DNA from: an uncultured Chloroflexia bacterium
GTDB lineage: Bacteria; Chloroflexota; Dehalococcoidia; SZUA-161
Length of the DNA: 64,000 nucleotides
NCBI GenBank assembly: GCA_963847595.1
Contig: CAWKAJ010000001.1
Location: 601,258-665,257 of the forward strand
Reading direction: 5' to 3'
Part shown: positions 1-64,000 of the stretch, piece by piece
Layout: each line of letters starts with the position of its first letter
How positions within the stretch are numbered: the first letter of the stretch is position 1
The notes under the pieces: model-generated
Seen by the model: the letters and a program-made list of their open reading frames with translations, nothing else
The model's database searches: none
Told to the model about the DNA's origin: nothing
Made by a program: the position numbers and the translations under genes

Positions 1-632
1 TCTCGCTCCCGGCGGTGTGCGATCAGCTCCTTGATTTTCAGTTCCGGCTCATGTATCGGCGGGCCGTGCCCGGGGCATATCAGACGGACGTCGTATTTCA
101 GAAGCTTCTTCAGAGAATCTATGTACTGGGTCATATCGCCCTCAGGGGCATCGACGAAAGTAGTGCCGATACCCAGAATATGATCTCCGGTGAACAGAAC
201 CTTGTTCTCCCTCACATAGACGCAGATGCTGGCAGGGCTATGGCCCGGCGTATAGACCATTTCCAGGTGTATGCCGCCTATGTCCAAGACATCGCCGTCT
301 TCCACCAGAATATCCCCTGTCACCCGATACTTTCTTCTCGCCTCGCCAGCGGCAAGACGATGCATCACCACTTGAGCGCCGGTCGCCTTCCTGATTGCAC
401 GGCAGCCCCCGATGTGGTCAGGGTGAGGGTGAGTGACTATGATATATGCCAGCTTCAACGGGGCCAGCCGCCTGATGTACTCAACCCTGCTTTTAGCTGC
501 TTCTCTGTCCTCGAATCCCGAATCTATAAGCGCAGCCTCTTTGCCCACCACAAGGTAGACGTTGGGCACATATACCCCCATGAATGTCCAGGTGGACATC
601 GGAATCGAGTGAACGCCGGGAGCTATTTCCAT
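1..632 (-). CDS. MBL-fold metallo-hydrolase (metallo-beta-lactamase superfamily), C-terminus runs off the window start
   Basis: Minus-strand translation starting at ATG 632..630 reads MEIAPGVHSIPMSTWTFMGVYVPNVYLVVGKEAALIDSGF...AYIIVTHPHPDHIGG... with the canonical H-x-H-x-D-H motif (THPHPDHI). The ORF is open to coordinate 1. The track's plus-strand ORF 15..677 is its antisense shadow. Confidence 0.75.
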   Translation of the reverse strand, partial: MEIAPGVHSIPMSTWTFMGVYVPNVYLVVGKEAALIDSGFEDREAAKSRVEYIRRLAPLKLAYIIVTHPHPDHIGGCRAIRKATGAQVVMHRLAAGEARRKYRVTGDILVEDGDVLDIGGIHLEMVYTPGHSPASICVYVRENKVLFTGDHILGIGTTFVDAPEGDMTQYIDSLKKLLKYDVRLICPGHGPPIHEPELKIKELIAHRRER

Positions 633-657
633 CTTTTCTACTTTCCTGCTACTATCG

Positions 658-1644
658 CTAGCCCTTATCCTGGTTAGCTTGTGTCGGCCCTTTCCCCTCA
701 TCGGGCAACTCCGAGGGCACCGGCACAATCTCTTGCTTGCGCGGCCAGATAATGGATGCTATCACGGCAATCAATAGTACACCGGCAACCACGCCCAACG
801 CAATCTCCGTAGGAATCTTATAAAAGTGAGCGATCAGCATCTTAACCCCCACAAAGATGAGGACAGCTATGAGCCCGTAACGGAGATAATAGAACAGCCG
901 CATAACTCCGGCCAGCGCGAAATAGAGCGACCTCAGCCCCAGGATAGCGAAAATATTGGAGGTATAAACTATAAAGGGGTTCAACGTAATGCCGAGCACT
1001 GCCGGAATCGAGTCCAGGGCGAACACGACGTCCGTGGTCTCGACAATCAGCACCACAATCAACAGAGGCGTGACAAAGTAAAGCCCCGCCCTCTTTACCA
1101 GAAACTTGTCATCTTCGTAGCTCTCCGTTACCCGTACAAACCTCCGGAACAGCCTGAGCACTGGGTTCTTTTCCGGCTCTATCTTCTCGTGCTTCTGAAA
1201 AGCCATCCTTATGGCGGTTATGACCAGGAATGTTCCAAAGATGTAGAATACCCAGTCGAATCTGTTCAGCAATTCTATGCCGGCCACGATGAAAATCAAT
1301 CGCATGAAGATGGCGCCGATAATGCCCCAGTAAAGGACTTTATGTTGATACTTGGGAGCCACAGCAAAGTAGGCGAAAATCAGCAAAAAGACAAAGAGGT
1401 TGTCTACGCTGAGAGATTCCTCGATAATGTAGCAGGTCAAAAATTCCAGGGCATGTCCGTGGCCGCGCCACAGGTAAATACCTAGACAGAACAGGAGAGC
1501 CAGGGCAACCCAGAAGGCAGTCCACAGCAGAGCCTCTTTGATCTTGATCTCGTGAGCCCTGCGATTGAAAACCTTGAGGTCCAGCGTCAGCATCACGACC
1601 ACGAAGACGCCGAAGCCAACCCACCACAGAATTTGGCTCTCCAT
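658..1644 (-). CDS. TerC-family integral membrane protein
   Basis: 328 aa multi-pass hydrophobic protein. It has TerC-like motifs (ESLSVDNLFVFLLIF, VFALDSIPAV). RBS AAGGTG lies upstream of the ATG at 1644. Confidence 0.85.
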   Translation of the reverse strand: MESQILWWVGFGVFVVVMLTLDLKVFNRRAHEIKIKEALLWTAFWVALALLFCLGIYLWRGHGHALEFLTCYIIEESLSVDNLFVFLLIFAYFAVAPKYQHKVLYWGIIGAIFMRLIFIVAGIELLNRFDWVFYIFGTFLVITAIRMAFQKHEKIEPEKNPVLRLFRRFVRVTESYEDDKFLVKRAGLYFVTPLLIVVLIVETTDVVFALDSIPAVLGITLNPFIVYTSNIFAILGLRSLYFALAGVMRLFYYLRYGLIAVLIFVGVKMLIAHFYKIPTEIALGVVAGVLLIAVIASIIWPRKQEIVPVPSELPDEGKGPTQANQDKG

Positions 1645-1832
1645 TAAAGCTGCACCTTCTTCTCTGCACTGTGGCTGTCAGGCAAAATCTGCGGGGAGTA
1701 CAGAGGAGGCAATCCTTCAATGTCCGTGGGGGTAATCTCTGCAGCGATAGGAGATACCTGCGTCACAGCCACTATCGGGCTCATGGCATGCATCAAGAGG
1801 ATGTCCCGCTACCTTTACCTCTCACTCAGGGT

Positions 1833-3227
1833 TTAAGTGAATACCCCGGCCTTCTTAAGCTCGCGGAGCTTCTTCAATATCCCCTGTTCCTCCACAAAGT
1901 GGGTGGTGTAATCTCCTTTTCGGAACGACTCGTTGTCCAGGGCTACTATGTGGAACGGGATATTGGTCTTAACCCCTTCGATCTGGTATTCCTTGAGCGC
2001 CCTCTTCATAGTCTCAATAGCTTCAGTGCGGTTTCTGCCCCAGGACAGCAGCTTAGCTATCAAGGGGTCATATTCAAATGGTATGGCGTATCCTGCGTAG
2101 ACACCGCCATCCACTCTGACACCGAAACCGCCCGGCGGGTTGTAGGCTATAAGTTTAGCCGGGGCAGGCATGAAATTCATGAACGGGTCCTCGGCGTTGA
2201 TCCTGCATTCTATGCTCCAGCCCCGGAGCTTAATATCTTGTTGACTGTAGCCCAGCTCCTCGCCGGCAGCTATCCTTATCTGTTCCTTGACCAGATTGAT
2301 ACCGGTTAAAAGCTCACTGAGAGGATGTTCTACTTGAAGACGCGTGTTGACCTCGTTGAAGTAATATTCGTTGCGGTCCATAGAGTAGATGAACTCCACA
2401 GTGAGCGCATTCACATATTTTAGAATCTTGGCTACCTTAACAGCGTCGGAGCCCATCTTCTCTCTCAGTTGAGGGGTCATTATCGGAGAGGGGCCCTCCT
2501 CGATAAGCTTTTGATACCTTCTCTGCACTGAGCACTCGCGGTCGCTCACATAGACCGTGTTGCCCTTCTTGTCAGCCAGGATCTGAAACTCTATATGTTT
2601 AGCTCTGGTGATATATTTCTCGATATAGAACGCAGGCAGGCCGAAAGCCTCGCTGCCCAGCGATTTAGCGTAATCCATCGCCGCCTGCAGCTCTTCTTTG
2701 TTCTTGGCTACTTTCATGCCTATTCCGCCGCCCGCGCCGCTCGGTTTCACAATCACGGGATAGCCGATGCTATCCGCCACGTCGAAAGCCTTGACCATGC
2801 CGGCGGCATCATCGATAGCCCCATCCGAGCCGGGCGATACCGGAACGCCGTTCTTCTTCATCAGGTCGCGGGACTTATGCTTGGGTTTAGCCTCATGCAT
2901 GGAATAGCTGGGAGGGCCGATGAATACAATGCCCCGGGCTTCGCACGCCTCCACAAACTTCGGGTTTTCCGCGAGAAAACCATATCCCGGATAAATCGCT
3001 TCAGCCTGTGCCTTCTCAGCTATGCCCAGTATCTTCTCCATGTTCAGGTAGCTGGAATTGGGCTCCGGGTCTCCCAGGGGGTAGGACTCATCGGCATTTT
3101 TTACGAATAGCGCCGCAGCATCTTTGTCCGAGAAAACGGCCACAGACCGTATCCCCATCTCCCTGCATTCCCTTACTGCCCTGAGGGCGATTTCTCCACG
3201 GTTAGCTACCAGGATCTTTTTGAACAT
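1833..3227 (-). CDS. accC: biotin carboxylase (ATP-grasp) subunit of a biotin-dependent carboxylase
   Basis: 464 aa. N-terminus is MFKKILVANRGEIALRAVRECREMGIRSVAVFSDKDAAALFVKNADESY. ATP-grasp and biotin-carboxylase motifs are present throughout. Confidence 0.9.
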   Translation of the reverse strand: MFKKILVANRGEIALRAVRECREMGIRSVAVFSDKDAAALFVKNADESYPLGDPEPNSSYLNMEKILGIAEKAQAEAIYPGYGFLAENPKFVEACEARGIVFIGPPSYSMHEAKPKHKSRDLMKKNGVPVSPGSDGAIDDAAGMVKAFDVADSIGYPVIVKPSGAGGGIGMKVAKNKEELQAAMDYAKSLGSEAFGLPAFYIEKYITRAKHIEFQILADKKGNTVYVSDRECSVQRRYQKLIEEGPSPIMTPQLREKMGSDAVKVAKILKYVNALTVEFIYSMDRNEYYFNEVNTRLQVEHPLSELLTGINLVKEQIRIAAGEELGYSQQDIKLRGWSIECRINAEDPFMNFMPAPAKLIAYNPPGGFGVRVDGGVYAGYAIPFEYDPLIAKLLSWGRNRTEAIETMKRALKEYQIEGVKTNIPFHIVALDNESFRKGDYTTHFVEEQGILKKLRELKKAGVFT

Positions 3228-3264
3228 TATCCTTTACCTCTCTAAATTTGGAGGATTAAGCTCC

Positions 3265-3486
3265 TTAACATTCGATAAGTACGATAAGGTCTCCCGTTTC
3301 CACTGTCTGCCCTGCAGCGACCTTGACCTCTACCACCGTGCCCTCTACAGGCGACAATATCGGGTTTTGCATCTTCATCGATTGCAGTACGCAGATTTCG
3401 CCGTCCTCCGTTATCGAGCAGCCCGCAGTGACAGCCACACTGACTATTTTGCCCGGTATCGGAGCTTCGATTCTTTCCTGAGACAT
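3265..3486 (-). CDS. biotin carboxyl carrier domain protein (biotinyl/lipoyl attachment domain only)
   Basis: 73 aa. The biotinylation motif SMKM is followed by the hammerhead pattern ...PVEGTVVEVKVAAGQTVETGDLIVLIE. A GGAG RBS is present. It lies directly upstream of accC on the same strand. Confidence 0.8.
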   Translation of the reverse strand: MSQERIEAPIPGKIVSVAVTAGCSITEDGEICVLQSMKMQNPILSPVEGTVVEVKVAAGQTVETGDLIVLIEC

Positions 3487-3840
3487 CTCTAATTACACTC
3501 CTTTGCTACCCTAAGTTCTGCCTGGAAGTCCGTGCTAATGTCGGTGCCGCTCAGCTTGCGCCAGAGCAGACACAACTCAAATTAGTCTATACTTAGTGTC
3601 ATTCTATGTCAAGAGTAAACGTTCAAAGGCGAAGGGCAGGGCGCTTCTGCCAAGGCGGGCTCTCCCAACCTCTTTCAAGGCTCGGTCCCCAGGGAGTCCA
3701 GAGGGATTAAAAAGATATGGAGGATTGCCCTCGGCCGGTTTTTCATTGGTGGAGGATACGGTGTATCTATGTCACCCTGAGTGTAACGAAGGGTCTCTGA
3801 GATTCTTCGCTTTGCTCAGAATGACATCATAACCGGAGTG

Positions 3841-3935
3841 TGCAGAGGGGCAAAGCCCCTTTGCTGGGGGTTTGGGGGTATCCCCCAGTTTCTTAAAGTC
3901 CCCCAAGACTGGGGGATTTAGGGGGTTCAAGAAGA
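3841..3935. repeat. G-rich triple-hairpin repeat, family A copy 1 (aggggCAAAGcccct / tgggggtatccccca / cccccaagactggggg)
   Basis: Near-identical copies occur at 14858-14950, 39231-39330 and 53211-53320. Each contains three consecutive short perfect palindromes. Confidence 0.7.
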
Positions 3936-4029
3936 TGATTATAAACCTCTTCCAGGATAGTTGACGGCAATTCTATTAACACATAAAATTTATTCTAATG
4001 TCCGAATTTTACCGCGTTGTCCCGAAGTG

Positions 4030-5583
4030 ATGAGCATGGGTTCGAAGCCGCTAAGAGAGAAGCTGACAGCGCTCGACAAGATGGGCCACAGGCTCAGGCA
4101 GGGCGGCAGCCTGGCCAGAATAGAGAGACATCGCGCCAAAGGTAAACTCCTAGCGCGCGACAGGATAGAGAGGCTTCTCGACCCCGATACTTTCCAGGAG
4201 CTTGACCTCTGGGGCACCCCTATGGCTACAGGGACTCTCACCGACTATAAAAAGGGCCCTGCAGATGGCGTTGCTGTAGGCTACGGCCGGGTAAACGGAC
4301 GCCCTGTCTACGTCTGGTCGCAGGATGCCACCGTTTTCGGCGGCACCGTAGCCACAGTCCATGCCCGAAAGATAACCATGGTCATGGAGAAGGCCATACA
4401 GGCCAGGGTTCCGATTGTCGGCATCATCGACTCCGAGGGCCCGCGAATCGAGGACGCCATTCAGTATTATCGCTTCTATTCCCCCGAATCTATGGTCTAT
4501 TTTCAGACCCTGGCCTCAGGCGTAATTCCCCAGGTCTCTCTGATAATGGGGCCCTGCGTTGGCGAGATGGCCATCTCCGCCTCTTTAGCTGATTTCGTTT
4601 TCATGGTCAGGAATACCAGCCATATGCACGTAGCGCCGCTTCCTGAGCGCAAGGCTGCCGAGAAGGTGGGCAATGCCTCGGTACATGCTTACGATACCGG
4701 CTGCTGCGATGTGCTTGCTGAAGATGATGAAGAATGCCTGCGTAAATGTCGTGAGCTATTGAATTACCTGCCTTCGCATAACGCTGAGCCTGCTCCGGTC
4801 ATAGACACCGGCGACGACCCCGACCGCAGGGAGGAAGAGCTTCTGGAGATAGTCCCCTTCAATATGAAGAAGGCCTTCGACATGCACCGCATAATTTCCC
4901 TGATTGTAGACAACGGCAAGCTGTTTGAGATAAAGCAGCAGTGGGCAACCAACCTGATAACGTGTTTTGCACGGCTGGCCGGACAAACGGTGGGCTTCAT
5001 AGCCAATAACCCACAGTCCCTGGGAGGCTCCCTGACACTCGATGCTGCCGATAAGATGGCGCGCTTCGTCAGGTTCTGCGATGCTTTCAACATACCCCTG
5101 GTCTGGCTGGCAGATACCCCTGCCTTTCTGCCCGCAGTGGAAGAGGAGACCCGGGGCCTGATACGGCACGGCTGCAAAGTGGTATTCTCCAATGCCGAGG
5201 CTTCGGTGCCTCAAATCACCATCGCCATACGCAAGCTCTACGGAGGTGGAGGAGTAGCCATGCCCGGCACGACTCTGGGTGGCGACCTCGATGTGGCCTG
5301 GCCCTCTGTAGAACGCGGCCTCATGGGTCCGGAGGCGGCAGTATCCATCATCTACAGGAAAGAGCTGAGAGCCCTTAAGGACAAGGATGAAGCCGCATTA
5401 AAAGAACGGCATGCTCAGAGGGTCTTGGAGATGCAGCAGAGGCTGCGCCACCTTGAGCGCGAGTGGGGCCAAGAGTTTATCGACCCTCGTGACACCCGCC
5501 CTTTCCTTATCAAAGCCCTCAAGACATTTGCCCGCAGAGAAGAAGGCCGCCCTCCCCGCAAACACGAAAACATGCGCCTCTAA
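4030..5583 (+). CDS. acyl-CoA carboxylase carboxyltransferase subunit (PccB/MmdA/GcdA family), paralog 1
   Basis: Carboxyltransferase signature blocks (DSEGPRIEDAIQYYRFYSPES, GPCVGEMAISASLADF). Likely start MSMGSKPLREKL at 4030 or 4036. The track ORF starts further upstream at 3961. Confidence 0.88.
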   Translation: MSMGSKPLREKLTALDKMGHRLRQGGSLARIERHRAKGKLLARDRIERLLDPDTFQELDLWGTPMATGTLTDYKKGPADGVAVGYGRVNGRPVYVWSQDATVFGGTVATVHARKITMVMEKAIQARVPIVGIIDSEGPRIEDAIQYYRFYSPESMVYFQTLASGVIPQVSLIMGPCVGEMAISASLADFVFMVRNTSHMHVAPLPERKAAEKVGNASVHAYDTGCCDVLAEDDEECLRKCRELLNYLPSHNAEPAPVIDTGDDPDRREEELLEIVPFNMKKAFDMHRIISLIVDNGKLFEIKQQWATNLITCFARLAGQTVGFIANNPQSLGGSLTLDAADKMARFVRFCDAFNIPLVWLADTPAFLPAVEEETRGLIRHGCKVVFSNAEASVPQITIAIRKLYGGGGVAMPGTTLGGDLDVAWPSVERGLMGPEAAVSIIYRKELRALKDKDEAALKERHAQRVLEMQQRLRHLEREWGQEFIDPRDTRPFLIKALKTFARREEGRPPRKHENMRL

Positions 5584-5591
5584 ACCATGTA

Positions 5592-5720
5592 AATGTCATT
5601 CTGAGCTTTAGCGAAGAATCTCGGTATTTAGGCCTGCCTGCTATTTTCGTTCTTCGTGGTGCTGATTGCAGTCAGCATGACGGATTCCTGCTTACGCAGG
5701 AATCCAGTAGGCGCACAGCG
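5592..5720. repeat. composite hairpin repeat (modules tgtcattctgagc..gaagaatctc + tattttcgttcttcgtg + cggattcctgcNNgcaggaatccag)
   Basis: The same three-module arrangement recurs at 22268-22400 and, more diverged, at 42076-42250. The first module also occurs as a back-to-back inverted pair at 3776-3835. Confidence 0.6.
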
Positions 5721-5801
5721 TGATGTACCCTGGCGCTCCCGCTACTTCTCTTGAAAAGAGCTCGTATATTGAGCATTAATGGTCACCCAGAAGGCCACAA
5801 A

Positions 5802-6779
5802 TCAAGAGGTAAGAAAAGCTTCACGCAGCGCAGCGCTGGCTTCTTCAATGCCGTTTCTAGCTTGATTTAACAATCCATCCATACTCATGAACCCGTGGAT
5901 CATGCCCTTGTATCGTGTGCACTTAACAGAGACCCCTGCCTTTTTCAGCCTTTTCGCGTAAGATTCACCACCATCTCTCAACACATCGAACTCGGCTGTA
6001 ATCACAAGCGCAGGTGGCAGACCACTCAGGTCTGGAGCTAGTAATGGCGATGCCAGGGGGTTCAGTCTGTCCTCTTCGCAGTTTAGGTATTGCTCACAAA
6101 ACCATTCCCCATCACCCTTGGTTAAAAAATAGCCGTCTGCATAGTTACGGTATGAGTCAGTGTTAGATGATGAGACATCAGTCACGGGATACATCAGCAG
6201 TTGATATTTTAGGGTAGGTCCATCCTGGTCACGCGCCATAATAGCCACTACTGCCGCCAAATTGCCTCCGGCACTGTCCCCCCCCACAGCAATACGGGTG
6301 GGATCACCGTTAATGCGATGGGCATTCTTTGCCACCCATTGGGTAGCAGCGTATGCATCTTCTACCGCTGCCGGAAACTTGTGTTCCGGTGCAAGTCGAT
6401 AGTCAACGGAAACCACAACACAACAAGCCCTGTTTGCGAGAGAGCGGCACAGGTTGTCGTGGGTATCGAGGTCGCAGAGTACAAAACCACCTCCGTGGAA
6501 GAAGACAAATATAGGGAATGGGCTGTCACCTCCAGGTGTGTAGATTCGCAGGGGAATTTCCCCCCCGGGACCGGGAATTGTCAGGTTCTCTACATTGGCA
6601 ACTACTTCCGGTTCCGAGGAAAGTGCCGCCATACCCTTCATCGTCTCTCTGGCTTGAGTTGGTGCTAGCGTGTGAAAGGGTGGTAGATTCATCTGTGCCA
6701 TCTGTTGCAATAGAGCTTCAGCTTGGGGATCAAGTTGTTTCTTAGTCTTGGGTTTATGCTGTACTTTTTGGGATTCCAT
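5802..6779 (-). CDS. alpha/beta-hydrolase fold esterase/lipase (HSL-like family)
   Basis: Oxyanion-hole motif HGGGF and nucleophile elbow GDSAGG. RBS GAGGAGAAG precedes the ATG at 6779. Confidence 0.85.
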   Translation of the reverse strand: MESQKVQHKPKTKKQLDPQAEALLQQMAQMNLPPFHTLAPTQARETMKGMAALSSEPEVVANVENLTIPGPGGEIPLRIYTPGGDSPFPIFVFFHGGGFVLCDLDTHDNLCRSLANRACCVVVSVDYRLAPEHKFPAAVEDAYAATQWVAKNAHRINGDPTRIAVGGDSAGGNLAAVVAIMARDQDGPTLKYQLLMYPVTDVSSSNTDSYRNYADGYFLTKGDGEWFCEQYLNCEEDRLNPLASPLLAPDLSGLPPALVITAEFDVLRDGGESYAKRLKKAGVSVKCTRYKGMIHGFMSMDGLLNQARNGIEEASAALREAFLTS

Positions 6780-6934
6780 TTTGCTTCTCCTCGTAACCTT
6801 AGTATATATTGAGGTCGTCTATTAATCGTGTTAGAACTTGGTAGCCTTTTATACCACCGGTATAGTGACTTGTCAACTGCTCTGCAACCCCGCTTGAAAC
6901 GATGTCTCCTTGTAGCTCAACGCACCACGAGGGC

Positions 6935-6963
6935 TTGGTTTTGCAGGTGGCTGACCTTATAAT
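6935..6963 (+). promoter_or_regulatory. candidate sigma70-type promoter (TTGGTT -17- TATAAT) for the peptidase gene
   Basis: TATAAT at 6958-6963 and TTGGTT at 6935-6940 with a 17-nt spacer. Read by eye only. Confidence 0.3.
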
Positions 6964-7003
6964 GAGGAGACGCCGGTCACAGCGTTACCCGATTCCCGAG
7001 AAC

Positions 7004-8209
7004 ATGAAGATGTCTGCGGATAGATATACCGATTACATGTATGGCTTGGTCAAAAAGGTCATCAACGAAATCGGCCCGCGCCCGTCTTGCAGCGAACGGG
7101 AAAAGAAGCTGGGCCGCCTTCTGGTTGAGGAGTGGCAGCCCTTCTGCGACAGGGTCGAGGCGGAGACATTTACCTGCAGTCCCCACGCCTTCCTGGGCTT
7201 CATCCCTGTCTCAGTCTTGCTCTACTTTGCCGCCGTCGTCCTCTACTGGTTCTACCCGCTGGCCTCCTTCGTACTTATCGCCATCGGCTTCGGCACGTTG
7301 TTTTTCGAGCTCCTGCGGTACCGCGAGTTCGTTGATTTCCTGTTCCCCCGCAGACAGGGCGAGAACATCATGGGCACGATTCGACCTAAGGGCGAAGCTA
7401 CACGCAGGGTTATCGTCAGCGCCCACATGGATTCGGCTTACGAGTTCAACCTCATCTATTACCTGAAAAACGCGGTTATCCCGCTAGTAGAAATCGCCAT
7501 ATTAGGGCTGGTCATCGCCCTGGACGGCAGCCTGGCCAAAACCATCGCCTACTTTTATGGCTTCGCAGATTCCACCGCTTTCACGGTGGTTGGATACATC
7601 ATGATTGCGTTCACTCCCCTCATGGCGCTTGCCCTGTTTTTCCACACGTACAAGCCGGTCCCCGGAGCTATGGACGACATGGCAGGGGTTGCAGTCGTCG
7701 CCGGCCTGGGCAAGTACCTGCAGGAGGCGCGCAAGACCGGGGACTGGCTCCCCGAGAAAACCGAGGTAGTGCTGCTAGCGATGTCGTCCGAGGAGGCCGG
7801 GTTACGCGGCGCCAAACGGTACGTGGCTAAGCATCTGCAGGAGATGGTAACGACGCCGACGTACGGGTTGTTCCTGGACGGCATATACGATGAGAAGTTC
7901 CTGACCGTGACCAACCGCGAGCTTTGCACCGGGGCGAAACACGACCCCGGGCTGGTCAAGATGGCTCAGGATGCGGCGGCAAGCCATAACTGGCATATAG
8001 CCACCAGAATGATTCCGTTGGGCGGCACCGATGCCGCCGCCTTCTCAGTGAAGGGAGTCCCCGCCGTATGCCTGCATTGCCAGGATACCTCCCGAGCCGT
8101 GCCCAACTACCACACCCGGGACGACACCTACGAACACATCCGCCCGGAATCGCTTTCGGTATCGCTGCAGCTTGTTATCGATATGCTCCAGCAGATAGAC
8201 AAGAAGTAG
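7004..8209 (+). CDS. membrane-anchored M28-family metallopeptidase (aminopeptidase-like)
   Basis: N-terminal TM segments are followed by an M28-like catalytic region (SAHMDSAYEF...MDDMAGVAVV...SSEEAGLRGAKRY). The start is set at MKMSADRY (7004). The track ORF begins at 6902 but its first 34 residues look non-native. Confidence 0.65.
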   Translation: MKMSADRYTDYMYGLVKKVINEIGPRPSCSEREKKLGRLLVEEWQPFCDRVEAETFTCSPHAFLGFIPVSVLLYFAAVVLYWFYPLASFVLIAIGFGTLFFELLRYREFVDFLFPRRQGENIMGTIRPKGEATRRVIVSAHMDSAYEFNLIYYLKNAVIPLVEIAILGLVIALDGSLAKTIAYFYGFADSTAFTVVGYIMIAFTPLMALALFFHTYKPVPGAMDDMAGVAVVAGLGKYLQEARKTGDWLPEKTEVVLLAMSSEEAGLRGAKRYVAKHLQEMVTTPTYGLFLDGIYDEKFLTVTNRELCTGAKHDPGLVKMAQDAAASHNWHIATRMIPLGGTDAAAFSVKGVPAVCLHCQDTSRAVPNYHTRDDTYEHIRPESLSVSLQLVIDMLQQIDKK

Positions 8210-8215
8210 ATGATA

Positions 8216-8255
8216 CAGTTGTAGGGTGGGTGGGTTCCCTTCCATTTCACCGGCA
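8216..8255. repeat. repeat family H9 copy (gttgtagggtgggtg ... ccatttcaccg), left flank of ADH cassette
   Basis: Shares the core with 9349-9440 and 9711-9772. Confidence 0.6.
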
Positions 8256-8296
8256 TCCTTGCCAGTTGAAATTAAAAGTAAATTTGGAGGAAGCTT

Positions 8297-9286
8297 ATGA
8301 AAGCGATTGTATATACAAAATACGGACCACCCGATGTTCTTCAGCTCAAAGAGATAGCCAAACCTATTCCCAAGGACAATGAAGTACTAATAAAGATACA
8401 TGCCACAACAGTAAATAGAACCGACTGCGCAACAATTAGAGCAATACCTTTTTTCATGAGAATATTTACAGGACTACTCAAACCAAAAAAACAAATTCCC
8501 GGAACTGCATTTGCTGGAGAAATTGAAGCGGTTGGTAAAAGTGTATCGTCTCTAAAAGTAGGAGATAAAGTGTTTGGATTTGATGACCTGGGCTCAGGAT
8601 CTCAGGCCCAATACACGACAATATCAGAAGATAAAGCGCTGACAACAATACCAAGAAATACAACATTTGAGCAGGCTGCAGCTAGTACTGAAGGTGCGCA
8701 TTATGCGTATAATTTTATTAAAAAAGTGAACCTGAAAAGTGGTCAAAAAGTGCTCGTTAATGGCGCAACAGGAGCTATTGGTTCAGCAGCAGTTCAACTT
8801 CTAAAATACTTGGGCCTTAAAGTTACTGCAGTATGCAATACGAAAAACATAGAATTAGTAAAATCATTAGGAGCCGATAAAGTAATTGATTATACAAAAG
8901 AAGATTTTACGAAAGATGAAGAAAAATATAACTTCGTTTTTGATACTGTTGGGAAAAGTTCATTTTTCAAATGCAAACCATTGTTACAATCGGGCGGAAT
9001 TTATATTTCATCGGACTTAGGTTATATGGCTCAAAATGTTTTTTTACCACTTATTACACCGATTATTAAACCAATGATCGGTAATAAAAAAACCATATTT
9101 CCAGTTCCTACAGATATTAAAGGAAGTATACTTTTAATCAAAAAGCTCATTGAGGAAGGAAAATTCAAAGCGGTTATAGATAGAAAATATCCGCTGGAAC
9201 AAATTGTCGAGGCGTATAAGTATGTCGAAGCAGGGCACAAAACGGGAAATGTGGTCATTACTGTGGAGCATAACAACAAAACCTGA
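8297..9286 (+). CDS. zinc-type alcohol dehydrogenase / quinone oxidoreductase (MDR superfamily), low-GC (apparently foreign)
   Basis: 329 aa MDR pattern (NRTDCATIRA..., GATGAIGSAAVQL Rossmann). By eye the gene is roughly 40% GC against roughly 57% in the neighbouring genes. GGAGG RBS is present. Confidence 0.85.
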   Translation: MKAIVYTKYGPPDVLQLKEIAKPIPKDNEVLIKIHATTVNRTDCATIRAIPFFMRIFTGLLKPKKQIPGTAFAGEIEAVGKSVSSLKVGDKVFGFDDLGSGSQAQYTTISEDKALTTIPRNTTFEQAAASTEGAHYAYNFIKKVNLKSGQKVLVNGATGAIGSAAVQLLKYLGLKVTAVCNTKNIELVKSLGADKVIDYTKEDFTKDEEKYNFVFDTVGKSSFFKCKPLLQSGGIYISSDLGYMAQNVFLPLITPIIKPMIGNKKTIFPVPTDIKGSILLIKKLIEEGKFKAVIDRKYPLEQIVEAYKYVEAGHKTGNVVITVEHNNKT

Positions 9287-9348
9287 CAAAGCGCTATACC
9301 CGACCGGTATTCCGCTGCGCTTCATGGCGGCAGGCAAGCTCCATGAGA

Positions 9349-9440
9349 AGTTGTAGGGTGGGTGCAGTCCGTCTCAGGCAGGACGAAACCCACCATTTAC
9401 ATTCTGGGGATTGGTGGGTTACATTTCATTTCACCGCTCT
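9349..9440. repeat. repeat family H9 copy (agttgtagggtgggtgNagtcc...gacgaaacccaccatttacatt)
   Basis: Inverted gggtggg/cccaccc arms. A related copy is at 9711-9772. Confidence 0.65.
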
Positions 9441-9448
9441 ACGATACC

Positions 9449-9655
9449 TTATTGCGGAAACTCGCTCACTACTGCCAACCGTAACGTTGGTTCGTATTTT
9501 TTAAGACTTCCAAAAGCTATTCTTGCTGGGAAGCCATGACTTATGCGCCACTGTTCGTGTTCTGAATCACCAGCGTATGCAACATGTTTAACCATGTCTC
9601 CCCAAGGCCACCTCCGGTGGCACATAGGGCACATGAAAGGCTTACTGAGATTCAT
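9449..9655 (-). CDS. hypothetical small protein (68 aa, CPMC..H..H)
   Basis: ORF between two H9 repeat copies. No recognisable family. Coding status is uncertain. Confidence 0.25.
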   Translation of the reverse strand: MNLSKPFMCPMCHRRWPWGDMVKHVAYAGDSEHEQWRISHGFPARIAFGSLKKYEPTLRLAVVSEFPQ

Positions 9656-9710
9656 AGGTGCCTCCTCCCTGTTCGATGCCTAAATATCATGATTTTTCAA
9701 ATAGTTCACA

Positions 9711-9772
9711 GAAGTTGTAGGGTGGGTGTAGTCCTTCTTGGGAAAGACGAAACCCACCATTTACATTTTCAG
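9711..9772. repeat. repeat family H9 copy
   Basis: agaagttgtagggtgggtgtagtccttcttgggaaagacgaaacccaccatttacatt. Confidence 0.65.
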
Positions 9773-9773
9773 G

Positions 9774-10442
9774 CTATATTTCCTCTTTTGTCCTCGGAGG
9801 TAAGGGGGCAATTAACCATCCGCGTTTTGGATAGGCAAACCCGACGCTGTCTCTACTAAAAAGCATAGCGCGTCTGTACTGTGGTGAATGATTACACCAT
9901 TTCTTCAAATATGACTTTACTTGCCTATATCGGTTCCTTTTGGGTGTTCTATTCTCCCTTAAATCATCGTCGACATATTCCAAGAAGTAGAGAATCGGTT
10001 TTTGCAGGTTCTTGGATTTATAGACGTCTTTCAAGTCGCGAATATCCTTTTCGGTAAAGGTCAATGGGACAACTTGCCCACCACCACGTTTGATTTGGAC
10101 AGCGGCTAGGAGCGGTAATTCCTTTGCAAGTTCTCCTCTAGGGCGGTCCCAGTTGGACTGGGCCTCACTTGCTTTGCTCGGTGCCCACAGAACCAAGTCA
10201 ATGGGGCTTCTAGTCACGCAAGGCCATTCCAGCCGAGCCAAACATATCGTCGAATCTACCCCTGAGTTGGCTGCAAGTGACTCTCTCGTCCATGCCATTA
10301 AGCATGCAGCTATTTCGTGTTCATGGTAAAAATTAAAGGCATCATCACCTTGAAACTGAAATGCAAGCCGCTTCACGCTATTCTCAAATGCTCTCAGTAC
10401 TTCTAAAGACGTTGAATCCCTGTCTGCATAAAACTTTGACAT
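9774..10442 (-). CDS. hypothetical protein, possible PD-(D/E)xK nuclease-like fold
   Basis: 222 aa. The spacing HEHEI ... SPIDLVLW ... AAVQIKRGG fits the E / hhhD / (E/Q)xK pattern. GC is lower than in the core genes. Nothing else is recognisable. Confidence 0.4.
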   Translation of the reverse strand: MSKFYADRDSTSLEVLRAFENSVKRLAFQFQGDDAFNFYHEHEIAACLMAWTRESLAANSGVDSTICLARLEWPCVTRSPIDLVLWAPSKASEAQSNWDRPRGELAKELPLLAAVQIKRGGGQVVPLTFTEKDIRDLKDVYKSKNLQKPILYFLEYVDDDLRENRTPKRNRYRQVKSYLKKWCNHSPQYRRAMLFSRDSVGFAYPKRGWLIAPLPPRTKEEI

Positions 10443-10599
10443 TTCATCGTACTCCTTTATTTGTTAATCCCACCAAAGAACTTATCTGGCGATATTCTAC
10501 AGGGATATGCATATTCGTGCCAGAAGCCTCTTACAACCACCTGTTGACATACCTGGTTATCCAGAAGCATAATTGCCCTGGGAGCAGCAGTGTAAGTAT

Positions 10600-12159
10600 A
10601 TGGCCAAATACATCATAGCCCACGATGTAGGCACCAGCGGAAACAAGGCTGTCCTGGTAGATACCGAGGGGCATGTCCACGGCAAATGCTCCGAGCCCTA
10701 CAGGGTCTGCTATCCTAGGCCCGATTGGGCCGAGCAGGAGCCTGAGGACTGGTGGAAGGCAGTTACCCGCACCACCAGGCTCCTTCTGGAAAAGACAGGC
10801 GTATCGCCCGCCGATGTGCTCTGCGTGACACACTGCACACAGATGCTGGGCATCGTGCCTATAGACCCCCAAACGGGACCGCTCCGGCCCGGGATAATCT
10901 GGCTGGACAACAGGGCCTGCAATCAGGCGAATCGCGTCATGAGAAAGTTCATCAGCGCTCGCCTTTTCGCTCTTATCGCCGGTGCCGCCCTTTGCGGCAA
11001 GGACGGCATCCCCAAACTGCTCTGGCTGAAAGAGGAGGAGCCTGATATCTATAGTAAGATGAGCTGTTTCCTCGACGTCAACGGCTACCTTATCTATCGC
11101 AGCACCGGCAACATAGTCATGGAGTGGACCGGCGCCTCGGTGTTCGGGCTGGACCTCAAGAAAAAGCAGTGGCTTCGCAGCATCTTCCGCTACGTGGGGC
11201 TCGACCCCGCAAAGTTTCCGCCCCTGGTGCGGCCTATCGATAAGGTGGGAACGCTGTCCCGGGAAGCAGCCAGCGAATGCGGGCTGCTGCAGGGCACGCC
11301 TGTCATGGCAGGTGCGGGAGACGCCCCCTGCGCTGCGGTGGGCTCGGGCGCAGTCGGCGAAGGCGAGGGGCACGTCTACCTCGGCACATCGGGCTGGGTC
11401 GGCGTGGTCACAAAACGCACGCCCAAAGGCAAGTGCGGCGCAGCCTCGATACACTCGGCAGACCCCGATAAGGCGTTCCTGTTCGCTGAGACCGAGACCG
11501 CAGGGGCTTGCATGCAATGGATGGCCGAGCAGTTATACAGCTCCGAAAAGATAGACCCCAACATCGGCGATGTGTATGCCCTCATGGACGAGAGAGTTGC
11601 CCGCATACCGCCGGGTTCCGGCTATCTGCTCTTCACGCCCTGGATGTACGGAGAGAGGGCGCCCATCAGCGACTGCAACGTGCGCTCCAGCTTTCTGAAC
11701 CTGAGCGCCGAGCATACCCGCGACCACCTGCTCCGCGCCGTCTACGAGGGGATAGCTTACAATATCAGGTGGATCGTGGAAATCATCGAGAAGGAGTACA
11801 AATTCCCCCTTCCTGATCTCAGGGTAATCGGCGGAGGAGCCAAAGCTGCGCCTTTGATGCAGATTCTGTCAGATGTAACTCAACGAAAGGTGGAGACTGT
11901 CCGCTACCCGCAAGAAGCAGGCGCGGTAGGGGCAGCCATGGTGGCGGCGGTCGGCCTCGGTATCTATCCGAATTTCGAGGCACTAAAAAAGGTGGTGAAT
12001 GTGGACAAGGCCTTCGAGCCTGAGGAAAAGAACCGGGGTATCTACGATTCCCTCTACGGCTCTTACCGGGAGGCATACAGCAGCCTTCGCGGCTTCTATA
12101 AAAGGCTCAATGAGCGGAGAGCGATTCAGCAACGTTCCTGCAAGGAGGTGCGTGGATGA
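10600..12159 (+). CDS. FGGY-family carbohydrate kinase (xylulokinase/glycerol-kinase-like)
   Basis: MAKYIIAHDVGTSGNKAVLVD N-terminal phosphate-1 motif and a full-length FGGY architecture. The track ORF starts 27 nt earlier. Confidence 0.88.
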   Translation: MAKYIIAHDVGTSGNKAVLVDTEGHVHGKCSEPYRVCYPRPDWAEQEPEDWWKAVTRTTRLLLEKTGVSPADVLCVTHCTQMLGIVPIDPQTGPLRPGIIWLDNRACNQANRVMRKFISARLFALIAGAALCGKDGIPKLLWLKEEEPDIYSKMSCFLDVNGYLIYRSTGNIVMEWTGASVFGLDLKKKQWLRSIFRYVGLDPAKFPPLVRPIDKVGTLSREAASECGLLQGTPVMAGAGDAPCAAVGSGAVGEGEGHVYLGTSGWVGVVTKRTPKGKCGAASIHSADPDKAFLFAETETAGACMQWMAEQLYSSEKIDPNIGDVYALMDERVARIPPGSGYLLFTPWMYGERAPISDCNVRSSFLNLSAEHTRDHLLRAVYEGIAYNIRWIVEIIEKEYKFPLPDLRVIGGGAKAAPLMQILSDVTQRKVETVRYPQEAGAVGAAMVAAVGLGIYPNFEALKKVVNVDKAFEPEEKNRGIYDSLYGSYREAYSSLRGFYKRLNERRAIQQRSCKEVRG

Positions 12160-13469
12160 ATACTGAAGAAATCCTGAGCTTACCCTCGGCGCTGCCGGAC
12201 GGGGTGGACTACGATGAGTATCTCATCGCCACCTATCTGGCTTCTTTCGCGGCGGTATGGCCCATTCCCGTGCTTGCCGAGGCGCTCGCTATCGAGCAGA
12301 GCACAGGCACCTGGGTAGCAGTTCCGGGCGAGACCTCGGAGGTACGCTGCCAGCACGTAGCCAAGGTGTTGGGCGTATATGAGCTGCCTGACTACGAGTT
12401 CGAGGTGCCCCAGTCTCTGGAAACAAGGAACTGGATTATCCAGATAGCCTATCCTGAAGTTAACATCGGGGAACAGATACCCATGCTGCTGACTACAGTG
12501 GTAGGCAACATCTCGATGGGTGGAAATATAAAGCTGCTGGACATACGTTTCCCCAAGAAATTCGTCGCCGGGTTCAAGGGACCGAAATTCGGCATCGCAG
12601 GCATCAGGAAAATCCTGAAAATCCCCAAGCGGCCCCTGCTCAACAATATGATTAAGCCCTGCACAGGCTATAAGTTAGAGGTTGGCGCCGAGTTGTTCCG
12701 GAAAGCCGCCACGGGCGGCTGTGACATCATAAAGGACGATGAGCTCATCGCCGATGCCTCGTTCAACTCCATAAAAGGGCGCGTCAAGCGCTACATGGAG
12801 ATCGAGAAACAGGTCTACGAGGAGACCGGCGAGCATACCCTGTACACCGTGAACATAACGGACAAGATACCGAAGGTCTTTCAGAACGCCAAACGCGCGG
12901 TGGAGCTGGGCTGCAACGCCTTGATGATAAACTATCTCGCAGTGGGATTGCCCGTAATGCAGGCGCTGGCGGAGGACCCCAAGATAAATGTCCCTATCCT
13001 GGCGCATATGGATGTCGCCGGCGCCATGTATATGTCGCCGCTGCACGGCATGAGCTCCCATCTTGTGCTGGGCAAGCTGCCCCGCCTCGCCGGGGCCGAT
13101 GTCGTGGTCATACCGGCCCCCTACGGCAAAGCGCCGGTCATACCCGATAAGTTCCGCAACGTCGCCAAGAATCTGTCTTTCCCTTTGTACCATCTCAAGC
13201 CGACATTCCCCATGCCCTCCGGCGGAATCACGCCGTCCATGGTGCCGCAGGTAATCGCCGACCTGGGAACCGATATCGTAATCGGCTCGGGAGGCGGCAT
13301 TCACGCCCATCCCGGGGGGCCCATCGCAGGCGGGAAAGCATTCCGTCAGGCCATCGACGCTACACTGCAGGGCATTTCATTGGAGGAGTACGCTAAGGAC
13401 CACCCGGAGCTTGATACTGCACTCAAGGAATGGAGCGACCCGTTCGGCAAAGGGGTCGCCGCCCGGTAA
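12156..13469 (+). CDS. RuBisCO large-subunit-like protein (form IV RLP)
   Basis: The large-subunit core is conserved (GGCDIIKDDE, i.e. K201/D203/E204 equivalents, and SGGGIHAHPGG). The residues equivalent to K177 and R295 are replaced (MIKPCTG, ILAHMDV), arguing against a bona fide carboxylase. The start overlaps the kinase stop by 4 nt. Confidence 0.85.
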   Translation: MNTEEILSLPSALPDGVDYDEYLIATYLASFAAVWPIPVLAEALAIEQSTGTWVAVPGETSEVRCQHVAKVLGVYELPDYEFEVPQSLETRNWIIQIAYPEVNIGEQIPMLLTTVVGNISMGGNIKLLDIRFPKKFVAGFKGPKFGIAGIRKILKIPKRPLLNNMIKPCTGYKLEVGAELFRKAATGGCDIIKDDELIADASFNSIKGRVKRYMEIEKQVYEETGEHTLYTVNITDKIPKVFQNAKRAVELGCNALMINYLAVGLPVMQALAEDPKINVPILAHMDVAGAMYMSPLHGMSSHLVLGKLPRLAGADVVVIPAPYGKAPVIPDKFRNVAKNLSFPLYHLKPTFPMPSGGITPSMVPQVIADLGTDIVIGSGGGIHAHPGGPIAGGKAFRQAIDATLQGISLEEYAKDHPELDTALKEWSDPFGKGVAAR

Positions 13470-13486
13470 CAGGAAAGGAGGAGGAA

Positions 13487-14704
13487 ATGTCCAGGGTTAC
13501 AGTCTTAGGAGGCTCAGGAGCAGTCGGGAGCGTTGCCGCAGAAACCCTCGCTTCGAGCGGATTTTTTTCCGAAATAGTTCTCGCTGACGCCCGGCTGGAA
13601 CAGGCGAAGAAGCTGGCCGCAAAGCTCGGGGCGAAGAAGGTCTCCGCTGTCAAATTCGATGCGGCAGACCCCCGGAGTATCAAGGTAACGGTCGCCGGCT
13701 CGGCGGTCGTCCTGAACTGTGTCGGCCCGTTCTACAAGTACGGCCCCGTAATTTTGAAGGCGGTGATAGATTCTAAAATCAACTATGTCGATGTTTGCGA
13801 TGATTTCGATGCCACAGAGGAAATGCTGGGCATGGACAAGGCAGCGAAGAAGGCCGGCGTTTCAGCCCTCATCGGGATGGGCAGCTCGCCCGGCATCGCC
13901 AATGTCCTGGTCAGGTTCTGCGCCGATTCGATGCTCGACCGTGTGGAAGCGGTGGATATCTACCATGCCCACGGCGGCGAAAAGATAGAAGGCCCTGCGG
14001 TAGTCAAGCACAGAATCCACTCCATGAAAGCGGACGTGCCCATGTTCCTCAAAGGCAAGTTCACCACTGTCAGGCTCTTCGATGATAGCGGCAGGGCCTT
14101 AGAGGAGGAGGTCGAGTTCAGGGATGTGGGCACGTACGGCGTTTATGCCTATCCGCATCCGGAGACCATCACCCTGCCCCGGTATCTGAAGGGAGTGAAG
14201 CGGGTAACCAACCTGGGGCTGGTGCTGCCGCCTGCTTATGCAGAGCTGATAAAGGGGATGGTAAGGCTGGGCGTGACGGACGAGGAACCGGTTGAAGTCC
14301 AGGGACACAGCATCATCCCGCTCGAATTTGCGGTTGCCTTCATACTCTCCAGGCGGAAGAAGCTGATGCAAGAAGCCGGCCTCGCCGGGCCCATGGGCTG
14401 TCTCAAGATAGTAGTGAAAGGTTCCAAGGACGGCAAAAAGAGCACCTATATCTTCTCCATGTCCTCGAAGAGGCAGGGCATGGGCGAAGGCACAGGCATT
14501 CCCGCAGCGCTGGGTGCGATGCTGATGGGTACGGGCCGGATAAAAGGGAAAGGCGTCCTGCCGCCCGAAGCATGCATCGAGCCCATGGAACTGCTCGAGC
14601 TGGCACGCACCAAGGTCAGCGCCGGCGGAGGCAAAGGTTTTCCCATCGTTATCGAATATATAGACAGCTCCGGCAAATCGAAGACTGTGGACCTTTTTAA
14701 ATAA
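13487..14704 (+). CDS. saccharopine-dehydrogenase-like NAD(P)-binding protein
   Basis: MSRVTVLGGSGAVGSVAAETL Rossmann N-terminus and a Sacchrp_dh-like overall pattern. Strong RBS AGGAAAGGAGGAGG. It sits 18 nt after the RLP stop. Confidence 0.8.
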   Translation: MSRVTVLGGSGAVGSVAAETLASSGFFSEIVLADARLEQAKKLAAKLGAKKVSAVKFDAADPRSIKVTVAGSAVVLNCVGPFYKYGPVILKAVIDSKINYVDVCDDFDATEEMLGMDKAAKKAGVSALIGMGSSPGIANVLVRFCADSMLDRVEAVDIYHAHGGEKIEGPAVVKHRIHSMKADVPMFLKGKFTTVRLFDDSGRALEEEVEFRDVGTYGVYAYPHPETITLPRYLKGVKRVTNLGLVLPPAYAELIKGMVRLGVTDEEPVEVQGHSIIPLEFAVAFILSRRKKLMQEAGLAGPMGCLKIVVKGSKDGKKSTYIFSMSSKRQGMGEGTGIPAALGAMLMGTGRIKGKGVLPPEACIEPMELLELARTKVSAGGGKGFPIVIEYIDSSGKSKTVDLFK

Positions 14705-14738
14705 CTGTCCATCGTCCTGGGATATGCAAGCGTGATTA

Positions 14739-14850
14739 AGGGGGCGACCCGCCTTCGGCGGGTCGCCCCCTTAATATGTCATTGCGAGGAGTCCGCCTCT
14801 GGCGGACGACGTGGCAATCTCCCCGAGCCCGTGTAGCGCCGTGACAGGGA
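14739..14850. repeat. repeat family B copy 1: GC hairpin (ggggcgacccgccTTCGgcgggtcgcccc) + tgtcattgcgag..ccgccNNNNggcgg..gcaatctc hairpin
   Basis: Copies at 16135-16190, 23838-23950 and 58680-58950. The first hairpin may double as the operon terminator after 14704. Confidence 0.7.
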
Positions 14851-14857
14851 GTGCAGA

Positions 14858-14950
14858 GGGACAACAGTCCCTTTGCCGGGGGTTTGGGGGTGTCCCCCAA
14901 TTTCCTTTCCTCCCCCAAGACTGGGGGATACAGGGGGTTCAAGAAGGTTG
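14858..14950. repeat. G-rich triple-hairpin repeat, family A copy 2
   Basis: gtgcagagggacaacagtccctttgccgggggtttgggggtgtcccccaa...cccccaagactgggggatacagggggttcaagaag. Confidence 0.7.
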
Positions 14951-14966
14951 CCAAACACTCCCCCCA

Positions 14967-15275
14967 TTACATGGACATTAGCGGGTACACTGCCACCTGT
15001 CCGCCATTGGCTATGACCGGACAGCCTTTAGCCAGCGCAACCGCGGCATCGAGGCTTTTAGCCTGCAATATGCTGTACCCGGTGACAGGTTTAGCTCCAG
15101 TGCTCTTGACGCCGCCTTTACCGACGATTTTCCCCGGTTGAGCCGGGGCGCCTCCATCCACGACAGCCTTGCCGAGGTCTGCGAACCATTTCATCCACTT
15201 AGCCATCGTCTTCTCGACCAGTTTCGGATCGGTTTCCATTTCGCCACCGTAGTATACCAGTAAGTATTTCCCCAT
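14967..15275 (-). CDS. YciI-like (DGPF/YCII-related) small protein
   Basis: 102 aa. MGKYLLVYYGGEMETDPKL...W..W pattern typical of YciI-like proteins. Confidence 0.55.
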   Translation of the reverse strand: MGKYLLVYYGGEMETDPKLVEKTMAKWMKWFADLGKAVVDGGAPAQPGKIVGKGGVKSTGAKPVTGYSILQAKSLDAAVALAKGCPVIANGGQVAVYPLMSM

Positions 15276-15479
15276 CTTCTCCTCCCTTCAAGTGGCTTGC
15301 AGAAGCATCACCCGAATAGAAAGGTGCAGGCACTCTGCAACAGCCCTATAAAAAATTTTACGCAGCTAAAATAAAGAAGTCATAAAATTAAGGAAAAAAA
15401 GGTTAACAAGTTATGACATTTGAGGCAAGGTCTTTGCAGCTATGCGTGGGGGCGCTATAGATTGCTCGGCGCAGAGATA

Positions 15480-15899
15480 CTATAGTTGACCTCTGCTTGC
15501 CGTCTGCCTCTTATCGGGAGCCAGCCTCTTTCTCGCCATAGCAGCTTCGACTCGCTCGACTACATCGCGGGTGTCGAAGGGTTTTGTCACATAGTCACAG
15601 GCGCCCAGGCGGATACTCTCTTCTACTGCTTCCCTGTCCGGGGTTGGCTCGACCACAATAAACTGAGTCTCAGGACAACGCTCAACCAGCTTGGGCAGCA
15701 ATTCTGCCGCCGGCGTTCTCGACATCATAGCGTCCAGGATAACCACATCGAATTCGTACTCTGCGCACTTATCCAGAGCATCCAGTCCAGTCGACACAGC
15801 AACACAGTAATAGCACTCTCTAGACAGGCTCGACAAGAGCATTCTGCCTGCCGATGCGTCGCCTTCGACTATCAAGATAGAACCCTTAAATATGCTCAT
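15480..15899 (-). CDS. stand-alone response-regulator receiver domain protein (CheY-like)
   Basis: 139 aa with the ILIVEGD...DVVILD...K receiver pattern. No output domain. Confidence 0.85.
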   Translation of the reverse strand: MSIFKGSILIVEGDASAGRMLLSSLSRECYYCVAVSTGLDALDKCAEYEFDVVILDAMMSRTPAAELLPKLVERCPETQFIVVEPTPDREAVEESIRLGACDYVTKPFDTRDVVERVEAAMARKRLAPDKRQTASRGQL

Positions 15900-16106
15900 T
15901 ATGTCCTATTTCCGATCAGTCCCCGGAGAGCCTTCCCTAGCCCTAATTACGTTTTAGCACGATGGTACTGGGTGGTCAACCTCAAAGTACTTAATTCTTC
16001 ATCACTTTTCCCACCATTTTTGCGGCTCTCACACGCAAGATTATTAAGCAACACATGGCAATCCCGAGTCCTCTGGACGCTCAAAAAGACCTCTCAGCAA
16101 CCAGGG

Positions 16107-16190
16107 AGTAATGTAGGGGCGCACTGCAGTGCGCCCCTATAATATGTCATTGCGAGGAGTCCGCCCCAGGCGGACGACGCGGCAATCTCT
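16107..16190. repeat. repeat modules H4 (gtaggggcGCACTGCAGTGCgcccct) + family B hairpin (copy 3)
   Basis: taatgtaggggcgcactgcagtgcgcccctataatatgtcattgcgaggagtccgccccaggcggacgacgcggcaatctc. Confidence 0.7.
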
Positions 16191-16326
16191 CCCAGCCTTC
16201 CTCTTCCGCTCTGTGGTAAATTATCGCGTGTTCGAAAATCTATACTTTATAACGCGGAAGTAGATAGGGAAGCTGTCTCAAAAGCTCCTTGAGGAAACGG
16301 AGTTTCGACCTCAAAGCTAATACCTC

Positions 16327-17835
16327 CTATTTCTTTTCATGTTTCTCTACGAGGTCAGCCACGACTATTCCCGAGAGGATAGTGGAGGGGACACCGCCTC
16401 CTGAACATGTAGAAGCTCCTGCCAGATACAACCCCTTGATGCACTTCGATTTCGAGGAGGGACGGAACACGGTTATACTGGTGACATCCTGTCTCAAGGC
16501 ATAAATTGCGCCCTCGGGCGACAGCAGTCTCCTTTCAAAATCCACCGGCGTGCCAAATTCAGCCACTTTGACATGTTCTGCCAGGCCGGGGATGTACTTC
16601 TTTGAATAATAGTTGATTATATTTTCCTGGAGGCGCGGCTTCTCTTTGTCCCAGTCGGATTCCTTCAATTTGTACGGACCGGGAGCCAAGGTCAGGCATA
16701 TAATGTGATGACCTGGAGGGGCTAGAGCAGGGTCTGAAGCTGATGTCCAACTGATGATGCCGAACTGTTCAGTCGGGTAATAGCCCTTCTTATAGACATT
16801 CCACCAGAAGTCATTCAGCTCGTTCATCGGCAGCGTAGCGAGCGTATGATGGGATTCGAGGGGTGGCTTGTAGTCAACACCCAAATACATCATGGGAACG
16901 GCTATGGAATATTCATAGCTCTTCAGCCCCTTACGCACCAGCCAGGGCAAGTGTTCCTCTCCAATCATATTTAAATATAGTTGCTTGGCATTTATGTCGG
17001 ATACAACTATGTCCGAGGTAATCTCGGTCCCATCCGTTAAAGCTACTCCCATAGCTTTGCCGCGGTTTATCATCACCCGTTTGACACGGGTATTCAGTCT
17101 GACTTTCGCGCCCAATTTCTCTCCGCACCTCTGCAGGGCTGCGGGAATTTGTATCATGCCCCCCTTTGAATAGTACATCCCCCTCCGCTCCAGGCATGCC
17201 AGCATGGCTGCGTACCCGGGGCACAGCTCGGGAGGCAGTCCCAGATAGAAGGTTTGATAGCCTACAGATTCACGAACTCGAGCATCCTTGAAATATTTAT
17301 TTATTTCATCCTGATAGCTTCTCAGGAACATAGGCAGAAACGGGATAAGCCCGGGCGCGCGCCTTATTAGCCTGGACATGTCGCCTAATGTATTGGTCGG
17401 GCTTTGAAAAAAGCCGCCCGCAAAGGCATTGCCCAGGAATTTATTCATGTAATTGAAGTATTTGTACCAGCCTTTCTGGTCTTTGGCAGCTATCTTGCCG
17501 ATTTGCCTGGCTGTTTCCTCGCTGGACAGTGGGTACTTCAGTCTGGTGCCATCTTTCATAATCACACTGTAAACCGGATCGACCGATACCAGATTAACCT
17601 CCCGTTGCAACGAAGTCCCCAGCCTTTGGAATGCCAGGTCTATCTGATCGGCTGCTTCAATTAGAGAGGCACCTAAATCGAAGCGAAAACCATCCTTCTC
17701 GAAAGTTGAGCAACACCCTCCTACGCGCTCGCTTTGCTCGAGAATGAGCACTTTGCGCCCCTGTTTTGCCAGCAGGGCTCCTGAGCTGAGTCCTCCCAGC
17801 CCTGCACCGATGACGATGGCATCATAGTCCGACAT
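16327..17835 (-). CDS. FAD-dependent oxidoreductase, phytoene-desaturase (CrtI/amine-oxidase) family
   Basis: MSDYDAIVIGAGLGGLSSGALLAKQGRKVLILEQSERVGG dinucleotide-binding N-terminus. About 500 aa, CrtI-like. Confidence 0.85.
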   Translation of the reverse strand: MSDYDAIVIGAGLGGLSSGALLAKQGRKVLILEQSERVGGCCSTFEKDGFRFDLGASLIEAADQIDLAFQRLGTSLQREVNLVSVDPVYSVIMKDGTRLKYPLSSEETARQIGKIAAKDQKGWYKYFNYMNKFLGNAFAGGFFQSPTNTLGDMSRLIRRAPGLIPFLPMFLRSYQDEINKYFKDARVRESVGYQTFYLGLPPELCPGYAAMLACLERRGMYYSKGGMIQIPAALQRCGEKLGAKVRLNTRVKRVMINRGKAMGVALTDGTEITSDIVVSDINAKQLYLNMIGEEHLPWLVRKGLKSYEYSIAVPMMYLGVDYKPPLESHHTLATLPMNELNDFWWNVYKKGYYPTEQFGIISWTSASDPALAPPGHHIICLTLAPGPYKLKESDWDKEKPRLQENIINYYSKKYIPGLAEHVKVAEFGTPVDFERRLLSPEGAIYALRQDVTSITVFRPSSKSKCIKGLYLAGASTCSGGGVPSTILSGIVVADLVEKHEKK

Positions 17836-18161
17836 TTGGCACCTCACTTACCGCCGCAGTATAAATTACGTGACATTATCCGGGGCACTCTATTTTGCGT
17901 GCCTTTTGGCTTATTCTTCGCACTCGATATTTCAAAAGCATTATAGCCCTAACAGACCAATAATACACCCCAGCTACCGGGAAGAGATGAGTGAATGATA
18001 TCTTGCGGCAGGTTTCGGCTCCAGGACAAATCCTTGACTTTTTGAGGATTCGGATGATAATACTCAATAAAACACTTGAATAGACTTTGCTAGAAGTAGC
18101 TTGAGAAGCTATCTTTACGTTACATCAGTATATATGAAATAGTGATCGTACGGGAAAGCAT

Positions 18162-19334
18162 ATGAGACGCTCGACACCACGTGTAGCAAGAATCTTGGTT
18201 TATGCCTTGCTGACAGTTCTGGCCATTGTGCCCTTAGCAGCAGCGTCGCACTCGGCGGCATCACCAGCATCCCCGATTAGCCTGACTGGCTCTGTGCAGG
18301 TTTCATTTCCGAATTCAATCACTTTTGATGTTACGGCGCAAAGCGATGCCAACATCACTAAGCTCAGGCTGCATTACATTGTAGATGAGCAGAACTTTGC
18401 TCAGGTGGTTAGCGAGACTTGGCCGCAGTTTACTCCCTCAACATCGGTGGATACCCAGTGGGTCTGGAACATGCAAGAAAGTGGCGGACTCCCGCCGGGG
18501 GCACAGGTGGAATATTGGTGGACAGCCCAGGATGCAGCAGGCGACAGCGCTCAGACAGACACTTCCACGGTCTCTTTCGACGATAACAGATATAACTGGC
18601 AATCTATTACCACGGGGCCTGTTACCCTGCTATGGTATAGCGGAAATCAGCTGTTCGCGAACACACTCATGAACGCTGCCCAAGAGGGGTTGCAGAGGAT
18701 TCAAAACGATTTGGGCCTCACGCCCCAGGGCCACGTTCGCATCTACATCTATGCCAGTACCCAGGACCTGCAAGGAGCTATGCTTTTCGCGCAGCAATGG
18801 GAGGGTGGCGTGACCTTCGAGGGTTTTAACATCACCGCTATCGGCGTAGCCCCAGACCAGTTGTCTTTCGGCGAGGGGGCCATTCCCCACGAACTGACAC
18901 ACTGGGTTGTGCACCAGGTTACCTTCAATGACTATGGCGCCGGGCTGCCCCCCTGGCTGGATGAAGGCCTGGCCACTTACATCCAGGGCACTGTCCCTGA
19001 CTATCAGGATGCGCTCAATTACGCAATCCAACACAACCAGTTGATATCTGTGCGCAGCCTTTCCAGCCCTTTCTCTGCGATAACAGAACAAGCCCTGATA
19101 TCGTATGGGGAAAGCCAGAGCATCGTAACGTTTCTTCTCCAGACATATGGTAAGGATAAGATGGATCAATTGTTGAACGTGTTCCATCAGGGTGCCGGCT
19201 ACGACGACGCACTCAAACAGGTCTATGGCTTTGACCAGGACGGCCTCGAAGCTCTGTGGCTGCAGAGCCTGGGTATCAACATAGCGCTCGACCTCCAGCA
19301 AGAGCTTGCACTGGCCGCTGCCTCTCCGGCGTAG
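18162..19334 (+). CDS. secreted HExxH-motif protein (putative zinc metallopeptidase-like)
   Basis: Signal peptide (MRRSTPRVARILVYALLTVLAIVPLAAA) and a single HELTHWVVH motif. No further family assignment is possible by eye. Confidence 0.55.
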   Translation: MRRSTPRVARILVYALLTVLAIVPLAAASHSAASPASPISLTGSVQVSFPNSITFDVTAQSDANITKLRLHYIVDEQNFAQVVSETWPQFTPSTSVDTQWVWNMQESGGLPPGAQVEYWWTAQDAAGDSAQTDTSTVSFDDNRYNWQSITTGPVTLLWYSGNQLFANTLMNAAQEGLQRIQNDLGLTPQGHVRIYIYASTQDLQGAMLFAQQWEGGVTFEGFNITAIGVAPDQLSFGEGAIPHELTHWVVHQVTFNDYGAGLPPWLDEGLATYIQGTVPDYQDALNYAIQHNQLISVRSLSSPFSAITEQALISYGESQSIVTFLLQTYGKDKMDQLLNVFHQGAGYDDALKQVYGFDQDGLEALWLQSLGINIALDLQQELALAAASPA

Positions 19335-19399
19335 TTTTATGTGTCTAAAATCTGACTAAGTGTCGATATGCTAACGTGGAGGTTCCATTGAACCGTAAG

Positions 19400-20983
19400 A
19401 TGCCTTTCAGAAGCGCAAGCCGTAGGCTCGTGCTGCTTCTGCTCTGTCTCACGTTGCTTGCTCCAACAGCGACAGCTTGCCGTATCGGCAGCAGCGGCAC
19501 CACGCTGAACTTGGCTGGTGCCGGGCCCATCACGCTTGACCCGGCGCTGGCGGCTGATGCAACGTCCGATTCGTATATAGTACAGATTTTCGGCGGACTG
19601 GCACGGCTCGACCAGAACCTCCAGGTAGCGCCGGACATTGCCTCAAGCTGGGACATCAGCAGCGACAGCAAAACGTACACCTTCCATCTACGCCACGACG
19701 TAAAGTTTGACGATGGAAAGCCGGTCACAGCAGCCGATTTCAAGTATTCCTGGGAGCGCGCACTCAATCCGGCAACCGGTTCTTCTACGGCCGGGACGTA
19801 CCTGAGCGATATCGTAGGGGCAGCCGACGTGCTGTCAGGGAGAGCGACGCAGCTCAGCGGCGTTAAGGTCCTGGATGACTACACCATTCAAGTCACCATC
19901 GATGCCCCGAAACCCAATTTCCTGGAAAAGATGGCATTCCCAACTGCCTTCGTAGTGGACGAGACAAATGTCCAATCGGGCAGTACCTGGTGGCAACATC
20001 CCAACGGCACGGGGCCGTTTAAGCTGCAAAAATGGCAGCAGGGCCAGGTGCTTGTTTTGCAACGAAATGATAACTACTACGGGGAAGAGGCTAAGTTGAA
20101 CCAGGTGGTATTCAGTCTGACCGGCGAAAATCCGATGCAGTTGTATCAGGAAGGAAGTATAGATGTATCCTTCGTTAGCTCCGATTATATGGGATTGGTG
20201 ACTGATCCTAGCAATCCTATTTCAAAGGAACTGCAGGAGTTCCCCGAACTAAGCTTGTATTACATCGGCTTTAATTGTTCCGCACCACCCTTTGACGATG
20301 CCAGTATCAGACAGGCCTTTTCCTTAGCGGTGGATAAGTCGAAAGTGATCTCGCTTGCTGCAGATAATGTGGTGGCCGTAGCCAATGGCATCCTCCCACC
20401 CGGAATGCCCGGATACAACGCCAATCTCCAAGGGCTCCAATTCGACCCCGACAAGGCCAAGCAGCTCATTGCAGCCTCAAAATACGGTAACGTTTCAAAT
20501 TTGCCTCCGATAGTGCTGACCACATCCGGCGTGGGCGGGGGCATCTCAGGCATCCTCGGAGGTGTTATCGAACAGTGGAGGCAGAACCTCGGCGTTGAAG
20601 TAACCGTAAGGCAACTGGAGCCGGAAACATTCCTTTATGGAATCAACCAGGAGAAGGACCAGCTATTTGACAACGGCTGGCTCGCTGACTACCCCGACCC
20701 TCAGGACTTCCTTGACCTGCTGTTTCACAGCGGCGCCCAGAACAATATAGGAAATTACAGCAATTCACAATTAGACGCGTTGCTTGACCAGGCGGCAATT
20801 GAGCAGGACCCCAATGCCCGTTTACAGACCTATCAGGCTGCGGAACAGCTAATAGTCCAGGATGCCGCGGTATTGCCGTTGTACTTCGGTACCAACTATG
20901 TAGTGGTCGAGCCGTATGTCAAAGATTACGTGCTGAGCCCGCTGGGTTACCCCCTGCTGAGTCAAGTCAGTATTCAGAAGTAA
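19400..20983 (+). CDS. ABC transporter substrate-binding protein, family 5 (peptide/nickel type)
   Basis: Lipoprotein-like signal (LLLCLTLLAPTATAC) and a family-5 SBP pattern across about 520 aa. The start is uncertain (GTG 19376, TTG 19388 or ATG 19400). Confidence 0.85.
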   Translation: MPFRSASRRLVLLLLCLTLLAPTATACRIGSSGTTLNLAGAGPITLDPALAADATSDSYIVQIFGGLARLDQNLQVAPDIASSWDISSDSKTYTFHLRHDVKFDDGKPVTAADFKYSWERALNPATGSSTAGTYLSDIVGAADVLSGRATQLSGVKVLDDYTIQVTIDAPKPNFLEKMAFPTAFVVDETNVQSGSTWWQHPNGTGPFKLQKWQQGQVLVLQRNDNYYGEEAKLNQVVFSLTGENPMQLYQEGSIDVSFVSSDYMGLVTDPSNPISKELQEFPELSLYYIGFNCSAPPFDDASIRQAFSLAVDKSKVISLAADNVVAVANGILPPGMPGYNANLQGLQFDPDKAKQLIAASKYGNVSNLPPIVLTTSGVGGGISGILGGVIEQWRQNLGVEVTVRQLEPETFLYGINQEKDQLFDNGWLADYPDPQDFLDLLFHSGAQNNIGNYSNSQLDALLDQAAIEQDPNARLQTYQAAEQLIVQDAAVLPLYFGTNYVVVEPYVKDYVLSPLGYPLLSQVSIQK

Positions 20984-21048
20984 GGCTACAGGGGTATAAT
21001 CTACTTGAACTTTAGTCTTTCAGTAAAATGTTTTGAGGGGGTAGTGAT

Positions 21049-22200
21049 ATGCCGAAGAGTTTAAAGATTTCTCTGATAGTTGTCCTGTCTATCTGTGTGC
21101 TTGCCCTGGCTTTTAGTGCGGGATGCCTTACAAATACAGGGACACCCTCATCTACCCCGGGGCCTGATACGGGGTTGCTGGACCAGGCGTGGACTGATAT
21201 AACGCAGCACTATGTGGTGCCCTCTATAGCAAACTCAACTGCCCTTAACGAGGGAGCGGTCATGGGAATGGTGCAGGCATTAAATGACCCCTATTCGGCT
21301 TATCTGAGTCCGGATGAGTACAAATTGACCCAGAGTGCGTTGACAGGCACTTTCAGCGGCATCGGTGCTCAGGTAGAGCTGAACAATGCTAACCAACCGG
21401 TTATCCTGGCTCCCTTTGAGAATTCTCCGGCTGCAAAAGCCGGTATCAAGACCGGAGATGTGATTCTGGCCGTGAACGGCGAGTCCACCCAGGGGTTGAG
21501 CTTGACTGAGGTGATATTGCTTGTCCGCGGTCCCTCGGGTACCACAGTCAAACTGCTTATCCAGCACGCAGGCGAAACTACGCCTGTTGAGATAGATGTA
21601 GTCAGGGCGCAAATTAATGTTCCTGACGTCACCTATCGAATGATGGGGAATATATCTTATATCGACATTACCAGCTTTAGCGAAAATACCAACGCTGAAC
21701 TGAACACAGGTCTCCAGGCGCTGGACCTAAAAGATAGCACCGGTATTATTCTGGATTTACGCGACAACCCCGGTGGCCTTGTAACTGACGTAGTGGATGT
21801 CGCCAGCCATTTTATTAAAACGGGCGTCATCGTCACCCTGGTGGACAACAAGGGCGATCGGTCCTCCCAATCAGCCCACCCTAACGGCGTTTTCACCGAT
21901 CTCCCTATAGTGGTTTTGGTAAACCAATATACCGCAAGTGCTAGCGAGGTTCTCTCGGGGGCCTTACAGGATTATCACAGGGCCACTATCGCCGGTAACA
22001 CCACCTTAGGTAAGGGAAGCTATGATTCCTTCTTCCTGCTCAGCGATGGTTCAGCCATATACTTAACTATCGGCCGCTGGCTGACGCCTGACGGACGGGA
22101 GATTGAAGGGAAGGGTATCACTCCGGACTATGTGCTGACACAGACCGGTGATCAGGAGATCCAATGGGCAATCGATTTCTTAAACAAAGCCGGGCAATAG
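21049..22200 (+). CDS. S41-family C-terminal processing (tail-specific) peptidase with PDZ domain
   Basis: PDZ segment (GIGAQVELNN...PAAKAGIKTGDVILAVNG) and an S41 catalytic region (...NQYTASASEVLSGALQD...). Signal peptide. GAGGGGG RBS. Confidence 0.85.
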   Translation: MPKSLKISLIVVLSICVLALAFSAGCLTNTGTPSSTPGPDTGLLDQAWTDITQHYVVPSIANSTALNEGAVMGMVQALNDPYSAYLSPDEYKLTQSALTGTFSGIGAQVELNNANQPVILAPFENSPAAKAGIKTGDVILAVNGESTQGLSLTEVILLVRGPSGTTVKLLIQHAGETTPVEIDVVRAQINVPDVTYRMMGNISYIDITSFSENTNAELNTGLQALDLKDSTGIILDLRDNPGGLVTDVVDVASHFIKTGVIVTLVDNKGDRSSQSAHPNGVFTDLPIVVLVNQYTASASEVLSGALQDYHRATIAGNTTLGKGSYDSFFLLSDGSAIYLTIGRWLTPDGREIEGKGITPDYVLTQTGDQEIQWAIDFLNKAGQ

Positions 22201-22267
22201 TGATGGACAGTGACTCCTCTCGTCACTTCCTCATGCCATTGCTTTAAAAATAGAATACTGAGGGCTT

Positions 22268-22400
22268 AATGTCATTCTGACCCTGAGTGGAGCGAAGGGG
22301 AAGAATCTCAGTTTAGCCCTGCGCTACTATTTTCGTTCTTCGTGATGAACATTGTAATGCTCATGACGGATTCCTGCGCAAGCAGGAATCCAGGTGCCCT
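22268..22400. repeat. composite hairpin repeat (same three-module arrangement as 5592-5720)
   Basis: tgtcattctgaccctgagtggagcgaaggggaagaatctcag ... tattttcgttcttcgtgatg ... cggattcctgcgcaagcaggaatccaggtgccc. Confidence 0.65.
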
Positions 22401-22490
22401 CGCCCCAATCTTCTCGCCCCTGCTTCAATCAGCCTGTCCAGTGCCTTCCAGTCACGCCGAGTACTCTACCTAAGTTAACAAAAACCACTG

Positions 22491-22499
22491 TGGTATAAT
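22491..22499 (+). promoter_or_regulatory. candidate extended -10 promoter (TGgTATAAT) about 290 nt upstream of the 22792 gene
   Basis: cactgTGgTATAATatat in a 390-bp non-coding leader. No obvious -35. Confidence 0.3.
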
Positions 22500-22791
22500 A
22501 TATATACGTTTTGTTCAGATGTAGGGCATGCTAATGTTTTAGTATGGTAGTGTTGCAGCGGACGGGGTGGGATTTGTGGATAGCCTGTGAAAACGCGCCA
22601 TAAGACCTCACAATCCCCATTATCTTAATCCCCATTATAGGATACACCTTCCTGCTCTTCCCTACCTTGCTCTAAAGTCAAGTCTTTGGCGAATGTTGTT
22701 CTGTTCCGGGAGGACTCGGTTTGGGAATGCTATTCCCAGCGAAGAGCTCACTGCAGGTCTCTGAATTGCTGATTATGATTTAAGGAACACA

Positions 22792-23823
22792 ATGCCCAGA
22801 AAAAAACTGTTTACAGTGCTCTGGATAACCGCAGGCATCATTCTGGGTTTAGTATTAGGCTGGCTGGTGCTGCGGGGCGTTAACTGGAGCAGTATGGTGA
22901 GCGCCTTCGGCAGAGTGTCCTGGGACACGCTAATCCCGGCGGTATCCGCTGTCATCGCTTCACTGTTCTTGCAGGCGGTCCGGTGGAAGCTGATGCTCCC
23001 CCGCGAATCGGTCTCCACAACGCGGCTCTTCTTCGTACGGAATGCCGGCCTGAGCATCAACAACCTGAGTTTTGCGCAGGGTGGGGGTGTCCTGGGCGAT
23101 GCCTCAGAGCTCGCCATGCTGACCAGGTCCGACAAGATCGATGGCAGCAAGGTCGTCGCCAGTCTGTTCATGAGTCGTGCACTGGACTTTGTGATTACAT
23201 CGATATTCGTTCTTGTCGGCTTTTTCATCGTCCCTCAGCTCTCCGTATTCAAGCCAGTGATCATACCGCTGCTGGTCGTTATGGCTTTGCTCGTACTATT
23301 CGTGCTGTTCGCCACAAAAGTCGGCAGGTTCCCGCTGTTGAACAAGGTCAGGGTCCTCCAATCCTCGCTGCATGCAGTTGCTTCTCTGCGCGATCGCAAG
23401 CTTATTTTTTGGCTTTCGATATTTCTGACGGTCTTGGCCTGGATGCTTCTGGGCACTGCAGCCTGGCTCGTAGCTCAAGCCATCGGAATCCAACTGCCGT
23501 TCTGGGTAATGAGCATCCTCCTCGTCGGGATGACTCTATTCTCAGGGGCTATTCCGGCCGCACCGAGTGCCATAGGCACATACGAATTCGTTACTGTTTA
23601 CATATTGGGGTTGTTCTCTATCAACAGGTCGGATGCGCTTTGCTTCGCCTTGATAGTTCACGCGCTGGTTATGCTTCCTCCCAACCTTATCGGAATCCCG
23701 ACGATATCAAAGGAGTGGAAGACGTTCCGCCAGATCATAAGTCAAGCCAGTGCTATACTAAAGCAGCGGTTTTTCCGCCGCAGGGCCGTCGCGACCGCGC
23801 CCGCAGAGGATATCAGCGTGTAA
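22792..23823 (+). CDS. membrane protein of the lysylphosphatidylglycerol-synthase-TM / flippase-like (UPF0104) family
   Basis: 343 aa, about 8 TM segments. The N-terminal pattern ...GVNWSSMVSAFGRVSWDTLIPAVSAVIASLFLQAVRWKLML is typical of the family. Confidence 0.65.
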   Translation: MPRKKLFTVLWITAGIILGLVLGWLVLRGVNWSSMVSAFGRVSWDTLIPAVSAVIASLFLQAVRWKLMLPRESVSTTRLFFVRNAGLSINNLSFAQGGGVLGDASELAMLTRSDKIDGSKVVASLFMSRALDFVITSIFVLVGFFIVPQLSVFKPVIIPLLVVMALLVLFVLFATKVGRFPLLNKVRVLQSSLHAVASLRDRKLIFWLSIFLTVLAWMLLGTAAWLVAQAIGIQLPFWVMSILLVGMTLFSGAIPAAPSAIGTYEFVTVYILGLFSINRSDALCFALIVHALVMLPPNLIGIPTISKEWKTFRQIISQASAILKQRFFRRRAVATAPAEDISV

Positions 23824-23837
23824 GCAGCTATTTAACC

Positions 23838-24085
23838 AAGAGGGTGACCCGCCGAAGGCGGGTCACCCTTCATATGTCATTGCCGCGTCGTCCTTCCCGT
23901 ACGGGAAGGACGACGCGGCAATCCCCCCGAGCCCGCGTAACGTCGTGACTCTCAGACCGAACCACGACCGACGAAACGAGCAGCGCAACCCAAAGACCAT
24001 TGCCGTGAAATGTAGGGGCGCACTGCTGTGCGCCCTCTCCCAAATCCCCCCTTTTGCAAAGGGGGATACGGGGGGATTTCGCTCT
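23838..24085. repeat. mosaic of hairpin repeat modules (family B, H13 ccacgaccgacgaaacgagcagcg, H4, H5 cccccctTTTGCAAAgggggg)
   Basis: Each module has additional copies elsewhere in the window (14739-14850, 48226-48285, 16107-16133, 58499-58543). Confidence 0.7.
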
Positions 24086-24164
24086 CCACAATGCGCAAAG
24101 GGCGCTCCGAAACAGGTGATACCCGAACGGCCACTAACCAAACACTAATTCAGAAGCCACAGTC

Positions 24165-24470
24165 CTATTTCGATGCCCGGAAGGCACCCTCTTTAGCTAT
24201 GGCAAGTGTCTGGTCGAGCGTGAGAACAGGGCTGGTATGCCCGGCTCCAAGGCTATTCAGAGGCCCGAGTGCTCGCGCCAGAGTCGGATAATCGTCGGCC
24301 TCCACCGTAATGTAGAAGGTATGATCCATGAACGAGGTATACCCGGCCACCACTTTCACTCCCGGGGTCTTCTTTAAGGACTGCCACCAGTTAGCCAGGG
24401 TCTTTGTTCGCTCCGGCGAACCGCCCGGACAGGTTTCATTGGTATGAGTGTGAACCACCTGGAACAACAT
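24165..24470 (-). CDS. hypothetical protein (101 aa)
   Basis: Clean ORF in a coding-like context (MLFQVVHTHTNETCPGG...). No recognisable family. Confidence 0.45.
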   Translation of the reverse strand: MLFQVVHTHTNETCPGGSPERTKTLANWWQSLKKTPGVKVVAGYTSFMDHTFYITVEADDYPTLARALGPLNSLGAGHTSPVLTLDQTLAIAKEGAFRASK

Positions 24471-24566
24471 GTTAGCACCTCCCCCGTCATTCTTTTGACC
24501 GTATATCCACCGCTGCCCGCATTGCTGTGGCCCCGTCAGATGTTCTAAGCTTCAGATACGGAACAG

Positions 24567-24752
24567 CTATGTCTTTTTTATTAATTTCTTTAATTCCGCT
24601 ATAAATTTCGGGTCTTTAACCTGCTTATCCGTGTAGCCATGCACTTTCTTTGCGTGCTTTATAGCTTCTGCCAGCGCTTGCTCCTTCGTTTCACCCTTAG
24701 CCACGAAGTTGCAATCTACTCCTGCATCCCGACAAGCCAATGTGTAGGGCAT
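24567..24752 (-). CDS. DUF1059-like small metal-binding protein
   Basis: 61 aa. MPYTLACRDAGVDCNFVAKGETKEQALAEAIKHAKKVHG matches the DUF1059 consensus (C..G.DC.F...G.T.EE....A..HA...HG). Confidence 0.65.
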   Translation of the reverse strand: MPYTLACRDAGVDCNFVAKGETKEQALAEAIKHAKKVHGYTDKQVKDPKFIAELKKLIKKT

Positions 24753-24964
24753 CTCTTAACCTCCTTTCTCCTAGTAATTTCTTACAGGTGATGTATTACA
24801 ATAATAATGTAGCAACAATAGTCTCAAAATGTTATAAAATCGGCAGCGGAAAAGTTACAAATATATGCCATTTAGGGAGCAATGACTTAATTTTATAGAC
24901 AACAGTGTCTATGATGAAGCAGATTCAGGTTTAGTACGTGAAGTGAAACGTAACCCACCACTTA

Positions 24965-25010
24965 CACAAACAAACTAAAAAGGAGGAGTCCTTCCTGGGA
25001 AGGACTCCTC
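24965..25010 (-). terminator. intrinsic terminator of the minus-strand carboxyltransferase operon
   Basis: Perfect 13-bp stem GAGGAGTCCTTCC-cag-GGAAGGACTCCTC is followed on the minus strand by CTTTTTAGTTTGTTTG. It lies just after the stop at 25033. Confidence 0.6.
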
Positions 25011-25032
25011 GCTATGACAAAAGGGTCTGCCT

Positions 25033-26652
25033 CTACAGCGGAATCAGGGAATGCTTTCTCCACGGCCTCGCCGGCCCCGGACCCAGCTTTTCCCAGTGTT
25101 CCATCTTCTGGGATAGCCTCTCCAGGGCGTTGATCAGTATCGGCCGCGTCGTCCTGGGGTCGATGATATCGTCGGCGCCTTGAATCCCTGCCAGATGATA
25201 AGCTGTGGCGTACTTCTCGTGTATCTGCTCCATCAACTGACGCCGCAGCTCCTCAGGATGCTCGGCAGCCGCCAGCTCGCCCCTGTACAGCGCGTCGGCT
25301 GCTCTCTCGTAGCCCTCTATCCTGACGTCGGCAGTGGGCCAGGCGTATACGGCATCGACACCCATGCGCTCGGTGCCCATGACCATGCGGGCTGCGCCCC
25401 AGCACCTGCGTATATACACCGTGATCCTGGGCGTGGTCGCCTCGCAGATAGCGAACACCGGCTTGGCAGAGTTCCTCTCCAGTCCGTCCCTGTGCTGCTC
25501 CTGCTCCAGGCTGGGCAGGAACCCCGGGCTGTCCACGAGAGAGATTATCGGTATATTGAAGCAGTCGCAGAACCTGATGAACCGCGCCTGCTTGTCTCCG
25601 GTGTAAACATCGAGGCAGCCATCTCCGGCCGCCGGATTATTGGCTACAACGCCCACCGTCTTTCCTGCCATGCGGCCGAAGCCGATTATCATGCTGGGGG
25701 CATAGAGGGCCTGCAGCTCGAAGAAGTCTCCCTTGTCCACAATGGATGCGATGACCTTGTGCATGTCGTAGGGCTGGCTCACATCCGCAGGTACTATGTC
25801 CGAAAGATGCTCATCGGTACGGTTAGGGTCGTCGCCCGTATTAACTACAGGGGGCTTGTCTCTCCAGTTGGAGGGCAGGAAGCTGAGCAGCCTCTTGCTG
25901 GCGTCTATGGCCTCTTCATCGCTGTCCACGAGCAGGTCGTTCGAGCCGGTGACTGTGGAGTGCAGCAGCGCCCCGCCGATCTCCTCCTCGGTGACATCCC
26001 TGAAGGTAACCGCCTTCAAGATAGGCGGCGAGGCTACGGACATGAAGGCTATGTGATTGCGCATGATGACGAAGTCAGCCATTATCGGAGAGTAGGCCGA
26101 GCCAGCATAGCAGGGCCCCAGCATCAGGCTGATATGAGGCACCACGCCGGACATCAGCGGAGGATAGTACATGAACCCGCCGCCGCCGCCCACCGGGCTG
26201 CCGCGTACCGGCACCTTGAACCCGTTTCTGCCGAACAGGTCGTGGATTCTGATAGCGCCCGAGTCAATCATCCCCACCATGGGGATGCCCTCCTCCATCG
26301 CCTGTTCCATGGCCCGGGCCACCTTGCTGTTCTGAATCATGGACTGGGTGCCCGCCAGCACGGTGAAATCATGGGCATAGGAGTAAACAGTGCGCCCGTT
26401 GACCTTCCCGTAGCCCACAACCACGGCATCTCGGGGCAGCTCCCGATCATCTACATCGAAGCCGGTCTTCATCGCCTGCGTCCACAAGCCTATCTCATGA
26501 AATGTGCCGGGGTCGAAAAGCCTCTGAATCCTCTCCCAGGCCGTCAGCTTGCCTCGACCGTGCTGTTTATCTATCGCAGTCTTATCTCCACCGGGTAGCC
26601 AATGTTTCCTTTGCTCCTCAACCTTTTGCAGCTTTGCCTTCGCGTCAGCCAT
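25033..26652 (-). CDS. acyl-CoA carboxylase carboxyltransferase subunit (PccB/MmdA/GcdA family), paralog 2
   Basis: 539 aa. Two crotonase-like CT halves are conserved (GMIDSGAIRIHDLFG, GPCYAGSAYSPIMADF). Confidence 0.88.
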   Translation of the reverse strand: MADAKAKLQKVEEQRKHWLPGGDKTAIDKQHGRGKLTAWERIQRLFDPGTFHEIGLWTQAMKTGFDVDDRELPRDAVVVGYGKVNGRTVYSYAHDFTVLAGTQSMIQNSKVARAMEQAMEEGIPMVGMIDSGAIRIHDLFGRNGFKVPVRGSPVGGGGGFMYYPPLMSGVVPHISLMLGPCYAGSAYSPIMADFVIMRNHIAFMSVASPPILKAVTFRDVTEEEIGGALLHSTVTGSNDLLVDSDEEAIDASKRLLSFLPSNWRDKPPVVNTGDDPNRTDEHLSDIVPADVSQPYDMHKVIASIVDKGDFFELQALYAPSMIIGFGRMAGKTVGVVANNPAAGDGCLDVYTGDKQARFIRFCDCFNIPIISLVDSPGFLPSLEQEQHRDGLERNSAKPVFAICEATTPRITVYIRRCWGAARMVMGTERMGVDAVYAWPTADVRIEGYERAADALYRGELAAAEHPEELRRQLMEQIHEKYATAYHLAGIQGADDIIDPRTTRPILINALERLSQKMEHWEKLGPGPARPWRKHSLIPL

Positions 26653-26687
26653 CTGATCCCTCCGAAATTAATTACAGCGATTGCGAT

Positions 26688-28232
26688 TTACAATCTGATA
26701 TTTTCGTGTTTGCGTAGAGGCCTTCCCTCATCCCTGCTGGCAAATGTCTTCAGCGTCTGTATCAGGAAGGGTCTGGTGTCCCTGGGGTCGATGAAGCCCT
26801 GTCCCCATTCACGCTCCAGGGCCCGCAGCTTATGCCTCATCTCGACAGTCCGCTGTTCCAGTTTTTGCGCTCTCGCGGCTTCATCCTCGATGGCAGCGAG
26901 CTCCCTCCGGTAAATAATGGATACCGCACCCTCCGCTCCCATCAACCCGCGCTCCACAGAGGGCCAGGCCACGTCAACGTCGCCTCCCAGCGTCGTGCCT
27001 GGCATGGCCAACTGCCCGCCTCCGAAAAGCTTCCGTATAGCGATGGTTATCTGAGGCACGGTGCACTCGACATTGGAGAATACCAGCTTGCAGCCATGCC
27101 TGATAAGTCCTCTGGTCTCCTCATCGATGGCAGGCAAAAAGGCCGGGGTATCCGCCAGCCAGACCACGGCTATGTTGAAGGCATCGCAGAACCTGACGAA
27201 CCGCGCCATCTTATCAGCCGCGTCCAGGGTCAGCGCGCCGCCCATGGACTGGGGATTATTAGCTACAAAACCTACCGTCTCTCCGGCCAACCTGCCGAAG
27301 CCGGTTATCAGGTTGTTCGCCCACTGCCGTTTCAACTCCAGGAACTCGCCCTTGTCCACTACCAGCGAGATCAGCTTGGTCATACTGTACGGCTTATTTG
27401 TATCGAGAGGAGCCACGCTCAAAAGCTCCTCTTCCCTGCGATTGGGAGGGTCGCCGGTGTCCACCACAGGCGGCTTCTCCTTATTATTTGAGGGCAGGTA
27501 ACTCAGCAGCTTGCGGCAGTTCTCTATACACTCATTGTCGTCCTTGGCCAGGAAATCGCAGCATCCCGTCTTGCGGAAATGCCCCGAAGGATCGCCTGTT
27601 TCCTCGGAGGTCTTGCCCTGAGGCGGTAATGCTATGTGCATGTAGCTGGTCTTTCTGACCATGAACACGAAATCGGCCAGGGAGGCGGAGATAGCCATCT
27701 CGCCCACGCACGGCCCCATAATCAGAGAGATTTGGGGGATCACACCCGAGGCCATGGTCTGGAAATAGACCAGAGATTCGGGAGAGTAGAAGCGATAATA
27801 CTGAATGGCATCTTCGATTCTGGCGCCCTCGGAATCGATAATGCCCACGATAGGGATACGGGCATGGATGGCCTTCTCCATTGCCCCTGATATCTTGCGA
27901 GCATGGATGTTAGCCAGTGTCCCGCCGAAAACGGTGGCATCCTGCGCCCAGACGTAGATAGGGCGTCCATTTACCTGACCATATCCTACGGCAACGCCGT
28001 CTGCGGGGCCTTCCGTCTTATCGATATCGAACGCCGTAGCCATAGGCGTGCCGAACAGGTCAAGCTCCTGAAAAGTGCCGGGGTCGAGAAGCTTCTCAAT
28101 CCTCTCCCGCGCCGTGAGCTTCCCTTTCTTATGCTGCTTTTCAACCTCAGCGGGGCCACCGCCCTGCCTCAACTTGCCCCTCAACTCATCAATCTCGGAA
28201 ATCTTCTGTTTCATCATATCCAGATCGCTCAT
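26688..28232 (-). CDS. acyl-CoA carboxylase carboxyltransferase subunit, paralog 3 (close paralog of 4030-5583)
   Basis: 514 aa. Long blocks are identical to paralog 1 (IPIVGIIDSEG.RIEDAIQYYRFYSPES, GPCVGEMAISASLADFVFMVR). Confidence 0.88.
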   Translation of the reverse strand: MSDLDMMKQKISEIDELRGKLRQGGGPAEVEKQHKKGKLTARERIEKLLDPGTFQELDLFGTPMATAFDIDKTEGPADGVAVGYGQVNGRPIYVWAQDATVFGGTLANIHARKISGAMEKAIHARIPIVGIIDSEGARIEDAIQYYRFYSPESLVYFQTMASGVIPQISLIMGPCVGEMAISASLADFVFMVRKTSYMHIALPPQGKTSEETGDPSGHFRKTGCCDFLAKDDNECIENCRKLLSYLPSNNKEKPPVVDTGDPPNRREEELLSVAPLDTNKPYSMTKLISLVVDKGEFLELKRQWANNLITGFGRLAGETVGFVANNPQSMGGALTLDAADKMARFVRFCDAFNIAVVWLADTPAFLPAIDEETRGLIRHGCKLVFSNVECTVPQITIAIRKLFGGGQLAMPGTTLGGDVDVAWPSVERGLMGAEGAVSIIYRRELAAIEDEAARAQKLEQRTVEMRHKLRALEREWGQGFIDPRDTRPFLIQTLKTFASRDEGRPLRKHENIRL

Positions 28233-28313
28233 AAGACCTCCCTTGATTGCCGTTTAAGCCGACGGGCTAAATTTTAGACCTAATCGAAGCCATCGTCAAC
28301 CACGCCTACGAGC

Positions 28314-28342
28314 TTGACAAAAATCTGGCGACTGGTTACGAT
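28314..28342 (+). promoter_or_regulatory. candidate sigma70-type promoter TTGACA -17- TACGAT
   Basis: Consensus -35 and a reasonable -10. About 235 nt upstream of the CoA-transferase start at 28579. Confidence 0.35.
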
Positions 28343-28578
28343 TCTTTCACCTGACGCAATCATAATTCGCTCGGTTCTCCACATATTTCGCTATTTTTGC
28401 TCCGCTCCGAATACGGAGTGGACTGAGTTTACGAGCTGAGGCATCAGGCATCGCTAAGGGGATTCCCGCCCGGCTCGTGTCGCTTCGCTCAAAGGGGACA
28501 GGTCTGCCTTCTCTCTCAGTTCATTGCACTGTTTACGGAGTCAATTTTTCAGGTTTTCAGCAGTCAGGGAGTGGCACA

Positions 28579-30108
28579 ATGAGGATAACAGACGTCAATC
28601 AGCGCAGAGAGCATAAGAGAGATTGGAAAGAGGACTACAAGAGAAAAACGGTCTCGGCTGACGAGGCAGCCAGGGCGGTCAAGTCAGGCGATAGGGTTGC
28701 TTTACCTTTTGCGCATCCCACAGCGGTTCCGTTAGCCCTGGGGAAACGCAAAGATGAGCTGAAAAATGTATATCTGGAGATTAATGCGCCCTGGCTCGAC
28801 CCATGTTGGCTCCAACCGGGCTGCGAAGAGAATTTCTTCGTCGGTGCCATCCACTTCCTGGGACCGGTAGGCCGACCCTCTCACGATGCTAAGATATGCT
28901 CCTTCGTACCCTGTCTGATGTCGCTGCGGGCCAAGCTGTGCGACGAGGAAAGGCTGCATGGACGCAGGGATATCGACGTTTTCATGACCAACGTATCGCC
29001 TCCTGACAAGCATGGCTTTTGCAGCTTCGGCCCGCATATGTGGAACAAGAAGAGCTACGCCACGCGGGCTAAGGTGGTTATCGCCGAGATAGATGAGAAT
29101 ATGGTCTATCCTTACCGGGGCGACAATTTCATTCACGTATCGGATGTTGACTACTTTGTGGAAGCGCCTACGGCCCGCTTCACCGATGAGCAGCTCAGAA
29201 AGCTCGCTACAGAATCGGTTACAGATAAGAAAATGAGGCAGGCCTGGATAGAAGCCCTGCTAATGGGCAACAAGCACGAGCCGGAATACATCGGGCGCGC
29301 AGCCAACATGATAGCGCCGCTGATGAATCTGATGTCGCCCGATTTTTTTACCGGGCTCGTAGGGCTGGAAGAGCCCTATCCCGAGGCCAGGGCTATAGCA
29401 GGCTATGTGAGCGAGATAATCAAAAACGGCGATACCATCGAGATCGGTGCCGGCAGGCCCAGCACATGGCTGCCCCGGGTGGGACTCTTCGATAAATTCG
29501 AAGACCTGGGGATTCACTCCGAGATGTCGGCCTGGGGGCAACATGAGCTAATCAAGGCAGGGGTATTTAATGGGAAAAGGAAGACACTTCATCCGGGAAA
29601 AGCGATTTTCACGGCGCTCGATGGAGCCGGATGGGAAGGCTACCAGTGGATGAGCGATAACCCGCTTGTCGAGATGTACGATGCGGAGTACGTTCATCAC
29701 CCCACCGTCATCGCCCAAAACGAGAATATGGTAGCTATTAACAGCGTCCTTCAAGTCGACCTCACCGGCCAGATAACATGCGAGACGCAGTTCGGCCCCA
29801 GGATGATTAATGGGCCGGGGGGACAGCTAGACTTCCATCTCGGAGCTTTCATGGCGAAGGGGGGTCGAGCAATCAGCGTGTTGCGCACTCTGGCCTTCGG
29901 TGGGTGTTCCACTATTGTTCCCCAGATGCCCGAGGGCTCGTTGGTGACTATACCGCGTCAATTCGCTGATTATGTGGTCACCGAATACGGCATAGCCAGC
30001 CTGGCCGGCAAGAGCCATCGAGAGAGAGCTGAGGAGCTTATTGCCATCGCGCATCCCGATTTTCGTGCGGAGCTAAAAAAGGAAGCTCGTAAGTTGTTCT
30101 GGCCGTAG
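28579..30108 (+). CDS. acetyl-CoA hydrolase/transferase family CoA-transferase (4-hydroxybutyrate/butyryl-CoA:acetate CoA-transferase-like)
   Basis: About 510 aa with an AcetylCoA_hydro N/C two-domain pattern. The start is set at MRITDVNQ (RBS GGAG). The track ORF begins at 28477. Confidence 0.85.
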   Translation: MRITDVNQRREHKRDWKEDYKRKTVSADEAARAVKSGDRVALPFAHPTAVPLALGKRKDELKNVYLEINAPWLDPCWLQPGCEENFFVGAIHFLGPVGRPSHDAKICSFVPCLMSLRAKLCDEERLHGRRDIDVFMTNVSPPDKHGFCSFGPHMWNKKSYATRAKVVIAEIDENMVYPYRGDNFIHVSDVDYFVEAPTARFTDEQLRKLATESVTDKKMRQAWIEALLMGNKHEPEYIGRAANMIAPLMNLMSPDFFTGLVGLEEPYPEARAIAGYVSEIIKNGDTIEIGAGRPSTWLPRVGLFDKFEDLGIHSEMSAWGQHELIKAGVFNGKRKTLHPGKAIFTALDGAGWEGYQWMSDNPLVEMYDAEYVHHPTVIAQNENMVAINSVLQVDLTGQITCETQFGPRMINGPGGQLDFHLGAFMAKGGRAISVLRTLAFGGCSTIVPQMPEGSLVTIPRQFADYVVTEYGIASLAGKSHRERAEELIAIAHPDFRAELKKEARKLFWP

Positions 30109-30228
30109 CGTTTGACAAGGCCTTAAATATAGTGATAACTTGGAGTCGTCTAGAATACTATGGCGGACGGAAATTCAGGGCGCGGGAACTAATCAGGAGG
30201 GTGCCATCTAGAAAAGGTCAGGTGATTT

Positions 30229-31374
30229 GTGGCCAGAATAGCTCAGCGAGGGCTGGTAAAAGCCCAGGAGCTATACGAACATCGGGAGGCGAGAGCACAA
30301 GAGTTATCAAAAAAGGGCAAGAAGGTAATAGGGTATTTCTGTTCTTACACCCCTGTGGAGATTTTCACAGCCCTCGACGTGGTGCCCTACCGCATCCAGG
30401 GCAAGGTGGGTAAGCCGGTTGAGCAGGTCGGGCAATATCTTGAGTCAATTGTATGTCCCTACGTGCGCAGTTGCTTCGACCTCGCCCTGAGCGGCGATTT
30501 CAATTTTCTGTCCGGCGCCATTATCCCCCATACCTGCGATGCGATGCACCGCCTCTATGATATCTGGAAGTACCATCTCAAGCCGCCCTTTAGCTATCAA
30601 CTCTATGTGCCGCATATGACTCACCAGGCTTCTTACGAATTCTTCCAGAAGGAAATAGAGGGCCTCAAGACAGGCCTGGAGCAATTCATGGGGCGTTCGG
30701 CATCCGAGAAGGCCATAATTACGGCGATCAAACTCCATAACCGCAGTCGCGCCTTTCTCAGAGAGCTTTACAATCTGAGGAAAGCTGAGCCGCCGCTCAT
30801 CACAGGCACTGAGGTTATGTGGGTGCTGATCGCGGGGATGACCATACCTATCCAGGAATTCAACGAACTCCTGGAGGACGTCCTTGCGGAGGTCCGCCGC
30901 CGCAAGCCAGGCCCCGATACTAAGCCGCGTCTCCTCATCTCAGGCAGCGAGGTAGATGATGATTCATTGATACGCCTGGTCGAAGAATCCGGAGCCCATG
31001 TAGTAATGGATGACCTGTGCACGGGCACCCGCTTCTTCTGGCATGATGTTGACGCTTCGAAAGGCGCCATCCCTGGGCTCGCCGAACGCTACCTGGGAAT
31101 CACCTGCCCGCGCACTTACAGGCCGGGCAAAGTCCCGCAACGTTTCAGCTATCTGGGTGACTTCATCCGCGACTGGAAAGTACAAGGGGTTATCCTCTAC
31201 ACCATCAGATTCTGCGACACCTATCAATTAGATGCACCTGAGATGAAAGATTATATACAGAGCTTAGGTCTACCCGTGCTCTTCCTCGAGGATACCTACA
31301 TCACCTCTCCTTTAGGGCAGTGGAAGACCAGGGTCGAAGCCTTCCTGGAAACGATCGAGGCACGAAGGGAGTAA
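30229..31374 (+). CDS. 2-hydroxyacyl-CoA dehydratase family subunit (HgdB/HadC/BcrB-like, HGD-D family)
   Basis: 381 aa. GYFCSYTPVEIFTALDVVPYRIQG and HTCDAMHRLYDIWKY motifs characterise the D-component family. Confidence 0.8.
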   Translation: MARIAQRGLVKAQELYEHREARAQELSKKGKKVIGYFCSYTPVEIFTALDVVPYRIQGKVGKPVEQVGQYLESIVCPYVRSCFDLALSGDFNFLSGAIIPHTCDAMHRLYDIWKYHLKPPFSYQLYVPHMTHQASYEFFQKEIEGLKTGLEQFMGRSASEKAIITAIKLHNRSRAFLRELYNLRKAEPPLITGTEVMWVLIAGMTIPIQEFNELLEDVLAEVRRRKPGPDTKPRLLISGSEVDDDSLIRLVEESGAHVVMDDLCTGTRFFWHDVDASKGAIPGLAERYLGITCPRTYRPGKVPQRFSYLGDFIRDWKVQGVILYTIRFCDTYQLDAPEMKDYIQSLGLPVLFLEDTYITSPLGQWKTRVEAFLETIEARRE

Positions 31375-31378
31375 AGCC

Positions 31379-32707
31379 ATGGCGGAAGAGACCAAAACAG
31401 AACCCAAGCAAAAAACAAGCTCTGCCAAATCCACCGAGTCGGCAGGTAAAATACGCCTCATAGTTAAGCGCATGTATAAAAAGGCGCAGCAGGCTAAAGA
31501 GGAGAACCGCAAAGTAGCCTATTGCATGGTCATGTGCAACTACGAGGAAATCCTGGAGGCGATGGACGTTGTGCAGGTCTATACCGAGAACTACGCCGGC
31601 CTCTGCGCAGTCAAGAGAGAGGCCGAGCAATATATGAAGAAGGCGCAGGCTGAAGGATACTCCGATGTCCTGTGTGGTTACACTCAGGTAGGTATAGGCT
31701 TCGATGCCTGGCGACACGAACTGGGGGGAGCCATGCCGCCCGATGCCCCCGATGGGGGCATGCCGGAACCGGATATGCTTCTCGGGTGCAGTATGGGCTG
31801 CGACCCCCGCTGGAAATGGTACCAGGCTCTGGGGCGATACAAGGACACTCCAATCTATAACATGGAAGTCCTCATGCCACCCAGCGATGCCGATTTCGAC
31901 GCCATCAGGGATTACTACGTTCGCTACATGGCCGAGGAGCTCAGAGGGCTAATCGCATTCCTGGAAAAACTTACCAGCAAGAAGATGGACTACGACCGCC
32001 TCGCGTTAATCGTGAAGCAAGTGGAGGAAACAAGACAGTGGTGGCGCAAAGCCTACGACCTGAGAAAGGCCATCCCCTGCCCGATGTCCACCCAGGACCA
32101 CTTCGTCATTTTTGTGCCCCACCACATGCTGCTCACCGACCCCCTGACTCTGGATTTCTACAAAGGCCTTTACCAGGAGCTGAAAGAGAGAGTGGACAAT
32201 AAGATAGGCGTTATCGATGAGGAGAAGTATCGCCTGCTCTGGGGCGTGGGCATACCGCCCTGGCACAGCATGTATATACTCGACTACTTCCAGGAATTCG
32301 GTGCGGTCTTCGCCGCCGAGACCGCCTACATGATACCCGAACCCTTCGAGATGCCTAACCATATCAAGGATCCGGTGGAGCTAATCGCACTGCGCGCCTT
32401 TGAACGTAATAGCGCCTTGCAACGGAGGGGCAAAGAAGCAGGAGGAGTCCCTCCCCTCGCCCAGGCACACCTGGAGCGTATCAAGGACTTCAGCATCGAT
32501 GGAACAGTGATGCATGTCACACGCTCTTGCAGAGCGGCTACCATGGGTCAGATTCTGGTCAGACAGGTTATTCGTGACTACTATCCTCAAATGCCCGTGA
32601 TGTTCATGGAAAGCGACATCGTTGACGTCGATACTTACTCGGAAGCCGAGACGAAGAACCAGATAGATACTTTCATGGAGATGGTAGCCGCTTATAAGAA
32701 ATCCTAA
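31379..32707 (+). CDS. 2-hydroxyacyl-CoA dehydratase family subunit (HgdA/HadB/BcrC-like)
   Basis: 442 aa, partner of the preceding gene (4-nt intergenic gap). The Cys pattern (CNYEE...LCGYT...GCSMGCD) is HGD-D-like. Confidence 0.8.
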   Translation: MAEETKTEPKQKTSSAKSTESAGKIRLIVKRMYKKAQQAKEENRKVAYCMVMCNYEEILEAMDVVQVYTENYAGLCAVKREAEQYMKKAQAEGYSDVLCGYTQVGIGFDAWRHELGGAMPPDAPDGGMPEPDMLLGCSMGCDPRWKWYQALGRYKDTPIYNMEVLMPPSDADFDAIRDYYVRYMAEELRGLIAFLEKLTSKKMDYDRLALIVKQVEETRQWWRKAYDLRKAIPCPMSTQDHFVIFVPHHMLLTDPLTLDFYKGLYQELKERVDNKIGVIDEEKYRLLWGVGIPPWHSMYILDYFQEFGAVFAAETAYMIPEPFEMPNHIKDPVELIALRAFERNSALQRRGKEAGGVPPLAQAHLERIKDFSIDGTVMHVTRSCRAATMGQILVRQVIRDYYPQMPVMFMESDIVDVDTYSEAETKNQIDTFMEMVAAYKKS

Positions 32708-32728
32708 CAGATTGCAGAGGAGACGCAG

Positions 32729-33931
32729 ATGCCTAAGAGGCCATTGGAAGGTATCAGGGTACTGGACTGGACAGCCTGGCAGGCGGGACCCGTAGCAACT
32801 ACATTGCTGGCAGACATGGGCGCTGAGGTAATCAAGATAGAGCCGCCGGAGGGCGAGCCCGGCCGGGGTATGCTCAAGATGTACGGCGCAGATTTACCAC
32901 TGAACTTCTATTATCAGAGCCAAAATCGAGGCAAGAAAGGTATCGTTCTGAACCTGGCGACGGAGAAGGGCAAAAAGGTCCTTTATGAGCTGGTAAAGAA
33001 ATCCGATGTCTTCGTAACCAACTTCCGTGAAAGCGTGACCAAAAGGTTGAAGGTGGACTATAATACCTTAAAGAAGCACAATCCCAAACTCATCTACTGT
33101 TTGAGTTCGGGCCTCGGACCGAAGGGGCCTGAGGCCGATAGGATGTTCGCCGACTTCGCCGGTCAGGCAAGGGGCGGCTTGCTCAGCATCACTCAATCGG
33201 AAGACGATGTGCCGACATTTATAGGGGCTGGCTTTGCCGACGAGGTTGGCGGATTATTAGCAGCCTATGGAGTGCTGCTAGCCATCATCGCTAGAGAGCG
33301 GTTCGGCATAGGCCAGAGGGTGGACGCCTCTCTGCTGGGCGGGCAGATCGAGATGGGACGCCTTCAATTGCAGATGTACTTTATGATGGGCATCCTTCCC
33401 CCAACTTCAGTGATGAAAGCTATTAGAAATCCGCTATATTATGTCTACCAGGACTGCGATGGTAAATGGTTTGTTATCGCCGCACTTCAGGCAGACAGGT
33501 TCTGGTCTGATTTCTGCAAGGTATTCTGCATCGAAGGGCTGGAGAAAGATGAAAAATTCTGCAACCAGATATGCAGGGGGCAGAATTTCGATGAGCTTAA
33601 GCCCAGACTGTTTGAGATCGCTCGCTCTAAGCCCAGAAGCGAATGGCTGAAGAAGCTGGACGAGGCCGGAATTCCCGCAGCGCCGGTTAACGATTATGCC
33701 GATGTGGAGAAAGATCCTCAGGTGATACTCAACGAATACATCGTGGAAATAGACGACCCCATCCATGGAAAGGTCAAAGTGCCGGGCATCCCTGTGAAAC
33801 TGAGTAAGACACCGGGCAAGGTAGAGAAACTTGCCCCTGAGCTTGGCCAACATACAGAAGAGGTGTTAATGGAAGTTCTGGGCTATACCTGGGACGACCT
33901 GGCTAAATTGAGAGAAGCAGGAGTGTACTAA
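32729..33931 (+). CDS. family III CoA-transferase (CaiB/BaiF/Frc-like)
   Basis: MPKRPLEGIRVLDWTAWQAGPVATTLLADMGAEVIKIEPPEGEPGR is the canonical N-terminus. 400 aa. Confidence 0.9.
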   Translation: MPKRPLEGIRVLDWTAWQAGPVATTLLADMGAEVIKIEPPEGEPGRGMLKMYGADLPLNFYYQSQNRGKKGIVLNLATEKGKKVLYELVKKSDVFVTNFRESVTKRLKVDYNTLKKHNPKLIYCLSSGLGPKGPEADRMFADFAGQARGGLLSITQSEDDVPTFIGAGFADEVGGLLAAYGVLLAIIARERFGIGQRVDASLLGGQIEMGRLQLQMYFMMGILPPTSVMKAIRNPLYYVYQDCDGKWFVIAALQADRFWSDFCKVFCIEGLEKDEKFCNQICRGQNFDELKPRLFEIARSKPRSEWLKKLDEAGIPAAPVNDYADVEKDPQVILNEYIVEIDDPIHGKVKVPGIPVKLSKTPGKVEKLAPELGQHTEEVLMEVLGYTWDDLAKLREAGVY

Positions 33932-35007
33932 TGGCGAAGAGAATTCTTGCCGAGGGCAATGAGGCTGTAGGTTGGGGAGCGTTAAGCGCCGGATGCAAAT
34001 GCTTTTTCGGCTACCCCATAACACCGCAAAACGAAGTCATGGAGTTACTGGCAAAGGAGTTGCCTGACAGGGGCGGGGTTTTCATCCAGTCTCAGTGTGA
34101 GACTGGCGCGATAAACATGCTCTATGGGGCCGCTGCAGGCGGGGTCAGGGCCATGACCTCCACCGCCAGCCCGGGCTGGGCGTTGATGCAAGAAGGCTTG
34201 TCTGACATGGCTGGCGCCAACCTCCCGGGTGTAATCGTATTAGTACAGAGAATCGGGCCCGGTGTTCAAAGAGTGGAACATGCCCAGATGGACTACAACA
34301 GCGCTACCAAAGGCGGAGTCGGTGGCTATAAGAACATCGTTCTCGCTCCATCCTCCGTCCAGGAAACCCATGACCTTATGCAGCTTGCTTTCCATCTGGC
34401 AGACAAGTATCGGCATCCTACGGTGGTGCTGACCGAAGGAATAATGGGACATGTGATTGAGCCTCTAGAGATCAAAACGATAGACTTCGAACCCCTGCCT
34501 GAGAAGGACTGGGCACTACAAGGTCGCGGCAAACATAAAGATGGGAAATATCGTGAACTGGGGCCCAGCTACCATCCGCTGTACGATGGAACCTATCTTA
34601 ACTACCTTAACGCACTTCGAGAGAAATACAAGGCGATGGAGTCTGAACTGAGGTATGAAGAATACAAGATTCAAGGAGCCAAGGTTATTCTTGTCGCTTA
34701 TGGTTACTGCTCCAGGGTCGCCAAGGAAGCAGTAGATATGGCCCGGGCTGAAGGGCTCAAAGCAGGAATGTTGCGTCCCATAACGCTCTGGCCATTCCCA
34801 TACCAGCCACTTCGCGACAAGGCCGGTAAGGGGCGCAAATTTATCGCTGTTGAAGACAGCCTCGGCCAGATGGTCGATGATGTCAAGATGGCTGTCGAAG
34901 GTAAATCCGAGGTCTGCCTGGCAGACGTGACCTTCCGCCATATGCCTTCCGAGGAAGGCATGATCCTTCCGGGCAGGTTATTGCAGGAGATAAGGAGAAT
35001 GCTATGA
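33931..35007 (+). CDS. 2-oxoacid:ferredoxin oxidoreductase alpha subunit
   Basis: MAKRILAEGNEAVGWGALSAGCKCFFGYPITPQNEV... is the KorA/PorA-type N-terminus. The start overlaps the upstream stop (TAATG). Confidence 0.9.
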   Translation: MAKRILAEGNEAVGWGALSAGCKCFFGYPITPQNEVMELLAKELPDRGGVFIQSQCETGAINMLYGAAAGGVRAMTSTASPGWALMQEGLSDMAGANLPGVIVLVQRIGPGVQRVEHAQMDYNSATKGGVGGYKNIVLAPSSVQETHDLMQLAFHLADKYRHPTVVLTEGIMGHVIEPLEIKTIDFEPLPEKDWALQGRGKHKDGKYRELGPSYHPLYDGTYLNYLNALREKYKAMESELRYEEYKIQGAKVILVAYGYCSRVAKEAVDMARAEGLKAGMLRPITLWPFPYQPLRDKAGKGRKFIAVEDSLGQMVDDVKMAVEGKSEVCLADVTFRHMPSEEGMILPGRLLQEIRRML

Positions 35008-35795
35008 GCGAGAAGACAAAAGAAGTAGCGAAGCAAGTCGTTGTCGAAAAGCCGCTGCTTTTACGGGGCGAGGCCTGGATGGACATTATATGGGACCTTT
35101 TCTGCCCTGGCTGCCAGATACCGCTTGTGGGCCGCCTCGTCGCTGAGTCCCTCGAGGAACTAGGCATCGGGGATAAGGCTATTATGGTAGGCTGTGTTGG
35201 CTGCACGGGCATCTTGATAGCCAGTCTCACCATGGATAGAGTGAGCCCGGCCCACGGCCGGGGGCCCGATGTAGCCACCGCGCTCAAGCGTCTTCACCCG
35301 GACACGGTTGTCTTCACCGTGCAGGGTGACGGAGACTGTATCGCCATCGGGGCAGGCTCTCTGGTTGGTGCCTTAACCCGCGCTGAGAAGATTACCGTAA
35401 TCATGATTAACAATACCAACTACGGCACCACCGGCGGTCAGCTCGCGCCTACAACCCTCACCGGGCAGGTAACCAGCACCACCCCCAGGGGAAGAAACCC
35501 GAGCGTGGAGGGATATCCCATGCACACCGCTGAGATGGTAGCTACATTCAAAGGGGCTGCCTACAGCGCCCGGGGTTCGCTGCATACCCCTGCCGATTAC
35601 CAGAGAACAAAGAAATATATCAGGACTGCCTTCCAGAGGCAGATAGAGGGGGTGGGGCTCAGCTTCGTTGAAGTAATCGCAGCCTGCCCCGTTAATTGGC
35701 ATATGACTCCAGTGCAGGCCCTGGACTGGATAGGCGAAAAGGTAGTCCCTGAATTCCCTCTGGGCGAGTTCAAAAACGTCACTCATATCGAATAG
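35004..35795 (+). CDS. 2-oxoacid:ferredoxin oxidoreductase beta subunit (TPP-binding)
   Basis: CPGCQ...GCVGCTG and GDGD TPP-binding motifs. RBS AAGGAG. ATGA overlap with the alpha-subunit stop. Confidence 0.9.
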   Translation: MSEKTKEVAKQVVVEKPLLLRGEAWMDIIWDLFCPGCQIPLVGRLVAESLEELGIGDKAIMVGCVGCTGILIASLTMDRVSPAHGRGPDVATALKRLHPDTVVFTVQGDGDCIAIGAGSLVGALTRAEKITVIMINNTNYGTTGGQLAPTTLTGQVTSTTPRGRNPSVEGYPMHTAEMVATFKGAAYSARGSLHTPADYQRTKKYIRTAFQRQIEGVGLSFVEVIAACPVNWHMTPVQALDWIGEKVVPEFPLGEFKNVTHIE

Positions 35796-35817
35796 ACACG
35801 AAAGCGGGAGAAAAAGG

Positions 35818-36384
35818 ATGAAACAGACCAAAAATTCCAGAGGCGAGTTGATTATAGCCGGACTGGGCGGCATGGGCGTTCTCTCAGCCGGCCAGGTCTT
35901 GCTGGAGGCAGCCTTCCAGCAGTTCAAGTATGTATCCTATACTCCCACCTACGGTTTTGCCAAACGCGGCGGGCTTTGCCAGTGCACTGTTATCTTTTCC
36001 AATAAAGAGATCACCTCTCCGCTGATCGAGCAGGTACAGACGGTGATGTTTCTCGATAGCTCCCAGTTTGAGACTTTTGAGCCCAGGGTACGCCCCGGAG
36101 GGATTATTATTGCAGAGAAGGCCAGCATGTATGCTGAGAGAGGCAGGAAAGACTACAAGCTATATGAACTGCCCGGGCTTGAGATCGCCGTAAGCATGGG
36201 CGCGAGCCAGGTTAATAATTTCATCATGCTGGGTGCGTACGCTGCGATTACAGGGGCAGTCTCACCGGCGCATATCGAAGCCGAACTCGATAGGAGATAT
36301 GGAAAAGACAAGAAGGTATACGAGCGAAATCTGAGCGCCTTCAAGCGTGGCCTCGAGTTGGGGCAGAGCGCTGAATGCATGTAA
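35818..36384 (+). CDS. 2-oxoacid:ferredoxin oxidoreductase gamma subunit
   Basis: 188 aa. MKQTKNSRGELIIAGLGGMGVLSAGQVLLEAAF is the typical gamma-subunit N-terminus. Confidence 0.85.
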   Translation: MKQTKNSRGELIIAGLGGMGVLSAGQVLLEAAFQQFKYVSYTPTYGFAKRGGLCQCTVIFSNKEITSPLIEQVQTVMFLDSSQFETFEPRVRPGGIIIAEKASMYAERGRKDYKLYELPGLEIAVSMGASQVNNFIMLGAYAAITGAVSPAHIEAELDRRYGKDKKVYERNLSAFKRGLELGQSAECM

Positions 36385-36398
36385 GGTAAGAAGGTGAA

Positions 36399-38081
36399 AT
36401 GATAGGAGCAGAGGTCGTATGCAGCATCCTGAAAAATGAGGGTGTGAAGTATGTTTTTGGCGTTCCCGGCAACAGCGAAGTGCCCCTCCTGGATGCCCTG
36501 GCCCAGACCAAAGGAATAAGGTATATCAGCGCAATCCATGAGTCTGTCTCCATGGGGATGGCAGATGGCTACGCCCGAGCCTCAGAAAACGTGGGGGTGG
36601 TGCTGGTGCACACTACACCGGGAACTGCCAATATCATAGGGAACTTGAGCAATGCCTACGATGCCGGCACGCCCCTCGTAGTTATCGCAGGACAGCAGGA
36701 CTCGCGCCTCCAGTGGTGCGACTCTCTATTGGACTCCGACATTCTGCCCATGGTGAGCCAGCATACCAAAGACCGTTGGCGAGTGAACCGCGTCGAGGAT
36801 ATAGCTATAGCGCTGAACCGTGCATTCAAAGAAGCCTCGACTCCGCCGAGAGGGCCGGTATTTCTAGTAATTCCCCGGGACCTGCAGTCTCAGGCTTTGA
36901 CTACTGAGTACCACCCAACCCCGCGCCGCCAGGTGCCCATGTCCGTGAGACCAGATCAAGAGTATTTAAAAAAAGCAGCCCAGCTTCTAGTTGCCGCAAA
37001 GCAACCTGCCATCATGGCTGGTTCGCAGGTGCCCGGCGACGATGCCATTGCCGAGCTTACCGAATTGGCAGAGTTGCTCGGCGCCCCGGTATTTACCACC
37101 GGCCTGGTTCCCACGTTTATTTTCCCCACGAATCACCCGCTTTATTACGGCAGAGTACCGCCTATAGGTTTCGGTCTCCCCGGACTGGACAGCCCTGCCG
37201 ATGTGCTCGTGGCAGTGGGTAGCAGACTGTTCAAGCAGCTATTCTATATCGAGGGACCGATAATACCACCAAGCACTAAATTAATTCACATTGACCATGA
37301 CCCCAAAACGCTGTCCAGAGAATGTCCGGCAGAGGTAGCACTGGTAGGCAGCCCCAAGGCCATCCTTGCCGAACTGGCAACTGAGGTCAAGAAGCTCATG
37401 TCGCCCCGGCAGCGCCAGAGGAGCCAGCAAAGATTCAAAAAGCTGCAAAAGGGACATGAACAAGCCAAGGCAGCCTGTGCAGCGGACTTCAAGAAAGAAT
37501 GCAATGACGTGCCTATGCGGCCGTCGCGTGCCATCAAAGAGATCTCTAACGCTTTACCTCCAGACAGCGTAGTGGTAGATGAGGCCGTGATGCTTACCAG
37601 CTACGTGGCAAGCATCATGGAGTTCACCAAACCGGGAAGCTACTTCTGCTCCATCACTTCCCTGGGATGGGGCCTCCCCGCCTCACTTGGGGTGGGGTTG
37701 GCTAATTCTCGAAAGCCGGTGGTGGCGCTGGTGGGAGACGGCTCAGCTCTCTTCGGCATCCAGGCTTTGTGGTCGGCCGCCAAATACCGGATCCCCGTGG
37801 TCGTGGTAGTGCTCAACAACCGGGGCTATGCCGCCGTCAAGTGGGGTCTCGCCTCGTACCCGGACAGGAAATCAAGAGAAGGGGCTGACCTCGGCTACGA
37901 CCTGGGCAATGTCGATTTCCCTAAGCTGGCTCAATCCTTCGGTGTCAGTGGCCAACGCATCGAGAAGCCAGGCGAGATTGTGCCTGCATTGAAAAGAGCT
38001 ATCAGGGGCAGAAAGCCCGCCCTGCTCGACATTATGGTCGACCCCAGAGATGTAGGCTATGGCATGCCCCGCCTATCCTGA
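36399..38081 (+). CDS. thiamine-pyrophosphate enzyme of the ALS/POX/oxalyl-CoA-decarboxylase/2-hydroxyacyl-CoA-lyase superfamily
   Basis: 560 aa with a three-domain TPP pattern (GVPGNSEVPLLDAL, GTANIIGNL...PLVVIAGQQD, C-terminal GDG..N motif region). The specific function cannot be determined. Confidence 0.85.
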   Translation: MIGAEVVCSILKNEGVKYVFGVPGNSEVPLLDALAQTKGIRYISAIHESVSMGMADGYARASENVGVVLVHTTPGTANIIGNLSNAYDAGTPLVVIAGQQDSRLQWCDSLLDSDILPMVSQHTKDRWRVNRVEDIAIALNRAFKEASTPPRGPVFLVIPRDLQSQALTTEYHPTPRRQVPMSVRPDQEYLKKAAQLLVAAKQPAIMAGSQVPGDDAIAELTELAELLGAPVFTTGLVPTFIFPTNHPLYYGRVPPIGFGLPGLDSPADVLVAVGSRLFKQLFYIEGPIIPPSTKLIHIDHDPKTLSRECPAEVALVGSPKAILAELATEVKKLMSPRQRQRSQQRFKKLQKGHEQAKAACAADFKKECNDVPMRPSRAIKEISNALPPDSVVVDEAVMLTSYVASIMEFTKPGSYFCSITSLGWGLPASLGVGLANSRKPVVALVGDGSALFGIQALWSAAKYRIPVVVVVLNNRGYAAVKWGLASYPDRKSREGADLGYDLGNVDFPKLAQSFGVSGQRIEKPGEIVPALKRAIRGRKPALLDIMVDPRDVGYGMPRLS

Positions 38082-38166
38082 TCGTAGCAGATTGTAAGAG
38101 GTGCCCTCCTTCCCTGGAAGGATGGGGGACACAGGGGTTGAAGAACTTAGGCTGAAGGGAGGAACA

Positions 38167-39210
38167 ATGGCCTTTAAAGCGGTTGACATCCTGGGAATAT
38201 CCATGCTGCAGGACTATGCCAAGATGTTCAAAGATGCCGGGGTAGACGTTGAACTTGTGGTAAACGCCTGCCCTCTGGGGCCCACCGAGGACGAAATCAT
38301 CGCCGCAGCGAAAGATGCCGATGCTGTGATTGCGCAGGTTTCCTACCAGTGCCTTACCAGAAAAGTTCTGAGCAACTTGAAGACGTGTAAGTTAATTACC
38401 AGCATTGGCATTGGTTACGAGAATATAGATGTAGCAGCAGCCACTGAATTCGGTATCATGGCTGCCAACGTACCGGATGCCAACATAGAAGATGTGTCAG
38501 ACCATACCATGGGGCTTATACTGGCCTGCACCAGGCGGATTGTGCAGTTAAATAACGTCGTTAAAAAGGGAGGCTGGACCTCAGTAGCCTCTCCCCAAAT
38601 CATCGGAGATGTATGGCCGCATCTATCGAGGCTGAGGGGGCAAACTCTGGGGCTTATTGCCTTCGGCAAAATTCCGCGAGCTTTGGTACCCAAGGCCAGG
38701 GGCTTCGGGCTGAAGATTATGGTCTACGACCCCTACCTGCCGCCAGATATAATCCGCAGGTTCGATGTGGAACAGGTAGACCTGGACCGGTTGCTTGCGG
38801 ATTCCGACATCGTTTCCATACATACGCCGTTGACCGCGGAGACGAAACATATCCTGGGACTCAAGGAATTGAAGAAGATGAAACCCACCGCTTGCCTCAT
38901 CAATACCGCTCGCGGCGGTGTCGTTGACCATAAGGCGCTGTACACAGCCTTAACCAAAGGATACATTGCCGCAGCAGCCTTCGATGTCACCGAACCGGAA
39001 CCAATCAATCCGGATAACCCCTTGTTGAAGCTGGATAACTTCATCGTAACGGCCCACTCCGCTGGCCTGTCGCCACAGGCTCTCGCCGAAATGCAGCGCC
39101 GTCCCGGCGAGGAAATCATCAGGGTGGTTCAAGGTAGATGGCCCTTTGGGTTGGTCAACCCCGAGGTCAAAACCAAGTTCATCAAAAAGTGGGGGAAAGC
39201 TCTCAAGTAA
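38167..39210 (+). CDS. D-isomer-specific 2-hydroxyacid dehydrogenase (NAD-binding)
   Basis: About 347 aa with the 2-Hacid_dh pattern (GLIAFGKIPRAL...HTPLT...NTARGGVVD...TAHSAG). The start is set at MAFKAVD (RBS GGGAGG). The track ORF begins at 38101. Confidence 0.85.
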   Translation: MAFKAVDILGISMLQDYAKMFKDAGVDVELVVNACPLGPTEDEIIAAAKDADAVIAQVSYQCLTRKVLSNLKTCKLITSIGIGYENIDVAAATEFGIMAANVPDANIEDVSDHTMGLILACTRRIVQLNNVVKKGGWTSVASPQIIGDVWPHLSRLRGQTLGLIAFGKIPRALVPKARGFGLKIMVYDPYLPPDIIRRFDVEQVDLDRLLADSDIVSIHTPLTAETKHILGLKELKKMKPTACLINTARGGVVDHKALYTALTKGYIAAAAFDVTEPEPINPDNPLLKLDNFIVTAHSAGLSPQALAEMQRRPGEEIIRVVQGRWPFGLVNPEVKTKFIKKWGKALK

Positions 39211-39230
39211 CCGTGTCGTTTAGGAACTGA

Positions 39231-39330
39231 GGAGTCCAGAGGGGCTTTGCCCCTCTGGTGGGGGCCTGGGGGTATCCCCCAGCCTTAAAAGTCCCCCAAG
39301 ACTGGGGGATTTAGGGGGTTGAAAAGTGTC
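39231..39330. repeat. G-rich triple-hairpin repeat, family A copy 3 (within operon, between dehydrogenase and ferredoxin)
   Basis: ggagtccagaggggctttgcccctctggtgggggcctgggggtatcccccag...cccccaagactgggggatttagggggttgaaaag. Confidence 0.7.
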
Positions 39331-39368
39331 GCTAAATGCTCTCTCAAGTAACCGTTTTAGGGGGAAAC

Positions 39369-39599
39369 ATGGCTAAAGGTGAAATAACAATTAACGAAGC
39401 GGTTTGCAAAGGGTGTGGCTACTGCGCCAAATTCTGCTCCCGTGGGGGCATCGTGATGTCCAAGGATAAGTTCACACCCAAGGGTTATCTTCTCCCCACC
39501 TTCGCCAATCCCGAGAAGTGCAACGCCTGTGGTATTTGCGGCTGGATGTGCCCCCGCTTCGCTATCGAGGTTTATAAATACGTCGACGCGCCTTGTTGA
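39369..39599 (+). CDS. 2x[4Fe-4S] ferredoxin
   Basis: 76 aa with two CxxCxxCxxxCP motifs (CKGCGYCAKFC, CNACGICGWMCP). Confidence 0.85.
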   Translation: MAKGEITINEAVCKGCGYCAKFCSRGGIVMSKDKFTPKGYLLPTFANPEKCNACGICGWMCPRFAIEVYKYVDAPC

Positions 39600-39683
39600 C
39601 CATCTAAGCCAGCTACGATGACGATGCTGGAATCCTCTCTTTATATCCCTTAGTGGCTCAGCGCACTTACGGAGGGTTCAAAC

Positions 39684-40127
39684 ATGAGAAGTGTGGAGTT
39701 GACCGTCACCATCAAAGCACCCAGGGACATAGTTCTCAGGGAGATCTCGGAATATACCCATCCTCCGATACTCCACAAGCGCGTGATAAAGTCAGTCCGG
39801 GTGCTTGAGGATGCTAACAACGTCAGCGTCGCGCTGTGGCGACTTAAGGTGCTCGGATTCACACGCTCGGCGAAGCAAAGGCAGACTGTAATTCCGCCTG
39901 ACCGGATGACGAACGAGACTATCGAGGGATTCGCCAAGGGCACTTTGGAGAGCACCTCTCTCCAAGAGACAGGCGACACTACCGTAATTGTGGACAGGGT
40001 GGACGTGCGGGTGCCCTCTTGGGGTAAGCTGCTGGAGATACCGGTAGCCTGGTATACGAAGCGCCTGACTCTGGGAATACTTATGGACCATAAGAGAGAC
40101 CTGGAGTCTAGAAGCACATCCAGGTGA
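39684..40127 (+). CDS. SRPBCC (Bet v1/START-like, polyketide-cyclase-like) ligand-binding domain protein
   Basis: 147 aa. MRSVELTVTIKAPRDIVLREISEY resembles the N-terminus of SRPBCC family members. Moderate confidence. Confidence 0.45.
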   Translation: MRSVELTVTIKAPRDIVLREISEYTHPPILHKRVIKSVRVLEDANNVSVALWRLKVLGFTRSAKQRQTVIPPDRMTNETIEGFAKGTLESTSLQETGDTTVIVDRVDVRVPSWGKLLEIPVAWYTKRLTLGILMDHKRDLESRSTSR

Positions 40128-40170
40128 AAGGCCCGGTATGCCATTGTCAAATGAGAGGCGGAGGTCGAAC

Positions 40171-40725
40171 ATGAAGGAGAAACTGGGGACAAAGGTTGGC
40201 AAGGGAAAGGTTGACTCAGACGTCCTTAAGCTTTACGTTGAGACAGTCGGCCCATCCGTTCTTCCGAACCTGGTTCGGGGAATCATGAAGGGTGTTTTCA
40301 AGCTTGATGAGGAATCGCGAAACAAAGTGCTTGAGGAGATGGGCAAAGCTTGCTACGAGGGTTTCAAAGAGTTCGTCGGGACACCGCCTACCGGCATGGA
40401 TATCAAGAGTGCCTGCCAGTGGTTGGAAAAGACGGTGCCTCACCACAGACGCTTTCAGAAAGCAGGAGACACCCTTTATTGGGAGGCGGATGTGAAAGAC
40501 ACTTATGGAGGATGCATGTGTATCCTTGTTCGGCTCGGCATCGTGGAGCCCAGACCGGAATTATGCATCTGCTCCACTAACTATAACAAGAGTGCGCTTG
40601 AGCAGATGACCGGTGAGACTGTGGAGGGAGAGTTGGTGGAGAGTATAAATAGCGGCGCCCGGAATTGCGTTTATAGATACCACTTTAAGCCGACCCCCTA
40701 TAATTCCAGGTTGAAAAGCAGATAG
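40171..40725 (+). CDS. hypothetical Cys-rich protein
   Basis: 184 aa from MKEKLG (RBS GGAGG, 7-nt spacing). Contains GGCMCILVRLG...PELCICSTNY. No family recognised. Confidence 0.45.
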   Translation: MKEKLGTKVGKGKVDSDVLKLYVETVGPSVLPNLVRGIMKGVFKLDEESRNKVLEEMGKACYEGFKEFVGTPPTGMDIKSACQWLEKTVPHHRRFQKAGDTLYWEADVKDTYGGCMCILVRLGIVEPRPELCICSTNYNKSALEQMTGETVEGELVESINSGARNCVYRYHFKPTPYNSRLKSR

Positions 40726-40833
40726 ATACAATTTCCCCACTTGGTTGATAAGACCCTCTATCTCGACTTCGTGGTGTCTTGGTAAATGGTGTTGGGCACC
40801 CAAAATGCCCAACCTAGTTAGAGAGCAGAATTC

Positions 40834-42033
40834 ATGGCTAAAAAGGCTTTAGCAGGAATCAAGGTTGTGGAAGTAGCTCAGTGGGTGGCGGCTCCGGGTG
40901 CTGGCGCTCTGCTCGCCGATTGGGGGGCAGACGTGGTGCACATCGAGCACCCCGTGACGGGCGATTCGATGCGGGGCTTGTCGAATGCGGGTGGGTTGGC
41001 TGTTGACTGGTTGTTCGAACTGGATAACCGCAATAAGAGAAGTATAACTCTGGATATAAGCAAAAAAGAAGGTCAGCTTGTCCTTTACAAGTTACTGGAA
41101 GGAGCCGATGTGTTCATCACGAGCCTTCGCCCCAGCGAACTCAAGCGCTACCATCTGGAGTATTCTGTGCTTGCAAAGCTCAACCCCGGGCTTGTGTATG
41201 CCAGTTTAACAGGGTATGGGCACAAGGGCCCCGATAAAGAAAGGCGGGGATATGATGTGAGCGCCTTCTGGGCCCGGTCCGGCTTCATGGCTTCCATCAG
41301 AGAGCCGGACATGGCTCCACAATTCCCCAGAGGGGGCATGGGAGACCACACTGCCTCCATAGCGATGGCCTGTGGCATAACCACTGCCCTTTACGCCAGA
41401 GAGCGCACTGGCGTCGGGCAGGAGGTAGATGTCAGTCTGTACAACACCGGCGTTTGGGTATTGAGCATTGATATGAGCTGCGCGCTGGTGACGGGTGAAT
41501 ATGCTCCGTCGCGCCGAAGGTCGGAGACACCTGCCATGACCAATGTCTACCGTACCAAGGATAATAAGTGGATATACTTCGTGCATCTGCAGCAGGACCC
41601 TTACTGGCCGGGGTTTTGCCGGGCTCTGGGGCTGGAGCACCTCGAAAAGGATGACAGGTTCAACTCCATGATGTCGCGGATGATGAACAATGATGAGCTT
41701 TTTGCTATGGCGGAGCAAGCCATGGCTAAACGGACATTGGAAGAATGGAAACCGATACTCGACGAGTATGAGCTAATCTATGCACCGGTACAGGACCCTA
41801 CAGATGTAGCTAAGGATGAGCAGGCATGGGCGAACGACTTCTTTGCCACTGTAGAACATCCTACCTTGGGCAAGATAAAACTGGTGGCTAACCCGATAAA
41901 ACTGAGCAAAATGCCTTCCTCTATCAAGACAACGGCACCCCAGTCCGGGCAGCATACAGAGGAAGTCCTGCTGGAGAACGGCTACAGTTGGGACGACATC
42001 GCACGTTTTAAAGAGCAAGGTCTCATCGCCTAG
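40834..42033 (+). CDS. family III CoA-transferase (CaiB/BaiF-like)
   Basis: MAKKALAGIKVVEVAQWVAAPGAGALLADWGADVVHIEHP is the canonical N-terminus. 399 aa. Confidence 0.9.
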   Translation: MAKKALAGIKVVEVAQWVAAPGAGALLADWGADVVHIEHPVTGDSMRGLSNAGGLAVDWLFELDNRNKRSITLDISKKEGQLVLYKLLEGADVFITSLRPSELKRYHLEYSVLAKLNPGLVYASLTGYGHKGPDKERRGYDVSAFWARSGFMASIREPDMAPQFPRGGMGDHTASIAMACGITTALYARERTGVGQEVDVSLYNTGVWVLSIDMSCALVTGEYAPSRRRSETPAMTNVYRTKDNKWIYFVHLQQDPYWPGFCRALGLEHLEKDDRFNSMMSRMMNNDELFAMAEQAMAKRTLEEWKPILDEYELIYAPVQDPTDVAKDEQAWANDFFATVEHPTLGKIKLVANPIKLSKMPSSIKTTAPQSGQHTEEVLLENGYSWDDIARFKEQGLIA

Positions 42034-42075
42034 CTTCGTACATGTCATTCCTTTGAAAATCGAGGGCTGAGGACT

Positions 42076-42250
42076 CAATGTCATTCTGACCCTGAACGGA
42101 GTGAAGGGGAAGAATCTCAGTACTTAGAGAGTAGGGCGGGTTCCCCAACCCGCCCTCACCAGATGTCGTATCTTCGAAGACACGTTATTTTCATTCTTGG
42201 TGGTGAACGGAGCAACATAGGGTAGGTGCTCCGTCACCTACCCTGGAATG
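42076..42250. repeat. diverged composite hairpin repeat (cf. 5592-5720, 22268-22400) plus GC hairpin agggcgggttCCCCaacccgccct
   Basis: tgtcattctgaccctgaacggagtgaaggggaagaatctcag ... ttattttcattcttggtggtg ... Confidence 0.55.
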
Positions 42251-42506
42251 CGGGTGACTCAAATCCCCCCTTTACCAATTCGTACAGTGACACTCGACAT
42301 TTTCTCCGATAGCCAAATGACAGAAAAGCGATATTGACTTAACTAATATCAGGTGCTAGGATAACTCCGCCATGACCTTCCCTCAATACTTAGTGGCGGT
42401 TTTGCTCTGCTCCCGCTGAGGGGCAGACCTGCTGGGGGCAAGGGTTTAATATCTGTTGTGGCAGAATATTGCCAGCTTTGGCTAATCTAAATACTGGGAG
42501 GACAAG

Positions 42507-43574
42507 ATGAGAAAAGTCTTGTGGAGCGTACTTGTCGTAGCACTATTGCTGACTATGCTGGTATCAGGGAGCTCGTGCAGTAAGACGGCCTCTGTGACGG
42601 CGACGCCAACGCCAACACTCACCCTTACACCAACACCTGCACCTGCAATTACATCTACATCTACACCAACGCCAACACCCAAGTCGACTTCCACGCCTAA
42701 GGCCGCACCAGTCTCTGGCTGGAGCGCCATGAGCAGCAGCACCCACTCAGTCCTTTATAGTGTCTGGGGCAGTTCCTCCTCCGACATCTTCGCGGTCGAT
42801 GAAGATGGAGGTATCCAGCACTACAACGGCAAGACCTGGAGCACCATGTACACCAGCACCATACAGTACCTTTATGGTGTCTGGGGCAGCTCTTCCTCCG
42901 ATGTCTTCGTTGTGGGGGGAGCTAATGGCGATATCCTGCACTATGACGGCAGCGCCTGGAGCACCATGCACACCGGCTTCCTAGTCTACCTTCATGCTGT
43001 CTGGGGCAGCTCCTCTTCCGATGTCTTCGCCGTGGGGGATGGTGGCACCATCCTGCACTACGACGGAAGCGCCTGGAGCGCCATGACTAGCGGCACCGAC
43101 GAAGGTCTTGATGGTGTCTGGGGCAGTTCCTCCTCCGATGTCTTCGCCGTGGGATGGGATGCGTCGACTAACAATGGTATCATCCTGCACTACGACGGAA
43201 GCGCCTGGAGCACCATGACCGGCGACACCACGAACTTGGTTTTGTATGGTGTCTGGGGCAGCTCCTCCTCCGATGTCTTCGCCGTGGGATCCCCTGGATT
43301 GAGTCAGTCAACTGAAAATACAACTATCCTGCACTATGACGGCAGCGCCTGGAGCACCATGAGCGGTGGCAGTATAAATGGCCTGCAGGGAGTTTGGGGC
43401 AGCTCCTCCTCCGATGTCTTCGCCGTGGGGGGAAGTGGCGCTATCGTGCACTATGACGGCAGCGCCTGGAGCGCCATGAATAGCGGCACCGAAGAGTCGT
43501 TTAATGGTGTCTGGGGCAGTTCTGCCTCCAATGTCTTCGCCGTGGGGAGTGATGGCATTATCCTGCACTATTGA
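42507..43574 (+). CDS. secreted beta-propeller repeat protein (BNR/Asp-box, Ycf48-like) with Thr/Pro-rich linker
   Basis: Signal peptide and a TPTPTLTLTPTPAP linker. Nine to ten tandem units of the form GVWGSSSSDVFAVG..G.ILHYDGSAWS.M. HYDGSAWS fits the Asp-box x-D-G-x-x-W. Confidence 0.75.
   Translation: MRKVLWSVLVVALLLTMLVSGSSCSKTASVTATPTPTLTLTPTPAPAITSTSTPTPTPKSTSTPKAAPVSGWSAMSSSTHSVLYSVWGSSSSDIFAVDEDGGIQHYNGKTWSTMYTSTIQYLYGVWGSSSSDVFVVGGANGDILHYDGSAWSTMHTGFLVYLHAVWGSSSSDVFAVGDGGTILHYDGSAWSAMTSGTDEGLDGVWGSSSSDVFAVGWDASTNNGIILHYDGSAWSTMTGDTTNLVLYGVWGSSSSDVFAVGSPGLSQSTENTTILHYDGSAWSTMSGGSINGLQGVWGSSSSDVFAVGGSGAIVHYDGSAWSAMNSGTEESFNGVWGSSASNVFAVGSDGIILHY
42750..43570 (+). repeat. tandem DNA repeats of about 117-130 bp encoding the propeller blades
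   Basis: Stretches such as cagctcctcctccgatgtcttcgccgtgggg and atcctgcactacgacggaagcgcctggagc recur nearly verbatim. Confidence 0.75.
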
Positions 43575-43756
43575 GGTAAAGCACAGCCTATGATAATCTC
43601 TGTTGGCACCAATCTGGGGCATCTACTTTTAGACGCCGTTACGTTTGGCTGAATTTACGGACTATAAGGCCGCGGCTTAGATAAGTTGATAATATCCATG
43701 TTTGGTAGATACCAGAGCAAGGTAATTATAACCTGAGTACCCTATGCTAGTCCTTT

Positions 43757-43960
43757 TCGAGCCCCCGGAATAAAACCCTCTCTCCGATAGCCCCTGCGGG
43801 GTCTCATTCTCGAGGCAGGGCAAGGGAACCTCGTTCCTGCACTCGTCGTGGCTCCCGTCACAACGAGTAGGGGCACAGTGCACTGTGCCCTCGCCCAATT
43901 CCCCTTTTGTAAACTTGTCCCTGACTCGTTCAGGGAGGGGGCAAGAGGGATTTAAACCTC
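43757..43960. repeat. mosaic of hairpin modules (H11 ccggaataaaaccctctc..., H4 gtaggggcACAGTGCACTGTgccc, H5 cccctTTTGtAAAc...)
   Basis: H11 has a second copy at 50100-50180. H4 and H5 have copies at 53150-53178, 58892-58918 and 59210-59270. Confidence 0.65.
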
Positions 43961-43963
43961 CGA

Positions 43964-45898
43964 TCAGAGGACAGCCAGGAGCTTCCGTTTCTCTAGGTCA
44001 TCTGCCACTTCGGCGAGCCCCAGCTCCTCGAGCTTTGTCCTCGTTTGCAGACCGGTGACGACATCCCATCCCCTAAGAGGATAATACTCGTCCTTCATCC
44101 CTTCGAATCTCTCCCGCTCGACTACCGCTCCCTTTCGTGAGATTACCTCACCATCCTTCCCCGGTGCCAGGCATTCGGGGTTCAGGGTGCCGAACTTGAG
44201 CGGTTTTGTGTAGAAAGGCTCGGGGAGCACGTCATCTTCCCTTCCTCGATGACCTTCCCTGACCAGTATGGCCCTCTGCAGATTGAAAACCCGTTCACCG
44301 ATCCGGTAAAGACCCTGCTCGTCTACCTCTCTTCCGGTAACCGCGGAAAGAAGCTTGCTTTCAACACCGGGGTCTCCGACGTGATCCTCCGAATGTCTGA
44401 CCTGTGTAATCGGCCACAGTACATCGCAAAGAATCAGACTCTCTTTCGCATAGGCTCGGTCTTGGATCTTTGTTGTGGCCAGGGCTTTGCCGTCATAGGT
44501 AGAGAAATCAGCGGCAAGCTCACCCCCCCAGAACCTCCTTGCGATTTTGCGGAAGGCCTCACTGGAGAGGTAGGAGCCCTCAACCTTGTTAGCCCAGTTC
44601 AGCCAATCGAACAGAGCAATGCCCACCTCATGAAGCTGGTGCATAGGCAGCGTCGGTTCCATAGCGTACATCAAACCTGATACAATGTACATTCTCGGAC
44701 AGTATGCCGAAATCCGCCCTGCTTTTGAAACGTAGTCAGTGATTAGTTCCTGTGATCCCTTTCCCACAGAATCCGCCGCCTTGACGAGGCCCTGTGCCAG
44801 GATTTCGCCGAAACCCTCTCTGAATGTGATCTTCCTTAGCAATGTCTCTATGAATTCGAGGCTCCCCAGCTTGGATATAGGTATCCCGATACTCTCGTCA
44901 TCCAGGATACCGGCTTTATAGCACCTGGACAGCCACGCAATCAAAGTGTGAACCGGATACACATCAAGGCCATAGCCATCGCAGAGTACTGTCGCCAGGA
45001 ATGGGACCTCGTTCACTTCGCCGTAGTGTCTCACCGCCCACTCGTGATAATAGACCGCAGAGCCGCAGAAGAACTTGTGCCGCGTTCCATCTTCAGTGGC
45101 CCGGGTGGCCCTGATGCAGCCGCTTCCACCGATGCAGCCATAGCATGGGTCCAGCTTCATCTCAGTATCTGTCGTCGGTCTTTCGTCGTGCAGCGTTGAG
45201 AAGCCGGTCTTCAGTTCATGGACATATCTCCTCAGTTCCTCAAGTTTCTTCGGGTTGGCTGCAGTCGCTTTCTTTGAACCCCTCACAGCAATGGCCTTCA
45301 GCTTCTTGGCGCCCATAACCGCCCCAAAGCCATTGGAACCGCTGGCATCGTTATCAGCAATAAGGCCGGCAAAGGTTACCATATTTTCACCTGCAGGTCC
45401 GCAGGCTACCACCCTTGCGGAGCTTCCGAGCTCTGTTTTCAGCGTCTCTCGCGCCTGAACTGTGCTCTGGCGCCAGAGGGTGGACGCATCTCTGATCTCG
45501 GCGACACCATCCTGGATGGACAGATAGACTGGCCTGTCAGATTCCCCCTTAATCACAATGCCGTCATAGCCTGCGAATTTAAGTTGGGCCCCCCAGCTGC
45601 CGCCCATATTGGTATAGGAGAAGTGCTCGGGGTTGGTCGCCGGTGATTTTCCGCAAACGGTCCACCTGGAACCAGCGATACCGGAGAAGCCTGCAAGCGG
45701 CCCGGTCATGAACAGGAGCCGGTTCTCAGGATCCAGGGCGCCTGTCTGTGGTGATACCTCATCCCAGTAGATCTTGGCAGCAATGCCCCTGCCGCCCAGA
45801 AACCTGTCGGCGTAGTCTGCCGTGGGCAGATCCGTCGTGCTCCCCGAGCTTAGATCAACCTTCAGGATCTTTCCGGCATATCCATATTGCACTGCCAT
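43964..45898 (-). CDS. aldehyde:ferredoxin oxidoreductase family tungsto/molybdo-pterin enzyme (AOR), paralog 1
   Basis: MAVQYGYAGKILKVDLSSG...DRFLGGRGIAAKIYWDEV N-terminus is typical of the AOR family. About 644 aa. RBS AAAAGGGG. Confidence 0.9.
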   Translation of the reverse strand: MAVQYGYAGKILKVDLSSGSTTDLPTADYADRFLGGRGIAAKIYWDEVSPQTGALDPENRLLFMTGPLAGFSGIAGSRWTVCGKSPATNPEHFSYTNMGGSWGAQLKFAGYDGIVIKGESDRPVYLSIQDGVAEIRDASTLWRQSTVQARETLKTELGSSARVVACGPAGENMVTFAGLIADNDASGSNGFGAVMGAKKLKAIAVRGSKKATAANPKKLEELRRYVHELKTGFSTLHDERPTTDTEMKLDPCYGCIGGSGCIRATRATEDGTRHKFFCGSAVYYHEWAVRHYGEVNEVPFLATVLCDGYGLDVYPVHTLIAWLSRCYKAGILDDESIGIPISKLGSLEFIETLLRKITFREGFGEILAQGLVKAADSVGKGSQELITDYVSKAGRISAYCPRMYIVSGLMYAMEPTLPMHQLHEVGIALFDWLNWANKVEGSYLSSEAFRKIARRFWGGELAADFSTYDGKALATTKIQDRAYAKESLILCDVLWPITQVRHSEDHVGDPGVESKLLSAVTGREVDEQGLYRIGERVFNLQRAILVREGHRGREDDVLPEPFYTKPLKFGTLNPECLAPGKDGEVISRKGAVVERERFEGMKDEYYPLRGWDVVTGLQTRTKLEELGLAEVADDLEKRKLLAVL

Positions 45899-45997
45899 CT
45901 CGCCCCTTTTCATCTTCCCGTGATTATCCGCAACTTAATGCGAACTTATACGATTATCTACCGGCCTCGCTGGAGCTAATAAGCACAGGCCGGCATC

Positions 45998-47950
45998 TCA
46001 GGGGACAGCGATGAGTTTCCGTTGCTCTAGGTCCTGTGCCACCTCGTTGAGCCCCAGCTCCTCGAGCTTCTTCCTCGTCTGCAGGCCGGTGGCAGCGTCC
46101 CACCCTCTTAGCTGATAGTATTTGTCCTTCATCCGCTCGAATTCGGTTCTGTCGACAACCTCACCTTTCCGTGAAATTACTTCCCCGTTCTTTCCCGGCA
46201 AGAGGCACTCAGGGTCGTGGACGTTTGTTTCCAGGGGGGTATTGAAGTAGACCTCCGGAAGCACATCGCTCTCCCTTCCCCTGTGACCTTCCCGGACCCG
46301 TATGGCTCTCTCCAGATTGAAAATTACCTCTCCCATCCTGCGGAGCCCCTCCTCGTCCACCTGTTTTCCAGTTACTGCTGATAGGAGCTTGCTTTCAAGT
46401 GCCGGGTCGCCCACATGGTGAGCCGAGTTCTTGACCGTCATTATCGGGAAGACGTATATGCAGAGAATCAGGCTTGCGATTGCAGACTCGCGATCCTGGA
46501 CCATCTTGGCAGCCAGGGCTTTGCCGTCATAGGTGGAGAAATCCGCGGCGATCTCGCCCCCCAGGAACTCTCTGGCTACGGCGCGCCATACGTCGCTCGT
46601 AACATATGCTCCTTCATCCTTGTGGACCCAGGCCAGCCATCCGCTTAGAGGCTTGATTGTCTCCGCATACTGGTATCTAGCCACTCTCGGTTCCATAGCA
46701 TGGAAAAACGCTATTGGTGAGAAGAGCCTGGGGTCTCCGCCCGGGGGCTCTTCAGCTTTGATGGTGTGTTCGGTAATCATTCCTTCAAGCAGCTCCTTTG
46801 ACCCCCCGCCCACTACGTTGGCAGCGCGGGCTATTCCCAGGGCAAGGGTATCTCCAAAGCCCTCCCTCAGTGATATCTTCTTCACCAGAGTTTGAATAAA
46901 CGCAAGACTCCCCTTTTCAGATATAGGAATGCCTGTACCTTCATCTGTCAGAATGCCCGCTCTCCGGCATCTCCGGAGCCAGGTAATCGATGTCGCGATA
47001 CCGAAAGCATCCAGTCCGTAGTCATCGCAGAGCTTGGTGGCAAGGAACGGCACCTCATTAGCCTCCCCGTAGTATTTGTGGGCCAGCCCCTGATAGAACA
47101 TCGAAGAGCCGCACATGAATTTCCCTTTGGTGCCATCCGATGCTTCGTAGGTTTCTCGCCAGCAACCGTTGCCCCTGCAGCCATAGCAGACCTGTTTCTT
47201 CATGTTCGGGCCGGGTGGAAGTCCCCTGAGAATCATTGTGAGTGGCAGCGGCCCGCCGCTGGTATACTCGCGAATGATATCCGCGAGCTGTCGAAGGCCC
47301 TCCGGATTGGCCGCAGTTGGCCTGTTGCCGCCTCTGACCACGATGGCCTTCAATCTCTTGGAGCCCATAACAGCTCCGAAGCCCCCTGAACCGCTGGCGT
47401 CCTCATCGGCCAGAAGACTGGCAAAGAGCACCCCATTCTCGCCGGCGGGGCCACAAGCCACAACCCTCACCGAGCTTCCCAGTTCCCTCTTTAGAGTGTC
47501 GCGCACCTCGAAGATCCCCTTGCCCCATAGGGCCGAGGCATCCCTCAACTCAATAGTGTCATTCTGTACGAAGAGATAGACCGGTTTGTCCGACCTGCCC
47601 TGGACCACGATCCCGTCATATCCGGCAAGCTTGAGTTGGGCACCCCAGCTTCCCCCAAGATTGCAGGTGCAGAATTGCTCCGGGTTGGTGACCGGTGATT
47701 TTCCGCAAACTGTCCACCTGGAGCCCGATACCCCGGGAAACCCCGCGAGCGGCCCGGTCATGAACATTAGCCGGCTTTCAGGATCCAGGGCGCCTGTCTG
47801 CGGTGAAACCTCATCCCAGTAGATCTTGGCGGCGATGCCCCTTCCGCCTAGAAACCTGTCGGTGTATTCTACTGTTCTCACGTGTGTTATTTCGCCGGAG
47901 GGTAAGTCCACCCTCAGGATTTTTCCGGCATATCCATATCGCGCTGTCAT
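45998..47950 (-). CDS. aldehyde:ferredoxin oxidoreductase family enzyme, paralog 2 (tandem with paralog 1)
   Basis: MTARYGYAGKILRVDLPSGEITHV...DRFLGGRGIAAKIYWDEV. About 650 aa. Confidence 0.9.
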   Translation of the reverse strand: MTARYGYAGKILRVDLPSGEITHVRTVEYTDRFLGGRGIAAKIYWDEVSPQTGALDPESRLMFMTGPLAGFPGVSGSRWTVCGKSPVTNPEQFCTCNLGGSWGAQLKLAGYDGIVVQGRSDKPVYLFVQNDTIELRDASALWGKGIFEVRDTLKRELGSSVRVVACGPAGENGVLFASLLADEDASGSGGFGAVMGSKRLKAIVVRGGNRPTAANPEGLRQLADIIREYTSGGPLPLTMILRGLPPGPNMKKQVCYGCRGNGCWRETYEASDGTKGKFMCGSSMFYQGLAHKYYGEANEVPFLATKLCDDYGLDAFGIATSITWLRRCRRAGILTDEGTGIPISEKGSLAFIQTLVKKISLREGFGDTLALGIARAANVVGGGSKELLEGMITEHTIKAEEPPGGDPRLFSPIAFFHAMEPRVARYQYAETIKPLSGWLAWVHKDEGAYVTSDVWRAVAREFLGGEIAADFSTYDGKALAAKMVQDRESAIASLILCIYVFPIMTVKNSAHHVGDPALESKLLSAVTGKQVDEEGLRRMGEVIFNLERAIRVREGHRGRESDVLPEVYFNTPLETNVHDPECLLPGKNGEVISRKGEVVDRTEFERMKDKYYQLRGWDAATGLQTRKKLEELGLNEVAQDLEQRKLIAVP

Positions 47951-48039
47951 CTCGCTCCTTTTCCCAGGATATCTAGAGGGTAGCATGCGCCCATCTGACT
48001 GTCAATCAGCCTCGTCGGTTCATTGTGCCACAAACACTG

Positions 48040-48290
48040 GAGATGAAGGAATAAAATTTCCCTCCCCTCGAGGGAGGGATTAAAGGGAGGGGGATCTAGC
48101 ATCCGTTTCTGGTGAGCCTTGTCCTGAACTTGCCGAAGGATCGTCGAAGGATGAGGGGGAAGAATTCAACCATAGGGACACAGGGTGCCGTGCCCTTCAC
48201 TTTGCCTTTCGAATTCGTTCATAGCCCCGAAACCCACGACGATAGACGAAACAAGCAGCGTAACCGGACGACGAACCACTCCCTCATCTG
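48040..48290. repeat. mosaic hairpin-repeat region (ccctcccCTCGAGggaggg, cctgtcctga..gtcgaagga, ccacgacgatagacgaaacaagcagcg)
   Basis: Modules match 58551-58566, 59300-59345 and 23945-24000 respectively. Confidence 0.55.
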
Positions 48291-48592
48291 TGTAAAATGT
48301 CGCACCTTCAAGCTGTCACCGGCCAGACTTCCGGATATCGAGTTGGAAACAAGAAAGGTCAAGAGTAGGAACTTCTAAACACACTAGATTCTGAAGCATT
48401 AGCCCAGATTTGACGGGCAATCTCTTACGGCCGATTATCAGGTTCACGCGAGCAGTCGCTTGAGGTCTTCAATAAATTTGTTAAAGTTTTTCACTTTATT
48501 ACTTTCTTCAACATCGTCTTCACAAAGTACATGGCTTCCGTCAAGATGTAGCTCTAGAACAGCTCTGCCATTCTTCATTGGTTCTTTGGGGG

Positions 48593-48820
48593 CTAATCCT
48601 TTGAGTATTTTTCAATGCGCTCTTTAACCCAAACCCAATCTGGGTCGCCGTAATTGAAAAAACATTTGAAATTATCCTTGAGCCACTCGTAATAGTCGTC
48701 TTCAACATATTTGCAGAAAGTCTCGATAAGCACATCCCCAATAATATCCTTAGGTATCCTTATTTCTAAGTCTTCGAGTTGTTCATCTAGGAATTCTTTC
48801 ACAACTTGTCTATCAAGCAT
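48593..48820 (-). CDS. hypothetical small acidic protein (75 aa), AT-rich
   Basis: Sits 24 nt downstream of the 48845-49834 gene on the same strand. No family recognised. Confidence 0.3.
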   Translation of the reverse strand: MLDRQVVKEFLDEQLEDLEIRIPKDIIGDVLIETFCKYVEDDYYEWLKDNFKCFFNYGDPDWVWVKERIEKYSKD

Positions 48821-48844
48821 CTTACAACCTCCCCATATTCCAGA

Positions 48845-49834
48845 CTAATCATGTATTTCTTCCAGAACTAGAGCATTCTTTTGGGGATTGACTTTGTATT
48901 TGATGAGCCTCACCGTTTTTTCTTCAATCGCTTTTCTTTTCCTCCAATATTCGAGCACTCTTTCATCAAATCCAAATCCTACTAGGATGCTCTGAACCAT
49001 TTCAGAATCTCCATCGGCGAGTTTTCTGACTATCCAGTTTTCATATTTTATGATTTGATTAAGGTCTTCTTCGGAAATTTTGCCCGCTTTTAGCTCCATG
49101 CATGTGAACTTATGCAGAATATCAACAGAGTCAATTGTAGTTACATGTGTAAGGAATATATCCATTACCTTGTTAAACGAGGTGGGCACATAATTCAAAT
49201 AGTCTCTATAATCACCAATGAGTTCTTTCAATTTACCGTTTGAAAAGGCCCGCATAAACCAGGCATTAAGACATCCTTCGTATCTTAAGTGACCACTTTT
49301 ATCGGATTCAAGACTCAGAGGTAAGGGTACCTTTTTCGTCAGCAAATAAGGTTGTGGTATGATATCTGGCTTTGCGAAAATAGGATTATTCCTAAGTAAT
49401 AGTCGGATTAACTCTTTTCCCTCATCAGTGGTGATCGGATTGTGTGATTTTTTCGTAACGGTTCCCAAATCAAAGGTCCATATCTTGCCTTTATCTTTTA
49501 AATCCAAAATATCAGCCATCGCAATGGGGGCCGAAAATCTTCTGATTGTTGGTTCAAAGCATACTCTGAACGGGTAAAGTTGGTCTGGATCATCCCAAAC
49601 AGGTGTTGTATCATAGAATGAGTCAGTGGTAATCCTCCACAATCCATAGATGCCTCTATTCTTTACATAGAAGAATACAAAGTCCCCAATCTTGATTCCG
49701 GCAAATCCAGAAATAACTTCTGAATTCGTTTGCTCCGATTTGGCTGAGCCGTGAAATTCAATACCACCATAGACTCCTTTCCTTAAGCAAACGCCAAAGT
49801 TGCTTTCCCCAGCGAGAAAAATGTGATACCCCAT
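48845..49834 (-). CDS. PUA/EVE-like N-terminal domain protein with possible PD-(D/E)xK nuclease C-terminal domain
   Basis: N-terminus MGYHIFLAGESNFGVCLRKGVYGG...IKIGDFVFFYVKNRGIYGLWRITTD resembles EVE/PUA-like domains. The C-terminus contains D...VDILHKFTCMELKAGK, which is (D)-x-ELK-like. The gene lies in an AT-rich islet. The domain calls are by eye only. Confidence 0.5.
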   Translation of the reverse strand: MGYHIFLAGESNFGVCLRKGVYGGIEFHGSAKSEQTNSEVISGFAGIKIGDFVFFYVKNRGIYGLWRITTDSFYDTTPVWDDPDQLYPFRVCFEPTIRRFSAPIAMADILDLKDKGKIWTFDLGTVTKKSHNPITTDEGKELIRLLLRNNPIFAKPDIIPQPYLLTKKVPLPLSLESDKSGHLRYEGCLNAWFMRAFSNGKLKELIGDYRDYLNYVPTSFNKVMDIFLTHVTTIDSVDILHKFTCMELKAGKISEEDLNQIIKYENWIVRKLADGDSEMVQSILVGFGFDERVLEYWRKRKAIEEKTVRLIKYKVNPQKNALVLEEIHD

Positions 49835-50099
49835 AATTAATTCTCTCCTTTTCCGCTAGACTTCAGCAATATAGTGAGCTAATGAAAACCATATCTACAC
49901 TATCATTCGCAAGCGGAATCTTTCTCGCCTCACTGGGGTTATGTCATAACCGATGGCTCTTCTCTTTTCTTCCCCGCATCCCAAACCTCCCCTTCAACTA
50001 AGCATCGGCTCCTTTGCATAGCACATGTTTATTAAGTCTTGTTTTCGCAGACATTATACAGCATGCGTCGAGTTTCAAAAAGAAGTCGTTCCCGAGCGG

Positions 50100-50180
50100 C
50101 CGGAATAAGACCCTCTCGCTAGTAAAATGATAGACCCGACGGGGTATCGTTCTCGGGTCAGGGCGAGAAGGTCTCTCCAG
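50100..50180. repeat. repeat module H11 copy (ccggaataagaccctctcgctagtaaaatgatagacccgacggggtatcgttctcgggtcagggcgagaag)
   Basis: Aligns with 43757-43830. Confidence 0.55.
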
Positions 50181-50313
50181 GGAGACATCTCACTTCTTCG
50201 AGATACATAAACGGCCCCAGCGGTGTGTACCCTCGCCGGATAGCTTCATTACGCCGACGCATTAGCACAGATATGCCGAAGTTGCCAATCCGGTGGGCGT
50301 GTAGTAGAATTGT

Positions 50314-50694
50314 GTGCGTAGAAGCAGTAGATTCGTGAAAGAGCGAGACAATTACCCGCTGAGCCAACGGGAGCGAGAAGCACTTATTCTCGCCGCTCGA
50401 GGTATGACTAATAAGGACATCGCTGAACGCTTGTGTACCAGCACAAGCACGGTAAAAGCTATCATACATCAGGCATGCGTTAAGCTCGGAGCACGCAGCA
50501 GAGGGCAGGCGATCGTCATAGTCTTGAAACGGGGCATCGTGCGTACGGACGAGATGTATACCCTGGATGAACTGGCAGATATGCTCTGCTCCCTCGGCTC
50601 ACAAACGATAGAGTCCATAGCTGAAATCGTGAAGCAAAAGTTCGAACAGGTTCGACTGCCTCTGGATGTCGAATCATCCCCTTCCCGACGATAA
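50314..50694 (+). CDS. LuxR/GerE-type HTH transcriptional regulator (small)
   Basis: LSQREREALILAARGMTNKDIAERLCTSTSTVKAIIHQACVKLGA is a clear LuxR-type HTH. GTG start per track. The true start is uncertain. Confidence 0.7.
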   Translation: MRRSSRFVKERDNYPLSQREREALILAARGMTNKDIAERLCTSTSTVKAIIHQACVKLGARSRGQAIVIVLKRGIVRTDEMYTLDELADMLCSLGSQTIESIAEIVKQKFEQVRLPLDVESSPSRR

Positions 50695-50969
50695 TAGAGT
50701 CTCACCAACAACCCATACCCCTTCCTTGCCCCAATTTCCTTTACAAATTATTTAACCATTCCGACCATCTACCACGAAGACCATTCGAAGCTAAACCAAA
50801 GTTATGAACCGAAGTTACTTGAAAATAACGCAGCAATGTGCTATTTCTGTAATCGCCTGCATCAGAGCCAACAATCGGCCCTCATTAGCTTTCAACTGGC
50901 CTCAGTCAGATAGCAGTTGATTTGATTCGATCGAGTTGGAGGAGCACAGAGTCTTCGGAGGTGCGAGCA

Positions 50970-53141
50970 ATGGCAACCGCGGAAAAGGCGTACTACGTTG
51001 GGACCGATATGAATTGCGGCGGGGCCTGCCTGCTGAAGGTGCATGTGAAAGACGGCGTGATCACACGCCTGGAGACTGACGACGGCGATGAGCCGCAGCT
51101 CAGGAACTGCCTCCGCTGCCGGGCATATCGCCAGAGGGTATATGCCCCTGACCGGCTTCTCTACCCGATGAAAAGGGTGGGCGAGCGCGGCGAAGGCAAG
51201 TTCAAGCGGATATCGTGGGACGAGGCGCTTGATACCGTAGCCAGCCAGTACAAGAGAGTCAAGGAGACCTATGGCCCTGCAGCGATGATATATCTCACCA
51301 CGGGTGGTGACATCGGTCAGGTGCACAACACCAGGACTGCAGTGCGAGTCTTCTGCCTGGCTGGAGGTTGCACCCTGATGTGGGGCGTAGCCTCTAACGA
51401 GGGATGGATGTTTGCCTGCCAGGCCACCTACGGCTATCCGGTAGGCAACGACCATCGCGACCTGCCGAACTCCAAGCTTGTGATCCTGTGGGGCATGAAT
51501 CCGGCCGTTATCATCGATGGCTGTGGCACGGCCTACCATCTCGCTCTTGCCAGAGAGAAAGGCACGAGATTTATCGTAGTCGATCCCAGATATACCGATA
51601 CAGCGGCCCTGGTCGCTGACCGCTGGGTTCCCATCAGGCCGGGCACAGATGCCGCCGCCATGATCGCCATGGCCTATGTCATGATTACCGAAGACCTCTA
51701 CGACAAGGAGTTTATTAACAAGTACACCGTAGGCTTCGATAAGTTCAAGGATTACGTCCTCGGCCGGGAAGACGGCGTGCCCAAGACACCAAAGTGGGCC
51801 GAGGCTATCACCGGCGTCCCTGCCCGTACCATAGTCGAGGTAGCCAGGGAATACGCCACCATTAAGCCGGCGGCCTTGTTGCCCAGCAAAGGCCCCGGGC
51901 GCACAGCCTTCGGTGAGCAGTTCCATCGCGCAGCCTTCACGCTTGCGGCGATGACAGGCAACATCGGCAAAAGCGGAGGCAGCGCAGGTTCTGAAATTAC
52001 GCAGCGTGGCGAGATCCCGTTCGCCATGGGACCGGCCATGAAAACGGGAGGCAACCCGGTTGATGCTGGCTCGCCGATGCGCAAAGACGCCCTTCCTACG
52101 CCGATCTCGAAGGGGCCCGGGCTGGTGGCGCGGCTGCATAATTCTGAGATTTGGGATGCCATACTCAAAGGCAAAGCCGGCGGCTACTACAGCGACTACA
52201 AGATAGTGTACATCGCCAACTGCAACTACCTCAATCAATACCCCAACGTGAACAAAGCGGTTGAGGCGATGAAATCCCTGGAGTTCATCGCTGCGCAGGA
52301 GCAGTTCATGACTCCCACGGCGAAGTTCGCCGATATTATTCTGCCTACCTGCACCTTCCTCGAGCGCAACGATGCCGTATGGGGCGCGGGACCGCATGTT
52401 GCCTATCAACCGAAGGTCATCGAGCCCCTTGGCGAATCGCGTTCGCACCTGTCGATATGCGATGACCTTGCTGCGAAATTGGGCATCGTCGGCTACAACG
52501 ACAAGACCGACGAACAGTGGCTGGAACAGATAATGACACCATGTGTTGGCGACTTCGAGAAATTCAAAGAGACCGGCGTGAAGAAATACTATAATCCGCC
52601 GTCCATCCCGTTCAAGAAGGAGATCGGGGACATCGAGAATAGCCCCTTCCCCACGCCATCGGGGAAGATTGAAATCTTCAGCCAGCAAATCGCTGACATG
52701 AACAACCCGTTAATACCTCCCATCCCGAAATATATAGAAACTTGGGAGAGCCGCAACGACCCGTTGGCGAAGAAGTATCCTATCCAGATGACCAGCACGC
52801 ACCCCAAGAGACGCTCCCACAGCCAGTTCGACAACATACCCTGGCTACGGGAGGTCGATCCTCAGGTGATATGGCTGAATGGGAAAGATGCCAAAGCCAG
52901 AGGAATAAAGGACGGAGACCTGGTGAAAGTTTTCAATGACAGGGGCCAGGTTATAATAAAGGCCAAGATTACCGAGAGAATCATGCCCGGCGTCGCCGAC
53001 CTGCCCGAAGGTGCATGGTATAATCCCGACAAGAAGGGCGTCGATCACGGGGGCTGTGCCAACGTGCTGACCATCGACAAGCGCTCTCCCGGTGGCGCGT
53101 TTACCAGTAACTCATGCCTGGTACAAGTAGAGAAAGCATAG
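50970..53141 (+). CDS. molybdopterin (bis-PGD) oxidoreductase catalytic subunit, DMSO-reductase superfamily, cytoplasmic
   Basis: 723 aa. N-terminal Cys cluster (NCGGAC...RNCLRCRAY). No twin-arginine signal. Molybdopterin-binding and C-terminal beta-barrel regions. RBS GGAGG. Confidence 0.85.
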   Translation: MATAEKAYYVGTDMNCGGACLLKVHVKDGVITRLETDDGDEPQLRNCLRCRAYRQRVYAPDRLLYPMKRVGERGEGKFKRISWDEALDTVASQYKRVKETYGPAAMIYLTTGGDIGQVHNTRTAVRVFCLAGGCTLMWGVASNEGWMFACQATYGYPVGNDHRDLPNSKLVILWGMNPAVIIDGCGTAYHLALAREKGTRFIVVDPRYTDTAALVADRWVPIRPGTDAAAMIAMAYVMITEDLYDKEFINKYTVGFDKFKDYVLGREDGVPKTPKWAEAITGVPARTIVEVAREYATIKPAALLPSKGPGRTAFGEQFHRAAFTLAAMTGNIGKSGGSAGSEITQRGEIPFAMGPAMKTGGNPVDAGSPMRKDALPTPISKGPGLVARLHNSEIWDAILKGKAGGYYSDYKIVYIANCNYLNQYPNVNKAVEAMKSLEFIAAQEQFMTPTAKFADIILPTCTFLERNDAVWGAGPHVAYQPKVIEPLGESRSHLSICDDLAAKLGIVGYNDKTDEQWLEQIMTPCVGDFEKFKETGVKKYYNPPSIPFKKEIGDIENSPFPTPSGKIEIFSQQIADMNNPLIPPIPKYIETWESRNDPLAKKYPIQMTSTHPKRRSHSQFDNIPWLREVDPQVIWLNGKDAKARGIKDGDLVKVFNDRGQVIIKAKITERIMPGVADLPEGAWYNPDKKGVDHGGCANVLTIDKRSPGGAFTSNSCLVQVEKA

Positions 53142-53149
53142 AGGTATCC

Positions 53150-53380
53150 CTGTAGGGGCACAGTGCACTGTGCCCTGTAAGTCTCCCAAGACTGGAATTA
53201 ATGGATTGTTACTGAAAGGGGAGTGCAGAGGGGAAAGTCCCCTCTGCCAGGGGTTTGGGGGTGTCCCCCAACCCCAAAATCCCCCAAGACTGGGGGACAC
53301 AGGGGGTTGAAAAGGCCTTATCGAAGACCTAGTCGATTAACAATTAGGGGAGTCCGGAGGGGAAAAGCCCTTCTGGCGGA
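53150..53380. repeat. H4 hairpin (gtaggggcACAGTGCACTGTgccct) + family A triple hairpin copy 4 + partial extra copy, within operon
   Basis: ggggagtgcagaggggaaagtcccctctgccaggggtttgggggtgtcccccaa...cccccaagactgggggacacagggggttgaaaagg ... ggagtccggaggggaaaagcccttctggcgg. Confidence 0.7.
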
Positions 53381-53388
53381 GGAATACG

Positions 53389-53967
53389 ATGCAAACAGGA
53401 TTTTATTTTGACCAGACACGGTGCACCGGCTGCTACACTTGCGTGATAGCCTGCAAAGACTGGCACGACGTGCCGGCCGGCCCGGCCAGTTGGAGAAGGG
53501 TTCTAACCATAGAAGAAGGCAAATTCCCGGATGTGTTTGTCGCCTGGCTTGCCACCTCCTGCTATCACTGCGCCAAGCCTGCCTGCGTCGCAGCGTGTCC
53601 TGCCGGAGCTATCACGAAAAGGAAAGAGGATGGCATTGTAGTCGTTGACCCGGCTAAGTGCCTGGGCAAAGACAAGTGCGACCTCTGCCTGCAATCGTGT
53701 CCCTATGGCGCTCCGCAGTTCGGGGCCGAGGTGAACGCCAAGATGCAAATGTGCAACCTATGCTTTGACCGGCTGAAGGAAGGGAAGAAACCCATCTGCG
53801 TGGCCGGATGCCCCATGAGAGCGCTGGACGCCGGCCCCATTGATGAGCTTCGAGCGCGGTATGGGGATAAGACTGAGGCCGTGGCCTTCACCTGTTCTGC
53901 CGACTTGAAGCCGTCAGTTATCTTCAAGCCCAAGCCTAGAAAGAGCGTGGTGGGGGCAAGAAAATGA
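53389..53967 (+). CDS. 4Fe-4S dicluster electron-transfer subunit (DmsB/HybA-like)
   Basis: 192 aa with several CxxCxxCxxxCP-type motifs (CTGCYTCVIAC, CYHCAKPACVAACP, CDLCLQSCP, CVAGCP). Confidence 0.85.
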   Translation: MQTGFYFDQTRCTGCYTCVIACKDWHDVPAGPASWRRVLTIEEGKFPDVFVAWLATSCYHCAKPACVAACPAGAITKRKEDGIVVVDPAKCLGKDKCDLCLQSCPYGAPQFGAEVNAKMQMCNLCFDRLKEGKKPICVAGCPMRALDAGPIDELRARYGDKTEAVAFTCSADLKPSVIFKPKPRKSVVGARK

Positions 53968-55910
53968 AGGAGCACTACGGATACGCCGGGAAAATCCTGA
54001 GGGTGGACCTGTCCTCAAAGAAGATAACCACCGTGCCCACCGCACAGTATTCCGATAGGTTCCTCGGGGGCAGAGGTATCGCCGCCAAGATTTACTGGGA
54101 CGAAGTGCCGGCTAAAGTCAAGGCCTTCGACCCCGAGAACCGCTTAATATTCGTCACCGGGCCGCTGGCCGGAATCGGCGGGCTGTCCGGCTCAAGGTGG
54201 CAGGTTTGCGGCAAGGCACCCGCCATGTATCCGGAGGAGTTCTCCTACTGCAACCTCGGCGGCAGATGGGGCTGGCAGCTCAAGTGCGCCGGGTACGATG
54301 CCCTCGTCATTGCGGGAAAATCTGAAAAGCCCGTCTATCTGTTTATCCAGGACGACAAAGTGGAGATAAGGGACGCTTCCGCACTCTGGGGCAAGAGCAC
54401 AGTCGAGACTCGCGAAACCCTGAAGAGCCAGTTCGGTAGCAGCTTCGCAGTGGTGGCCTGCGGCCCTGCGGGGGAGAACCTTGTATCATACGCCATCGTT
54501 CTCGCCGACAACGACGCCAGTGGCTCCAGCGGCTTCGGCGCAGTCATGGGTTCCAAGAACCTCAAGGCCATCGCGGTGAGAGGCCAGGGAAAAGTGAACG
54601 CAGCCAATCCTGAGAGGCTGACTGAGGTAAAGAAGAACGTCCGCCAGTTGTTGTGGAAGGGGCCGGATTATCAAAAAGAGATTGGCAAACCCGAGGCCCA
54701 TATCGAGGTCGTATCCGGTCAGAAAACGAAGCTCGACCTTTGCCTGGGCTGCGCCGGATTCGATGGAAGGATAACTATAGAATCCCGGGACGGCACAAAG
54801 AAGGGCAAGTCCCTCTGCGGCTCCTCGCTGTTCTACCTCGATAAGGTCAACAAGTACTACCCTGAACCGACGGAGACTACTTTTTATGTCAACAGGCTCT
54901 GCGATGAGTACGGCGTTGATGCTCTCGCCATCGAATCGATGATGAAATGGCTCTCGAGGTGCCGACATACAGGAATCCTGACGGACGAAAATACCGGCAT
55001 CCCCCTGTCCAAGCTGGGAAGCTGGGAGTACATGGAAGCGCTGGTCAGGAAAATGGCGCTCCGCGAAGGCTTCGGCGACGTCCTGGCCCTGGGCATACAG
55101 AGGGCAGCCGCAACTCTGGGCCCTAAAGCCGAGGAACTGGTCGGCGACTATATATCGAAGGCCGGTCACCTGCTCAGCTATTGCCCGCGCACCTTCCCGG
55201 CTCACGGCCTGCTCTACGCGATGGAGCCGAGACAGGCTGTGAACCAGTTGCACGAGATGGGACTTGTCCTGTTCCAGTGGGTCAACTGGGCCAATAATCC
55301 CGAAAACTCCTATCTCTCCAGTGACGTATTCCACAAGATAGCTGCCAGGTTCTGGGGCAGCGAGCTTGCGGCTGATTTCTCGACGTACGATGGCAAGGCT
55401 CTGGCAGCGGCCGCCATTCAGGACCGCGAGTACGCCAAGGAATGCCTCATCCTCTGCGACTTCACCTGGCCGGTAACGCATACTATGGAAGGAGACCACA
55501 TAGGCGATCCCTCCATAGACAGCAAGATGCTTGCCGCAGTCACCGGACGCGATATAGACGAACGCGGACTCTACCGCATCGGGGAAAGAGTGTTCAACAT
55601 GCAGCGCGCCATACACATCAGGGAAGGACACAAAGGCAGGGAAAGCGACATGATTCCCGAAGCCCTTTTCACTACCCCGCTCAAGGGCAACGAGATGAAT
55701 CCCAAAGCCCAGGCCCCGGGCAAAGACGGTGCGATTACCTCGAGGGTCGGCGTGGTGGTGGACAGAGCGGAGTTCGAGCGGATGAAGAGCGAGTATTATC
55801 AGCTCAGGGGATGGGACGTGGCCAGCGGCCTGCAAACCGTAAAGAGGCTGAAGGAACTCGACCTCGCCGAAGTCGCTCATGACCTGGGGCGCATGGGCCT
55901 CGCCCTGTAG
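53964..55910 (+). CDS. aldehyde:ferredoxin oxidoreductase family enzyme, paralog 3 (start overlaps FeS-subunit stop)
   Basis: MKEHYGYAGKILRVDLSSKKITTV...DRFLGGRGIAAKIYWDEV. 648 aa. Confidence 0.9.
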   Translation: MKEHYGYAGKILRVDLSSKKITTVPTAQYSDRFLGGRGIAAKIYWDEVPAKVKAFDPENRLIFVTGPLAGIGGLSGSRWQVCGKAPAMYPEEFSYCNLGGRWGWQLKCAGYDALVIAGKSEKPVYLFIQDDKVEIRDASALWGKSTVETRETLKSQFGSSFAVVACGPAGENLVSYAIVLADNDASGSSGFGAVMGSKNLKAIAVRGQGKVNAANPERLTEVKKNVRQLLWKGPDYQKEIGKPEAHIEVVSGQKTKLDLCLGCAGFDGRITIESRDGTKKGKSLCGSSLFYLDKVNKYYPEPTETTFYVNRLCDEYGVDALAIESMMKWLSRCRHTGILTDENTGIPLSKLGSWEYMEALVRKMALREGFGDVLALGIQRAAATLGPKAEELVGDYISKAGHLLSYCPRTFPAHGLLYAMEPRQAVNQLHEMGLVLFQWVNWANNPENSYLSSDVFHKIAARFWGSELAADFSTYDGKALAAAAIQDREYAKECLILCDFTWPVTHTMEGDHIGDPSIDSKMLAAVTGRDIDERGLYRIGERVFNMQRAIHIREGHKGRESDMIPEALFTTPLKGNEMNPKAQAPGKDGAITSRVGVVVDRAEFERMKSEYYQLRGWDVASGLQTVKRLKELDLAEVAHDLGRMGLAL

Positions 55911-55934
55911 TAGCTTTAGACCAAGGAGGTATTT

Positions 55935-57140
55935 ATGCCCAAGCAACCTCTATCAGACGTTCGAGTGCTCGACCTGACCTGGCACATAGCCGGGCCTGCC
56001 TGCACCAAGTTCTTTGCCGACTACGGTGCTGACGTCATCAAAATTGAAAGGCCGGATGGGGGAGATCCGTCCCGGAGCCTGGGCCCCTTCTACAAGGACG
56101 ACCCTCATCCCGAGAAGAGCGGCCTGTTCCTGTTCCTCAACACCAACAAGCGCAGCATCACCCTGAACCTGAAAACCCATACGGGGCAGAAGATACTCAA
56201 AGAGCTTGTCAAGGATGTGGATATCCTGGTCGAGAACTTCAGCCCCCGTGTCATGCCCGGCCTCGGCCTGGACTACGAGACCCTGGAGAAGCTTAACCCC
56301 GAACTAGTCATGACCTCCATCTCCAACTTCGGACAGACCGGCCCGTATCGCGATTTCAAAGCGTCGGAAGCCATCATCTATGGCATGGGCGGGGCCATGT
56401 GCAGCACCGGAGTCGGTGACTGCGAGCCTGTCAAGAAGGGCATGAACGTCATCCAGCACCAGGGAGGGTACATGGCGGCTACGGCTACCATGATTGCATT
56501 TTATGCTGCCAGGATGCAGGGAGTTGGAGAGCATATTGACGTCTCGCTGATGGAGACCCAGATGGCCGCCATCGATAGAAGGATGAGCGAACTCCTGGCC
56601 TACGAGTATAACAAAGAGCTGACCCCCCGGATGGACATAGCGGGGATGCTTCAGTATCCCTACGGCATCTTCCCCTGCAAAGACGGCTACGTCGATGTCG
56701 CGGGCGGCTTTATGTTCCTGGACCGTATCGAAAGGGTGCTCAAGATGGCCCTCATGGAGACCTACGGCGGGGCGAATCAGTTCGACGAGGCACGCAGAGA
56801 GGAGTTTCTGGGCACTATCTGGTACCCCTGGCTGATGGAGCGAAGCCGGAAAGAGATTGTTGAGGTCTGCCAGGAAGGGCGCGTTTTGAGCGCTCCCATC
56901 AATACCACCGAAGACCTCGTGGCTGACCCCCAGTTCCGTGAGAGGGGCTTCTGGGCCGAGGCCGAGCACCCCGTGGTGGGCAAGCTGACCTATCCCGGCA
57001 GGCCCGCCATATGCTCGGAGTTGCCCTGGAAGATAAGGCATCCCGCGCCGCTGCTGGGTCAGCACAACGCAGAGGTCTATACCTCCCTGGGGTACTCGAA
57101 GGGGGACCTGGTGAAACTGAGGGAAGGGGGTATCATCTAA
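55935..57140 (+). CDS. family III CoA-transferase (CaiB/BaiF-like)
   Basis: MPKQPLSDVRVLDLTWHIAGPACTKFFADYGADVIKIERP. RBS AAGGAGG. Confidence 0.9.
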   Translation: MPKQPLSDVRVLDLTWHIAGPACTKFFADYGADVIKIERPDGGDPSRSLGPFYKDDPHPEKSGLFLFLNTNKRSITLNLKTHTGQKILKELVKDVDILVENFSPRVMPGLGLDYETLEKLNPELVMTSISNFGQTGPYRDFKASEAIIYGMGGAMCSTGVGDCEPVKKGMNVIQHQGGYMAATATMIAFYAARMQGVGEHIDVSLMETQMAAIDRRMSELLAYEYNKELTPRMDIAGMLQYPYGIFPCKDGYVDVAGGFMFLDRIERVLKMALMETYGGANQFDEARREEFLGTIWYPWLMERSRKEIVEVCQEGRVLSAPINTTEDLVADPQFRERGFWAEAEHPVVGKLTYPGRPAICSELPWKIRHPAPLLGQHNAEVYTSLGYSKGDLVKLREGGII

Positions 57141-57141
57141 G

Positions 57142-58473
57142 ATGGCTAAGCTACCGCTGGAAGGCGTAAGGGTTGTGGGCATGACCCAGATGTGGGCCGG
57201 CCCCATCGTCGAGATGCACCTGGCCGACTGGGGTGCCGAGATAATCAAGGTCGAGTCCATTCACTATCTCGCCGTCGGCACCAGGGGCCCCGCTCCCAGG
57301 CATCCCAAGTTCGCTGTTGATTTCGTCAAGGGCGGCTATGCCGCCTATCTCAAAGAGGGTTACGACGAGACCAAATGCAGGCCCTGGAATCTGAGCTGCA
57401 TGTTCAATGTGCATGGCCGCAACAAATATTCCTGCACCGTGGACTCCGTCAAGCCCGAGGGCAAGGAAATAATCAAGCGCCTGATACAGGTGAGCGACGT
57501 TTTCATCGAGAACAGCCAGCCCGCCGTCATGGAGGACTTCGGCCTCACCTACGACGTCATCAGCGCCTGGAACCCGAATATCATCATGCTCTCCATGTCC
57601 GGCTTCGGCCAGACCGGCCCCTACAAGTACTTTCGCTCTCTCGGCGCCCATCAGGATGCCTTCCTGGGGCATACCTATCTCAGGGGCTATGCGGACCGGG
57701 ACGTGACGGCAAACTCGGCAATCTACCATTGCGACGAAGCTTCAGGAACAATCGGTGCCTTCATGGTTGTTATGGCGCTGCACCAGCGCAACAAGACAGG
57801 CAAGGGCATGTTCATCGACATGGCGCAGACCGAGGCCACCATGATCCAACTGGGTGAGGCCATCATGGACTACACCATGAACAGTCGCATCACCGAGAGG
57901 ACCGGGAACCGCGACCTCTACGGCGGCATCCAGGGCTGCTACCGCTGCCGCGGCGAGGACAGATGGGTAACCATCGCCATCCGCACCGATGAGGAATGGC
58001 AGGGCTTCTGCCGTGCCCTGGGCAATCCCGGGTGGACCAAGGACGACAGGTTCGCCGATAGCCTGAGCAGGTGGCGTAATCAGGAAGAGTTGGACAAACA
58101 CATCGGCGAATGGACCGGCCGGCATGAAGCCTTCAAGGTCATGAACACCCTGCAGAAAGAAGGCGTAGCTGCCGGCCCGGTAGAGCACCCGGACGATGCC
58201 TACAACGACCCGCAGATGAAAGCGCGGGGCTTTTTCGAAACGGTAACTCAGGCTGAATGCGGGACACACAGATACCCCGGCCTGGCATTCAGGATGTCCA
58301 AGGCGCCCAACCATTTCCGGCTTCCTCCCGTCCGTCTGGGCGAGCACAACGAATACGTCTATAAGAAGCTTCTCGGCTTCTCCGACGCAGAGTATGCTCG
58401 CCTGGAAAAAGAGGGGCACATAGGGATGGACCTGGTGCCCGATATCGTAATCGGCAAATACAAGCCCGAATAA
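57142..58473 (+). CDS. family III CoA-transferase (CaiB/BaiF-like), 443 aa with insertion
   Basis: MAKLPLEGVRVVGMTQMWAGPIVEMHLADWGAEIIKVES. Starts 2 nt after the previous stop. Confidence 0.88.
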   Translation: MAKLPLEGVRVVGMTQMWAGPIVEMHLADWGAEIIKVESIHYLAVGTRGPAPRHPKFAVDFVKGGYAAYLKEGYDETKCRPWNLSCMFNVHGRNKYSCTVDSVKPEGKEIIKRLIQVSDVFIENSQPAVMEDFGLTYDVISAWNPNIIMLSMSGFGQTGPYKYFRSLGAHQDAFLGHTYLRGYADRDVTANSAIYHCDEASGTIGAFMVVMALHQRNKTGKGMFIDMAQTEATMIQLGEAIMDYTMNSRITERTGNRDLYGGIQGCYRCRGEDRWVTIAIRTDEEWQGFCRALGNPGWTKDDRFADSLSRWRNQEELDKHIGEWTGRHEAFKVMNTLQKEGVAAGPVEHPDDAYNDPQMKARGFFETVTQAECGTHRYPGLAFRMSKAPNHFRLPPVRLGEHNEYVYKKLLGFSDAEYARLEKEGHIGMDLVPDIVIGKYKPE

Positions 58474-59546
58474 TGTAGGGGCGACCGGCTGGTCGCCCTC
58501 TCCCAAATCCCCCCTTTTGCAAAGGGGGCAAGGGGGATTTTAGCCTCCTCTCGCCCCTGGAGGGAGAGATAAGAGTGAGAGGGATAATCCGTTCGCCCTG
58601 AATCCTTCTGTGGTAGGACAGGCTCCCCAGCCTGTCCCTGACCTGATCAGGGAGCACGAATCCAGGTGCCCTTCTCTTGTCATTGCGAGTCCTTCTCTGG
58701 AAGGACGAAGCAATCTCACCGCGCCTGTCTTGAGCCCCTGACAACGTACAACATGCCATTCCTGCGCAAGCAGGAATCCAGGTGCCCCCATATGTCATTG
58801 CGAGGAGTCCTTCAAGGAAGGACGACGCGGCAATCTCACCGGCCCCGCGTGACGCCCTAACGGGTAGGTTGGAGCACCCGCTCCAACCAGGTAGGGGCAC
58901 AGTGCACTGTGCCCTTCTGTATGTCATTGCGAGTCCGCCTCGGGCGGACGAAGCAATCTCCTCGTCATCATTCCGTAGGGGCAGACCCATGTGTCTGCCC
59001 GAATCTGAGAATAGGGTCGGTGCTCCGCAACCGACCCTTTCGTAGGGGCAATTCATGAATTGCCCCTTTAATGTCATTCCTGCGCAAGCAGGAATCCAGG
59101 CGCCCCTAATTTTCCCTCCCCTGGAGAGAGAGAAAAGCCTGTCCTGAGCCCCTGACAACGTACAACATATCATTCCTGCCCTGAGCAGGAATCCAGGCGC
59201 GCCACGAACCAATCCCCCCTTTTGCAAACTTGTCCCTAACTCGTTCAGGGAGGGGGCAAGGGGGATTTTAGCCTCCTCTCGCCCCTGGAGGGAGGGGGAT
59301 AATCCGTTCGCCCTTAGCCCTGTCCTGAGCCCCGTCGAAGGACTGTCGAAGGGCTATCCTTAATTGGGTAGCTTGGAGCACCCGCTCCAACCTCGTAGGG
59401 GCACAAGGCATTGTGCCCAAAAACGTAGGGGCGAGGGCCCTCGCCCCGGGATCCGAAGAGCGACTTCTTTACTGCTGATCGGGGTATCGCAGCATGTTAC
59501 TGATCTCCCGTTAAAATAACCTTTCGCATTAAATCCGACTAGTTCG
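58474..59546. repeat. about 1.07 kb ORF-free array of more than 20 short hairpin-repeat modules (H1, H3, H4, H5, H6, H7 families)
   Basis: Examples: gtaggggcGACCGGCTGGTCgccctc, tgtcattgcgag..gcaatctc (x3), cattcctgcgcaagcaggaatccagg (x3), gtaggggcACAGTGCACTGTgccc, gtaggggcAGACCCATGTGTCTgccc, gtaggggcAATTCATGAATTgcccct, ggtaggttggagcacccgctccaacc (x2), cccccctTTTGCAAA...gggggg (x2). The track's 312-aa ORF here is repeat-derived. Confidence 0.85.
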
Positions 59547-60998
59547 CTACGCTGCGCTGCAATATTCGCTATATCTTACCAGGTGAGCAAGTATTTTAGC
59601 TGATTCTTCCGGGTCAGGGTAGAGATTTAGATGGCTCTGCTTCAATGTCAGAGGAACCGTGCCCTGAGTTTCGAAACGCGCTGCTCCAACGGTGAAAAGG
59701 ACGGGCTTACGGTGTTTTGCCATAAGCTCAATAGTCGTCTTTATGTTCTCAAGCTCAGGTTCCTCCATTTGCATTCCCACCTCTTGAGTAGCCTTTTTCA
59801 TCAACGGTGGTGCCCACGTAGCGTAGCCGGAGGTCATCGCGACACCGCCGATAACCAATATGGCGTCGAAATTCTCATCCTCTATCATTGGCCAGAGAGC
59901 CTGGTAGCTGACGAAGTCCCCGGCAGGATCGACTGGGTTTCCTCCGGACCACCTTCGCGACATCATAGACTCCAATTTCTCCATAGTAGCTGCTGACAGA
60001 GGGGGCAGTTCTAAACCCTCTTTCCTCAAGGCGTCTGCGGCGATGACTGCCATCCCACCGCTCATAGACAGCACTCCTACCCTTCTCCCCCGGGGCAGCG
60101 ACTGACCCAGCAAAGCCACAGCGACATCTATCATTTCGTGAAGCTTCTCCACCCGGATCACACCGCACTGCTTGAACGCAGAATCGAGCGTTGCATCCGA
60201 TCCTGCCAGAGCAGAGGAGTGAGACCGCGCTGCCCTGCTCCCGACATCCGTACGCCCCACCTTCATAATGACCATGGGCTTCTTTTTTGTTATTTCCCTT
60301 GCCAGTTCAAGGAAACGCTTGCCTTCTCTGAAGCCTTCTACGTAACCCAGGACAACCTCGGTTTTCTCATCCTGAGCCAGATACTCCAGATAGTCTTCGA
60401 AGCGCAGGTCGCCCTCGTTTCCGCTGCTGATAAACTTGCTAAACCCGACTCCCATCTGCAGCCCGTAATCGAGTATTGCCTGGCCCGAGTTCCCGCTTTG
60501 AGAGATGAGCGCCACATGACCTCTCTCGATAGGGGGCATGAAAGGCACAGTGCAGAATTCTGCGTACGGGTTACAAAACCCCAGGCAGTTCGGACCTATG
60601 AAGCGTATACCGCCTCGCCGGGCGATTTCAACCGCCTCCCGTTGTATTCTTGCGCCTTCTTCACCTGTCTCGGCAAGACCGCCGGAGATAATGACAGCGC
60701 TCTTGACTCCCTTTCTAACGCAGTCTTCCATAGCAGCGGGGACATCCTGAAACGGGACCGTTATCACAGCAAAATCCACTGGCCCGGGCACTTCAACCAC
60801 GCTCATATAAGCTTTCATCCCCATCACTTCGGCTTCCCTGTTGTTGACCGCGTAAATCTCTCGCCCCTGCTTATGGCTCAGTACGCGGCTTAGCACGTTG
60901 TATCCCCACTTACCGAAGTTGTTAGAAGCCCCGATGACCGCCACTGCCCTAGGATTGAACAAATTATCCAACTGCTCTTTTAGACTCATGTTGCTCAT
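59547..60998 (-). CDS. NDP-forming acyl-CoA synthetase alpha-domain protein (CoA-binding + succinyl-CoA-ligase-like domains)
   Basis: NPRAVAVIGASNNFGKWGYNVLSRVL...RFIGPNCLGF pattern of ADP-forming acetyl-CoA synthetase and related enzymes. The start is set at MSNMSLKEQ (RBS GGGAGAGG). The track ORF begins at 61052. Confidence 0.85.
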   Translation of the reverse strand: MSNMSLKEQLDNLFNPRAVAVIGASNNFGKWGYNVLSRVLSHKQGREIYAVNNREAEVMGMKAYMSVVEVPGPVDFAVITVPFQDVPAAMEDCVRKGVKSAVIISGGLAETGEEGARIQREAVEIARRGGIRFIGPNCLGFCNPYAEFCTVPFMPPIERGHVALISQSGNSGQAILDYGLQMGVGFSKFISSGNEGDLRFEDYLEYLAQDEKTEVVLGYVEGFREGKRFLELAREITKKKPMVIMKVGRTDVGSRAARSHSSALAGSDATLDSAFKQCGVIRVEKLHEMIDVAVALLGQSLPRGRRVGVLSMSGGMAVIAADALRKEGLELPPLSAATMEKLESMMSRRWSGGNPVDPAGDFVSYQALWPMIEDENFDAILVIGGVAMTSGYATWAPPLMKKATQEVGMQMEEPELENIKTTIELMAKHRKPVLFTVGAARFETQGTVPLTLKQSHLNLYPDPEESAKILAHLVRYSEYCSAA

Positions 60999-61095
60999 GC
61001 TACCTCTCCCACCCTGGGTTGACGTTTCCCCCGAAAACAGTAGCACCGCCATTTAGAGTCCTCCGCTATAATAAAACGAAAGAGGAGGGCTCATC

Positions 61096-61362
61096 ATGGT
61101 ACGCAAGAGGTACACCGAGGAACAGATCATCGCCGTGCTCAGGGAGGCAGAGGCCGGAGCTAAAGTAACCGATCTCTGCCGTAAATATGGGATGAGCGAT
61201 GCCACCTATTACAACTGGAAAGCCAGGTATGCCGGACTGACCGTCAGTGAACTGAAAAGGTTGAAAGCCTTAGAAGAGGAAAACCGGCGTCTCAAGCAAA
61301 TCGTGGGCGAGCAAGCACTGGACATCAGAGCGCTCAAGGATCTGCTATCAAAAAACTTCTAA
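61096..61362 (+). CDS. IS3-family transposase OrfA (HTH)
   Basis: MVRKRYTEEQIIAVLREAEAGAKVTDLCRKYGMSDATYYNWKARYAG...LKRLKALEEENRRLKQIV (leucine zipper). Slippery heptamer A AAA AAC at 61350-61356 in the OrfA frame. Confidence 0.9.
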   Translation: MVRKRYTEEQIIAVLREAEAGAKVTDLCRKYGMSDATYYNWKARYAGLTVSELKRLKALEEENRRLKQIVGEQALDIRALKDLLSKNF

Positions 61363-62183
61363 AGCCCGGGGCCAAACGCCTGGCAGTTTCCCATGCCAGG
61401 GAGAGTCTTGGGCTGAGCGAAAGGAAAGCCTGCCTGCTGGTCAATATTTCGGCTTCGGTATATCGCTATAGGCCGAAATCGGATAGTGATGTTGCCCTGC
61501 GTCAGCGTTTACGGGAGCTGGCAGGACAGAGAAAACGGTTTGGCAGTCCCCGGCTCCACATTTTGCTGAGAAGGGAGGGGCTGGTGATTAATCACAAGCG
61601 GACAGAGAGGATCTATCATGAAGAGGGATTGGCGCTGAGGAGAAAGAGGCGTAGGAAAGGTGCTGCCGGGTTGAGGGTAATCATGCCATCACCGCAGAGG
61701 CCAAACCAGCGCTGGTCCATGGATTTTGTTACTGACAGCATCGTCACCGGGCGGCGTTTTCGCGCCCTTGCCATCGTGGATGACTACTCCCGGGAATGTC
61801 CCGTCATCGAGGTGGACACTTCACTGGGTGGTGCCAGAGTGGTGAGTGTGCTGGAAAGGCTAGCTGAAACGAGGGGATTGCCTAACGTAATTACCACGGA
61901 CAATGGGCCGGAATTCGCAGGGCGGGCACTCGATGAATGGGCATACTGTAAGGGCGTGAAGCTGAACTTCATCCGGCCGGGAAAGCCAATTGAGAATGCC
62001 TATGCCGAGAGCTTCATCGGCAGGCTCAGGGACGAGTGTTTGAACGAGAACTGGTTTATGAACCTGAAGCATGCCCGGGACATCATCGAAGACTGGAGGA
62101 GGGATTACAACGAGGTCAGGCCACACAGCTCATTGCACGGTAGGGCTCCCATGGAGTATGCTGAAACAGCGGCTGGGCTCTAA
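61353..62183 (+). CDS. IS3-family transposase OrfB (integrase/DDE rve core), expressed as an OrfAB fusion by -1 frameshift
   Basis: The -1 frame reads KLLKPGAKRLAVSHARESLGLSERKACLLVNISASVYRYRPK... It continues into the listed ORF (61563-62183), which has DDE-integrase hallmarks (WSMDFVTD, ITTDNGPEF, ENAYAESFIGRLRDECLN). No internal stops are seen. Confidence 0.85.
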   Translation, partial: KLLKPGAKRLAVSHARESLGLSERKACLLVNISASVYRYRPKSDSDVALRQRLRELAGQRKRFGSPRLHILLRREGLVINHKRTERIYHEEGLALRRKRRRKGAAGLRVIMPSPQRPNQRWSMDFVTDSIVTGRRFRALAIVDDYSRECPVIEVDTSLGGARVVSVLERLAETRGLPNVITTDNGPEFAGRALDEWAYCKGVKLNFIRPGKPIENAYAESFIGRLRDECLNENWFMNLKHARDIIEDWRRDYNEVRPHSSLHGRAPMEYAETAAGL

Positions 62184-62212
62184 TAGCCGGTGATACTAAT
62201 ACCGGGGGAAGG

Positions 62213-63106
62213 TCATACTTCCTGATAACTATCTAGATAATCGATGAATTGTATCTCATATTTTGGTGGTGGGTCATTTTGTCTCAATCTAGTGGTGGTA
62301 TGTAGAAGAGAAAGTACACTAAAATCATTGGTATTTAAGGAGCAACCGATTATCCGTAATATATCACATTTCAGGCAAGATCTTGCTTTCCCCCAGATAG
62401 CGTTAAACGGGTAATAGTCATTCCTTTTGATTACACCTGGAGGAACCCAGAGTATATGATCTCTATCGTCGTTCATATTGATAAGATTTTCATTAATTCT
62501 TACTGGATTTGTATTTTCCCAATTAAAAGAACCGTGTAATTTACATAGGGCTGGAATACCTGTATTATTCGTAATTTCACCGTTTTCTGGTATTACTTCA
62601 AACGGGATATTTAGGCTCGCGTAATTCTCAAACATAGCCTTTTCTATAAAGTTGTCGTAGTTTAAAGTAAGAATTGCACACAATTCTTCGTTAAAATCCG
62701 GTAACGAATACATATCAAGCAGTGCAGTTATTAGGTTTGGAGATTGTTTTTCATTCCTTAGCCCATTTTTAATCCTATTATTTATCGATTTTCTAAAGTA
62801 ATTTCGTAATTTGTTAGTACGCTCCTTGTCTTTAAAAGTGCCGGAGGATTCATAAAGGGTTATTATCTCTTCAATATCAACGTTTCGGTGTATTTTTCGT
62901 TCATCTAACCATGTAATATTGCTCAAGTCTCTCAATGAAACATCTTCTTCATTTTTACAAGCTAATAAGACATCTTCAGCTATATCGGCCATTAATATTC
63001 CATCATTTGTTGGATCGAGATGTTTAATGACAGCATGACTCGCACCAGCGCCCAAGAGATATACAACTTTCTTCTTTTCGTCAGGCATCTTTTCTCCAAA
63101 AAACAA
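62213..63106 (-). CDS. SIR2_2-family (ThsA/DSR-like sirtuin) domain protein, AT-rich
   Basis: VVYLLGAGASHA (G-A-G-x-S), ILTLNYDNFIE (xNYD..hE) and LCKLHGS (K-h-H-G) match the three signature motifs of defence-type SIR2 domains. The stop codon (TGA, 62215..62213) is formed by the first bases of the IS3 right terminus. Confidence 0.75.
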   Translation of the reverse strand: MFFGEKMPDEKKKVVYLLGAGASHAVIKHLDPTNDGILMADIAEDVLLACKNEEDVSLRDLSNITWLDERKIHRNVDIEEIITLYESSGTFKDKERTNKLRNYFRKSINNRIKNGLRNEKQSPNLITALLDMYSLPDFNEELCAILTLNYDNFIEKAMFENYASLNIPFEVIPENGEITNNTGIPALCKLHGSFNWENTNPVRINENLINMNDDRDHILWVPPGVIKRNDYYPFNAIWGKARSCLKCDILRIIGCSLNTNDFSVLSLLHTTTRLRQNDPPPKYEIQFIDYLDSYQEV

Positions 63107-64000
63107 TGCTTTCTCGGGACGGACTTCTCATATAGTCTCTCATTTGTTGAGAGCTATTTCCCCTATATCTTACAGCCCATATATTTTCCGGACTTAAGCC
63201 CACTTGTAATCCAATTTCAGATAATATTTCATCGACAAGGATGTCAACTCCTGCAAATCGAACATTACTAATGACCATAGCCACTTTCCCGCCATTTCTT
63301 AGGCACCTGTGTATCTCAGAAAGAGATAAATACATATCTTCAAAATAACCTTCTAACATCTTGATCACTTGCGGATTATTAGCACCATTCCTTTTGACTT
63401 GGGCGATTAAGGACTCAAGTGTATCTGGTATTTGATAGCCGATAGCTTCATATTTTTCCCTTGCCTCGACATGTGACCGGATCGTTTCATAACGTATCCT
63501 TTTAAGTTGATCGTTATCTGATATAAAATCGAACATCATCTCTAGAGAATATATTCTAGTATAATCATGCCGGTTGGGGTATGGAGGAGAAGTGATAACA
63601 GCATCATATTTTCTTTGAGTAGGAAGTTTTCTCGCATCGCCTATCTTGGCCAATGAACTTACATTTTTGCCTTTCTCGTATTTGAATTCAAGTACATCTT
63701 GAATCATGGACTCTACTTTGTTTAAAAACTCACCCATTATCTCATTTGGGTTCACCTGACGATTTATTATGCGAAGAAACCCCCCATCCTTCGAGGTATT
63801 GCTTGCAGACTCAATAATACTTAGGAATCCAAGGTTGAAAAAAGCCCTAATCTTAGGATTTTCAATATTGTCTTCGATTCTAGATTTTATCGACAACAAT
63901 TCTTTTGCTACGTCTGTGCTAAAAGCTTTTTTAACTATAGGGATATTAGGTAGAACTCTATTATCATTACTTATTACATCTTTTGTTTTTAGCACTTCAA
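63081..64000 (-). CDS. DNA amino-methyltransferase (N4-cytosine/N6-adenine type, SPPY motif IV); N-terminus lies beyond the window end
   Basis: DAVITSPPYPNRHDY is a classic motif IV. CLRNGGKVAMVIS is downstream. The reading frame is still open at 64000, so the ORF is 5'-truncated by the window. Its 3' end overlaps the SIR2 gene start by 26 nt. Confidence 0.7.
   Translation of the reverse strand, partial: EVLKTKDVISNDNRVLPNIPIVKKAFSTDVAKELLSIKSRIEDNIENPKIRAFFNLGFLSIIESASNTSKDGGFLRIINRQVNPNEIMGEFLNKVESMIQDVLEFKYEKGKNVSSLAKIGDARKLPTQRKYDAVITSPPYPNRHDYTRIYSLEMMFDFISDNDQLKRIRYETIRSHVEAREKYEAIGYQIPDTLESLIAQVKRNGANNPQVIKMLEGYFEDMYLSLSEIHRCLRNGGKVAMVISNVRFAGVDILVDEILSEIGLQVGLSPENIWAVRYRGNSSQQMRDYMRSPSRESIVFWRKDA

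Follow-up and report, generated by a model that had tools for sequence, protein, structure and literature searches.

A candidate 2-oxoacid/2-hydroxyacid gene cluster around an uncharacterised class-I BCR/HGD-D clade in an uncultured Dehalococcoidia bacterium

Related enzyme systems

All characterised members of the HGD-D enzyme family (HAD, BCR, and DCCP) require an ASKHA ATPase (PMC7317905, PMC9351452, PMC11971306). The described systems closest to the locus reported here are BzdNO, the catalytic module of the Azoarcus/Aromatoleum-type class-I benzoyl-CoA reductase (BCR), a heterodimer of two HGD-D proteins (PDB 8S02; PMC11971306, from which the residue roles in BzdN and BzdO given below are taken); the (R)-2-hydroxyacyl-CoA dehydratase systems HadBC/HadI/HadA/LdhA, FldBC/FldI/FldA/FldH, and HgdAB/HgdC (PDB 3O3M), which combine a D-2-hydroxyacid dehydrogenase, a family-III CoA-transferase, and an HGD-D heterodimer; and DCCP/DCCP-R (PDB 6ENO, 7YYL; YjiM/YjiL), in which a homodimer acting on small molecules is always accompanied by its ATPase. 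Known dehydratase beta subunits carry three-Cys clusters (PMC7317905, PMC11971306).

Gene organisation

The window (the whole 64,000-nucleotide stretch of DNA that was analysed) carries ten genes on the + strand in the order given by the preliminary description, as Pfam and NCBIfam confirm, and the families to which that description assigned them are correct. The co-directional run extends three genes past the ferredoxin gene, to 42033, and intergenic gaps among the cluster genes are -4 to 158 nt. The features are as follows.

25033-26652 and 26688-28232, - strand: two divergent carboxyltransferase genes (PF01039, 411 and 440 bits)
28579-30108, + strand: G1, CoA-transferase of the acetyl-CoA hydrolase/transferase family (family-I; PF13336, 181.9 bits; PF02550)
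30229-31374, + strand: N, small HGD-D subunit (PF06050, 317 bits)
31379-32707, + strand: O, large HGD-D subunit (PF06050, 186 bits)
32729-33931, + strand: G4, family-III CoA-transferase (CoA_transf_3; PF02515, 354 bits)
33931-35007, + strand: 2-oxoacid:ferredoxin oxidoreductase (OFOR) alpha subunit (PF01855, PF17147)
35004-35795, + strand: OFOR beta subunit, TPP and proximal [4Fe-4S] (PF02775)
35818-36384, + strand: OFOR gamma subunit (PF01558, 110 bits)
36399-38081, + strand: G8, benzoylformate decarboxylase (BFDC)-like TPP enzyme (three TPP domains)
38101-39210, + strand: G9, D-isomer-specific 2-hydroxyacid dehydrogenase (PF02826, 185 bits; PF00389)
39336-39599, + strand: G10, 2x[4Fe-4S] ferredoxin (Fer4 families)
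39684-40127, + strand: G11, SRPBCC/polyketide-cyclase-like small protein (PF10604, 26.3 bits; cutoff 27.4)
40171-40725, + strand: G12, Cys-rich protein of 184 aa
40834-42033, + strand: second family-III CoA-transferase, the last co-directional gene (PF02515, 359 bits)

The likely start of G1 is the ATG at 28579, which is preceded by GGGAG and yields 509 aa, the length also found in relatives; the mechanical ORF begins earlier, at a GTG at 28477. Likely starts of G9 and G10 are at 38167 (347 aa; relatives 344-349 aa) and 39369 (76 aa), respectively.

The HGD-D subunits

Against NCBIfam, N scores best with double_cubane (NF040772; 235 bits, family cutoff 350 bits), followed by BzdN (195 bits) and HadC (164 bits), all below cutoff; against PDB, it matches BzdN (8S02_B, 200 bits), HadC (144 bits), MbdN (104 bits), and DCCP (100 bits). 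Identity to BzdN, its closest solved relative, is only 31%, and all six cysteines that ligate the BzdN [8Fe-9S] cluster are retained in the alignment (C38, C76, C103, C264, C293, and C329 for Cys36, 73, 100, 263, 293, and 327), as are the cluster-contacting arginines (R55 and R268 for Arg53 and Arg267). In HadC, by contrast, two of these six positions are Pro and Ala. The prediction is thus that N harbours an [8Fe-9S] double-cubane cluster and serves for electron storage. The six-Cys motif is shared with DCCP, and a 52%-identical relative of N (P0094/L083) stands alone as an HGD-D gene and, like DCCP with DCCP-R, is accompanied by a single ATPase; unlike DCCP, N is one half of a heterodimer with a CoA-ester-binding-looking partner. 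The earlier description of the small subunit as HgdB-like is rejected, given the six conserved cysteines and the higher score for BzdN than for HadC.

The best NCBIfam matches of O are HadB (132 bits), BzdO (112 bits), and BcrB (94 bits); its top solved match is BzdO (99.7 bits), with MbdO (95.3 bits) and HadB (88.1 bits) close behind. Because O scores about equally for BzdO, MbdO, and HadB, sequence does not settle whether it belongs to a dehydratase or a reductase. It retains the three [4Fe-4S] cysteines of BzdO (C99, C141, and C384 for Cys95, 128, and 380), a three-Cys catalytic site also found in the Had/Fld/Hgd dehydratases, together with the catalytic glutamate (E70 for Glu65) and Tyr97 (Y101), residues of the BzdO/HadB-type active site. 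In place of BzdO His131, however, O has Arg144, and Cys-Glu-Gly is changed to Cys-Arg-Ala; counting from the conserved Glu, as the BzdO N-terminus is unaligned, the residue inferred to correspond to Trp46 is Val. O is predicted to be the catalytic, acyl-CoA-binding [4Fe-4S] subunit. The suggestion that the pair might instead be BcrBC-like thus fits the BzdN-like electron-storage subunit, but neither the substitution of His131 in O nor the lack of dienoyl-CoA pathway genes nearby.

Accompanying genes

G1 has its best PDB match in 4-hydroxybutyrate CoA-transferase (3EH7, 270 bits) and is, judged by similarity, a family-I CoA-transferase of the 4-hydroxybutyrate/butyryl-CoA:acetate type. The nearest solved proteins to G4 are formyl-CoA transferase (Frc, 196 bits), SUGCT (183 bits), and YfdE (159 bits). 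G9 is closest to McyI (187 bits), PGDH (185 bits), CtBP (185 bits), and glyoxylate reductase (171 bits), as opposed to about 120 bits for D-LDH, and therefore resembles PGDH/GyaR/McyI proteins rather than the D-LDH-like enzymes of the clostridial pathways. Dehydrogenase, family-III CoA-transferase, and HGD-D pair co-occur here as in the clostridial Fld/Had/Hgd module invoked by the preliminary description, but none is orthologous to its clostridial counterpart. The locus also differs from that module by the addition of an OFOR, a ferredoxin, a TPP enzyme, and the 4-hydroxybutyrate-type CoA-transferase.

The OFOR alpha subunit matches the VorB-type model NF005507 (408 bits, above the 399-bit cutoff), and the beta subunit has the cysteines of the CPGC, VGCVGC, and AACP motifs. 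Ferredoxin G10 resembles an OFOR delta subunit in its sub-cutoff NCBIfam matches (OGOR_delta, 48.8 bits; OorD, 40.4 bits). It adjoins N/O even in the OFOR-less loci L008 and L013, and in L033 it precedes them. Ferredoxin and OFOR constitute the electron supply of the ATP-dependent class-I BCR (Fdx/KorAB in Thauera), and such electron-donor genes accompany BCR clusters as they do N/O.

The TPP enzyme, previously proposed to be of the Oxc/HACL type, is BFDC-like instead: its top PDB match is benzoylformate decarboxylase (254 bits), well ahead of acetolactate synthases (about 170 bits), and it scores 369 bits with the BFDC equivalog NF005485 (cutoff 493) and 317 bits with acolac_lg. Compared with MdlC (PDB 1BFD), G8 has the same three-domain layout and retains the GDGS...NN TPP motif, Glu47, which activates the cofactor, and the catalytic His70, but Ser26 is replaced by Asn and His281 by Leu. 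L009 and L018, although orthologous clusters, lack G8, which marks it as accessory. Nor is G8 an ordinary acetolactate synthase, judging from the same bit scores.

Copies of G11 (69-83% identical) occupy the same place in L005, L018, L019, and L020, with a 38%-identical copy in L008. G12, found only in Dehalococcoidia, has a predicted V4R/H-NOX/Bet3-like fold. The second family-III CoA-transferase has an 87%-identical copy in the same position in L005. The divergent carboxyltransferases score 522 and 543 bits against MmdA-type TIGR01117, below cutoff, and lie in the same position in L004-L007, L011, and L081; conserved in the closest relatives only, they are possibly associated with the cluster.

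Conservation of the cluster

About 20 Dehalococcoidia MAG loci share this gene set, so the arrangement is not due to chance, and nearly all Dehalococcoidia loci have a G1 relative directly 5' of N/O. L008 and L013, which lack OFOR and dehydrogenase, retain a minimal core: the SRPBCC protein, ferredoxin, and G12, G1, N, and O. The operon is an uncharacterised variant of the known HGD-D enzyme family. In a tree of the catalytic subunit, the window clade joins L029 (Nitrospinae), L026 and L033 (Chloroflexota), L085 (peat), L024, and L027.

A family-III CoA-transferase gene stands beside the pair in 17 of the 23 loci of the wider clade and a D-2-hydroxyacid dehydrogenase gene in 12, vs. none of the 25 loci of the two-ATPase clade in either case (Fisher p = 2e-8 and 2e-5, respectively, for loci that are not phylogenetically independent). 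The combination of dehydrogenase, family-III CoA-transferase, and HGD-D pair recurs in Chloroflexota, Nitrospinota, and a peat lineage. Across four lineages, the clade adjoins genes for both enzymes and sometimes for enoyl-CoA hydratase (ECH), and this makes a 2-hydroxyacyl-CoA a likelier substrate than an aromatic ring. As in the Had/Fld/Hgd systems, enoyl-CoA-processing genes occur 3' of the pair in relatives: ECH follows N/O in L027, and ECH, SDR, and thiolases surround N/O in L085, which would fit an enoyl-CoA product.

The activator ATPase

No activator ATPase was found in the window, as the preliminary description had noted. A tblastn search of the 64 kb with HgdC (1HUX) gave a best match of only E = 4; a Pfam scan of 53 window ORFs (all but two at least 100 aa) matched PF01869 just once, partially and below threshold, within an FGGY sugar kinase; and an HMM built from 60 ATPases of related loci, run on the 807 ORFs of 40 aa or more in all six frames, hit only that FGGY sugar kinase (25.8 bits). 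There is likewise no HgdC/BcrAD-type ATPase in the 276 kb covering 26 Dehalococcoidia-clade loci, nor within ±10 kb in seven of eight further analysed loci of the wider catalytic-subunit clade, L035 being the exception. In this respect the locus is unlike both the Had/Fld/Hgd systems, with their adjacent activator genes, and BzdNO, with its BzdPQ ATPase genes.

The absence does not hold throughout the clade, however. L031, left out of the eight-locus count because its O gene is truncated, belongs to the same catalytic-subunit clade (the truncated O shares 59-61% identity with those of L029 and L085 and 55-57% with those of the window clade) and has a single HgdC-like gene directly upstream, in the order ATPase, family-III CoA-transferase, N, O. 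MAG43 carries both the ATPase-less cluster L033 and L035, which has two ATPases. From these relatives we infer that an ATP-dependent activator is probably encoded elsewhere in the genome, unlinked to the cluster; the OFOR and ferredoxin, as the known electron supply of class-I BCR, were counted toward the same conclusion, and the lack of an ATPase in the window and the 26 Dehalococcoidia-clade loci was counted against it.

Proposed function and alternatives

Our preferred reading, with a probability of about 0.5, is that the operon is a 2-oxoacid/2-hydroxyacid module built around an uncharacterised class-I BCR/HGD-D clade with an unlinked activator. The dehydrogenase would reduce a 2-oxoacid, probably amino-acid-derived and possibly aromatic or otherwise hydrophobic, to the (R)-2-hydroxyacid, from which G4 and/or G1 would form the 2-hydroxyacyl-CoA. 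O would hold this thioester at its three-Cys [4Fe-4S] cluster for ketyl-radical chemistry, most likely dehydration to the 2-enoyl-CoA, with N storing the activating electron(s) in its double-cubane cluster. Oxidation of that 2-oxoacid, or one related to it, by the OFOR would yield acyl-CoA and reduced ferredoxin, the low-potential electron source, and electrons would be injected by an ATP-dependent activator that is most probably encoded elsewhere; the BFDC-like enzyme may form an optional branch that turns 2-oxoacid into aldehyde. A dehydratase of this kind would be unprecedented, because N is BzdN/DCCP-like, whereas known dehydratase beta subunits have three-Cys clusters. No gene for enoyl-CoA reductase, ETF, dienoyl-CoA hydratase, or any other ECH-family protein was detected by Pfam among the window ORFs; the first two and ECH were counted against a dehydratase, as was the position of dehydrogenase and CoA-transferase outside the clostridial subfamilies.

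It is unlikely that N/O is instead a class-I-BCR-style reductase, placing two ferredoxin-derived electrons onto an aromatic, dienoyl, or otherwise unsaturated acyl-CoA supplied by the CoA-transferases or by OFOR action on an aryl-2-oxoacid (e.g., phenylglyoxylate to benzoyl-CoA), with dehydrogenase and BFDC-like enzyme forming a mandelate-type upper pathway. The top solved matches of N, O, and G8, the classical BCR electron-donor genes, and the complete [8Fe-9S] motif of N, the site of electron storage for arene reduction in BzdN, would all suit such an enzyme, as would the folds of G11 and G12, characteristic of binding proteins for hydrophobic or aromatic ligands. Against this stand the low identity of N to BzdN, the altered His131 and inferred Trp46 positions in O, the loss of BFDC Ser26 and His281 from G8, and the missing dienoyl-CoA hydratase. 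Three AOR-family genes close by were also counted in favour of a reductase, but their similarity to BamB (186 bits) does not exceed that to ordinary AOR (226 bits). Furthermore, unless ATP or bifurcation assists, arene reduction driven by ferredoxin is endergonic (PMC11971306), and the cluster has no linked ATPase; a ring reductase would also leave the D-2-hydroxyacid dehydrogenase, a recurrent neighbour across phyla, without a role.

Also improbable, in our view, is an ATPase-free enzyme in which OFOR-reduced ferredoxin charges the double-cubane cluster of N directly, and O either dehydrates its substrate or uses two stored electrons to remove the 2-hydroxyl and yield a saturated acyl-CoA. 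The distribution of ATPase genes described above agrees with this outside L035 and L031, as does the retention of ferredoxin with N/O where OFOR is lost; a multi-electron double-cubane cluster has no known role in a dehydratase-like setting, and direct dehydroxylation would account for a cluster that lacks enoyl-CoA reductase. ATP-independent working of N/O is not proven, however: HAD, BCR, and DCCP all need their ATPase, same-clade L031 has one linked, the MAG43 genome has ATPases elsewhere, and ferredoxin and OFOR would fit an electron path that leads through an ATPase just as well.

Very unlikely is a division into separate pathways, with OFOR, ferredoxin, TPP enzyme, and dehydrogenase serving 2-oxoacid fermentation and N/O with the CoA-transferases acting on an unrelated acyl-CoA: the cluster is modular (G8 lost in L009/L018, OFOR and dehydrogenase in L008/L013), and N/O are shifted to its far end in L019 and L020 and stand alone behind a ribosomal-protein operon in L032, but the genes are tightly spaced with overlapping stop and start codons, and dehydrogenase and family-III CoA-transferase genes accompany N/O in several phyla in differing gene orders.

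Organization of the gene cluster

Ten plus-strand genes are encoded at 28.5–39.6 kb of the window, and Pfam and NCBIfam assignments confirm the gene order given in the preliminary description. Genes for the alpha, beta, and gamma subunits of a 2-oxoacid:ferredoxin oxidoreductase (OFOR) lie between those for the family-III CoA-transferase and the TPP enzyme. Spacing across the cluster is operon-like (intergenic distances of −4 to 158 nt), and the co-directional run extends past 39599, through three more genes. Apart from the OFOR genes, the run comprises:

28579–30108, +, 4-hydroxybutyrate-type CoA-transferase
30229–31374, +, small HGD-D subunit (N)
31379–32707, +, large HGD-D subunit (O)
32729–33931, +, family-III CoA-transferase
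36399–38081, +, TPP enzyme
38101–39210, +, D-2-hydroxyacid dehydrogenase
39336–39599, +, ferredoxin
39684–40127, +, conserved SRPBCC-like protein, third from last in the co-directional run
40171–40725, +, Cys-rich protein, restricted to Dehalococcoidia
40834–42033, +, second family-III CoA-transferase, end of the co-directional run

The mechanical ORF of the first CoA-transferase begins at GTG 28477; the start is most likely ATG 28579, as originally proposed, because GGGAG precedes this codon and the orthologues are 509 aa long. From orthologue lengths (344–349 and 76 aa), the dehydrogenase probably starts at 38167 and the ferredoxin at 39369. The best plus-strand promoter-like site in a promoter scan (28314–28342) is upstream of the first gene, and the overall number of such sites is near chance (16 vs. 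10.4 ± 2.8 in shuffled sequence), as is that of terminator-like sites (16 vs. 14.1 ± 4.0). The terminator scan found no strong terminator inside the cluster, and no Rfam family was found in the whole window.

The small and large HGD-D subunits

The N and O genes are 4 nt apart, and both products match PF06050 (317 bits for N; 186 bits for O). Among solved structures, N is closest to BzdN, a subunit of the Aromatoleum class-I benzoyl-CoA reductase (200 bits; only 31% identity), followed by HadC (144 bits; 29% identity), MbdN (104 bits), and DCCP (100 bits). Of the NCBIfam models, the double-cubane reductase family NF040772 scores highest (235.5 bits; cutoff 350), and N reaches 194.6 bits against the BzdN equivalog TIGR03190 (cutoff 453.8). 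In BzdN the [8Fe-9S] cluster is ligated by Cys36, Cys73, Cys100, Cys263, Cys293, and Cys327 (PMC11971306). All six align with cysteines of N (C38, C76, C103, C264, C293, and C329), and two cluster-contacting arginines are also kept, whereas HadC has Pro and Ala in place of C38 and C264. These six double-cubane cysteines set N apart from dehydratase beta subunits, whose sole cluster is a three-Cys [4Fe-4S]/[4Fe-5S] cluster in place of a double cubane. DCCP is a homodimer served by the DCCP-R ATPase, whereas the N gene is accompanied by that of a different partner subunit and by no ATPase gene. Judged by its cluster ligands, N is predicted to be an electron-storage subunit of the benzoyl-CoA-reductase type.

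The large subunit O gives near-equal scores against BzdO (99.7 bits), MbdO (95.3 bits), and HadB (88.1 bits), so that sequence alone settles no class; its best NCBIfam model is HadB, and the BzdO equivalog TIGR03191 yields 112 bits (cutoff 448.6). C99, C141, and C384 of O align with the three cysteines that ligate the [4Fe-4S] cluster of BzdO, a coordination shared by HadB (PMC11971306). O would thus fit a catalytic alpha subunit whose [4Fe-4S] cluster has three Cys ligands and leaves one Fe open. Also retained from BzdO are the catalytic glutamate and a tyrosine. In contrast, BzdO His131 is replaced by Arg144, the Cys-Glu-Gly motif by Cys-Arg-Ala, and Trp46 probably by Val51; the last of these is placed by a fixed offset from Glu65/E70, the BzdO N-terminus being outside the alignment. 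Of the residues forming the BzdO-type ring site (three Cys, Glu65, His131, and Trp46), O keeps only the cysteines and the glutamate.

Conservation and genomic neighborhood

The closest relatives of N (≤90% identity) all belong to uncultured Dehalococcoidia or Chloroflexota. Approximately 20 MAG loci share a set comprising the 4-hydroxybutyrate-type CoA-transferase, N, O, the family-III CoA-transferase, OFOR alpha-beta-gamma, the dehydrogenase, and the ferredoxin. The TPP enzyme is optional (missing in L009 and L018); two loci (L008 and L013) have a minimal form consisting of the SRPBCC protein, the Cys-rich protein, a CoA-transferase, N, O, and ferredoxin; in L019 and L020, N/O are at the far end of the cluster; and in a closed MAG chromosome (CP070819.1; L032) N/O stand alone after a ribosomal-protein operon. 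This recurrence with variants shows that the cluster is genuine, conserved, and of modular build; that its neighboring genes merely represent unrelated modules is the least probable of the readings considered.

In a neighbor-joining tree of the catalytic subunit, the clade of the window clusters with pairs lacking a linked ATPase from Nitrospinae (L029), Chloroflexota (L026 and L033), a peat lineage (L085), and Desulfobacterota (L024 and L027). The clade has a wide distribution among uncultured bacteria of sediment and groundwater. A second, more distant clade, here termed the two-ATPase clade, has members in Syntrophus, NaphS2, Desulfobacteraceae, and some Chloroflexota, and its N proteins are 39–44% identical to that of the window. 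Among the analyzed loci, which are not phylogenetically independent, 17 of 23 from the catalytic-subunit clade of the window have a family-III CoA-transferase vs. none of 25 from the two-ATPase clade, and 12/23 vs. 0/25 have a D-2-hydroxyacid dehydrogenase. An enoyl-CoA hydratase (ECH) gene follows the pair in L027, and the L085 pair is surrounded by genes for ECH, SDR, thiolases, and an ADP-forming acyl-CoA synthetase. Because the dehydrogenase and CoA-transferase accompany the pair and enoyl-CoA-processing genes follow it, the arrangement has the logic of a 2-hydroxyacyl-CoA dehydratase and not that of an arene reductase. These neighbors in relatives (dehydrogenase, CoA-transferase, ECH) support 2-hydroxyacyl-CoA dehydration as the predicted reaction of N/O.

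This clade therefore joins a double-cubane subunit of the benzoyl-CoA-reductase type to accessory genes of the dehydratase pathway, as a rule without a linked ATPase. The cluster is a variant of a known enzyme family in which a double-cubane subunit is predicted to serve a dehydratase-type pathway; a literature search found no description of it. In public annotation these genes appear as benzoyl-CoA reductase subunits (e.g., “benzoyl-CoA reductase subunit C”); this is likely misleading, and the label feeds claims of aromatic degradation for Chloroflexota MAGs.

Accessory enzymes

The TPP enzyme is clearly closest to benzoylformate decarboxylase (BFDC) among PDB sequences (254 bits, vs. ~170 bits for acetolactate synthases) and scores 369 bits against the NCBIfam BFDC model NF005485 (cutoff 493). 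The Oxc/HACL-type assignment suggested in the preliminary description is not borne out, as both types are missing from the 25 top-scoring NCBIfam families (each ≥227 bits) and from the 60 top-scoring PDB sequences (each ≥152 bits); the BFDC scores speak against an ordinary acetolactate synthase. BFDC Glu47 and His70 are kept, whereas Ser26 is replaced by Asn and His281 by Leu, and for this reason the protein is not a canonical BFDC. It is probably a BFDC-like enzyme that acts as a 2-oxoacid decarboxylase or as a carboligase, and some orthologous clusters do without it.

The OFOR alpha subunit exceeds the cutoff of the VorB-type NCBIfam model (408 vs. 399 bits), and the beta and gamma subunits are also recognized, with the usual cluster cysteines in beta. 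The ferredoxin is weakly delta-subunit-like (48.8 bits; cutoff 125) and is encoded two genes away from OFOR. It follows N/O even in loci without OFOR, and is read as the electron carrier between OFOR and the N/O enzyme. The dehydrogenase resembles McyI, PGDH, CtBP, and glyoxylate reductases (187 bits, vs. ~120 bits for D-LDH), and the family-III CoA-transferase is nearest to formyl-CoA transferase (Frc), SUGCT, and YfdE. Judged from these PDB matches, neither appears to be an orthologue of its clostridial counterparts (LdhA/FldH/HgdH for the dehydrogenase, HadA/FldA for the CoA-transferase). The Cys-rich protein has seven invariant cysteines, and its predicted model (pLDDT 70, moderate) resembles ligand-binding domains of the V4R/H-NOX/Bet3 type. 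This protein and the SRPBCC protein together give a weak hint of a hydrophobic or aromatic ligand.

Activator ATPase

The window lacks an activator ATPase (HgdC/HadI/FldI or BcrAD type), as the preliminary description had stated; in known dehydratase systems its gene is usually adjacent. An HgdC query, a valid probe given its 552-bit match to PDB 1HUX, gave a best tblastn E-value of 4, and no BcrAD_BadFG protein was found by Pfam among 53 window ORFs (all but two of at least 100 aa), nor were BzdPQ/BcrAD-type two-subunit ATPase genes found in the window. A profile derived from 60 ATPases encoded at related loci matched only an FGGY sugar kinase among all 807 six-frame window ORFs (25.8 bits) and had no match in 276 kb of 26 loci of the Dehalococcoidia clade. 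With a Chloroflexi activator as the query, the best 120 of at least 8000 matches included no ATPase on a contig of 836,467 (the length of the contig that carries the window), 1,138,894, or 2,135,587 bp. Two candidates within the window were rejected. The ORF at 10573–12159, with a weak PF01869 match, is a full FGGY sugar kinase (164 + 114 bits) that has only the ASKHA fold in common with activators. The Cys-rich protein was considered as a stand-in, and its predicted V4R/H-NOX/Bet3-like, ligand-binding fold (pLDDT 70) does not include a nucleotide-binding fold.

In the flanking DNA covered for the two-ATPase clade, ATPase genes are next to N/O in all 25 analyzed loci, with two in most, so the missing linkage is a property of the clade of the window. 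Two Chloroflexota loci with ATPases (L089 and L090) fall in the two-ATPase clade and are uninformative about that of the window. L089 (GCA_042575365.1, JBHPBL010000002.1; 2569–10661) encodes in a row one N-type and two O-type proteins, two ATPases, a D-2-hydroxyacid dehydrogenase, and a UbiD-family decarboxylase, an unusual duplication of the catalytic subunit in this clade. A further arrangement occurs in a groundwater metagenome (L083/L084, 10001–12006), where a lone HGD-D gene with a product 52% identical to N is immediately followed by one BcrAD_BadFG ATPase; this DCCP/YjiLM-like two-gene system shows that an N-type protein also exists as a stand-alone ATPase-coupled enzyme.

Proposed metabolism and alternatives

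We propose, with a probability of about 0.5, that the cluster encodes a module with a 2-oxoacid as its hub, in which N/O convert a 2-hydroxyacyl-CoA with the help of an unlinked activator. The 2-oxoacid would be reduced to the (R)-2-hydroxyacid, which would be activated by CoA transfer. N/O would then convert the product through ketyl-radical chemistry, with dehydration to the enoyl-CoA as the likeliest reaction. Oxidation of 2-oxoacid by OFOR would supply reduced ferredoxin to the radical enzyme, with electron injection probably performed by an activator ATPase whose gene lies elsewhere. If such an unlinked activator exists, N/O would constitute the first predicted enzyme with a double cubane that converts 2-hydroxyacyl-CoA, and a marker of amino-acid or 2-hydroxyacid fermentation in Dehalococcoidia.

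To our knowledge, all characterized enzymes of the family (benzoyl-CoA reductases, 2-hydroxyacyl-CoA dehydratases, and double-cubane proteins) spend ATP for one very-low-potential electron. A truly ATPase-free system, as the absence of linked ATPase genes might suggest, would have OFOR-reduced ferredoxin load the [8Fe-9S] cluster of N directly, with O either dehydrating 2-hydroxyacyl-CoA or reductively removing the hydroxyl group. We consider this improbable. In a Thermodesulfobacteriota locus (L031), an ATPase gene precedes those for a family-III CoA-transferase, N, and O, and its O fragment is nearest (59–61%) to ATPase-less members of the catalytic-subunit clade of the window. The genome MAG43_tar_biofilm has both an ATPase-less locus (L033: ferredoxin, N, O, dehydrogenase, and CoA-transferase) and an N-O-ATPase-ATPase locus (L035). 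Further, ferredoxin and OFOR feed electrons to the ATPase module of the Thauera benzoyl-CoA reductase, and since the same pair supplies an ATPase there, its presence is no argument for ATP-independence. ATP-independence is thus not the likeliest reading; if it did hold, ketyl-radical chemistry would run on ferredoxin alone in the first BCR/HAD-family member without an ATP-hydrolyzing activator, with bearing on how energy-starved organisms of the subsurface balance their energy and on biocatalysis.

Equally doubtful is the alternative that N/O reduce an aromatic or unsaturated acyl-CoA with ferredoxin as the electron donor. The benzoyl-CoA-reductase-type cysteines of N are consistent with it; against it stand the incomplete ring site of O and the dehydratase-type neighborhood. 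The 2-oxoacid module with an unlinked activator remains our preferred reading.

Other genes of the window

Biotin carboxylase (1833–3227) and carboxyltransferase-domain genes (3961–5583, 25033–26652, and 26688–28232) occur in one 28-kb stretch, and acyl-CoA carboxylase or decarboxylase capacity adjoins the cluster; on the contig of a relative (L088), a small biotinyl-carrier gene is beside the carboxylase. A RuBisCO large-subunit-like protein (12156–13469, +; PF00016, 160 bits) is flanked by an FGGY-family kinase (10573–12159) and a saccharopine-dehydrogenase-like protein (13430–14704, +), and 10573–14704 (+) resembles a sugar or thiosugar operon of the RuBisCO-like-protein kind.

Three paralogous genes for AOR-family tungsten enzymes of ~650 aa are near the cluster (43964–47986, −; 53964–55910, +). 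Their identification as BamB of class-II benzoyl-CoA reductase is not supported, the first gene scoring 226 bits against Pyrococcus furiosus AOR vs. 186 bits against BamB; these enzymes could oxidize aldehydes from the BFDC-like enzyme. The gene set at 50922–58473 (+), with a LuxR-type regulator upstream (50314–50694), encodes a molybdoenzyme, a DmsB-like 4x[4Fe-4S] protein, an AOR-family enzyme, and two adjacent family-III CoA-transferases; the molybdoenzyme (50922–53141) is of the DmsA/YnfE type (TIGR02166, 673 bits) and not a phenylacetyl-CoA oxidoreductase.

A secreted repeat protein (42507–43574, +) has a signal peptide, a Thr/Pro-rich linker, and ~8 copies of a ~30-residue motif (ILHYDGSAWS...VWGSSSSDVFAVG) with a propeller-like look, and matches no Pfam family. 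Low-GC islands occur at 8000–10000 (0.425), 48000–50000 (0.419), and 61500–64000 (0.378), vs. ~0.54 elsewhere. The second contains an EVE-domain protein (48845–49834) and the third an rve integrase fragment (61563–62183), a SIR2_2-like protein (62213–63106), and an ORF without assignment (63081–63995); all three islands are probably acquired mobile or defense DNA.

Follow-up and report, generated by a model that had tools for sequence, protein, structure and literature searches.

A conserved Dehalococcoidia gene module encoding a DmsA-type molybdoenzyme, a Cys-type AOR-family enzyme and a putative BbsEF-type CoA-transferase

The gene cluster described here appears to be a catabolic module, conserved in uncultivated Dehalococcoidia, for a bulky carboxylic acid in the form of its CoA thioester, a reading to which we assign a probability of about one half. 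The acid probably carries an aryl, alicyclic or alkyl substituent and may have a second carboxyl group. The proposal was built on the gene content, residue-level features, conservation and genomic context of the module, starting from a stretch of 64,000 nucleotides (the window) from one such bacterium. The initial annotation was partly supported; the pathway it suggested, in which an aromatic or alicyclic acid is processed as acyl-CoA, agrees with the β-oxidation genes found around the module in relatives.

Gene organization of the locus

ORF calling revealed a five-gene unit, Mo-FeS-AOR3-CoAT_A-CoAT_B, downstream of a LuxR/GerE-type HTH gene (Table 1). All ORFs first described were present on the + strand, and each domain assignment in the operon was backed by Pfam and NCBIfam, in agreement with the first calls. 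The FeS and AOR3 genes share 4 nt at their junction, and the two CoA-transferase genes are 1 nt apart. No Tat motif or hydrophobic segment was detected when all operon proteins were scanned, and the module lacks genes for a glycyl-radical enzyme, a ring-cleaving hydrolase or a transporter. The gap between the Mo and FeS genes, about 248 nt, consists of short repeat elements, and its hairpin unit (GGGGCACAGTGCACTGTGCCC) recurs at ~58897, with a slightly diverged copy at ~59400. At orthologous loci this gap is mostly 10-20 nt, and in some close relatives 150-250 nt.

Table 1. Features of the locus and of related genes in the window
Feature	Position	Strand	Evidence
Small LuxR/GerE-type HTH regulator, 126 aa, sensor domain absent	50314..50694	+	PF00196 GerE, E = 3e-13
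Cytoplasmic DmsA-type Mo-bisPGD catalytic subunit (predicted), 723 aa	50970..53141	+	TIGR02166 dmsA_ynfE
Mo-FeS intergenic gap of short REP/MITE-like repeat units	53142..53388	.	Sequence, repeat analysis
DmsB-type electron-transfer subunit, 192 aa, 16 Cys, 4 x [4Fe-4S]	53389..53967	+	TIGR02951 DMSO_dmsB
AOR3, 648 aa, Cys-type, Chloroflexota-specific AOR/WOR clade	53964..55910	+	AFOR_N + AFOR_C domains
CoAT_A, family-III CoA-transferase, 401 aa	55935..57140	+	PF02515
CoAT_B, putative catalytic family-III CoA-transferase subunit, 443 aa	57142..58473	+	9fn0_B match, Asp kept
AOR1, 649 aa, paralog in the Cys-type clade of AOR3, Cys283	43964..45913	-	Alignment, tree
AOR2, 662 aa, paralog in the Cys-type clade of AOR3, Cys292	45998..47986	-	Alignment, tree
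DUF6144-like small protein, V4R/Bet3/H-NOX-like ligand-binding fold, conserved Cys pairs	40138..40725	+	Foldseek, AF2
~1 kb mosaic of interspersed short repeats closing the operon	58474..59546	.	13 direct-repeat families
Gene resembling ADP-forming acyl-CoA synthetase alpha subunit, convergent to the operon	59547-61052		Domain match

A 96% identical copy of the LuxR-type protein occupies the equivalent relative position in a related locus (L033), upstream of two DUF6144 genes and the Mo gene. The DUF6144-like protein of the window is a paralog of the proteins encoded upstream of the Mo gene in orthologous loci (32% identity to DUF6144b of L002) and has conserved Cys and His residues. Its AF2 model (pLDDT 74.8) matched Bet3, H-NOX and the PoxR/MopR sensor domain in Foldseek searches (E = 3e-5 to 1e-3). 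According to their models, the DUF6144 proteins encoded upstream of Mo are V4R-type binders of small ligands, comparable to the phenol sensors PoxR and MopR.

Conservation and genomic context of the module

As far as each contig extends, the five genes were found in the same order at 9 genome and 22 metagenome loci, about 30 independent Dehalococcoidia loci in all, with AOR3 identities from 65% to 97%. The cluster is not generic, and the operon-like arrangement proposed at the outset was confirmed. Recurrent flanking genes encode thiolase, acyl-CoA dehydrogenase, a HadAB/MaoC hotdog pair or crotonase, SDR, FabK-like reductase and Zn-ADH, and L056 is flanked by an SCP-x thiolase with DUF35 and one extra CoA-transferase. 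The flanking genes across relatives cover every Bbs-type β-oxidation function, and in many relatives the module is surrounded by β-oxidation genes and by genes for V4R-like ligand-binding proteins. It is these relatives that supply the pathway context, because neither β-oxidation genes nor the DUF6144 pair are present within the window. Distant Mo homologues also lie among acyl-CoA genes, namely OYE, SDR and acetyl-CoA transferase in L003, and ECH and carboxyltransferase in L057. The L011 locus belongs to MAG SZUA-161, after which a Dehalococcoidia order is named; this order is predicted to degrade aromatics through BssA-like enzymes (PMC10570749).

All five genes might serve one acyl-CoA pathway with the Mo enzyme and AOR3 as independent enzymes, each on free ferredoxin and without a shared wire or complex. 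This arrangement seems unlikely, if still worth serious consideration. In its favor, the Mo and FeS genes occur without AOR3 in L001 and in a large number of distant homologues, most paralogs, AOR1 and AOR2 among them, are stand-alone genes, and three loci lack the FeS gene. However, Mo and AOR3 are still adjacent at those three loci, the FeS and AOR3 genes show conserved coupling of translation and overlap in most loci, the module encodes no further electron carrier, and a change of cluster ligand in AOR3 (see below) is specific to its orthogroup.

AOR3 and its paralogs

AOR3 shares 59% identity with AOR1 and 55% with AOR2, the true start of which is probably ~12 codons further downstream. 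In the phylogeny, all three fell in a large separate Chloroflexota clade, and the AOR3 clade was split from canonical AOR/FOR with 97% bootstrap. Because these proteins do not group with the canonical aldehyde-oxidising AORs, an interpretation of the cluster as generic, which the initial annotation had allowed for, was abandoned. The AF2 model of AOR3 showed a WOR fold (TM about 0.75), and its best NCBIfam match was the YdhV model PRK09849 (307 bits vs a cutoff of 868).

Cys285 of AOR3, the predicted metal ligand, aligned with BamB Cys322, YdhV Cys336 and PfAOR Glu313. Cys occupies this column in 116/120 homologues, and in AOR1, AOR2 and AOR3 alike it stands in place of the catalytic Glu313 of aldehyde-oxidising AORs. 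Thr243 is deleted in all three paralogs, as part of a ~32-residue segment (PfAOR 241-272), and His448 is replaced by Asn in AOR3 and is Asn, His or Tyr across the three; Tyr427 is kept in AOR3. The surplus length over the 605-aa PfAOR, remarked on from the start, is real but composite, since insertions in domain 3 of AOR3 (residues ~424-518 and 560-600) outweigh the deletion. AOR3 has Asp at the third [4Fe-4S] Cys position, whereas AOR1 and AOR2 keep all four cluster Cys; this Asp/Gly/Asn variant is confined to the AOR3 orthogroup.

The aldehyde/acid step first assigned to these proteins did not hold up well. In such a pathway, the Mo enzyme would hydroxylate a precursor, an ADH encoded elsewhere would form the aldehyde, AOR3 would act as an aldehyde:ferredoxin oxidoreductase to yield the acid, and the CoA-transferases would activate it. 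The retained Tyr427 is consistent with this scheme, as is the Zn-ADH gene that adjoins the module in L001, L002 and L011. The L001 locus, from a closed genome, keeps DUF6144-Mo-FeS, the β-oxidation genes and Zn-ADH, and a canonical Glu313-type AOR replaces AOR3 and the CoA-transferases; this suggests functional replacement, and AOR3 could therefore fill an aldehyde-related role after all. However, aldehyde oxidation by the paralogs is unlikely because Cys replaces Glu313, the Thr243 segment is missing and His448 is not conserved. A review ties a Cys ligand with a missing canonical second shell to non-aldehyde chemistry, and the only clades with a known Cys metal ligand, BamB and YdhV, do not act on aldehydes (PMC12096430). 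CsWOR41L, the sole tested YdhV-clade enzyme, oxidised 0 of 46 aldehydes (PMC13328260). With the separation of the AOR3 family from canonical AOR/FOR also against it, we regard the aldehyde route as improbable.

E. coli YdhV and WOR clade 41 (class V WORs) resemble AOR3 in the Cys ligand and in the lack of the aldehyde second shell. However, AOR3 is only 28-30% identical to YdhV, and YdhV systems are periplasm-facing or membrane-associated with Tat-dependent WorS and cytochrome subunits, whereas the module proteins appear soluble and cytoplasmic. Some Coriobacteria clade-41 operons encode an extra, unknown pyranopterin subunit (PMC13328260).

The molybdoenzyme and its FeS partner

The Mo-gene ORF opens at TTG 50922, and the ATG at 50970 gives a protein of the same length as all orthologues (722-724 aa). 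It showed 42.7% identity to EcDmsA across 705 residues, with the 45-residue leader missing, and scored 673 bits against the DmsA/YnfE model, below the family cutoff of 777.7, compared with 279 bits against the Fdh-alpha model. Ser142, the predicted Mo ligand, aligned with Ser147 of R. sphaeroides DMSOR and is conserved, so that Ser rather than Cys is expected at the metal and a formate dehydrogenase grouping was excluded. No Tat leader, TM segment or DmsC membrane anchor was found for the Mo enzyme, which bears out the first description of a protein without a Tat signal. By these sequence features, it is a cytoplasmic DmsA-type protein and no formate dehydrogenase. The FeS protein aligned with EcDmsB through all four Cys groups and scored 188.5 bits against the DmsB model, below the cutoff of 214; its gene lies downstream of Mo even in homologues that share as little as 50% identity.

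Like E. coli DmsAB(C)/YnfEF of the type III DMSO-reductase family, the Mo enzyme has the FS0 motif, the Mo-bisPGD domains and a dinucleotide-binding domain in that order, and a four-cluster partner is encoded immediately downstream. Unlike in that system, there is no DmsD chaperone gene, the equivalents of DMSOR Tyr114 and Trp116 are Thr and Gly, and the first FS0 Cys is variable (Thr in the Mo enzyme, which has an additional Cys in 'CLRC'). An anaerobic DMSO, S-oxide or N-oxide reductase for respiration or repair, simply placed beside unrelated AOR and CoA-transferase genes, would match the top family hits, the conserved Ser, the closest solved structures (DMSO and TMAO reductases) and the source annotations ('anaerobic dimethyl sulfoxide reductase subunit A'). 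We consider this very unlikely given the missing leader and anchor, the sub-cutoff scores of both subunits, the altered active-site pair, the invariant linkage to AOR3 and the CoA-transferases, and the acyl-CoA genes around other family members.

Among known systems, PadBCD of Thauera/Aromatoleum offers, by analogy, the best mechanistic precedent for the work of a DmsA-type enzyme on acyl-CoA compounds; it is a DmsABC-like Mo-FeS enzyme reported to catalyse water-dependent oxidation of a CoA thioester (cited in PMC5109826). Dehalococcoidia homologues have been annotated as phenylacetyl-CoA:acceptor oxidoreductase of the PadBCD type (PMC4959651). PadBCD differs in having a membrane subunit, PadD, and in reducing quinone; no PadD-like gene is present here.

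The CoA-transferase pair

CoAT_A matched chain A of BbsEF, succinyl-CoA:(R)-benzylsuccinate CoA-transferase (PDB 9fn0), better than chain B (182 vs 115 bits), and CoAT_B showed the reciprocal preference (167 bits to 9fn0_B vs 86 bits to 9fn0_A). At the Frc/CaiB Asp169 column, CoAT_A has Gln in all orthologues, with loss of the catalytic Asp, and 9fn0_A has Tyr; CoAT_B keeps the Asp in a 'YHCDE' context, the 9fn0_B counterpart being 'NYTDH'. Instead of the two enzymes initially assumed, CoAT_A and CoAT_B seem to form a single heteromer of the BbsEF type, in which only one kind of subunit is catalytic. The acyl-CoA dehydrogenase, hydratase, SDR and thiolase (+/- DUF35) of relatives mirror bbsG, bbsH, bbsCD and bbsAB. 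On the other hand, identity to BbsEF is ~30%, no benzylsuccinate synthase is encoded nearby, most hydratases of relatives are MaoC/hotdog proteins and not crotonases, and CoAT_B has a ~30-aa N-terminal insertion.

In Dehalococcoidia MAGs, AOR-family genes of a similar kind have been counted as 'BamB'. BamB shares with AOR3 the AOR/WOR fold family, the Cys ligand and the absent Glu313, Thr243 and His448 second shell. The substrate of BamB is a CoA thioester, and its partner is a polyferredoxin subunit. The closeness to BamB-type enzymes suggested at first, on the grounds of length, was borne out in the metal-ligand Cys. In the tree, the AOR3 clade was not sister to BamB (18% bootstrap). That AOR3, perhaps with AOR1 and AOR2, is the catalytic subunit of a class II benzoyl-CoA reductase dearomatising benzoyl-CoA made by the adjacent CoA-transferase is hardly tenable despite these likenesses and the 'BamB' scoring: identity to BamB is 32-33%, a ~44-residue linker segment (BamB 240-283) is missing and domain 3 has additional insertions, none of the loci encodes the BamC to BamI bifurcation module, and the loss of a cluster Cys ligand in the AOR3 orthogroup fits poorly with electron delivery near -600 mV.

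Proposed function

In the catabolic module that we favor, the BbsEF-type heteromeric CoA-transferase, with CoAT_B as the catalytic subunit and CoAT_A as its non-catalytic partner, would activate the acid with succinyl-CoA or a product thioester as the CoA donor. The two soluble cytoplasmic pterin enzymes would then carry out redox tailoring beyond ordinary β-oxidation enzymes. The Mo enzyme and its FeS subunit would plausibly use water to hydroxylate or oxidise the substrate, in the way that PadBCD acts on phenylacetyl-CoA, and AOR3 would contribute BamB/YdhV-type chemistry rather than aldehyde oxidation. The direction of each redox step is inferred, and the two pterin enzymes may exchange electrons via the shared FeS subunit. 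The product would finally enter β-oxidation, the genes for which flank the module in many relatives and would lie elsewhere in this genome.

Organization of the gene module

The module comprises five genes encoding a DmsA-type Mo-bisPGD subunit (Mo), a DmsB-type FeS subunit, the AOR/WOR-family paralog AOR3 and two family-III CoA-transferase subunits (CoAT_A and CoAT_B). The ORF positions described in the initial annotation were confirmed, and every domain was recovered by Pfam and NCBIfam searches. The start of AOR3 overlaps the stop of FeS by 4 nt, and 1 nt separates the two CoA-transferase genes. No Tat motif or hydrophobic segment was detected in any of the module proteins by sequence scanning.

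Coordinates of the module genes, the additional AOR paralogs and other features in the window
Feature	Position	Strand	Remark
LuxR/GerE HTH protein	50314-50694	+	
Mo-bisPGD protein (Mo), 723 aa	ATG at 50970	+	Pfam, NCBIfam
FeS protein, 192 aa	53389-53967	+	Pfam, NCBIfam
AOR3, AOR family, 648 aa	53964-55910	+	Pfam, NCBIfam
CoAT_A, family-III CoA-transferase	55935-57140	+	Pfam, NCBIfam
CoAT_B, family-III CoA-transferase	57142-58473	+	Pfam, NCBIfam
AOR1	43964-45913	-	59% identity to AOR3
AOR2	45998-47986	-	55% identity to AOR3
DUF6144-like protein	40138-40725		

The 248-nt spacer between Mo and FeS (53142-53388) and approximately 1 kb on the 3' side of CoAT_B (58474-59546) were packed with short interspersed repeats. 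This mosaic consists of 13 direct-repeat families of 14-53 nt, some copies of which are 100% identical at a distance of ~700 nt, and the hairpin unit GGGGCACAGTGCACTGTGCCC of the mosaic following CoAT_B is also present in the Mo-FeS spacer. A 312-aa ORF on the reverse strand (58289-59227) with 'IPACAGMT' repeats was discarded as an artefact of the repeat elements. The Rfam search returned no Moco/Wco riboswitch or other RNA element across the whole window.

AOR paralogs are Cys-type WORs of a distinct clade

A 24-sequence profile of the AOR family was aligned to solved structures, and a MAFFT alignment was built from the family together with PfAOR, FOR, two bacterial AORs, BamB and E. coli YdhV. 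In the profile alignment, the C-x2-C-x3-C motif of the family fell on PfAOR Cys288, Cys291 and Cys295, and a family-invariant cysteine (Cys285 in AOR3) fell on Cys322 of the class II benzoyl-CoA reductase BamB, whose W is ligated by Cys. The MAFFT alignment placed AOR3 Cys285, AOR1 Cys283 and AOR2 Cys292 in a single column with the W ligand BamB Cys322, YdhV Cys336 and PfAOR Glu313, and cysteine occupied this metal-ligand column in 116 of the 120 retrieved AOR homologues.

At the positions of PfAOR Thr243, Glu313, Tyr427 and His448, AOR3 showed a deletion, Cys, Tyr and Asn, AOR1 a deletion, Cys, Tyr and His, and AOR2 a deletion, Cys, Gly and Tyr, respectively. The full canonical second-shell set was present in the positive control, a 619-aa AOR encoded at the related locus L001. 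In a WOR classification from 2026, these four second-shell residues are hallmarks of aldehyde oxidisers, and a clade-41 enzyme is reported to have no aldehyde activity (PMC13328260). According to a 2025 review, Cys serves as metal ligand only in the BamB and YdhV clades, both of which lack the aldehyde second shell (PMC12096430). The aldehyde role first assigned to the AORs was therefore not upheld, since Glu313 is replaced by Cys, the Thr243 segment is deleted and His448 is not conserved.

The [4Fe-4S] cluster ligands of PfAOR (C288, C291, C295 and C494) were all Cys in AOR1 and AOR2, and Asp was found at the C295 position of AOR3. Within the AOR3 orthogroup (n=21, at least 62% identity), this third ligand was Asp in 10 sequences, Gly in 7 and Asn in 3, with one sequence truncated; the Cys was kept in all 87 scorable paralogs of lower identity.

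A rough neighbor-joining tree with few references (415 columns, 200 bootstraps) recovered the Chloroflexota AOR family as monophyletic with 100% bootstrap and split the canonical AOR/FOR enzymes from the Chloroflexota family, BamB and YdhV with 97% support, which sets the AORs of the window apart from the canonical enzymes. In the same rough tree, the family was sister to BamB in 18% and to YdhV in 7% of the bootstraps. Although the ligand column is common to BamB and all three paralogs, identity to BamB was 32-33% and the Chloroflexota family lay outside the BamB clade of this few-reference tree. Neither the window nor the related loci contained Hdr-like or NuoEFG-like genes of a BamC to BamI bifurcating module. 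The ligand column is likewise shared with YdhV of WOR clade 41, but no Tat motif or TM segment is present in the module, unlike the Tat-dependent or membrane-associated WorS systems, and the PRK09849 score of 307 bits lies below the cutoff of 868. The AOR3 protein contains AFOR_N and AFOR_C domains (Pfam), and its AF2 model (pLDDT 78.7) gave TM values of 0.72-0.76 to 1aor, 1b25, 9g7j, 4z3w and 8c0z; fold comparison was uninformative for separating BamB-like from AOR-like proteins, as the TM value was ~0.75 to all WOR structures. The literature searched contained no description of the specific module, nor of the Cys-type WOR clade reported here. An exact-sequence search of public assemblies with AOR3 gave no record.

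The molybdoenzyme and its FeS subunit

The Mo protein matched the Pfam domains Molybdop_Fe4S4 (27 bits), Molybdopterin (189 bits) and Molydop_binding (98 bits). It scored 673.5 bits against TIGR02166 (DmsA/YnfE), below the curated cutoff of 777.7, and the FeS protein scored 188.5 bits against TIGR02951 (DmsB), below the cutoff of 214.1. The Mo protein was 42.7% identical to EcDmsA over 705 residues and lacked its 45-residue Tat leader, and the FeS protein aligned with DmsB across all four Cys groups. The highest-scoring solved structures for the Mo protein were the Rhodobacter DMSO and TMAO reductases. The choice between Cys and Ser as metal ligand was settled by the alignment in favor of a predicted Ser142 ('GVASNEG', compared with 'GDYSSAQ' in EcDmsA), which is conserved in the family and aligns with R. 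sphaeroides Ser147 and the EcDmsA serine. The positions of DMSOR Tyr114 and Trp116 are Thr and Gly in the Mo protein.

Acetylene hydratase or transhydroxylase identity was rejected on the basis of the Ser ligand and PDB scores of 174 and 229 bits, respectively, compared with 673 for DmsA. Formate dehydrogenase identity was rejected on similar grounds, because the ligand is Ser, Fdh-alpha scored 279 bits against 673 for DmsA and the PDB Fdh matches were far weaker. Together with the separation of the AORs from the canonical clade, the Ser ligand and the much higher DmsA score bear out the view that the cluster is not a generic pairing of an ordinary Fdh with canonical AORs. Two further candidate traits were also discarded. 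Loss of the first FS0 Cys was not specific to the module and was given no weight, because the window has Thr at this position and the remaining members of the module have Ala or Cys, and the C-terminal tail of FeS was rejected as an AOR3-docking signature, as it is kept in the related locus L003, which has no AOR3.

The Mo-FeS pair shares the Mo-bisPGD domain architecture and Ser ligand with DmsA/YnfE, but differs in having neither the twin-arginine leader nor the DmsC anchor and in scoring under both NCBIfam cutoffs. A DmsC-like membrane-anchor gene was found at none of the ~30 loci. The cytoplasmic location originally proposed for the Mo enzyme holds, given the missing 45-residue leader and the absence of a Tat motif or TM segment. 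Judged from its sequence, Mo-FeS is thus a soluble cytoplasmic DmsAB-type enzyme; it is not a formate dehydrogenase, nor is it a DMSO reductase of the respiratory kind. The DmsABC-like enzyme PadBCD oxidises phenylacetyl-CoA. It offers a mechanistic analogy for Mo-FeS, drawn here from its known function, and its PadD/DmsC-like membrane subunit is absent from the module. A 'phenylacetyl-CoA:acceptor oxidoreductase' has been annotated in Dehalococcoidia in earlier single-cell work (PMC4959651).

The CoA-transferase pair

The two CoA-transferases matched the chains of 9fn0, the structure of the benzylsuccinate CoA-transferase BbsEF, reciprocally: CoAT_A scored 182 bits against chain A and 115 bits against chain B, and CoAT_B scored 167 bits against chain B and 86 bits against chain A. 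In an alignment with E. coli Frc, YfdE and CaiB, the equivalent of the catalytic Asp169 was kept in CoAT_B and was Gln in CoAT_A and its orthologues. The corresponding residue is Tyr in 9fn0_A and Asp in 9fn0_B, although HMMER aligned the latter with its register shifted by one position. Because of the reciprocal chain matches and the one-sided catalytic Asp, the pair is best read as a single putative BbsEF-type heteromer with one catalytic subunit type. The relationship to BbsEF, at ~30% identity, is one of homology, and orthology is not claimed. No glycyl-radical enzyme, the class to which benzylsuccinate synthase belongs, was found in the window or in any related locus.

Conservation and genomic context of the module

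A reference protein set was mapped by tblastn to 9 loci from genomes and 22 from metagenomes. The order Mo-FeS-AOR3-CoAT_A-CoAT_B was kept in every locus of both sets whose contig extends far enough, and the nearest homologues were all from uncultivated Dehalococcoidia (73-95% identity for Mo and 65-97% for AOR3). The FeS gene was absent from three orthologous loci (L013, L047 and L056), where Mo and AOR are still direct neighbours with 37-100 nt between them; this would mean either that the FeS subunit can be dispensed with or that the two pterin enzymes interact directly. Genes for thiolase, acyl-CoA dehydrogenase, SDR, a HadAB/MaoC hotdog pair or crotonase, a FabK-like reductase and Zn-ADH recurrently flanked the module in relatives, and the flank of L056 contained an SCP-x thiolase with a DUF35 protein and an additional CoA-transferase. 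The module is therefore strictly conserved across related loci, with a recurrent context of acyl-CoA β-oxidation in the relatives. No β-oxidation genes were found within the 64-kb window itself, so the pathway context is taken from the relatives.

One to three DUF6144-like genes, encoding small proteins, usually lie directly upstream of Mo in related loci. In L033, whose AOR3 is 97% identical, LuxR is followed by two DUF6144 genes (within the interval 3715-5093 of that locus), Mo and the remaining genes, whereas the pair is absent between LuxR and Mo in the window (50695-50969). From this gene order, the pair was lost in the window strain, and its operon leader has a deletion of ~1.1 kb relative to L033.

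Distant Mo homologues (50-64% identity), including those of Desulfobacterota and an Asgard archaeon, were mostly accompanied by the FeS partner only. A Desulfobacterales homologue (61%) has no FeS gene and lies between crotonase and carboxyltransferase genes. Two loci with homologues of ~58-60% (L030 and L032) read FeS, glyoxalase/VOC, Mo, an optional second VOC and a second Mo paralog, and another (L031) showed a Mo-FeS-rhodanese arrangement. The cytoplasmic DmsA-like family is a large radiation of soluble molybdoenzymes.

The locus of the closed genome CP070819 (L001/L010) contains two DUF6144 genes, Mo and a truncated 152-aa FeS gene beside β-oxidation genes and Zn-ADH; its 619-aa AOR is of the canonical Glu313 type, and AOR3 and the CoA-transferases are absent. 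That Mo-FeS is kept here with a canonical AOR cautions against over-reading the module, as AOR3 might fill an aldehyde-related slot, but the second shell of an aldehyde oxidiser is missing from AOR3.

Neighbouring genes in the window

An operon on the forward strand (28477-42033) encodes an acetyl-CoA hydrolase/transferase, the alpha and beta subunits of a 2-hydroxyacyl-CoA dehydratase, the alpha, beta and gamma subunits of a 2-oxoacid:ferredoxin oxidoreductase, a 560-aa ThDP enzyme, a D-2-hydroxyacid dehydrogenase, two family-III CoA-transferases and the DUF6144-like protein. No activator gene for the dehydratase was seen in it. The operon looks like an Fld/Had-type pathway for aryl- or branched 2-hydroxyacids, and the region is consistent with arylalkanoate or 2-hydroxyacid catabolism. 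The related locus L011 derives from MAG SZUA-161, which gives its name to a Dehalococcoidia order predicted to degrade aromatics; the prediction is based on BssA-like enzymes, on class I BCR and, in occasional cases, on 'BamB' calls (PMC10570749).

The DUF6144-like protein has invariant Cys residues at 72, 126, 128, 143, 145 and 177 together with His102, and could be a metal-binding protein (Zn or FeS). It was modelled with moderate confidence (TM ~0.5) as a V4R/Bet3/H-NOX-type fold, and among its structural matches are the Zn-containing domains with which PoxR and MopR sense phenol, a hint that the ligand is hydrophobic or aromatic. No published function was found for DUF6144.

One biotin carboxylase and three carboxyltransferase-domain proteins are encoded at 1833-5583 and 25033-28232, which suggests acyl-CoA carboxylase or decarboxylase activities, and these might be part of one catabolic network with the module. 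An FGGY-family kinase, a 437-aa RuBisCO-like protein (RuBisCO_large domains) and a saccharopine-dehydrogenase-like protein occur in a row at 10573-14704 and may form a RuBisCO-like-protein pathway for sugar or nucleoside salvage. Three low-GC islands (38-42% GC, compared with ~54% elsewhere) are probably mobile or defence insertions. They contain an EVE-domain ORF (48000-50000; ORF at 48845-49834, reverse strand), a Zn-ADH-like ORF (8000-10000; ORF at 8297-9286) and an rve integrase fragment (61563-62183) beside a SIR2_2 protein (62213-63106, reverse strand) in the island at 62000-64000. The two 329-aa ORFs among them are unrelated, one being Zn-ADH-like and the other an EVE-domain protein.

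Proposed function

In the proposed scheme, the CoA-transferase would convert a bulky acid into its CoA ester, which the two pterin enzymes would tailor ahead of β-oxidation. By analogy, PadBCD and BamB may serve as mechanistic precedents, with membership of AOR3 in BamB itself not supported. The initial annotation had envisaged an aldehyde/acid/acyl-CoA pathway; its acyl-CoA part agrees with the β-oxidation context in relatives and the BbsEF-like pair, whereas its aldehyde step was abandoned with the missing second shell of the AORs.

The Mo and AOR3 centres may exchange electrons via the FeS subunit. This possibility is suggested by the gene order and the translational coupling of FeS and AOR3, by the lack of any other carrier gene in the module, by the Mo-AOR adjacency that outlasts the loss of FeS, and by the cluster-ligand change specific to the AOR3 orthogroup. 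At a probability of roughly one in five, Mo and the Cys-ligated WOR would form one soluble cytoplasmic complex wired by FeS, or cluster to cluster where FeS is absent, in which electrons from a water-dependent hydroxylation at one pterin centre feed reduction or dehydroxylation at the other, giving a redox-neutral and carrier-independent acyl-CoA conversion. Such a 'two-pterin' hybrid enzyme would be without a described precedent, and it would add a third functional clade to the Cys-ligated AOR/WOR enzymes, next to BamB and YdhV.

Dehalococcoidia belong to the most abundant bacterial groups of anoxic sediments and of the subsurface. Paralogs labelled 'DMSO reductase' and 'aldehyde:ferredoxin oxidoreductase' number in the thousands in their genomes and are routinely read as evidence of DMSO respiration and aldehyde oxidation. 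For this module, both labels are probably wrong, and the Mo enzyme is a soluble cytoplasmic protein that is probably tied to acyl-CoA metabolism. The five genes provide enzymologists with a defined expression target. Should recalcitrant aromatic or alicyclic acids prove to be its substrates, the module would represent a new oxygen-independent route for their breakdown and a source of new Mo/W biocatalysts.

Follow-up and report, generated by a model that had tools for sequence, protein, structure and literature searches.

A dense hairpin array between two convergent bacterial genes is probably a mosaic of REP-type palindromes

GTAG REPs have stems of 5–13 bp and very short loops, occur frequently in clusters and lie between convergent or co-directional ORFs (PMC3733652). 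Dimers of REPs are predominantly head-to-head or tail-to-tail and rarely head-to-tail, and singletons and clusters have also been described (PMC3733652). Elements of the CGTC-1 group carry a CGTC or TGTC tag, a stem of 8–9 bp that starts with AT, a loop of 4–5 nt and a tail near CCA, and the subfamilies of both GTAG and CGTC REPs are defined by alternative complementary stem residues (PMC3733652). The dRS3 element has the form ATTCCC-N8-GGGAAT, and in NIMEs dRS3 inverted repeats flank RS repeats of 50–150 bp (PMC1797815). Finally, BIMEs are defined as REPs that are regularly spaced and alternate in orientation (PMC2817692).

Within the window, by which we mean the entire 64 kb stretch of DNA that was analysed, a repeat array extends from 58475 to 59447, and 28 short modules were placed in it by exact match (Table 1). 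We interpret the array, with a probability of roughly 0.75, as a mosaic cluster of REP-type elements, that is, of non-autonomous palindromes with a conserved unpaired tag; it is a REP mosaic of known kinds and not a new kind of system. Between 58400 and 59600 we counted 18 perfect hairpins with stems of ≥7 bp and loops of ≤8, compared to 19–43 such hairpins per 64 kb, or ~0.5 per kb, in ten second-order Markov shuffles of the entire window. Folded as ssDNA, 58475–59450 reaches −225 kcal/mol versus −166 ± 8 kcal/mol for 20 dinucleotide shuffles (z = −7.2). These counts agree with the preliminary description of this DNA, which had reported more than 20 packed hairpin modules. The span given there, 58474–59546, stands up to 59447, but 59448–59546 is unique sequence; nor is the stretch free of ORFs as had been stated, since it is crossed by mechanical ORFs, the longest of 312 aa, none of which matches Pfam.

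Two convergent genes flank the array with their 3′ ends, and the TAA stop of the CoA-transferase gene lies 1 nt ahead of REP 1. Beyond the downstream gene come an IS3 element and a segment of low GC content. Ten GTAG or ATAG REPs, three H2 units, three H1 units and about ten accessory palindromic modules make up the array, and its tagged units share a single orientation, head-to-tail. Spacing is irregular and no tandem period was found in the array; the palindromes are heterogeneous, and the ORFs of 48.8–64 kb, the region over which neighbouring proteins were checked, are not cas genes, in keeping with the earlier statement that this is not a CRISPR array. A search of the sequence revealed no tRNA or tmRNA.

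Table 1 Coordinates of the array modules, the flanking genes and related modules elsewhere in the window.
Feature	Position	Strand	Basis or remark
Minus-strand TGTCATTCTGAG-type hairpin and three-hairpin module W	3770–3930	.	
TGTCATTCTGAGC hairpin, linker, H2-like GGATTCCTGC-TTAC-GCAGGAATCC	5592–5720	+	
19-bp GC hairpin, H1 copy (14776–14820), module W	14735–14950	+	
GTAG REP (13-bp palindrome TAGGGGCGCACTG/CAGTGCGCCCCTA) directly behind a TAA, and H1 copy	16113–16190	+	
TGTCATTCTGA hairpin, linker, H2 unit	22268–22400	+	
13-bp GC hairpin, 'perfected' H1, GTAG REP (24012–24035), module P	23841–24070	+	
H1-type unit, 3′ arm the complement of the 5′ arm, 13-bp perfect stem	24983–25023	−	
TGTCATTCC and TGTCATTCTGA hairpins, GTAG and ATAG REPs	42040–42250	+	
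Module V, REP-4-identical GTAG REP, filled module P (P + X)	43757–43955	+	
REP-4-identical GTAG REP and module W	53152–53320	+	
CoA-transferase family III gene, upstream flank	57142–58473	+	Pfam CoA_transf_3, E = 2e-93
GTAG REP 1: GTAG-GGGCGACC-GGCT-GGTCGCCC	58475–58498	+	Sequence reading, exact match
Module P, empty form: AAATCCCCCCTTTTGCAAAGGGGGCAAGGGGGATTT; nested hairpins	58505–58540	+	blastn-short, exact match
Modules Q1 (CCTCCTCTCGCCCCTGGAGGGAG) and R1 (GATAATCCGTTCGCCCT)	58544–58599	+	Both repeated at 59272–59314
Three fused parts: GTAG REP 2 (GGTAG-GACAGGCT-CCCC-AGCCTGTCC), mini-hairpin X (TCCCTGA-CCTGA-TCAGGGA), H2 right half (GCACGAATCCAGGTGCCC)	58612–58671	+	
H1a, two-tier TGTC hairpin: TGTC-ATTGC-GA-GTCCTTC-TCTG-GAAGGAC-GAA-GCAAT-CTC	58678–58717	+	
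Module S1, then H2a: TGCC-ATTCCTGC-GCAA-GCAGGAAT-CCAGG, degenerate tag	58723–58787	+	H2a a CGTC-1/dRS3-like REP
H1b: TGTC-ATTGC-GAGGA-GTCCTTC-AAG-GAAGGAC-GACGCG-GCAAT-CTC	58793–58837	+	
GTAG REP 3 (GGTAG-GTTGGAGC-ACCC-GCTCCAACC) and GTAG REP 4 (GTAG-GGGCACAGTGCACTGTGCCC)	58863–58914	+	
H1c: TGTC-ATTGC-GA-GTCCGCC-TCG-GGCGGAC-GAA-GCAAT-CTC	58922–58960	+	
GTAG REP 5 (core AGACCCATGTGTCT, one C.T mismatch), ATAG REP 6 (AGGGTCGGT-GCTCCGCA-ACCGACCCT), GTAG REP 7 (12-bp perfect palindrome AGGGGCAATTCA/TGAATTGCCCCT)	58975–59067	+	
H2b: TGTC-ATTCCTGC-GCAA-GCAGGAAT-CCAGG	59072–59105	+	Canonical CGTC-1-type unit
Q2, S2, H2c (TATC-ATTCCTGC-CCTGA-GCAGGAAT-CCAGG)	59112–59203	+	Shuffled duplicate of 58723–58787
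Module P, filled form: broken after TTTTGCAAA by the 23-nt X (CTTGTCCCTAACTCGTTCAGGGA)	59210–59268	+	
Q3, R2, module Y (TAGCCCT...GTCGAAGG...GTCGAAGGGCTA)	59272–59356	+	
GTAG REPs 8 (GGTAG-CTTGGAGC..), 9 (GTAG-GGGCACAA-GGCA-TTGTGCCC) and 10 (GTAG-GGGCGAGGGCCCTCGCCCC)	59367–59447	+	
ADP-forming acyl-CoA synthetase-like gene, downstream flank, convergent	59547–61052	−	Pfam Succ_CoA_lig and CoA_binding_2

The module types of the array recur at twelve other intergenic sites in the window. Copies or relatives, identified with blastn-short and by reading the intergenic sequence, are present at all 11 sites named in the preliminary description, but identical modules are not found at every one of them, those at 3776–3835, 42076–42250, 48040–48290 and 50100–50180 being related and non-identical. 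REP 4 has identical copies at 43867 and 53152, and an empty-type module P also stands behind a GTAG REP at 24031–24065. That the modules form families with constant flanks and variable, self-complementary cores was borne out, with corrections to the family called H4. One of the six cores ascribed to the array, GCACTGCAGTGC, sits at 16113, outside it; not every core is perfectly self-complementary, as AGACCCATGTGTCT carries its mismatch and the 4-nt centre of GACCGGCTGGTC is non-complementary; and the last core quoted is correctly parsed as GTAGGGGC-GAGGGCCCTC-GCCCC.

The GTAG tag is found on 10 units of the array and on 15 in the window, unit 6 having ATAG. Besides the ten in the array, copies are located at 16113, 24012, 42133, 43867 and 53152, and all are intergenic. 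Their stems are GC-rich and 8–12 bp long with loops of 0–8 nt, within the ranges of the superfamily. They share with the REP and REPIN elements that go with RAYT tyrosine transposases, among them the E. coli REP, the Pseudomonas REP and the Stenotrophomonas SMAG, an unpaired 5′ GTAG, a GC-rich palindrome of 8–12 bp and a minimal loop, and are likewise many-copy, extragenic and clustered, favour convergent or co-directional gaps and form subfamilies with complementary stems. They differ in several respects: the 15 copies in the window, with every GTAG tag on the + strand, are co-oriented head-to-tail and do not form inverted, REPIN-like pairs; the ten array units have eight distinct cores within 1 kb; and roughly 20 phyla share the GTAGGGGC head. 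The head-to-tail order speaks against the REP reading; inverted pairing is customary in the superfamily and not one of its defining traits.

A genome scan for GTAGGGGCNCANTGCANTGNGCCC returned at least 118 loci from roughly 20 phyla. Among the matches listed, a Y1 transposase gene (Pfam Y1_Tnp) touches the REP in 6 of 118 loci; against NCBIfam REP_Tyr_transpos the protein of L165 scores 82.5 bits (cutoff 80) and that of L236 65.3 bits, below the cutoff. A RAYT-type protein, which the preliminary description had proposed to look for, was the right target. With E. coli RayT and a small HMM as queries, neither the window nor the relative loci L241–L320 yielded a RAYT or another Y1 gene, and the viral loci yielded no RAYT; a RAYT is assumed for this lineage. 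Only the GTAG REPs are common to the array and the at least 118 named-genome loci among the matches listed.

The second tagged superfamily is represented by H2. H2b (TGTC-ATTCCTGC-GCAA-GCAGGAAT-CCA) has the features of CGTC-1, sharing with Neisseria dRS3 and Rickettsia RPE-6 the TGTC tag, an 8-bp stem that starts with AT, a 4–5 nt loop and the CCA tail; the tags of H2a and H2c are degenerate (TGCC and TATC). The relative L246 carries the exact dRS3 consensus, ATTCCCGCGCAGGCGGGAAT. The literature on CGTC/TGTC units names no transposase for them. Like CGTC-1, H1 starts its stem with AT behind a TGTC tag, but it differs from CGTC-1 by a two-tier stem, in which a 5-bp outer helix, an internal loop and a variable 7-bp inner helix follow one another, and by a CTC tail. 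It lies outside the ranges of CGTC-1 to CGTC-4 and is treated here as a variant of TGTC-tagged REPs, not as a member of those four groups. Full-text literature searches with H1 and H4 strings produced only primers and unrelated matches, and in 120 viral loci no protein family recurs beside H1 except phage structural genes. Clusters of CGTC units are described as rare outside Neisseria and Wolbachia, whereas the units are clustered here.

As a whole, the array resembles NIMEs, which also intersperse dRS3-type hairpins with many families of other small repeats in long, strain-variable intergenic arrays, which vary in repeat number and length between syntenic copies and which are sited at variable regions (PMC1797815). 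Three to four dRS3-like units stand 100–320 nt apart in the array with other repeats between them. It differs from NIMEs in that GTAG REPs are the most numerous hairpins, in that the spacers are palindromic and in that no integrating phage or recombinase was seen. With the BIMEs of E. coli it has in common REP clusters and recurring linker motifs in 3′ intergenic regions, but its uniform orientation, irregular spacing and mixture of two superfamilies set it apart from BIMEs as so defined.

Comparison with relatives revealed extensive turnover at the site. Nucleotide collinearity of ~90% with 20 or more relatives ends at the stop codon, position 58472. Behind the CoA-transferase gene the hairpin zone measures 0 nt in 11 of 23 relatives (including L247–L249, L252 and L254), 89–209 nt in three and 279–828 nt in nine, the last with 4–13 hairpins and a different composition. 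A second gap, 53142–53388, is 10–16 nt long and repeat-free in L249, L257, L258 and L260, whereas the window and four other relatives have 150–247 nt there that include modules. Compared to L242, the window contains ~500 nt extra, with the GTAGGGGC head on either side. The downstream acyl-CoA synthetase-like gene is present in 0 of 80 related loci. Some of the differences between relatives could be assembly noise from metagenome mis-joins at repeats. The repeat-free relatives argue against mis-assembly as a general explanation, as does an independent short-read contig, L001, which is identical through REP 1 and half of module P, in whose loop it breaks off; because of its identity through the first REP, the start of the array is not one assembly's artefact. 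A conserved structured RNA would not behave like this array, which is present, absent or different at the same site in relatives of ~90% identity.

Compensatory covariation had been reported in the stems and ascribed to selection on an RNA or cruciform fold. We analysed it in 52 distinct GTAGGGGC-N12-GCCC copies picked by their flanks alone. All six variable pairs covary, with 137 double-change cells versus 45.5 ± 6 in shuffles, and the covariation score is 0.60 versus 0.16, slid partners giving 0.06–0.16. The two central pairs, the would-be loop, are still paired in 75–79% of cases, and thus most 12-nt cores are complete or one-off palindromes without a free loop. The mismatches display no wobble asymmetry (G.T/T.G, 11; A.C/C.A, 13). 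Moreover, between shared flanks, L241 reads ATTGCTTCGTCCGCC..GGCGGACGAAGCAAT, and L244 and L250 read the imperfect ATTGCGAGTCCGCC..GGCGGACGAAGCAAT that is usual; arm matching in the opposite direction is also present (..GGTGGACTCGCAAT), and at 23879–23922 H1 takes the form of a perfect palindrome of 22 bp. There are also chimeric copies whose stems are broken. Quasipalindrome template-switch mutation is established in E. coli (PMC7202029), and the turning of an imperfect arm into the exact complement of the other arm is, judging by these copies, a mutational route to compensatory change. The covariation itself was thus confirmed, but its interpretation was not. It does not mark something new, as complementary stem variants have already been published for GTAG and CGTC REPs (PMC3733652). 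Since it is known for REPs, runs through the loop, lacks wobble asymmetry and is accompanied by perfected copies and strain turnover, selection on an RNA fold is not needed. It would rather have two sources: amplification of distinct palindromic types as whole units, shown by the copies themselves, and intra-hairpin template switching that would recopy one arm from the other, to which the perfected arms point.

We consider it unlikely that the host keeps the array as RNA, with 3′-UTR hairpins that guard the CoA-transferase mRNA from 3′ exonucleases, block convergent read-through or tune translation of the upstream gene, and with covariation resulting from selection on RNA folding. RNA roles for REPs have been proposed in published work, and the tags of this lineage are mostly co-directional with the upstream gene (GTAG, ++ 19 versus −− 6; TGTC, 10 versus 2), but this bias is gone in other genomes (28 versus 20) and is reversed for TGTC in viral contigs (40 versus 65). 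The arrays of relatives are nearly all sense-oriented, and the first REP lies 1 nt past the stop codon here, at 16113, in L241 and in L242; yet the array is missing or entirely different in relatives whose gene keeps 94–97% amino-acid identity. The GCAA loop of H2 is a GNRA-type tetraloop and a terminator-like T-run, TACGTTTTTG, comes after REP 10 when the minus strand is read, but there are 2 terminator-like sites versus 1.4 ± 1.3 in shuffles, and intrinsic terminators and sigma-70 promoters are in no excess over shuffles. The complementary loop positions, and G.T mismatches no more frequent than A.C, also speak against selection on an RNA fold. Rfam yielded zero matches at gathering score in the whole window, for the array at E ≤ 1 only chance-level matches to miRNA and snoRNA models of eukaryotes (E 0.24–1, bits far below gathering) and nothing at E ≤ 0.1 on 43.5–50.4 kb; no evidence points to a new structured RNA. 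Effects of the REP mosaic on the flanking genes, such as 3′-end protection, termination or an influence on translation of the gene that abuts REP 1, are plausible and remain putative.

That the array exists because it promotes exchange of neighbouring DNA is rather improbable, and such a role would be compatible with the REP explanation, not an alternative to it. H2 has the dRS3 layout, but dRS3-like units are a minority (3–4 of 28 modules). Synteny stops exactly at the array, and 23 loci (the window and 22 relatives of the operon) show 20 downstream contexts; however, array-free relatives also have different downstream contexts, so the breakpoint is independent of the repeats. The IS3 element and low-GC segment after the downstream gene would suit such exchange, as would the variation of syntenic NIME arrays in repeat number and length (PMC1797815), but no recombinase gene adjoins the array.

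The hairpin X is the sole insertion that can be delimited. X sits after GCAA in the loop of H2 in L246 and in that of P in the window (59229 and 43918), and clean empty sites are found in the window at 58757–58787 and 58505–58540. Empty and filled sites reveal no target duplication and give no direction, as precise excision would look like insertion. Left-P/right-H2 and left-H2/right-P hybrids are also seen. In the IS200/IS605 family, insertion 3′ of a fixed tetranucleotide without target duplication is the rule. X resembles members of that family (IS608, ISDra2) and their miniature derivatives in its hairpin-defined ends and its location 3′ of GCAA without target duplication, but differs in being a single 23-nt hairpin without left and right ends. 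The preliminary description had itself raised an origin from insertion sequences. It is very improbable that the modules descend in this way, as fragments or MITEs, from classical elements that have terminal inverted repeats and target-site duplications: the modules end at defined points and turn up at many sites, and an IS3-family element lies 1.5 kb away (61096–62183), but the units are single hairpins of 23–45 nt and not terminal repeats around a core, X lacks a target duplication, and blastn-short of 58474–59546 matched neither the IS3 region nor any other place beyond it. An assembly artefact, with short repeats collapsed or mis-joined, is scarcely credible, because, although L001 breaks inside the second module and metagenome contigs carry very different arrays, L001 is base-for-base equal through REP 1 and half of P, similar arrays occupy the same site in many independent metagenome assemblies (with L246 and L251 in agreement), and the module types also occur at the twelve other intergenic sites.

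For the REP mosaic, we propose the following course. By analogy with the described families, the hairpins would form in single-stranded DNA, and a RAYT (HUH/Y1) whose gene lies in another part of the genome would act in trans to cut and join the GTAG units. Strain comparison, together with the empty and filled sites, suggests that new units land beside older hairpins or in their loops. A tolerant gap may in this way grow into an array, and recombination between shared modules, whose products are visible in the array, would then duplicate, delete and reshuffle blocks. The hairpin would serve the element's own propagation, and no RNA function in the host has to be postulated.

Tentatively, we suggest that the REP world may include two undescribed branches, H1 (TGTCATTGCGAG-variable hairpin-CGNN-GCAATCTC) and X. 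If this is true, H1 would be very widespread, in many bacteria and a phage clade, and would have a hypervariable apical stem whose complementarity is renewed by arm-to-arm template switching and not by selection on the fold; X would be a minimal 23-nt unit that moves by Y1-like, duplication-free insertion 3′ of GCAA into hairpin loops; and the missing CGTC-type mobilising activity would become searchable by co-occurrence.

Clusters of REPs are an old feature of bacterial genomes and are understood only in part. The locus described here brings both tagged superfamilies together in one co-oriented array, with the same tag-plus-stem foot found across roughly 20 phyla and adjoining RAYT genes. It supplies clean sites with and without a 23-nt hairpin, and orthologous pairs in which an imperfect hairpin is 'perfected' from its own other arm. 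It also cautions that covarying stems in repeated palindromes are not proof of a functional RNA, and it offers a concrete route toward the enzyme behind the CGTC/TGTC repeats.

Within the repeat array we found 18 perfect hairpins (stem >= 7 bp), as compared with about 0.5 per kb in Markov shuffles of the window, and when folded as single-stranded DNA the array is 7 SD more stable than dinucleotide shuffles. Exact matching delimited 28 modules; three blocks are duplicated within the array with their order changed. Twelve further intergenic sites of the window hold the same or closely related modules, confirming the preliminary description of a hairpin-repeat array with scattered modules. The array contains no tandem period, tRNA or Rfam family, and mechanical ORFs crossing it have no Pfam match. 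Thus, a CRISPR array, already discounted in that description, is rejected by the missing tandem period and a known RNA by the missing Rfam family; a MITE was likewise rejected, as was an assembly artefact, the short-read contig L001 agreeing with the array through its first REP and breaking in the next repeat.

Features of the array, of the rest of the window and of REP-bearing loci in other genomes
Feature	Location	Strand	Description
Family III CoA-transferase gene	57142-58473	+	TAA stop borders the array
Repeat array	58475-59447		between the stops of the two convergent genes
ADP-forming acyl-CoA synthetase-like gene	59547-61052	-	convergent; its stop lies on the other side of the array
GTAG/ATAG-tagged palindromes	array		10 units
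H1 units	array		3 units; TGTC-ATTGC-GA(GGA)-7 bp stem-loop-stem-GAA/GACGCG-GCAAT-CTC
H2 units	array		3 units and one H2 right half; TGTC-ATTCCTGC-GCAA/CCTGA-GCAGGAAT-CCAGG
Accessory palindromic modules P, Q, R, S, X, Y	array		several occur twice
X			23-nt hairpin; CTTG-TCCCTGA-CTCGT-TCAGGGA
Composite three-hairpin module	3845-3930, 14862-14945, 39236-39325, 53225-53320		GCAGAGGGG..CCCCTCTGC, TTGGGGGtgtCCCCCAA, TCCCCCAagacTGGGGGA
Conserved module of ~95 nt	43757-43860, 50090-50190; L243 (about 12083-12237), L248, L250		..CCGGAATAAGACCCTCTCGCCAATAGCCCCGGCGGGGTCTCATTTTCGGGTCAGGGCAAG..
42% GC segment	48300-50000		repeat-bearing intergenic regions on either side
EVE-domain protein	48845-49834	-	within the 42% GC segment
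IS3-family element	61096-62183		HTH_Tnp_1 ORF and rve integrase ORF
38% GC segment	62000-64000		after the IS3 element; encodes SIR2_2-domain protein
RAYT-type genes with internal REPs	L165 (about 1780-2590), L202, L162 (5511-6150), L192, L236 (about 2560-3110)		

The modules belong to known kinds of REP (short non-autonomous palindromic DNA repeats). GTAG followed by a GC-rich palindrome defines the GTAG-tagged superfamily (PMC3733652), and the H4 family of the preliminary description is of this type. CGTC-tagged REPs, which include the Neisseria repeat dRS3, often have TGTC as tag, an 8-bp stem starting with AT, a 4-5 nt loop and a CCA tail (PMC3733652); H2 fits this description in tag, stem, loop and tail. 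The dRS3 repeat is ATTCCC-N8-GGGAAT (PMC1797815), and precisely ATTCCCGCGCAGGCGGGAAT occurs in one of the window's relatives. In H1 the TGTC tag and AT start are kept, but the stem is in two tiers with an internal loop and the tail is CTC, beyond the published ranges; we treat it as a variant, GTAG REPs and H2 being members of the two tagged superfamilies. Most REP families divide into subfamilies by alternative complementary stem residues, GTAG units are often clustered, and REPs favour gaps between convergent and co-directional ORFs (PMC3733652). The finding is real and was well described, but its central point is thus already on record as a feature of REPs.

To quantify stem covariation we used 52 distinct GTAGGGGC-N12-GCCC sequences selected by their flanks alone. 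All six variable pairs covary, with 137 double-change cells versus 45.5 +/- 6 in shuffles and a covariation score of 0.60 versus 0.16 shuffled and 0.06-0.16 in slid controls. The two pairs at the centre, the would-be loop, remain paired in 75-79% of sequences and hold 33 of the 45 mismatches; G.T/T.G mismatches (11) are not in excess over A.C/C.A (13). These patterns suggest that GTAG units arise as full or near-full palindromes and later lose pairing at the centre but not over the outer 8 bp. In H1, one arm can be the exact complement of the other: the related metagenome locus L241 has ATTGCTTCGTCCGCC..GGCGGACGAAGCAAT versus the usual ATTGCGAGTCCGCC..GGCGGACGAAGCAAT of L244 and L250 within shared flanks, another copy shows the reverse direction (..GGTGGACTCGCAAT), and the window holds a 22-bp perfect version (23879-23922) and one made from the left arm (24983-25010). 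Chimeric copies joining a GTCCGCC left arm to a GAAGGAC right arm, their stems broken, occur in L243 and L253. In E. coli, intramolecular template switching at quasipalindromes yields multi-base changes like those of the matched arms in a single step (PMC7202029). One sequence type has identical copies at 43867, 53152 and 58891, so that whole units have been amplified. Amplification of palindromic types together with arm-to-arm copying can therefore explain the compensatory variation, which the preliminary description had taken as selection on RNA or cruciform structure. The element needs the hairpin for its own recognition; the covariation stands, but nothing in the data calls for an RNA function.

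As an array, the nearest analogues are the Neisseria NIMEs, to which the fit is partial, and the E. coli BIMEs, whose orientation rule it fails. The + strand carries every tagged unit of the array as well as each of the window's 15 GTAG-tagged perfect hairpins, and the arrays of relatives are nearly all co-directional with the upstream gene. Co-directional gene contexts are ++ 19 versus -- 6 for the lineage's GTAG units, 28 versus 20 in other genomes and 40 versus 65 for viral TGTC units. This head-to-tail uniformity contrasts with published REP families, where inverted dimers predominate (PMC3733652), and with BIMEs, defined by alternating orientation (PMC2817692); it could stem from strand-specific insertion or use in transcripts. 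At four places (window 58471-58478 and 16110-16117; L241, L242) the first REP abuts coding sequence, the stop codon being followed by one base and GTAGGGGC (TAA-T-GTAG or TAG-A-GTAG).

A metagenome scan with the CoA-transferase as query gave 80 loci, about 25 at 85-97% protein identity. Between the window and L241-L274, nucleotide collinearity of ~90% across the operon ends at 58472, the CoA-transferase stop codon. The downstream hairpin zone measures 0 nt in 11 of 23 relatives, 89-209 nt in three and 279-828 nt in nine, the last with 4-13 hairpins that share the module types but differ in number and order. At a second site (53142-53388), four relatives have 10-16 nt without repeats, while the window and four others have 150-247 nt with modules; the GTAG REP at 53152 is present only in the window. 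Relative to L242, the window has ~500 extra nt with a GTAGGGGC head at both ends. The window's downstream gene was found in none of the relatives, and 20 different downstream contexts are seen among 23 loci (window and 22 relatives). These differ in array-less relatives too, so the array sits at a synteny breakpoint that is independent of it.

Elsewhere in the window, the composite module recurs in four intergenic regions, differs among relatives and lies outside the array; the ~95-nt module has 53 invariant columns over five copies and no Rfam match at E <= 0.1. The 38% GC segment may have been acquired, or may represent a gene of defence type.

Hairpin X lies after GCAA in the H2 loop of L246 (CATTCCTGCGCAA|X|GCAGGAAT) and in the P loop at window 59210-59268 and 43895-43953 (TTTTGCAAA|X|GGGGGCAAG), with empty hosts at 58757-58787 (H2) and 58505-58540 (P). 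Filled and empty boundaries agree within 1 nt, and target duplication is absent. IS200/IS605-type single-strand transposition is marked by insertion 3' of a fixed tetranucleotide with no duplication, a pattern that the X sites share; insertion and excision would both fit them. Hybrids of P left with H2 right halves, and the converse, show recombination at X.

A scan for GTAGGGGCNCANTGCANTGNGCCC, one genome per species, returned at least 118 loci; 80 of these include Chloroflexota, Cyanobacteria, Bacteroidota, Planctomycetota, Clostridia, Omnitrophota, Calditrichota, Acidobacteriota, Nitrospinota, Spirochaetota, Patescibacteria and others. Its palindromic core leaves the pattern only about 12 independent positions; what the loci truly have in common is the foot GTAGGGGC(R)...(Y)GCCCC. 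Of 124 further GTAGGGGC sites in the listed loci that the pattern did not select, 83 are followed by hairpins whose cores are highly varied. Scanning viral contigs by H1 flanks gave at least 120 stretches with at least 161 copies; among the matches listed, 121 distinct inner sequences are self-complementary above their shuffles, and many contigs are related phage genomes. H1 hairpins (TGTCATTGCGAG..GCAATCTC) are common in these phage-like IMG/VR contigs (L002-L121; six copies in 6.5 kb in L013), where 23 loci share an ORF family that is putatively capsid-like and no transposase recurs beside the hairpins.

When searched with E. coli RayT, followed by a small HMM, 6 of the 118 loci listed for the REP pattern proved to carry Y1 transposase genes, all of them in contact with a REP copy; by our estimate, about 950 genes should yield less than one by chance if each genome has one or a few. 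Three of the six proteins match Pfam Y1_Tnp. Against the NCBIfam equivalog cutoff of 80 bits for REP-associated tyrosine transposases (RAYTs), the L165 protein scores 82.5, above it, and the other one tested, from L236, 65.3, below it. RAYT-type genes with GTAGGGGC REPs also hold, besides flanking copies, in-frame REPs in either orientation just past the HUH motif (peptides such as GTLQCAPT, RAHCNVP and RGAMHCAPT). The suggested RAYT search thus succeeded in other genomes but yielded no Y1 gene in the window, viral loci or L241-L320, so the enzyme of this lineage stays inferred. CGTC-type units have no known transposase in the literature, nor was one found in the loci searched.

What goes beyond the literature consulted is the mixed, co-oriented architecture of the array, the great breadth of genomes, phages included, over which the GTAGGGGC foot and H1 occur, the presence of X in hairpin loops without target duplication, and the evidence for arm-to-arm copying.
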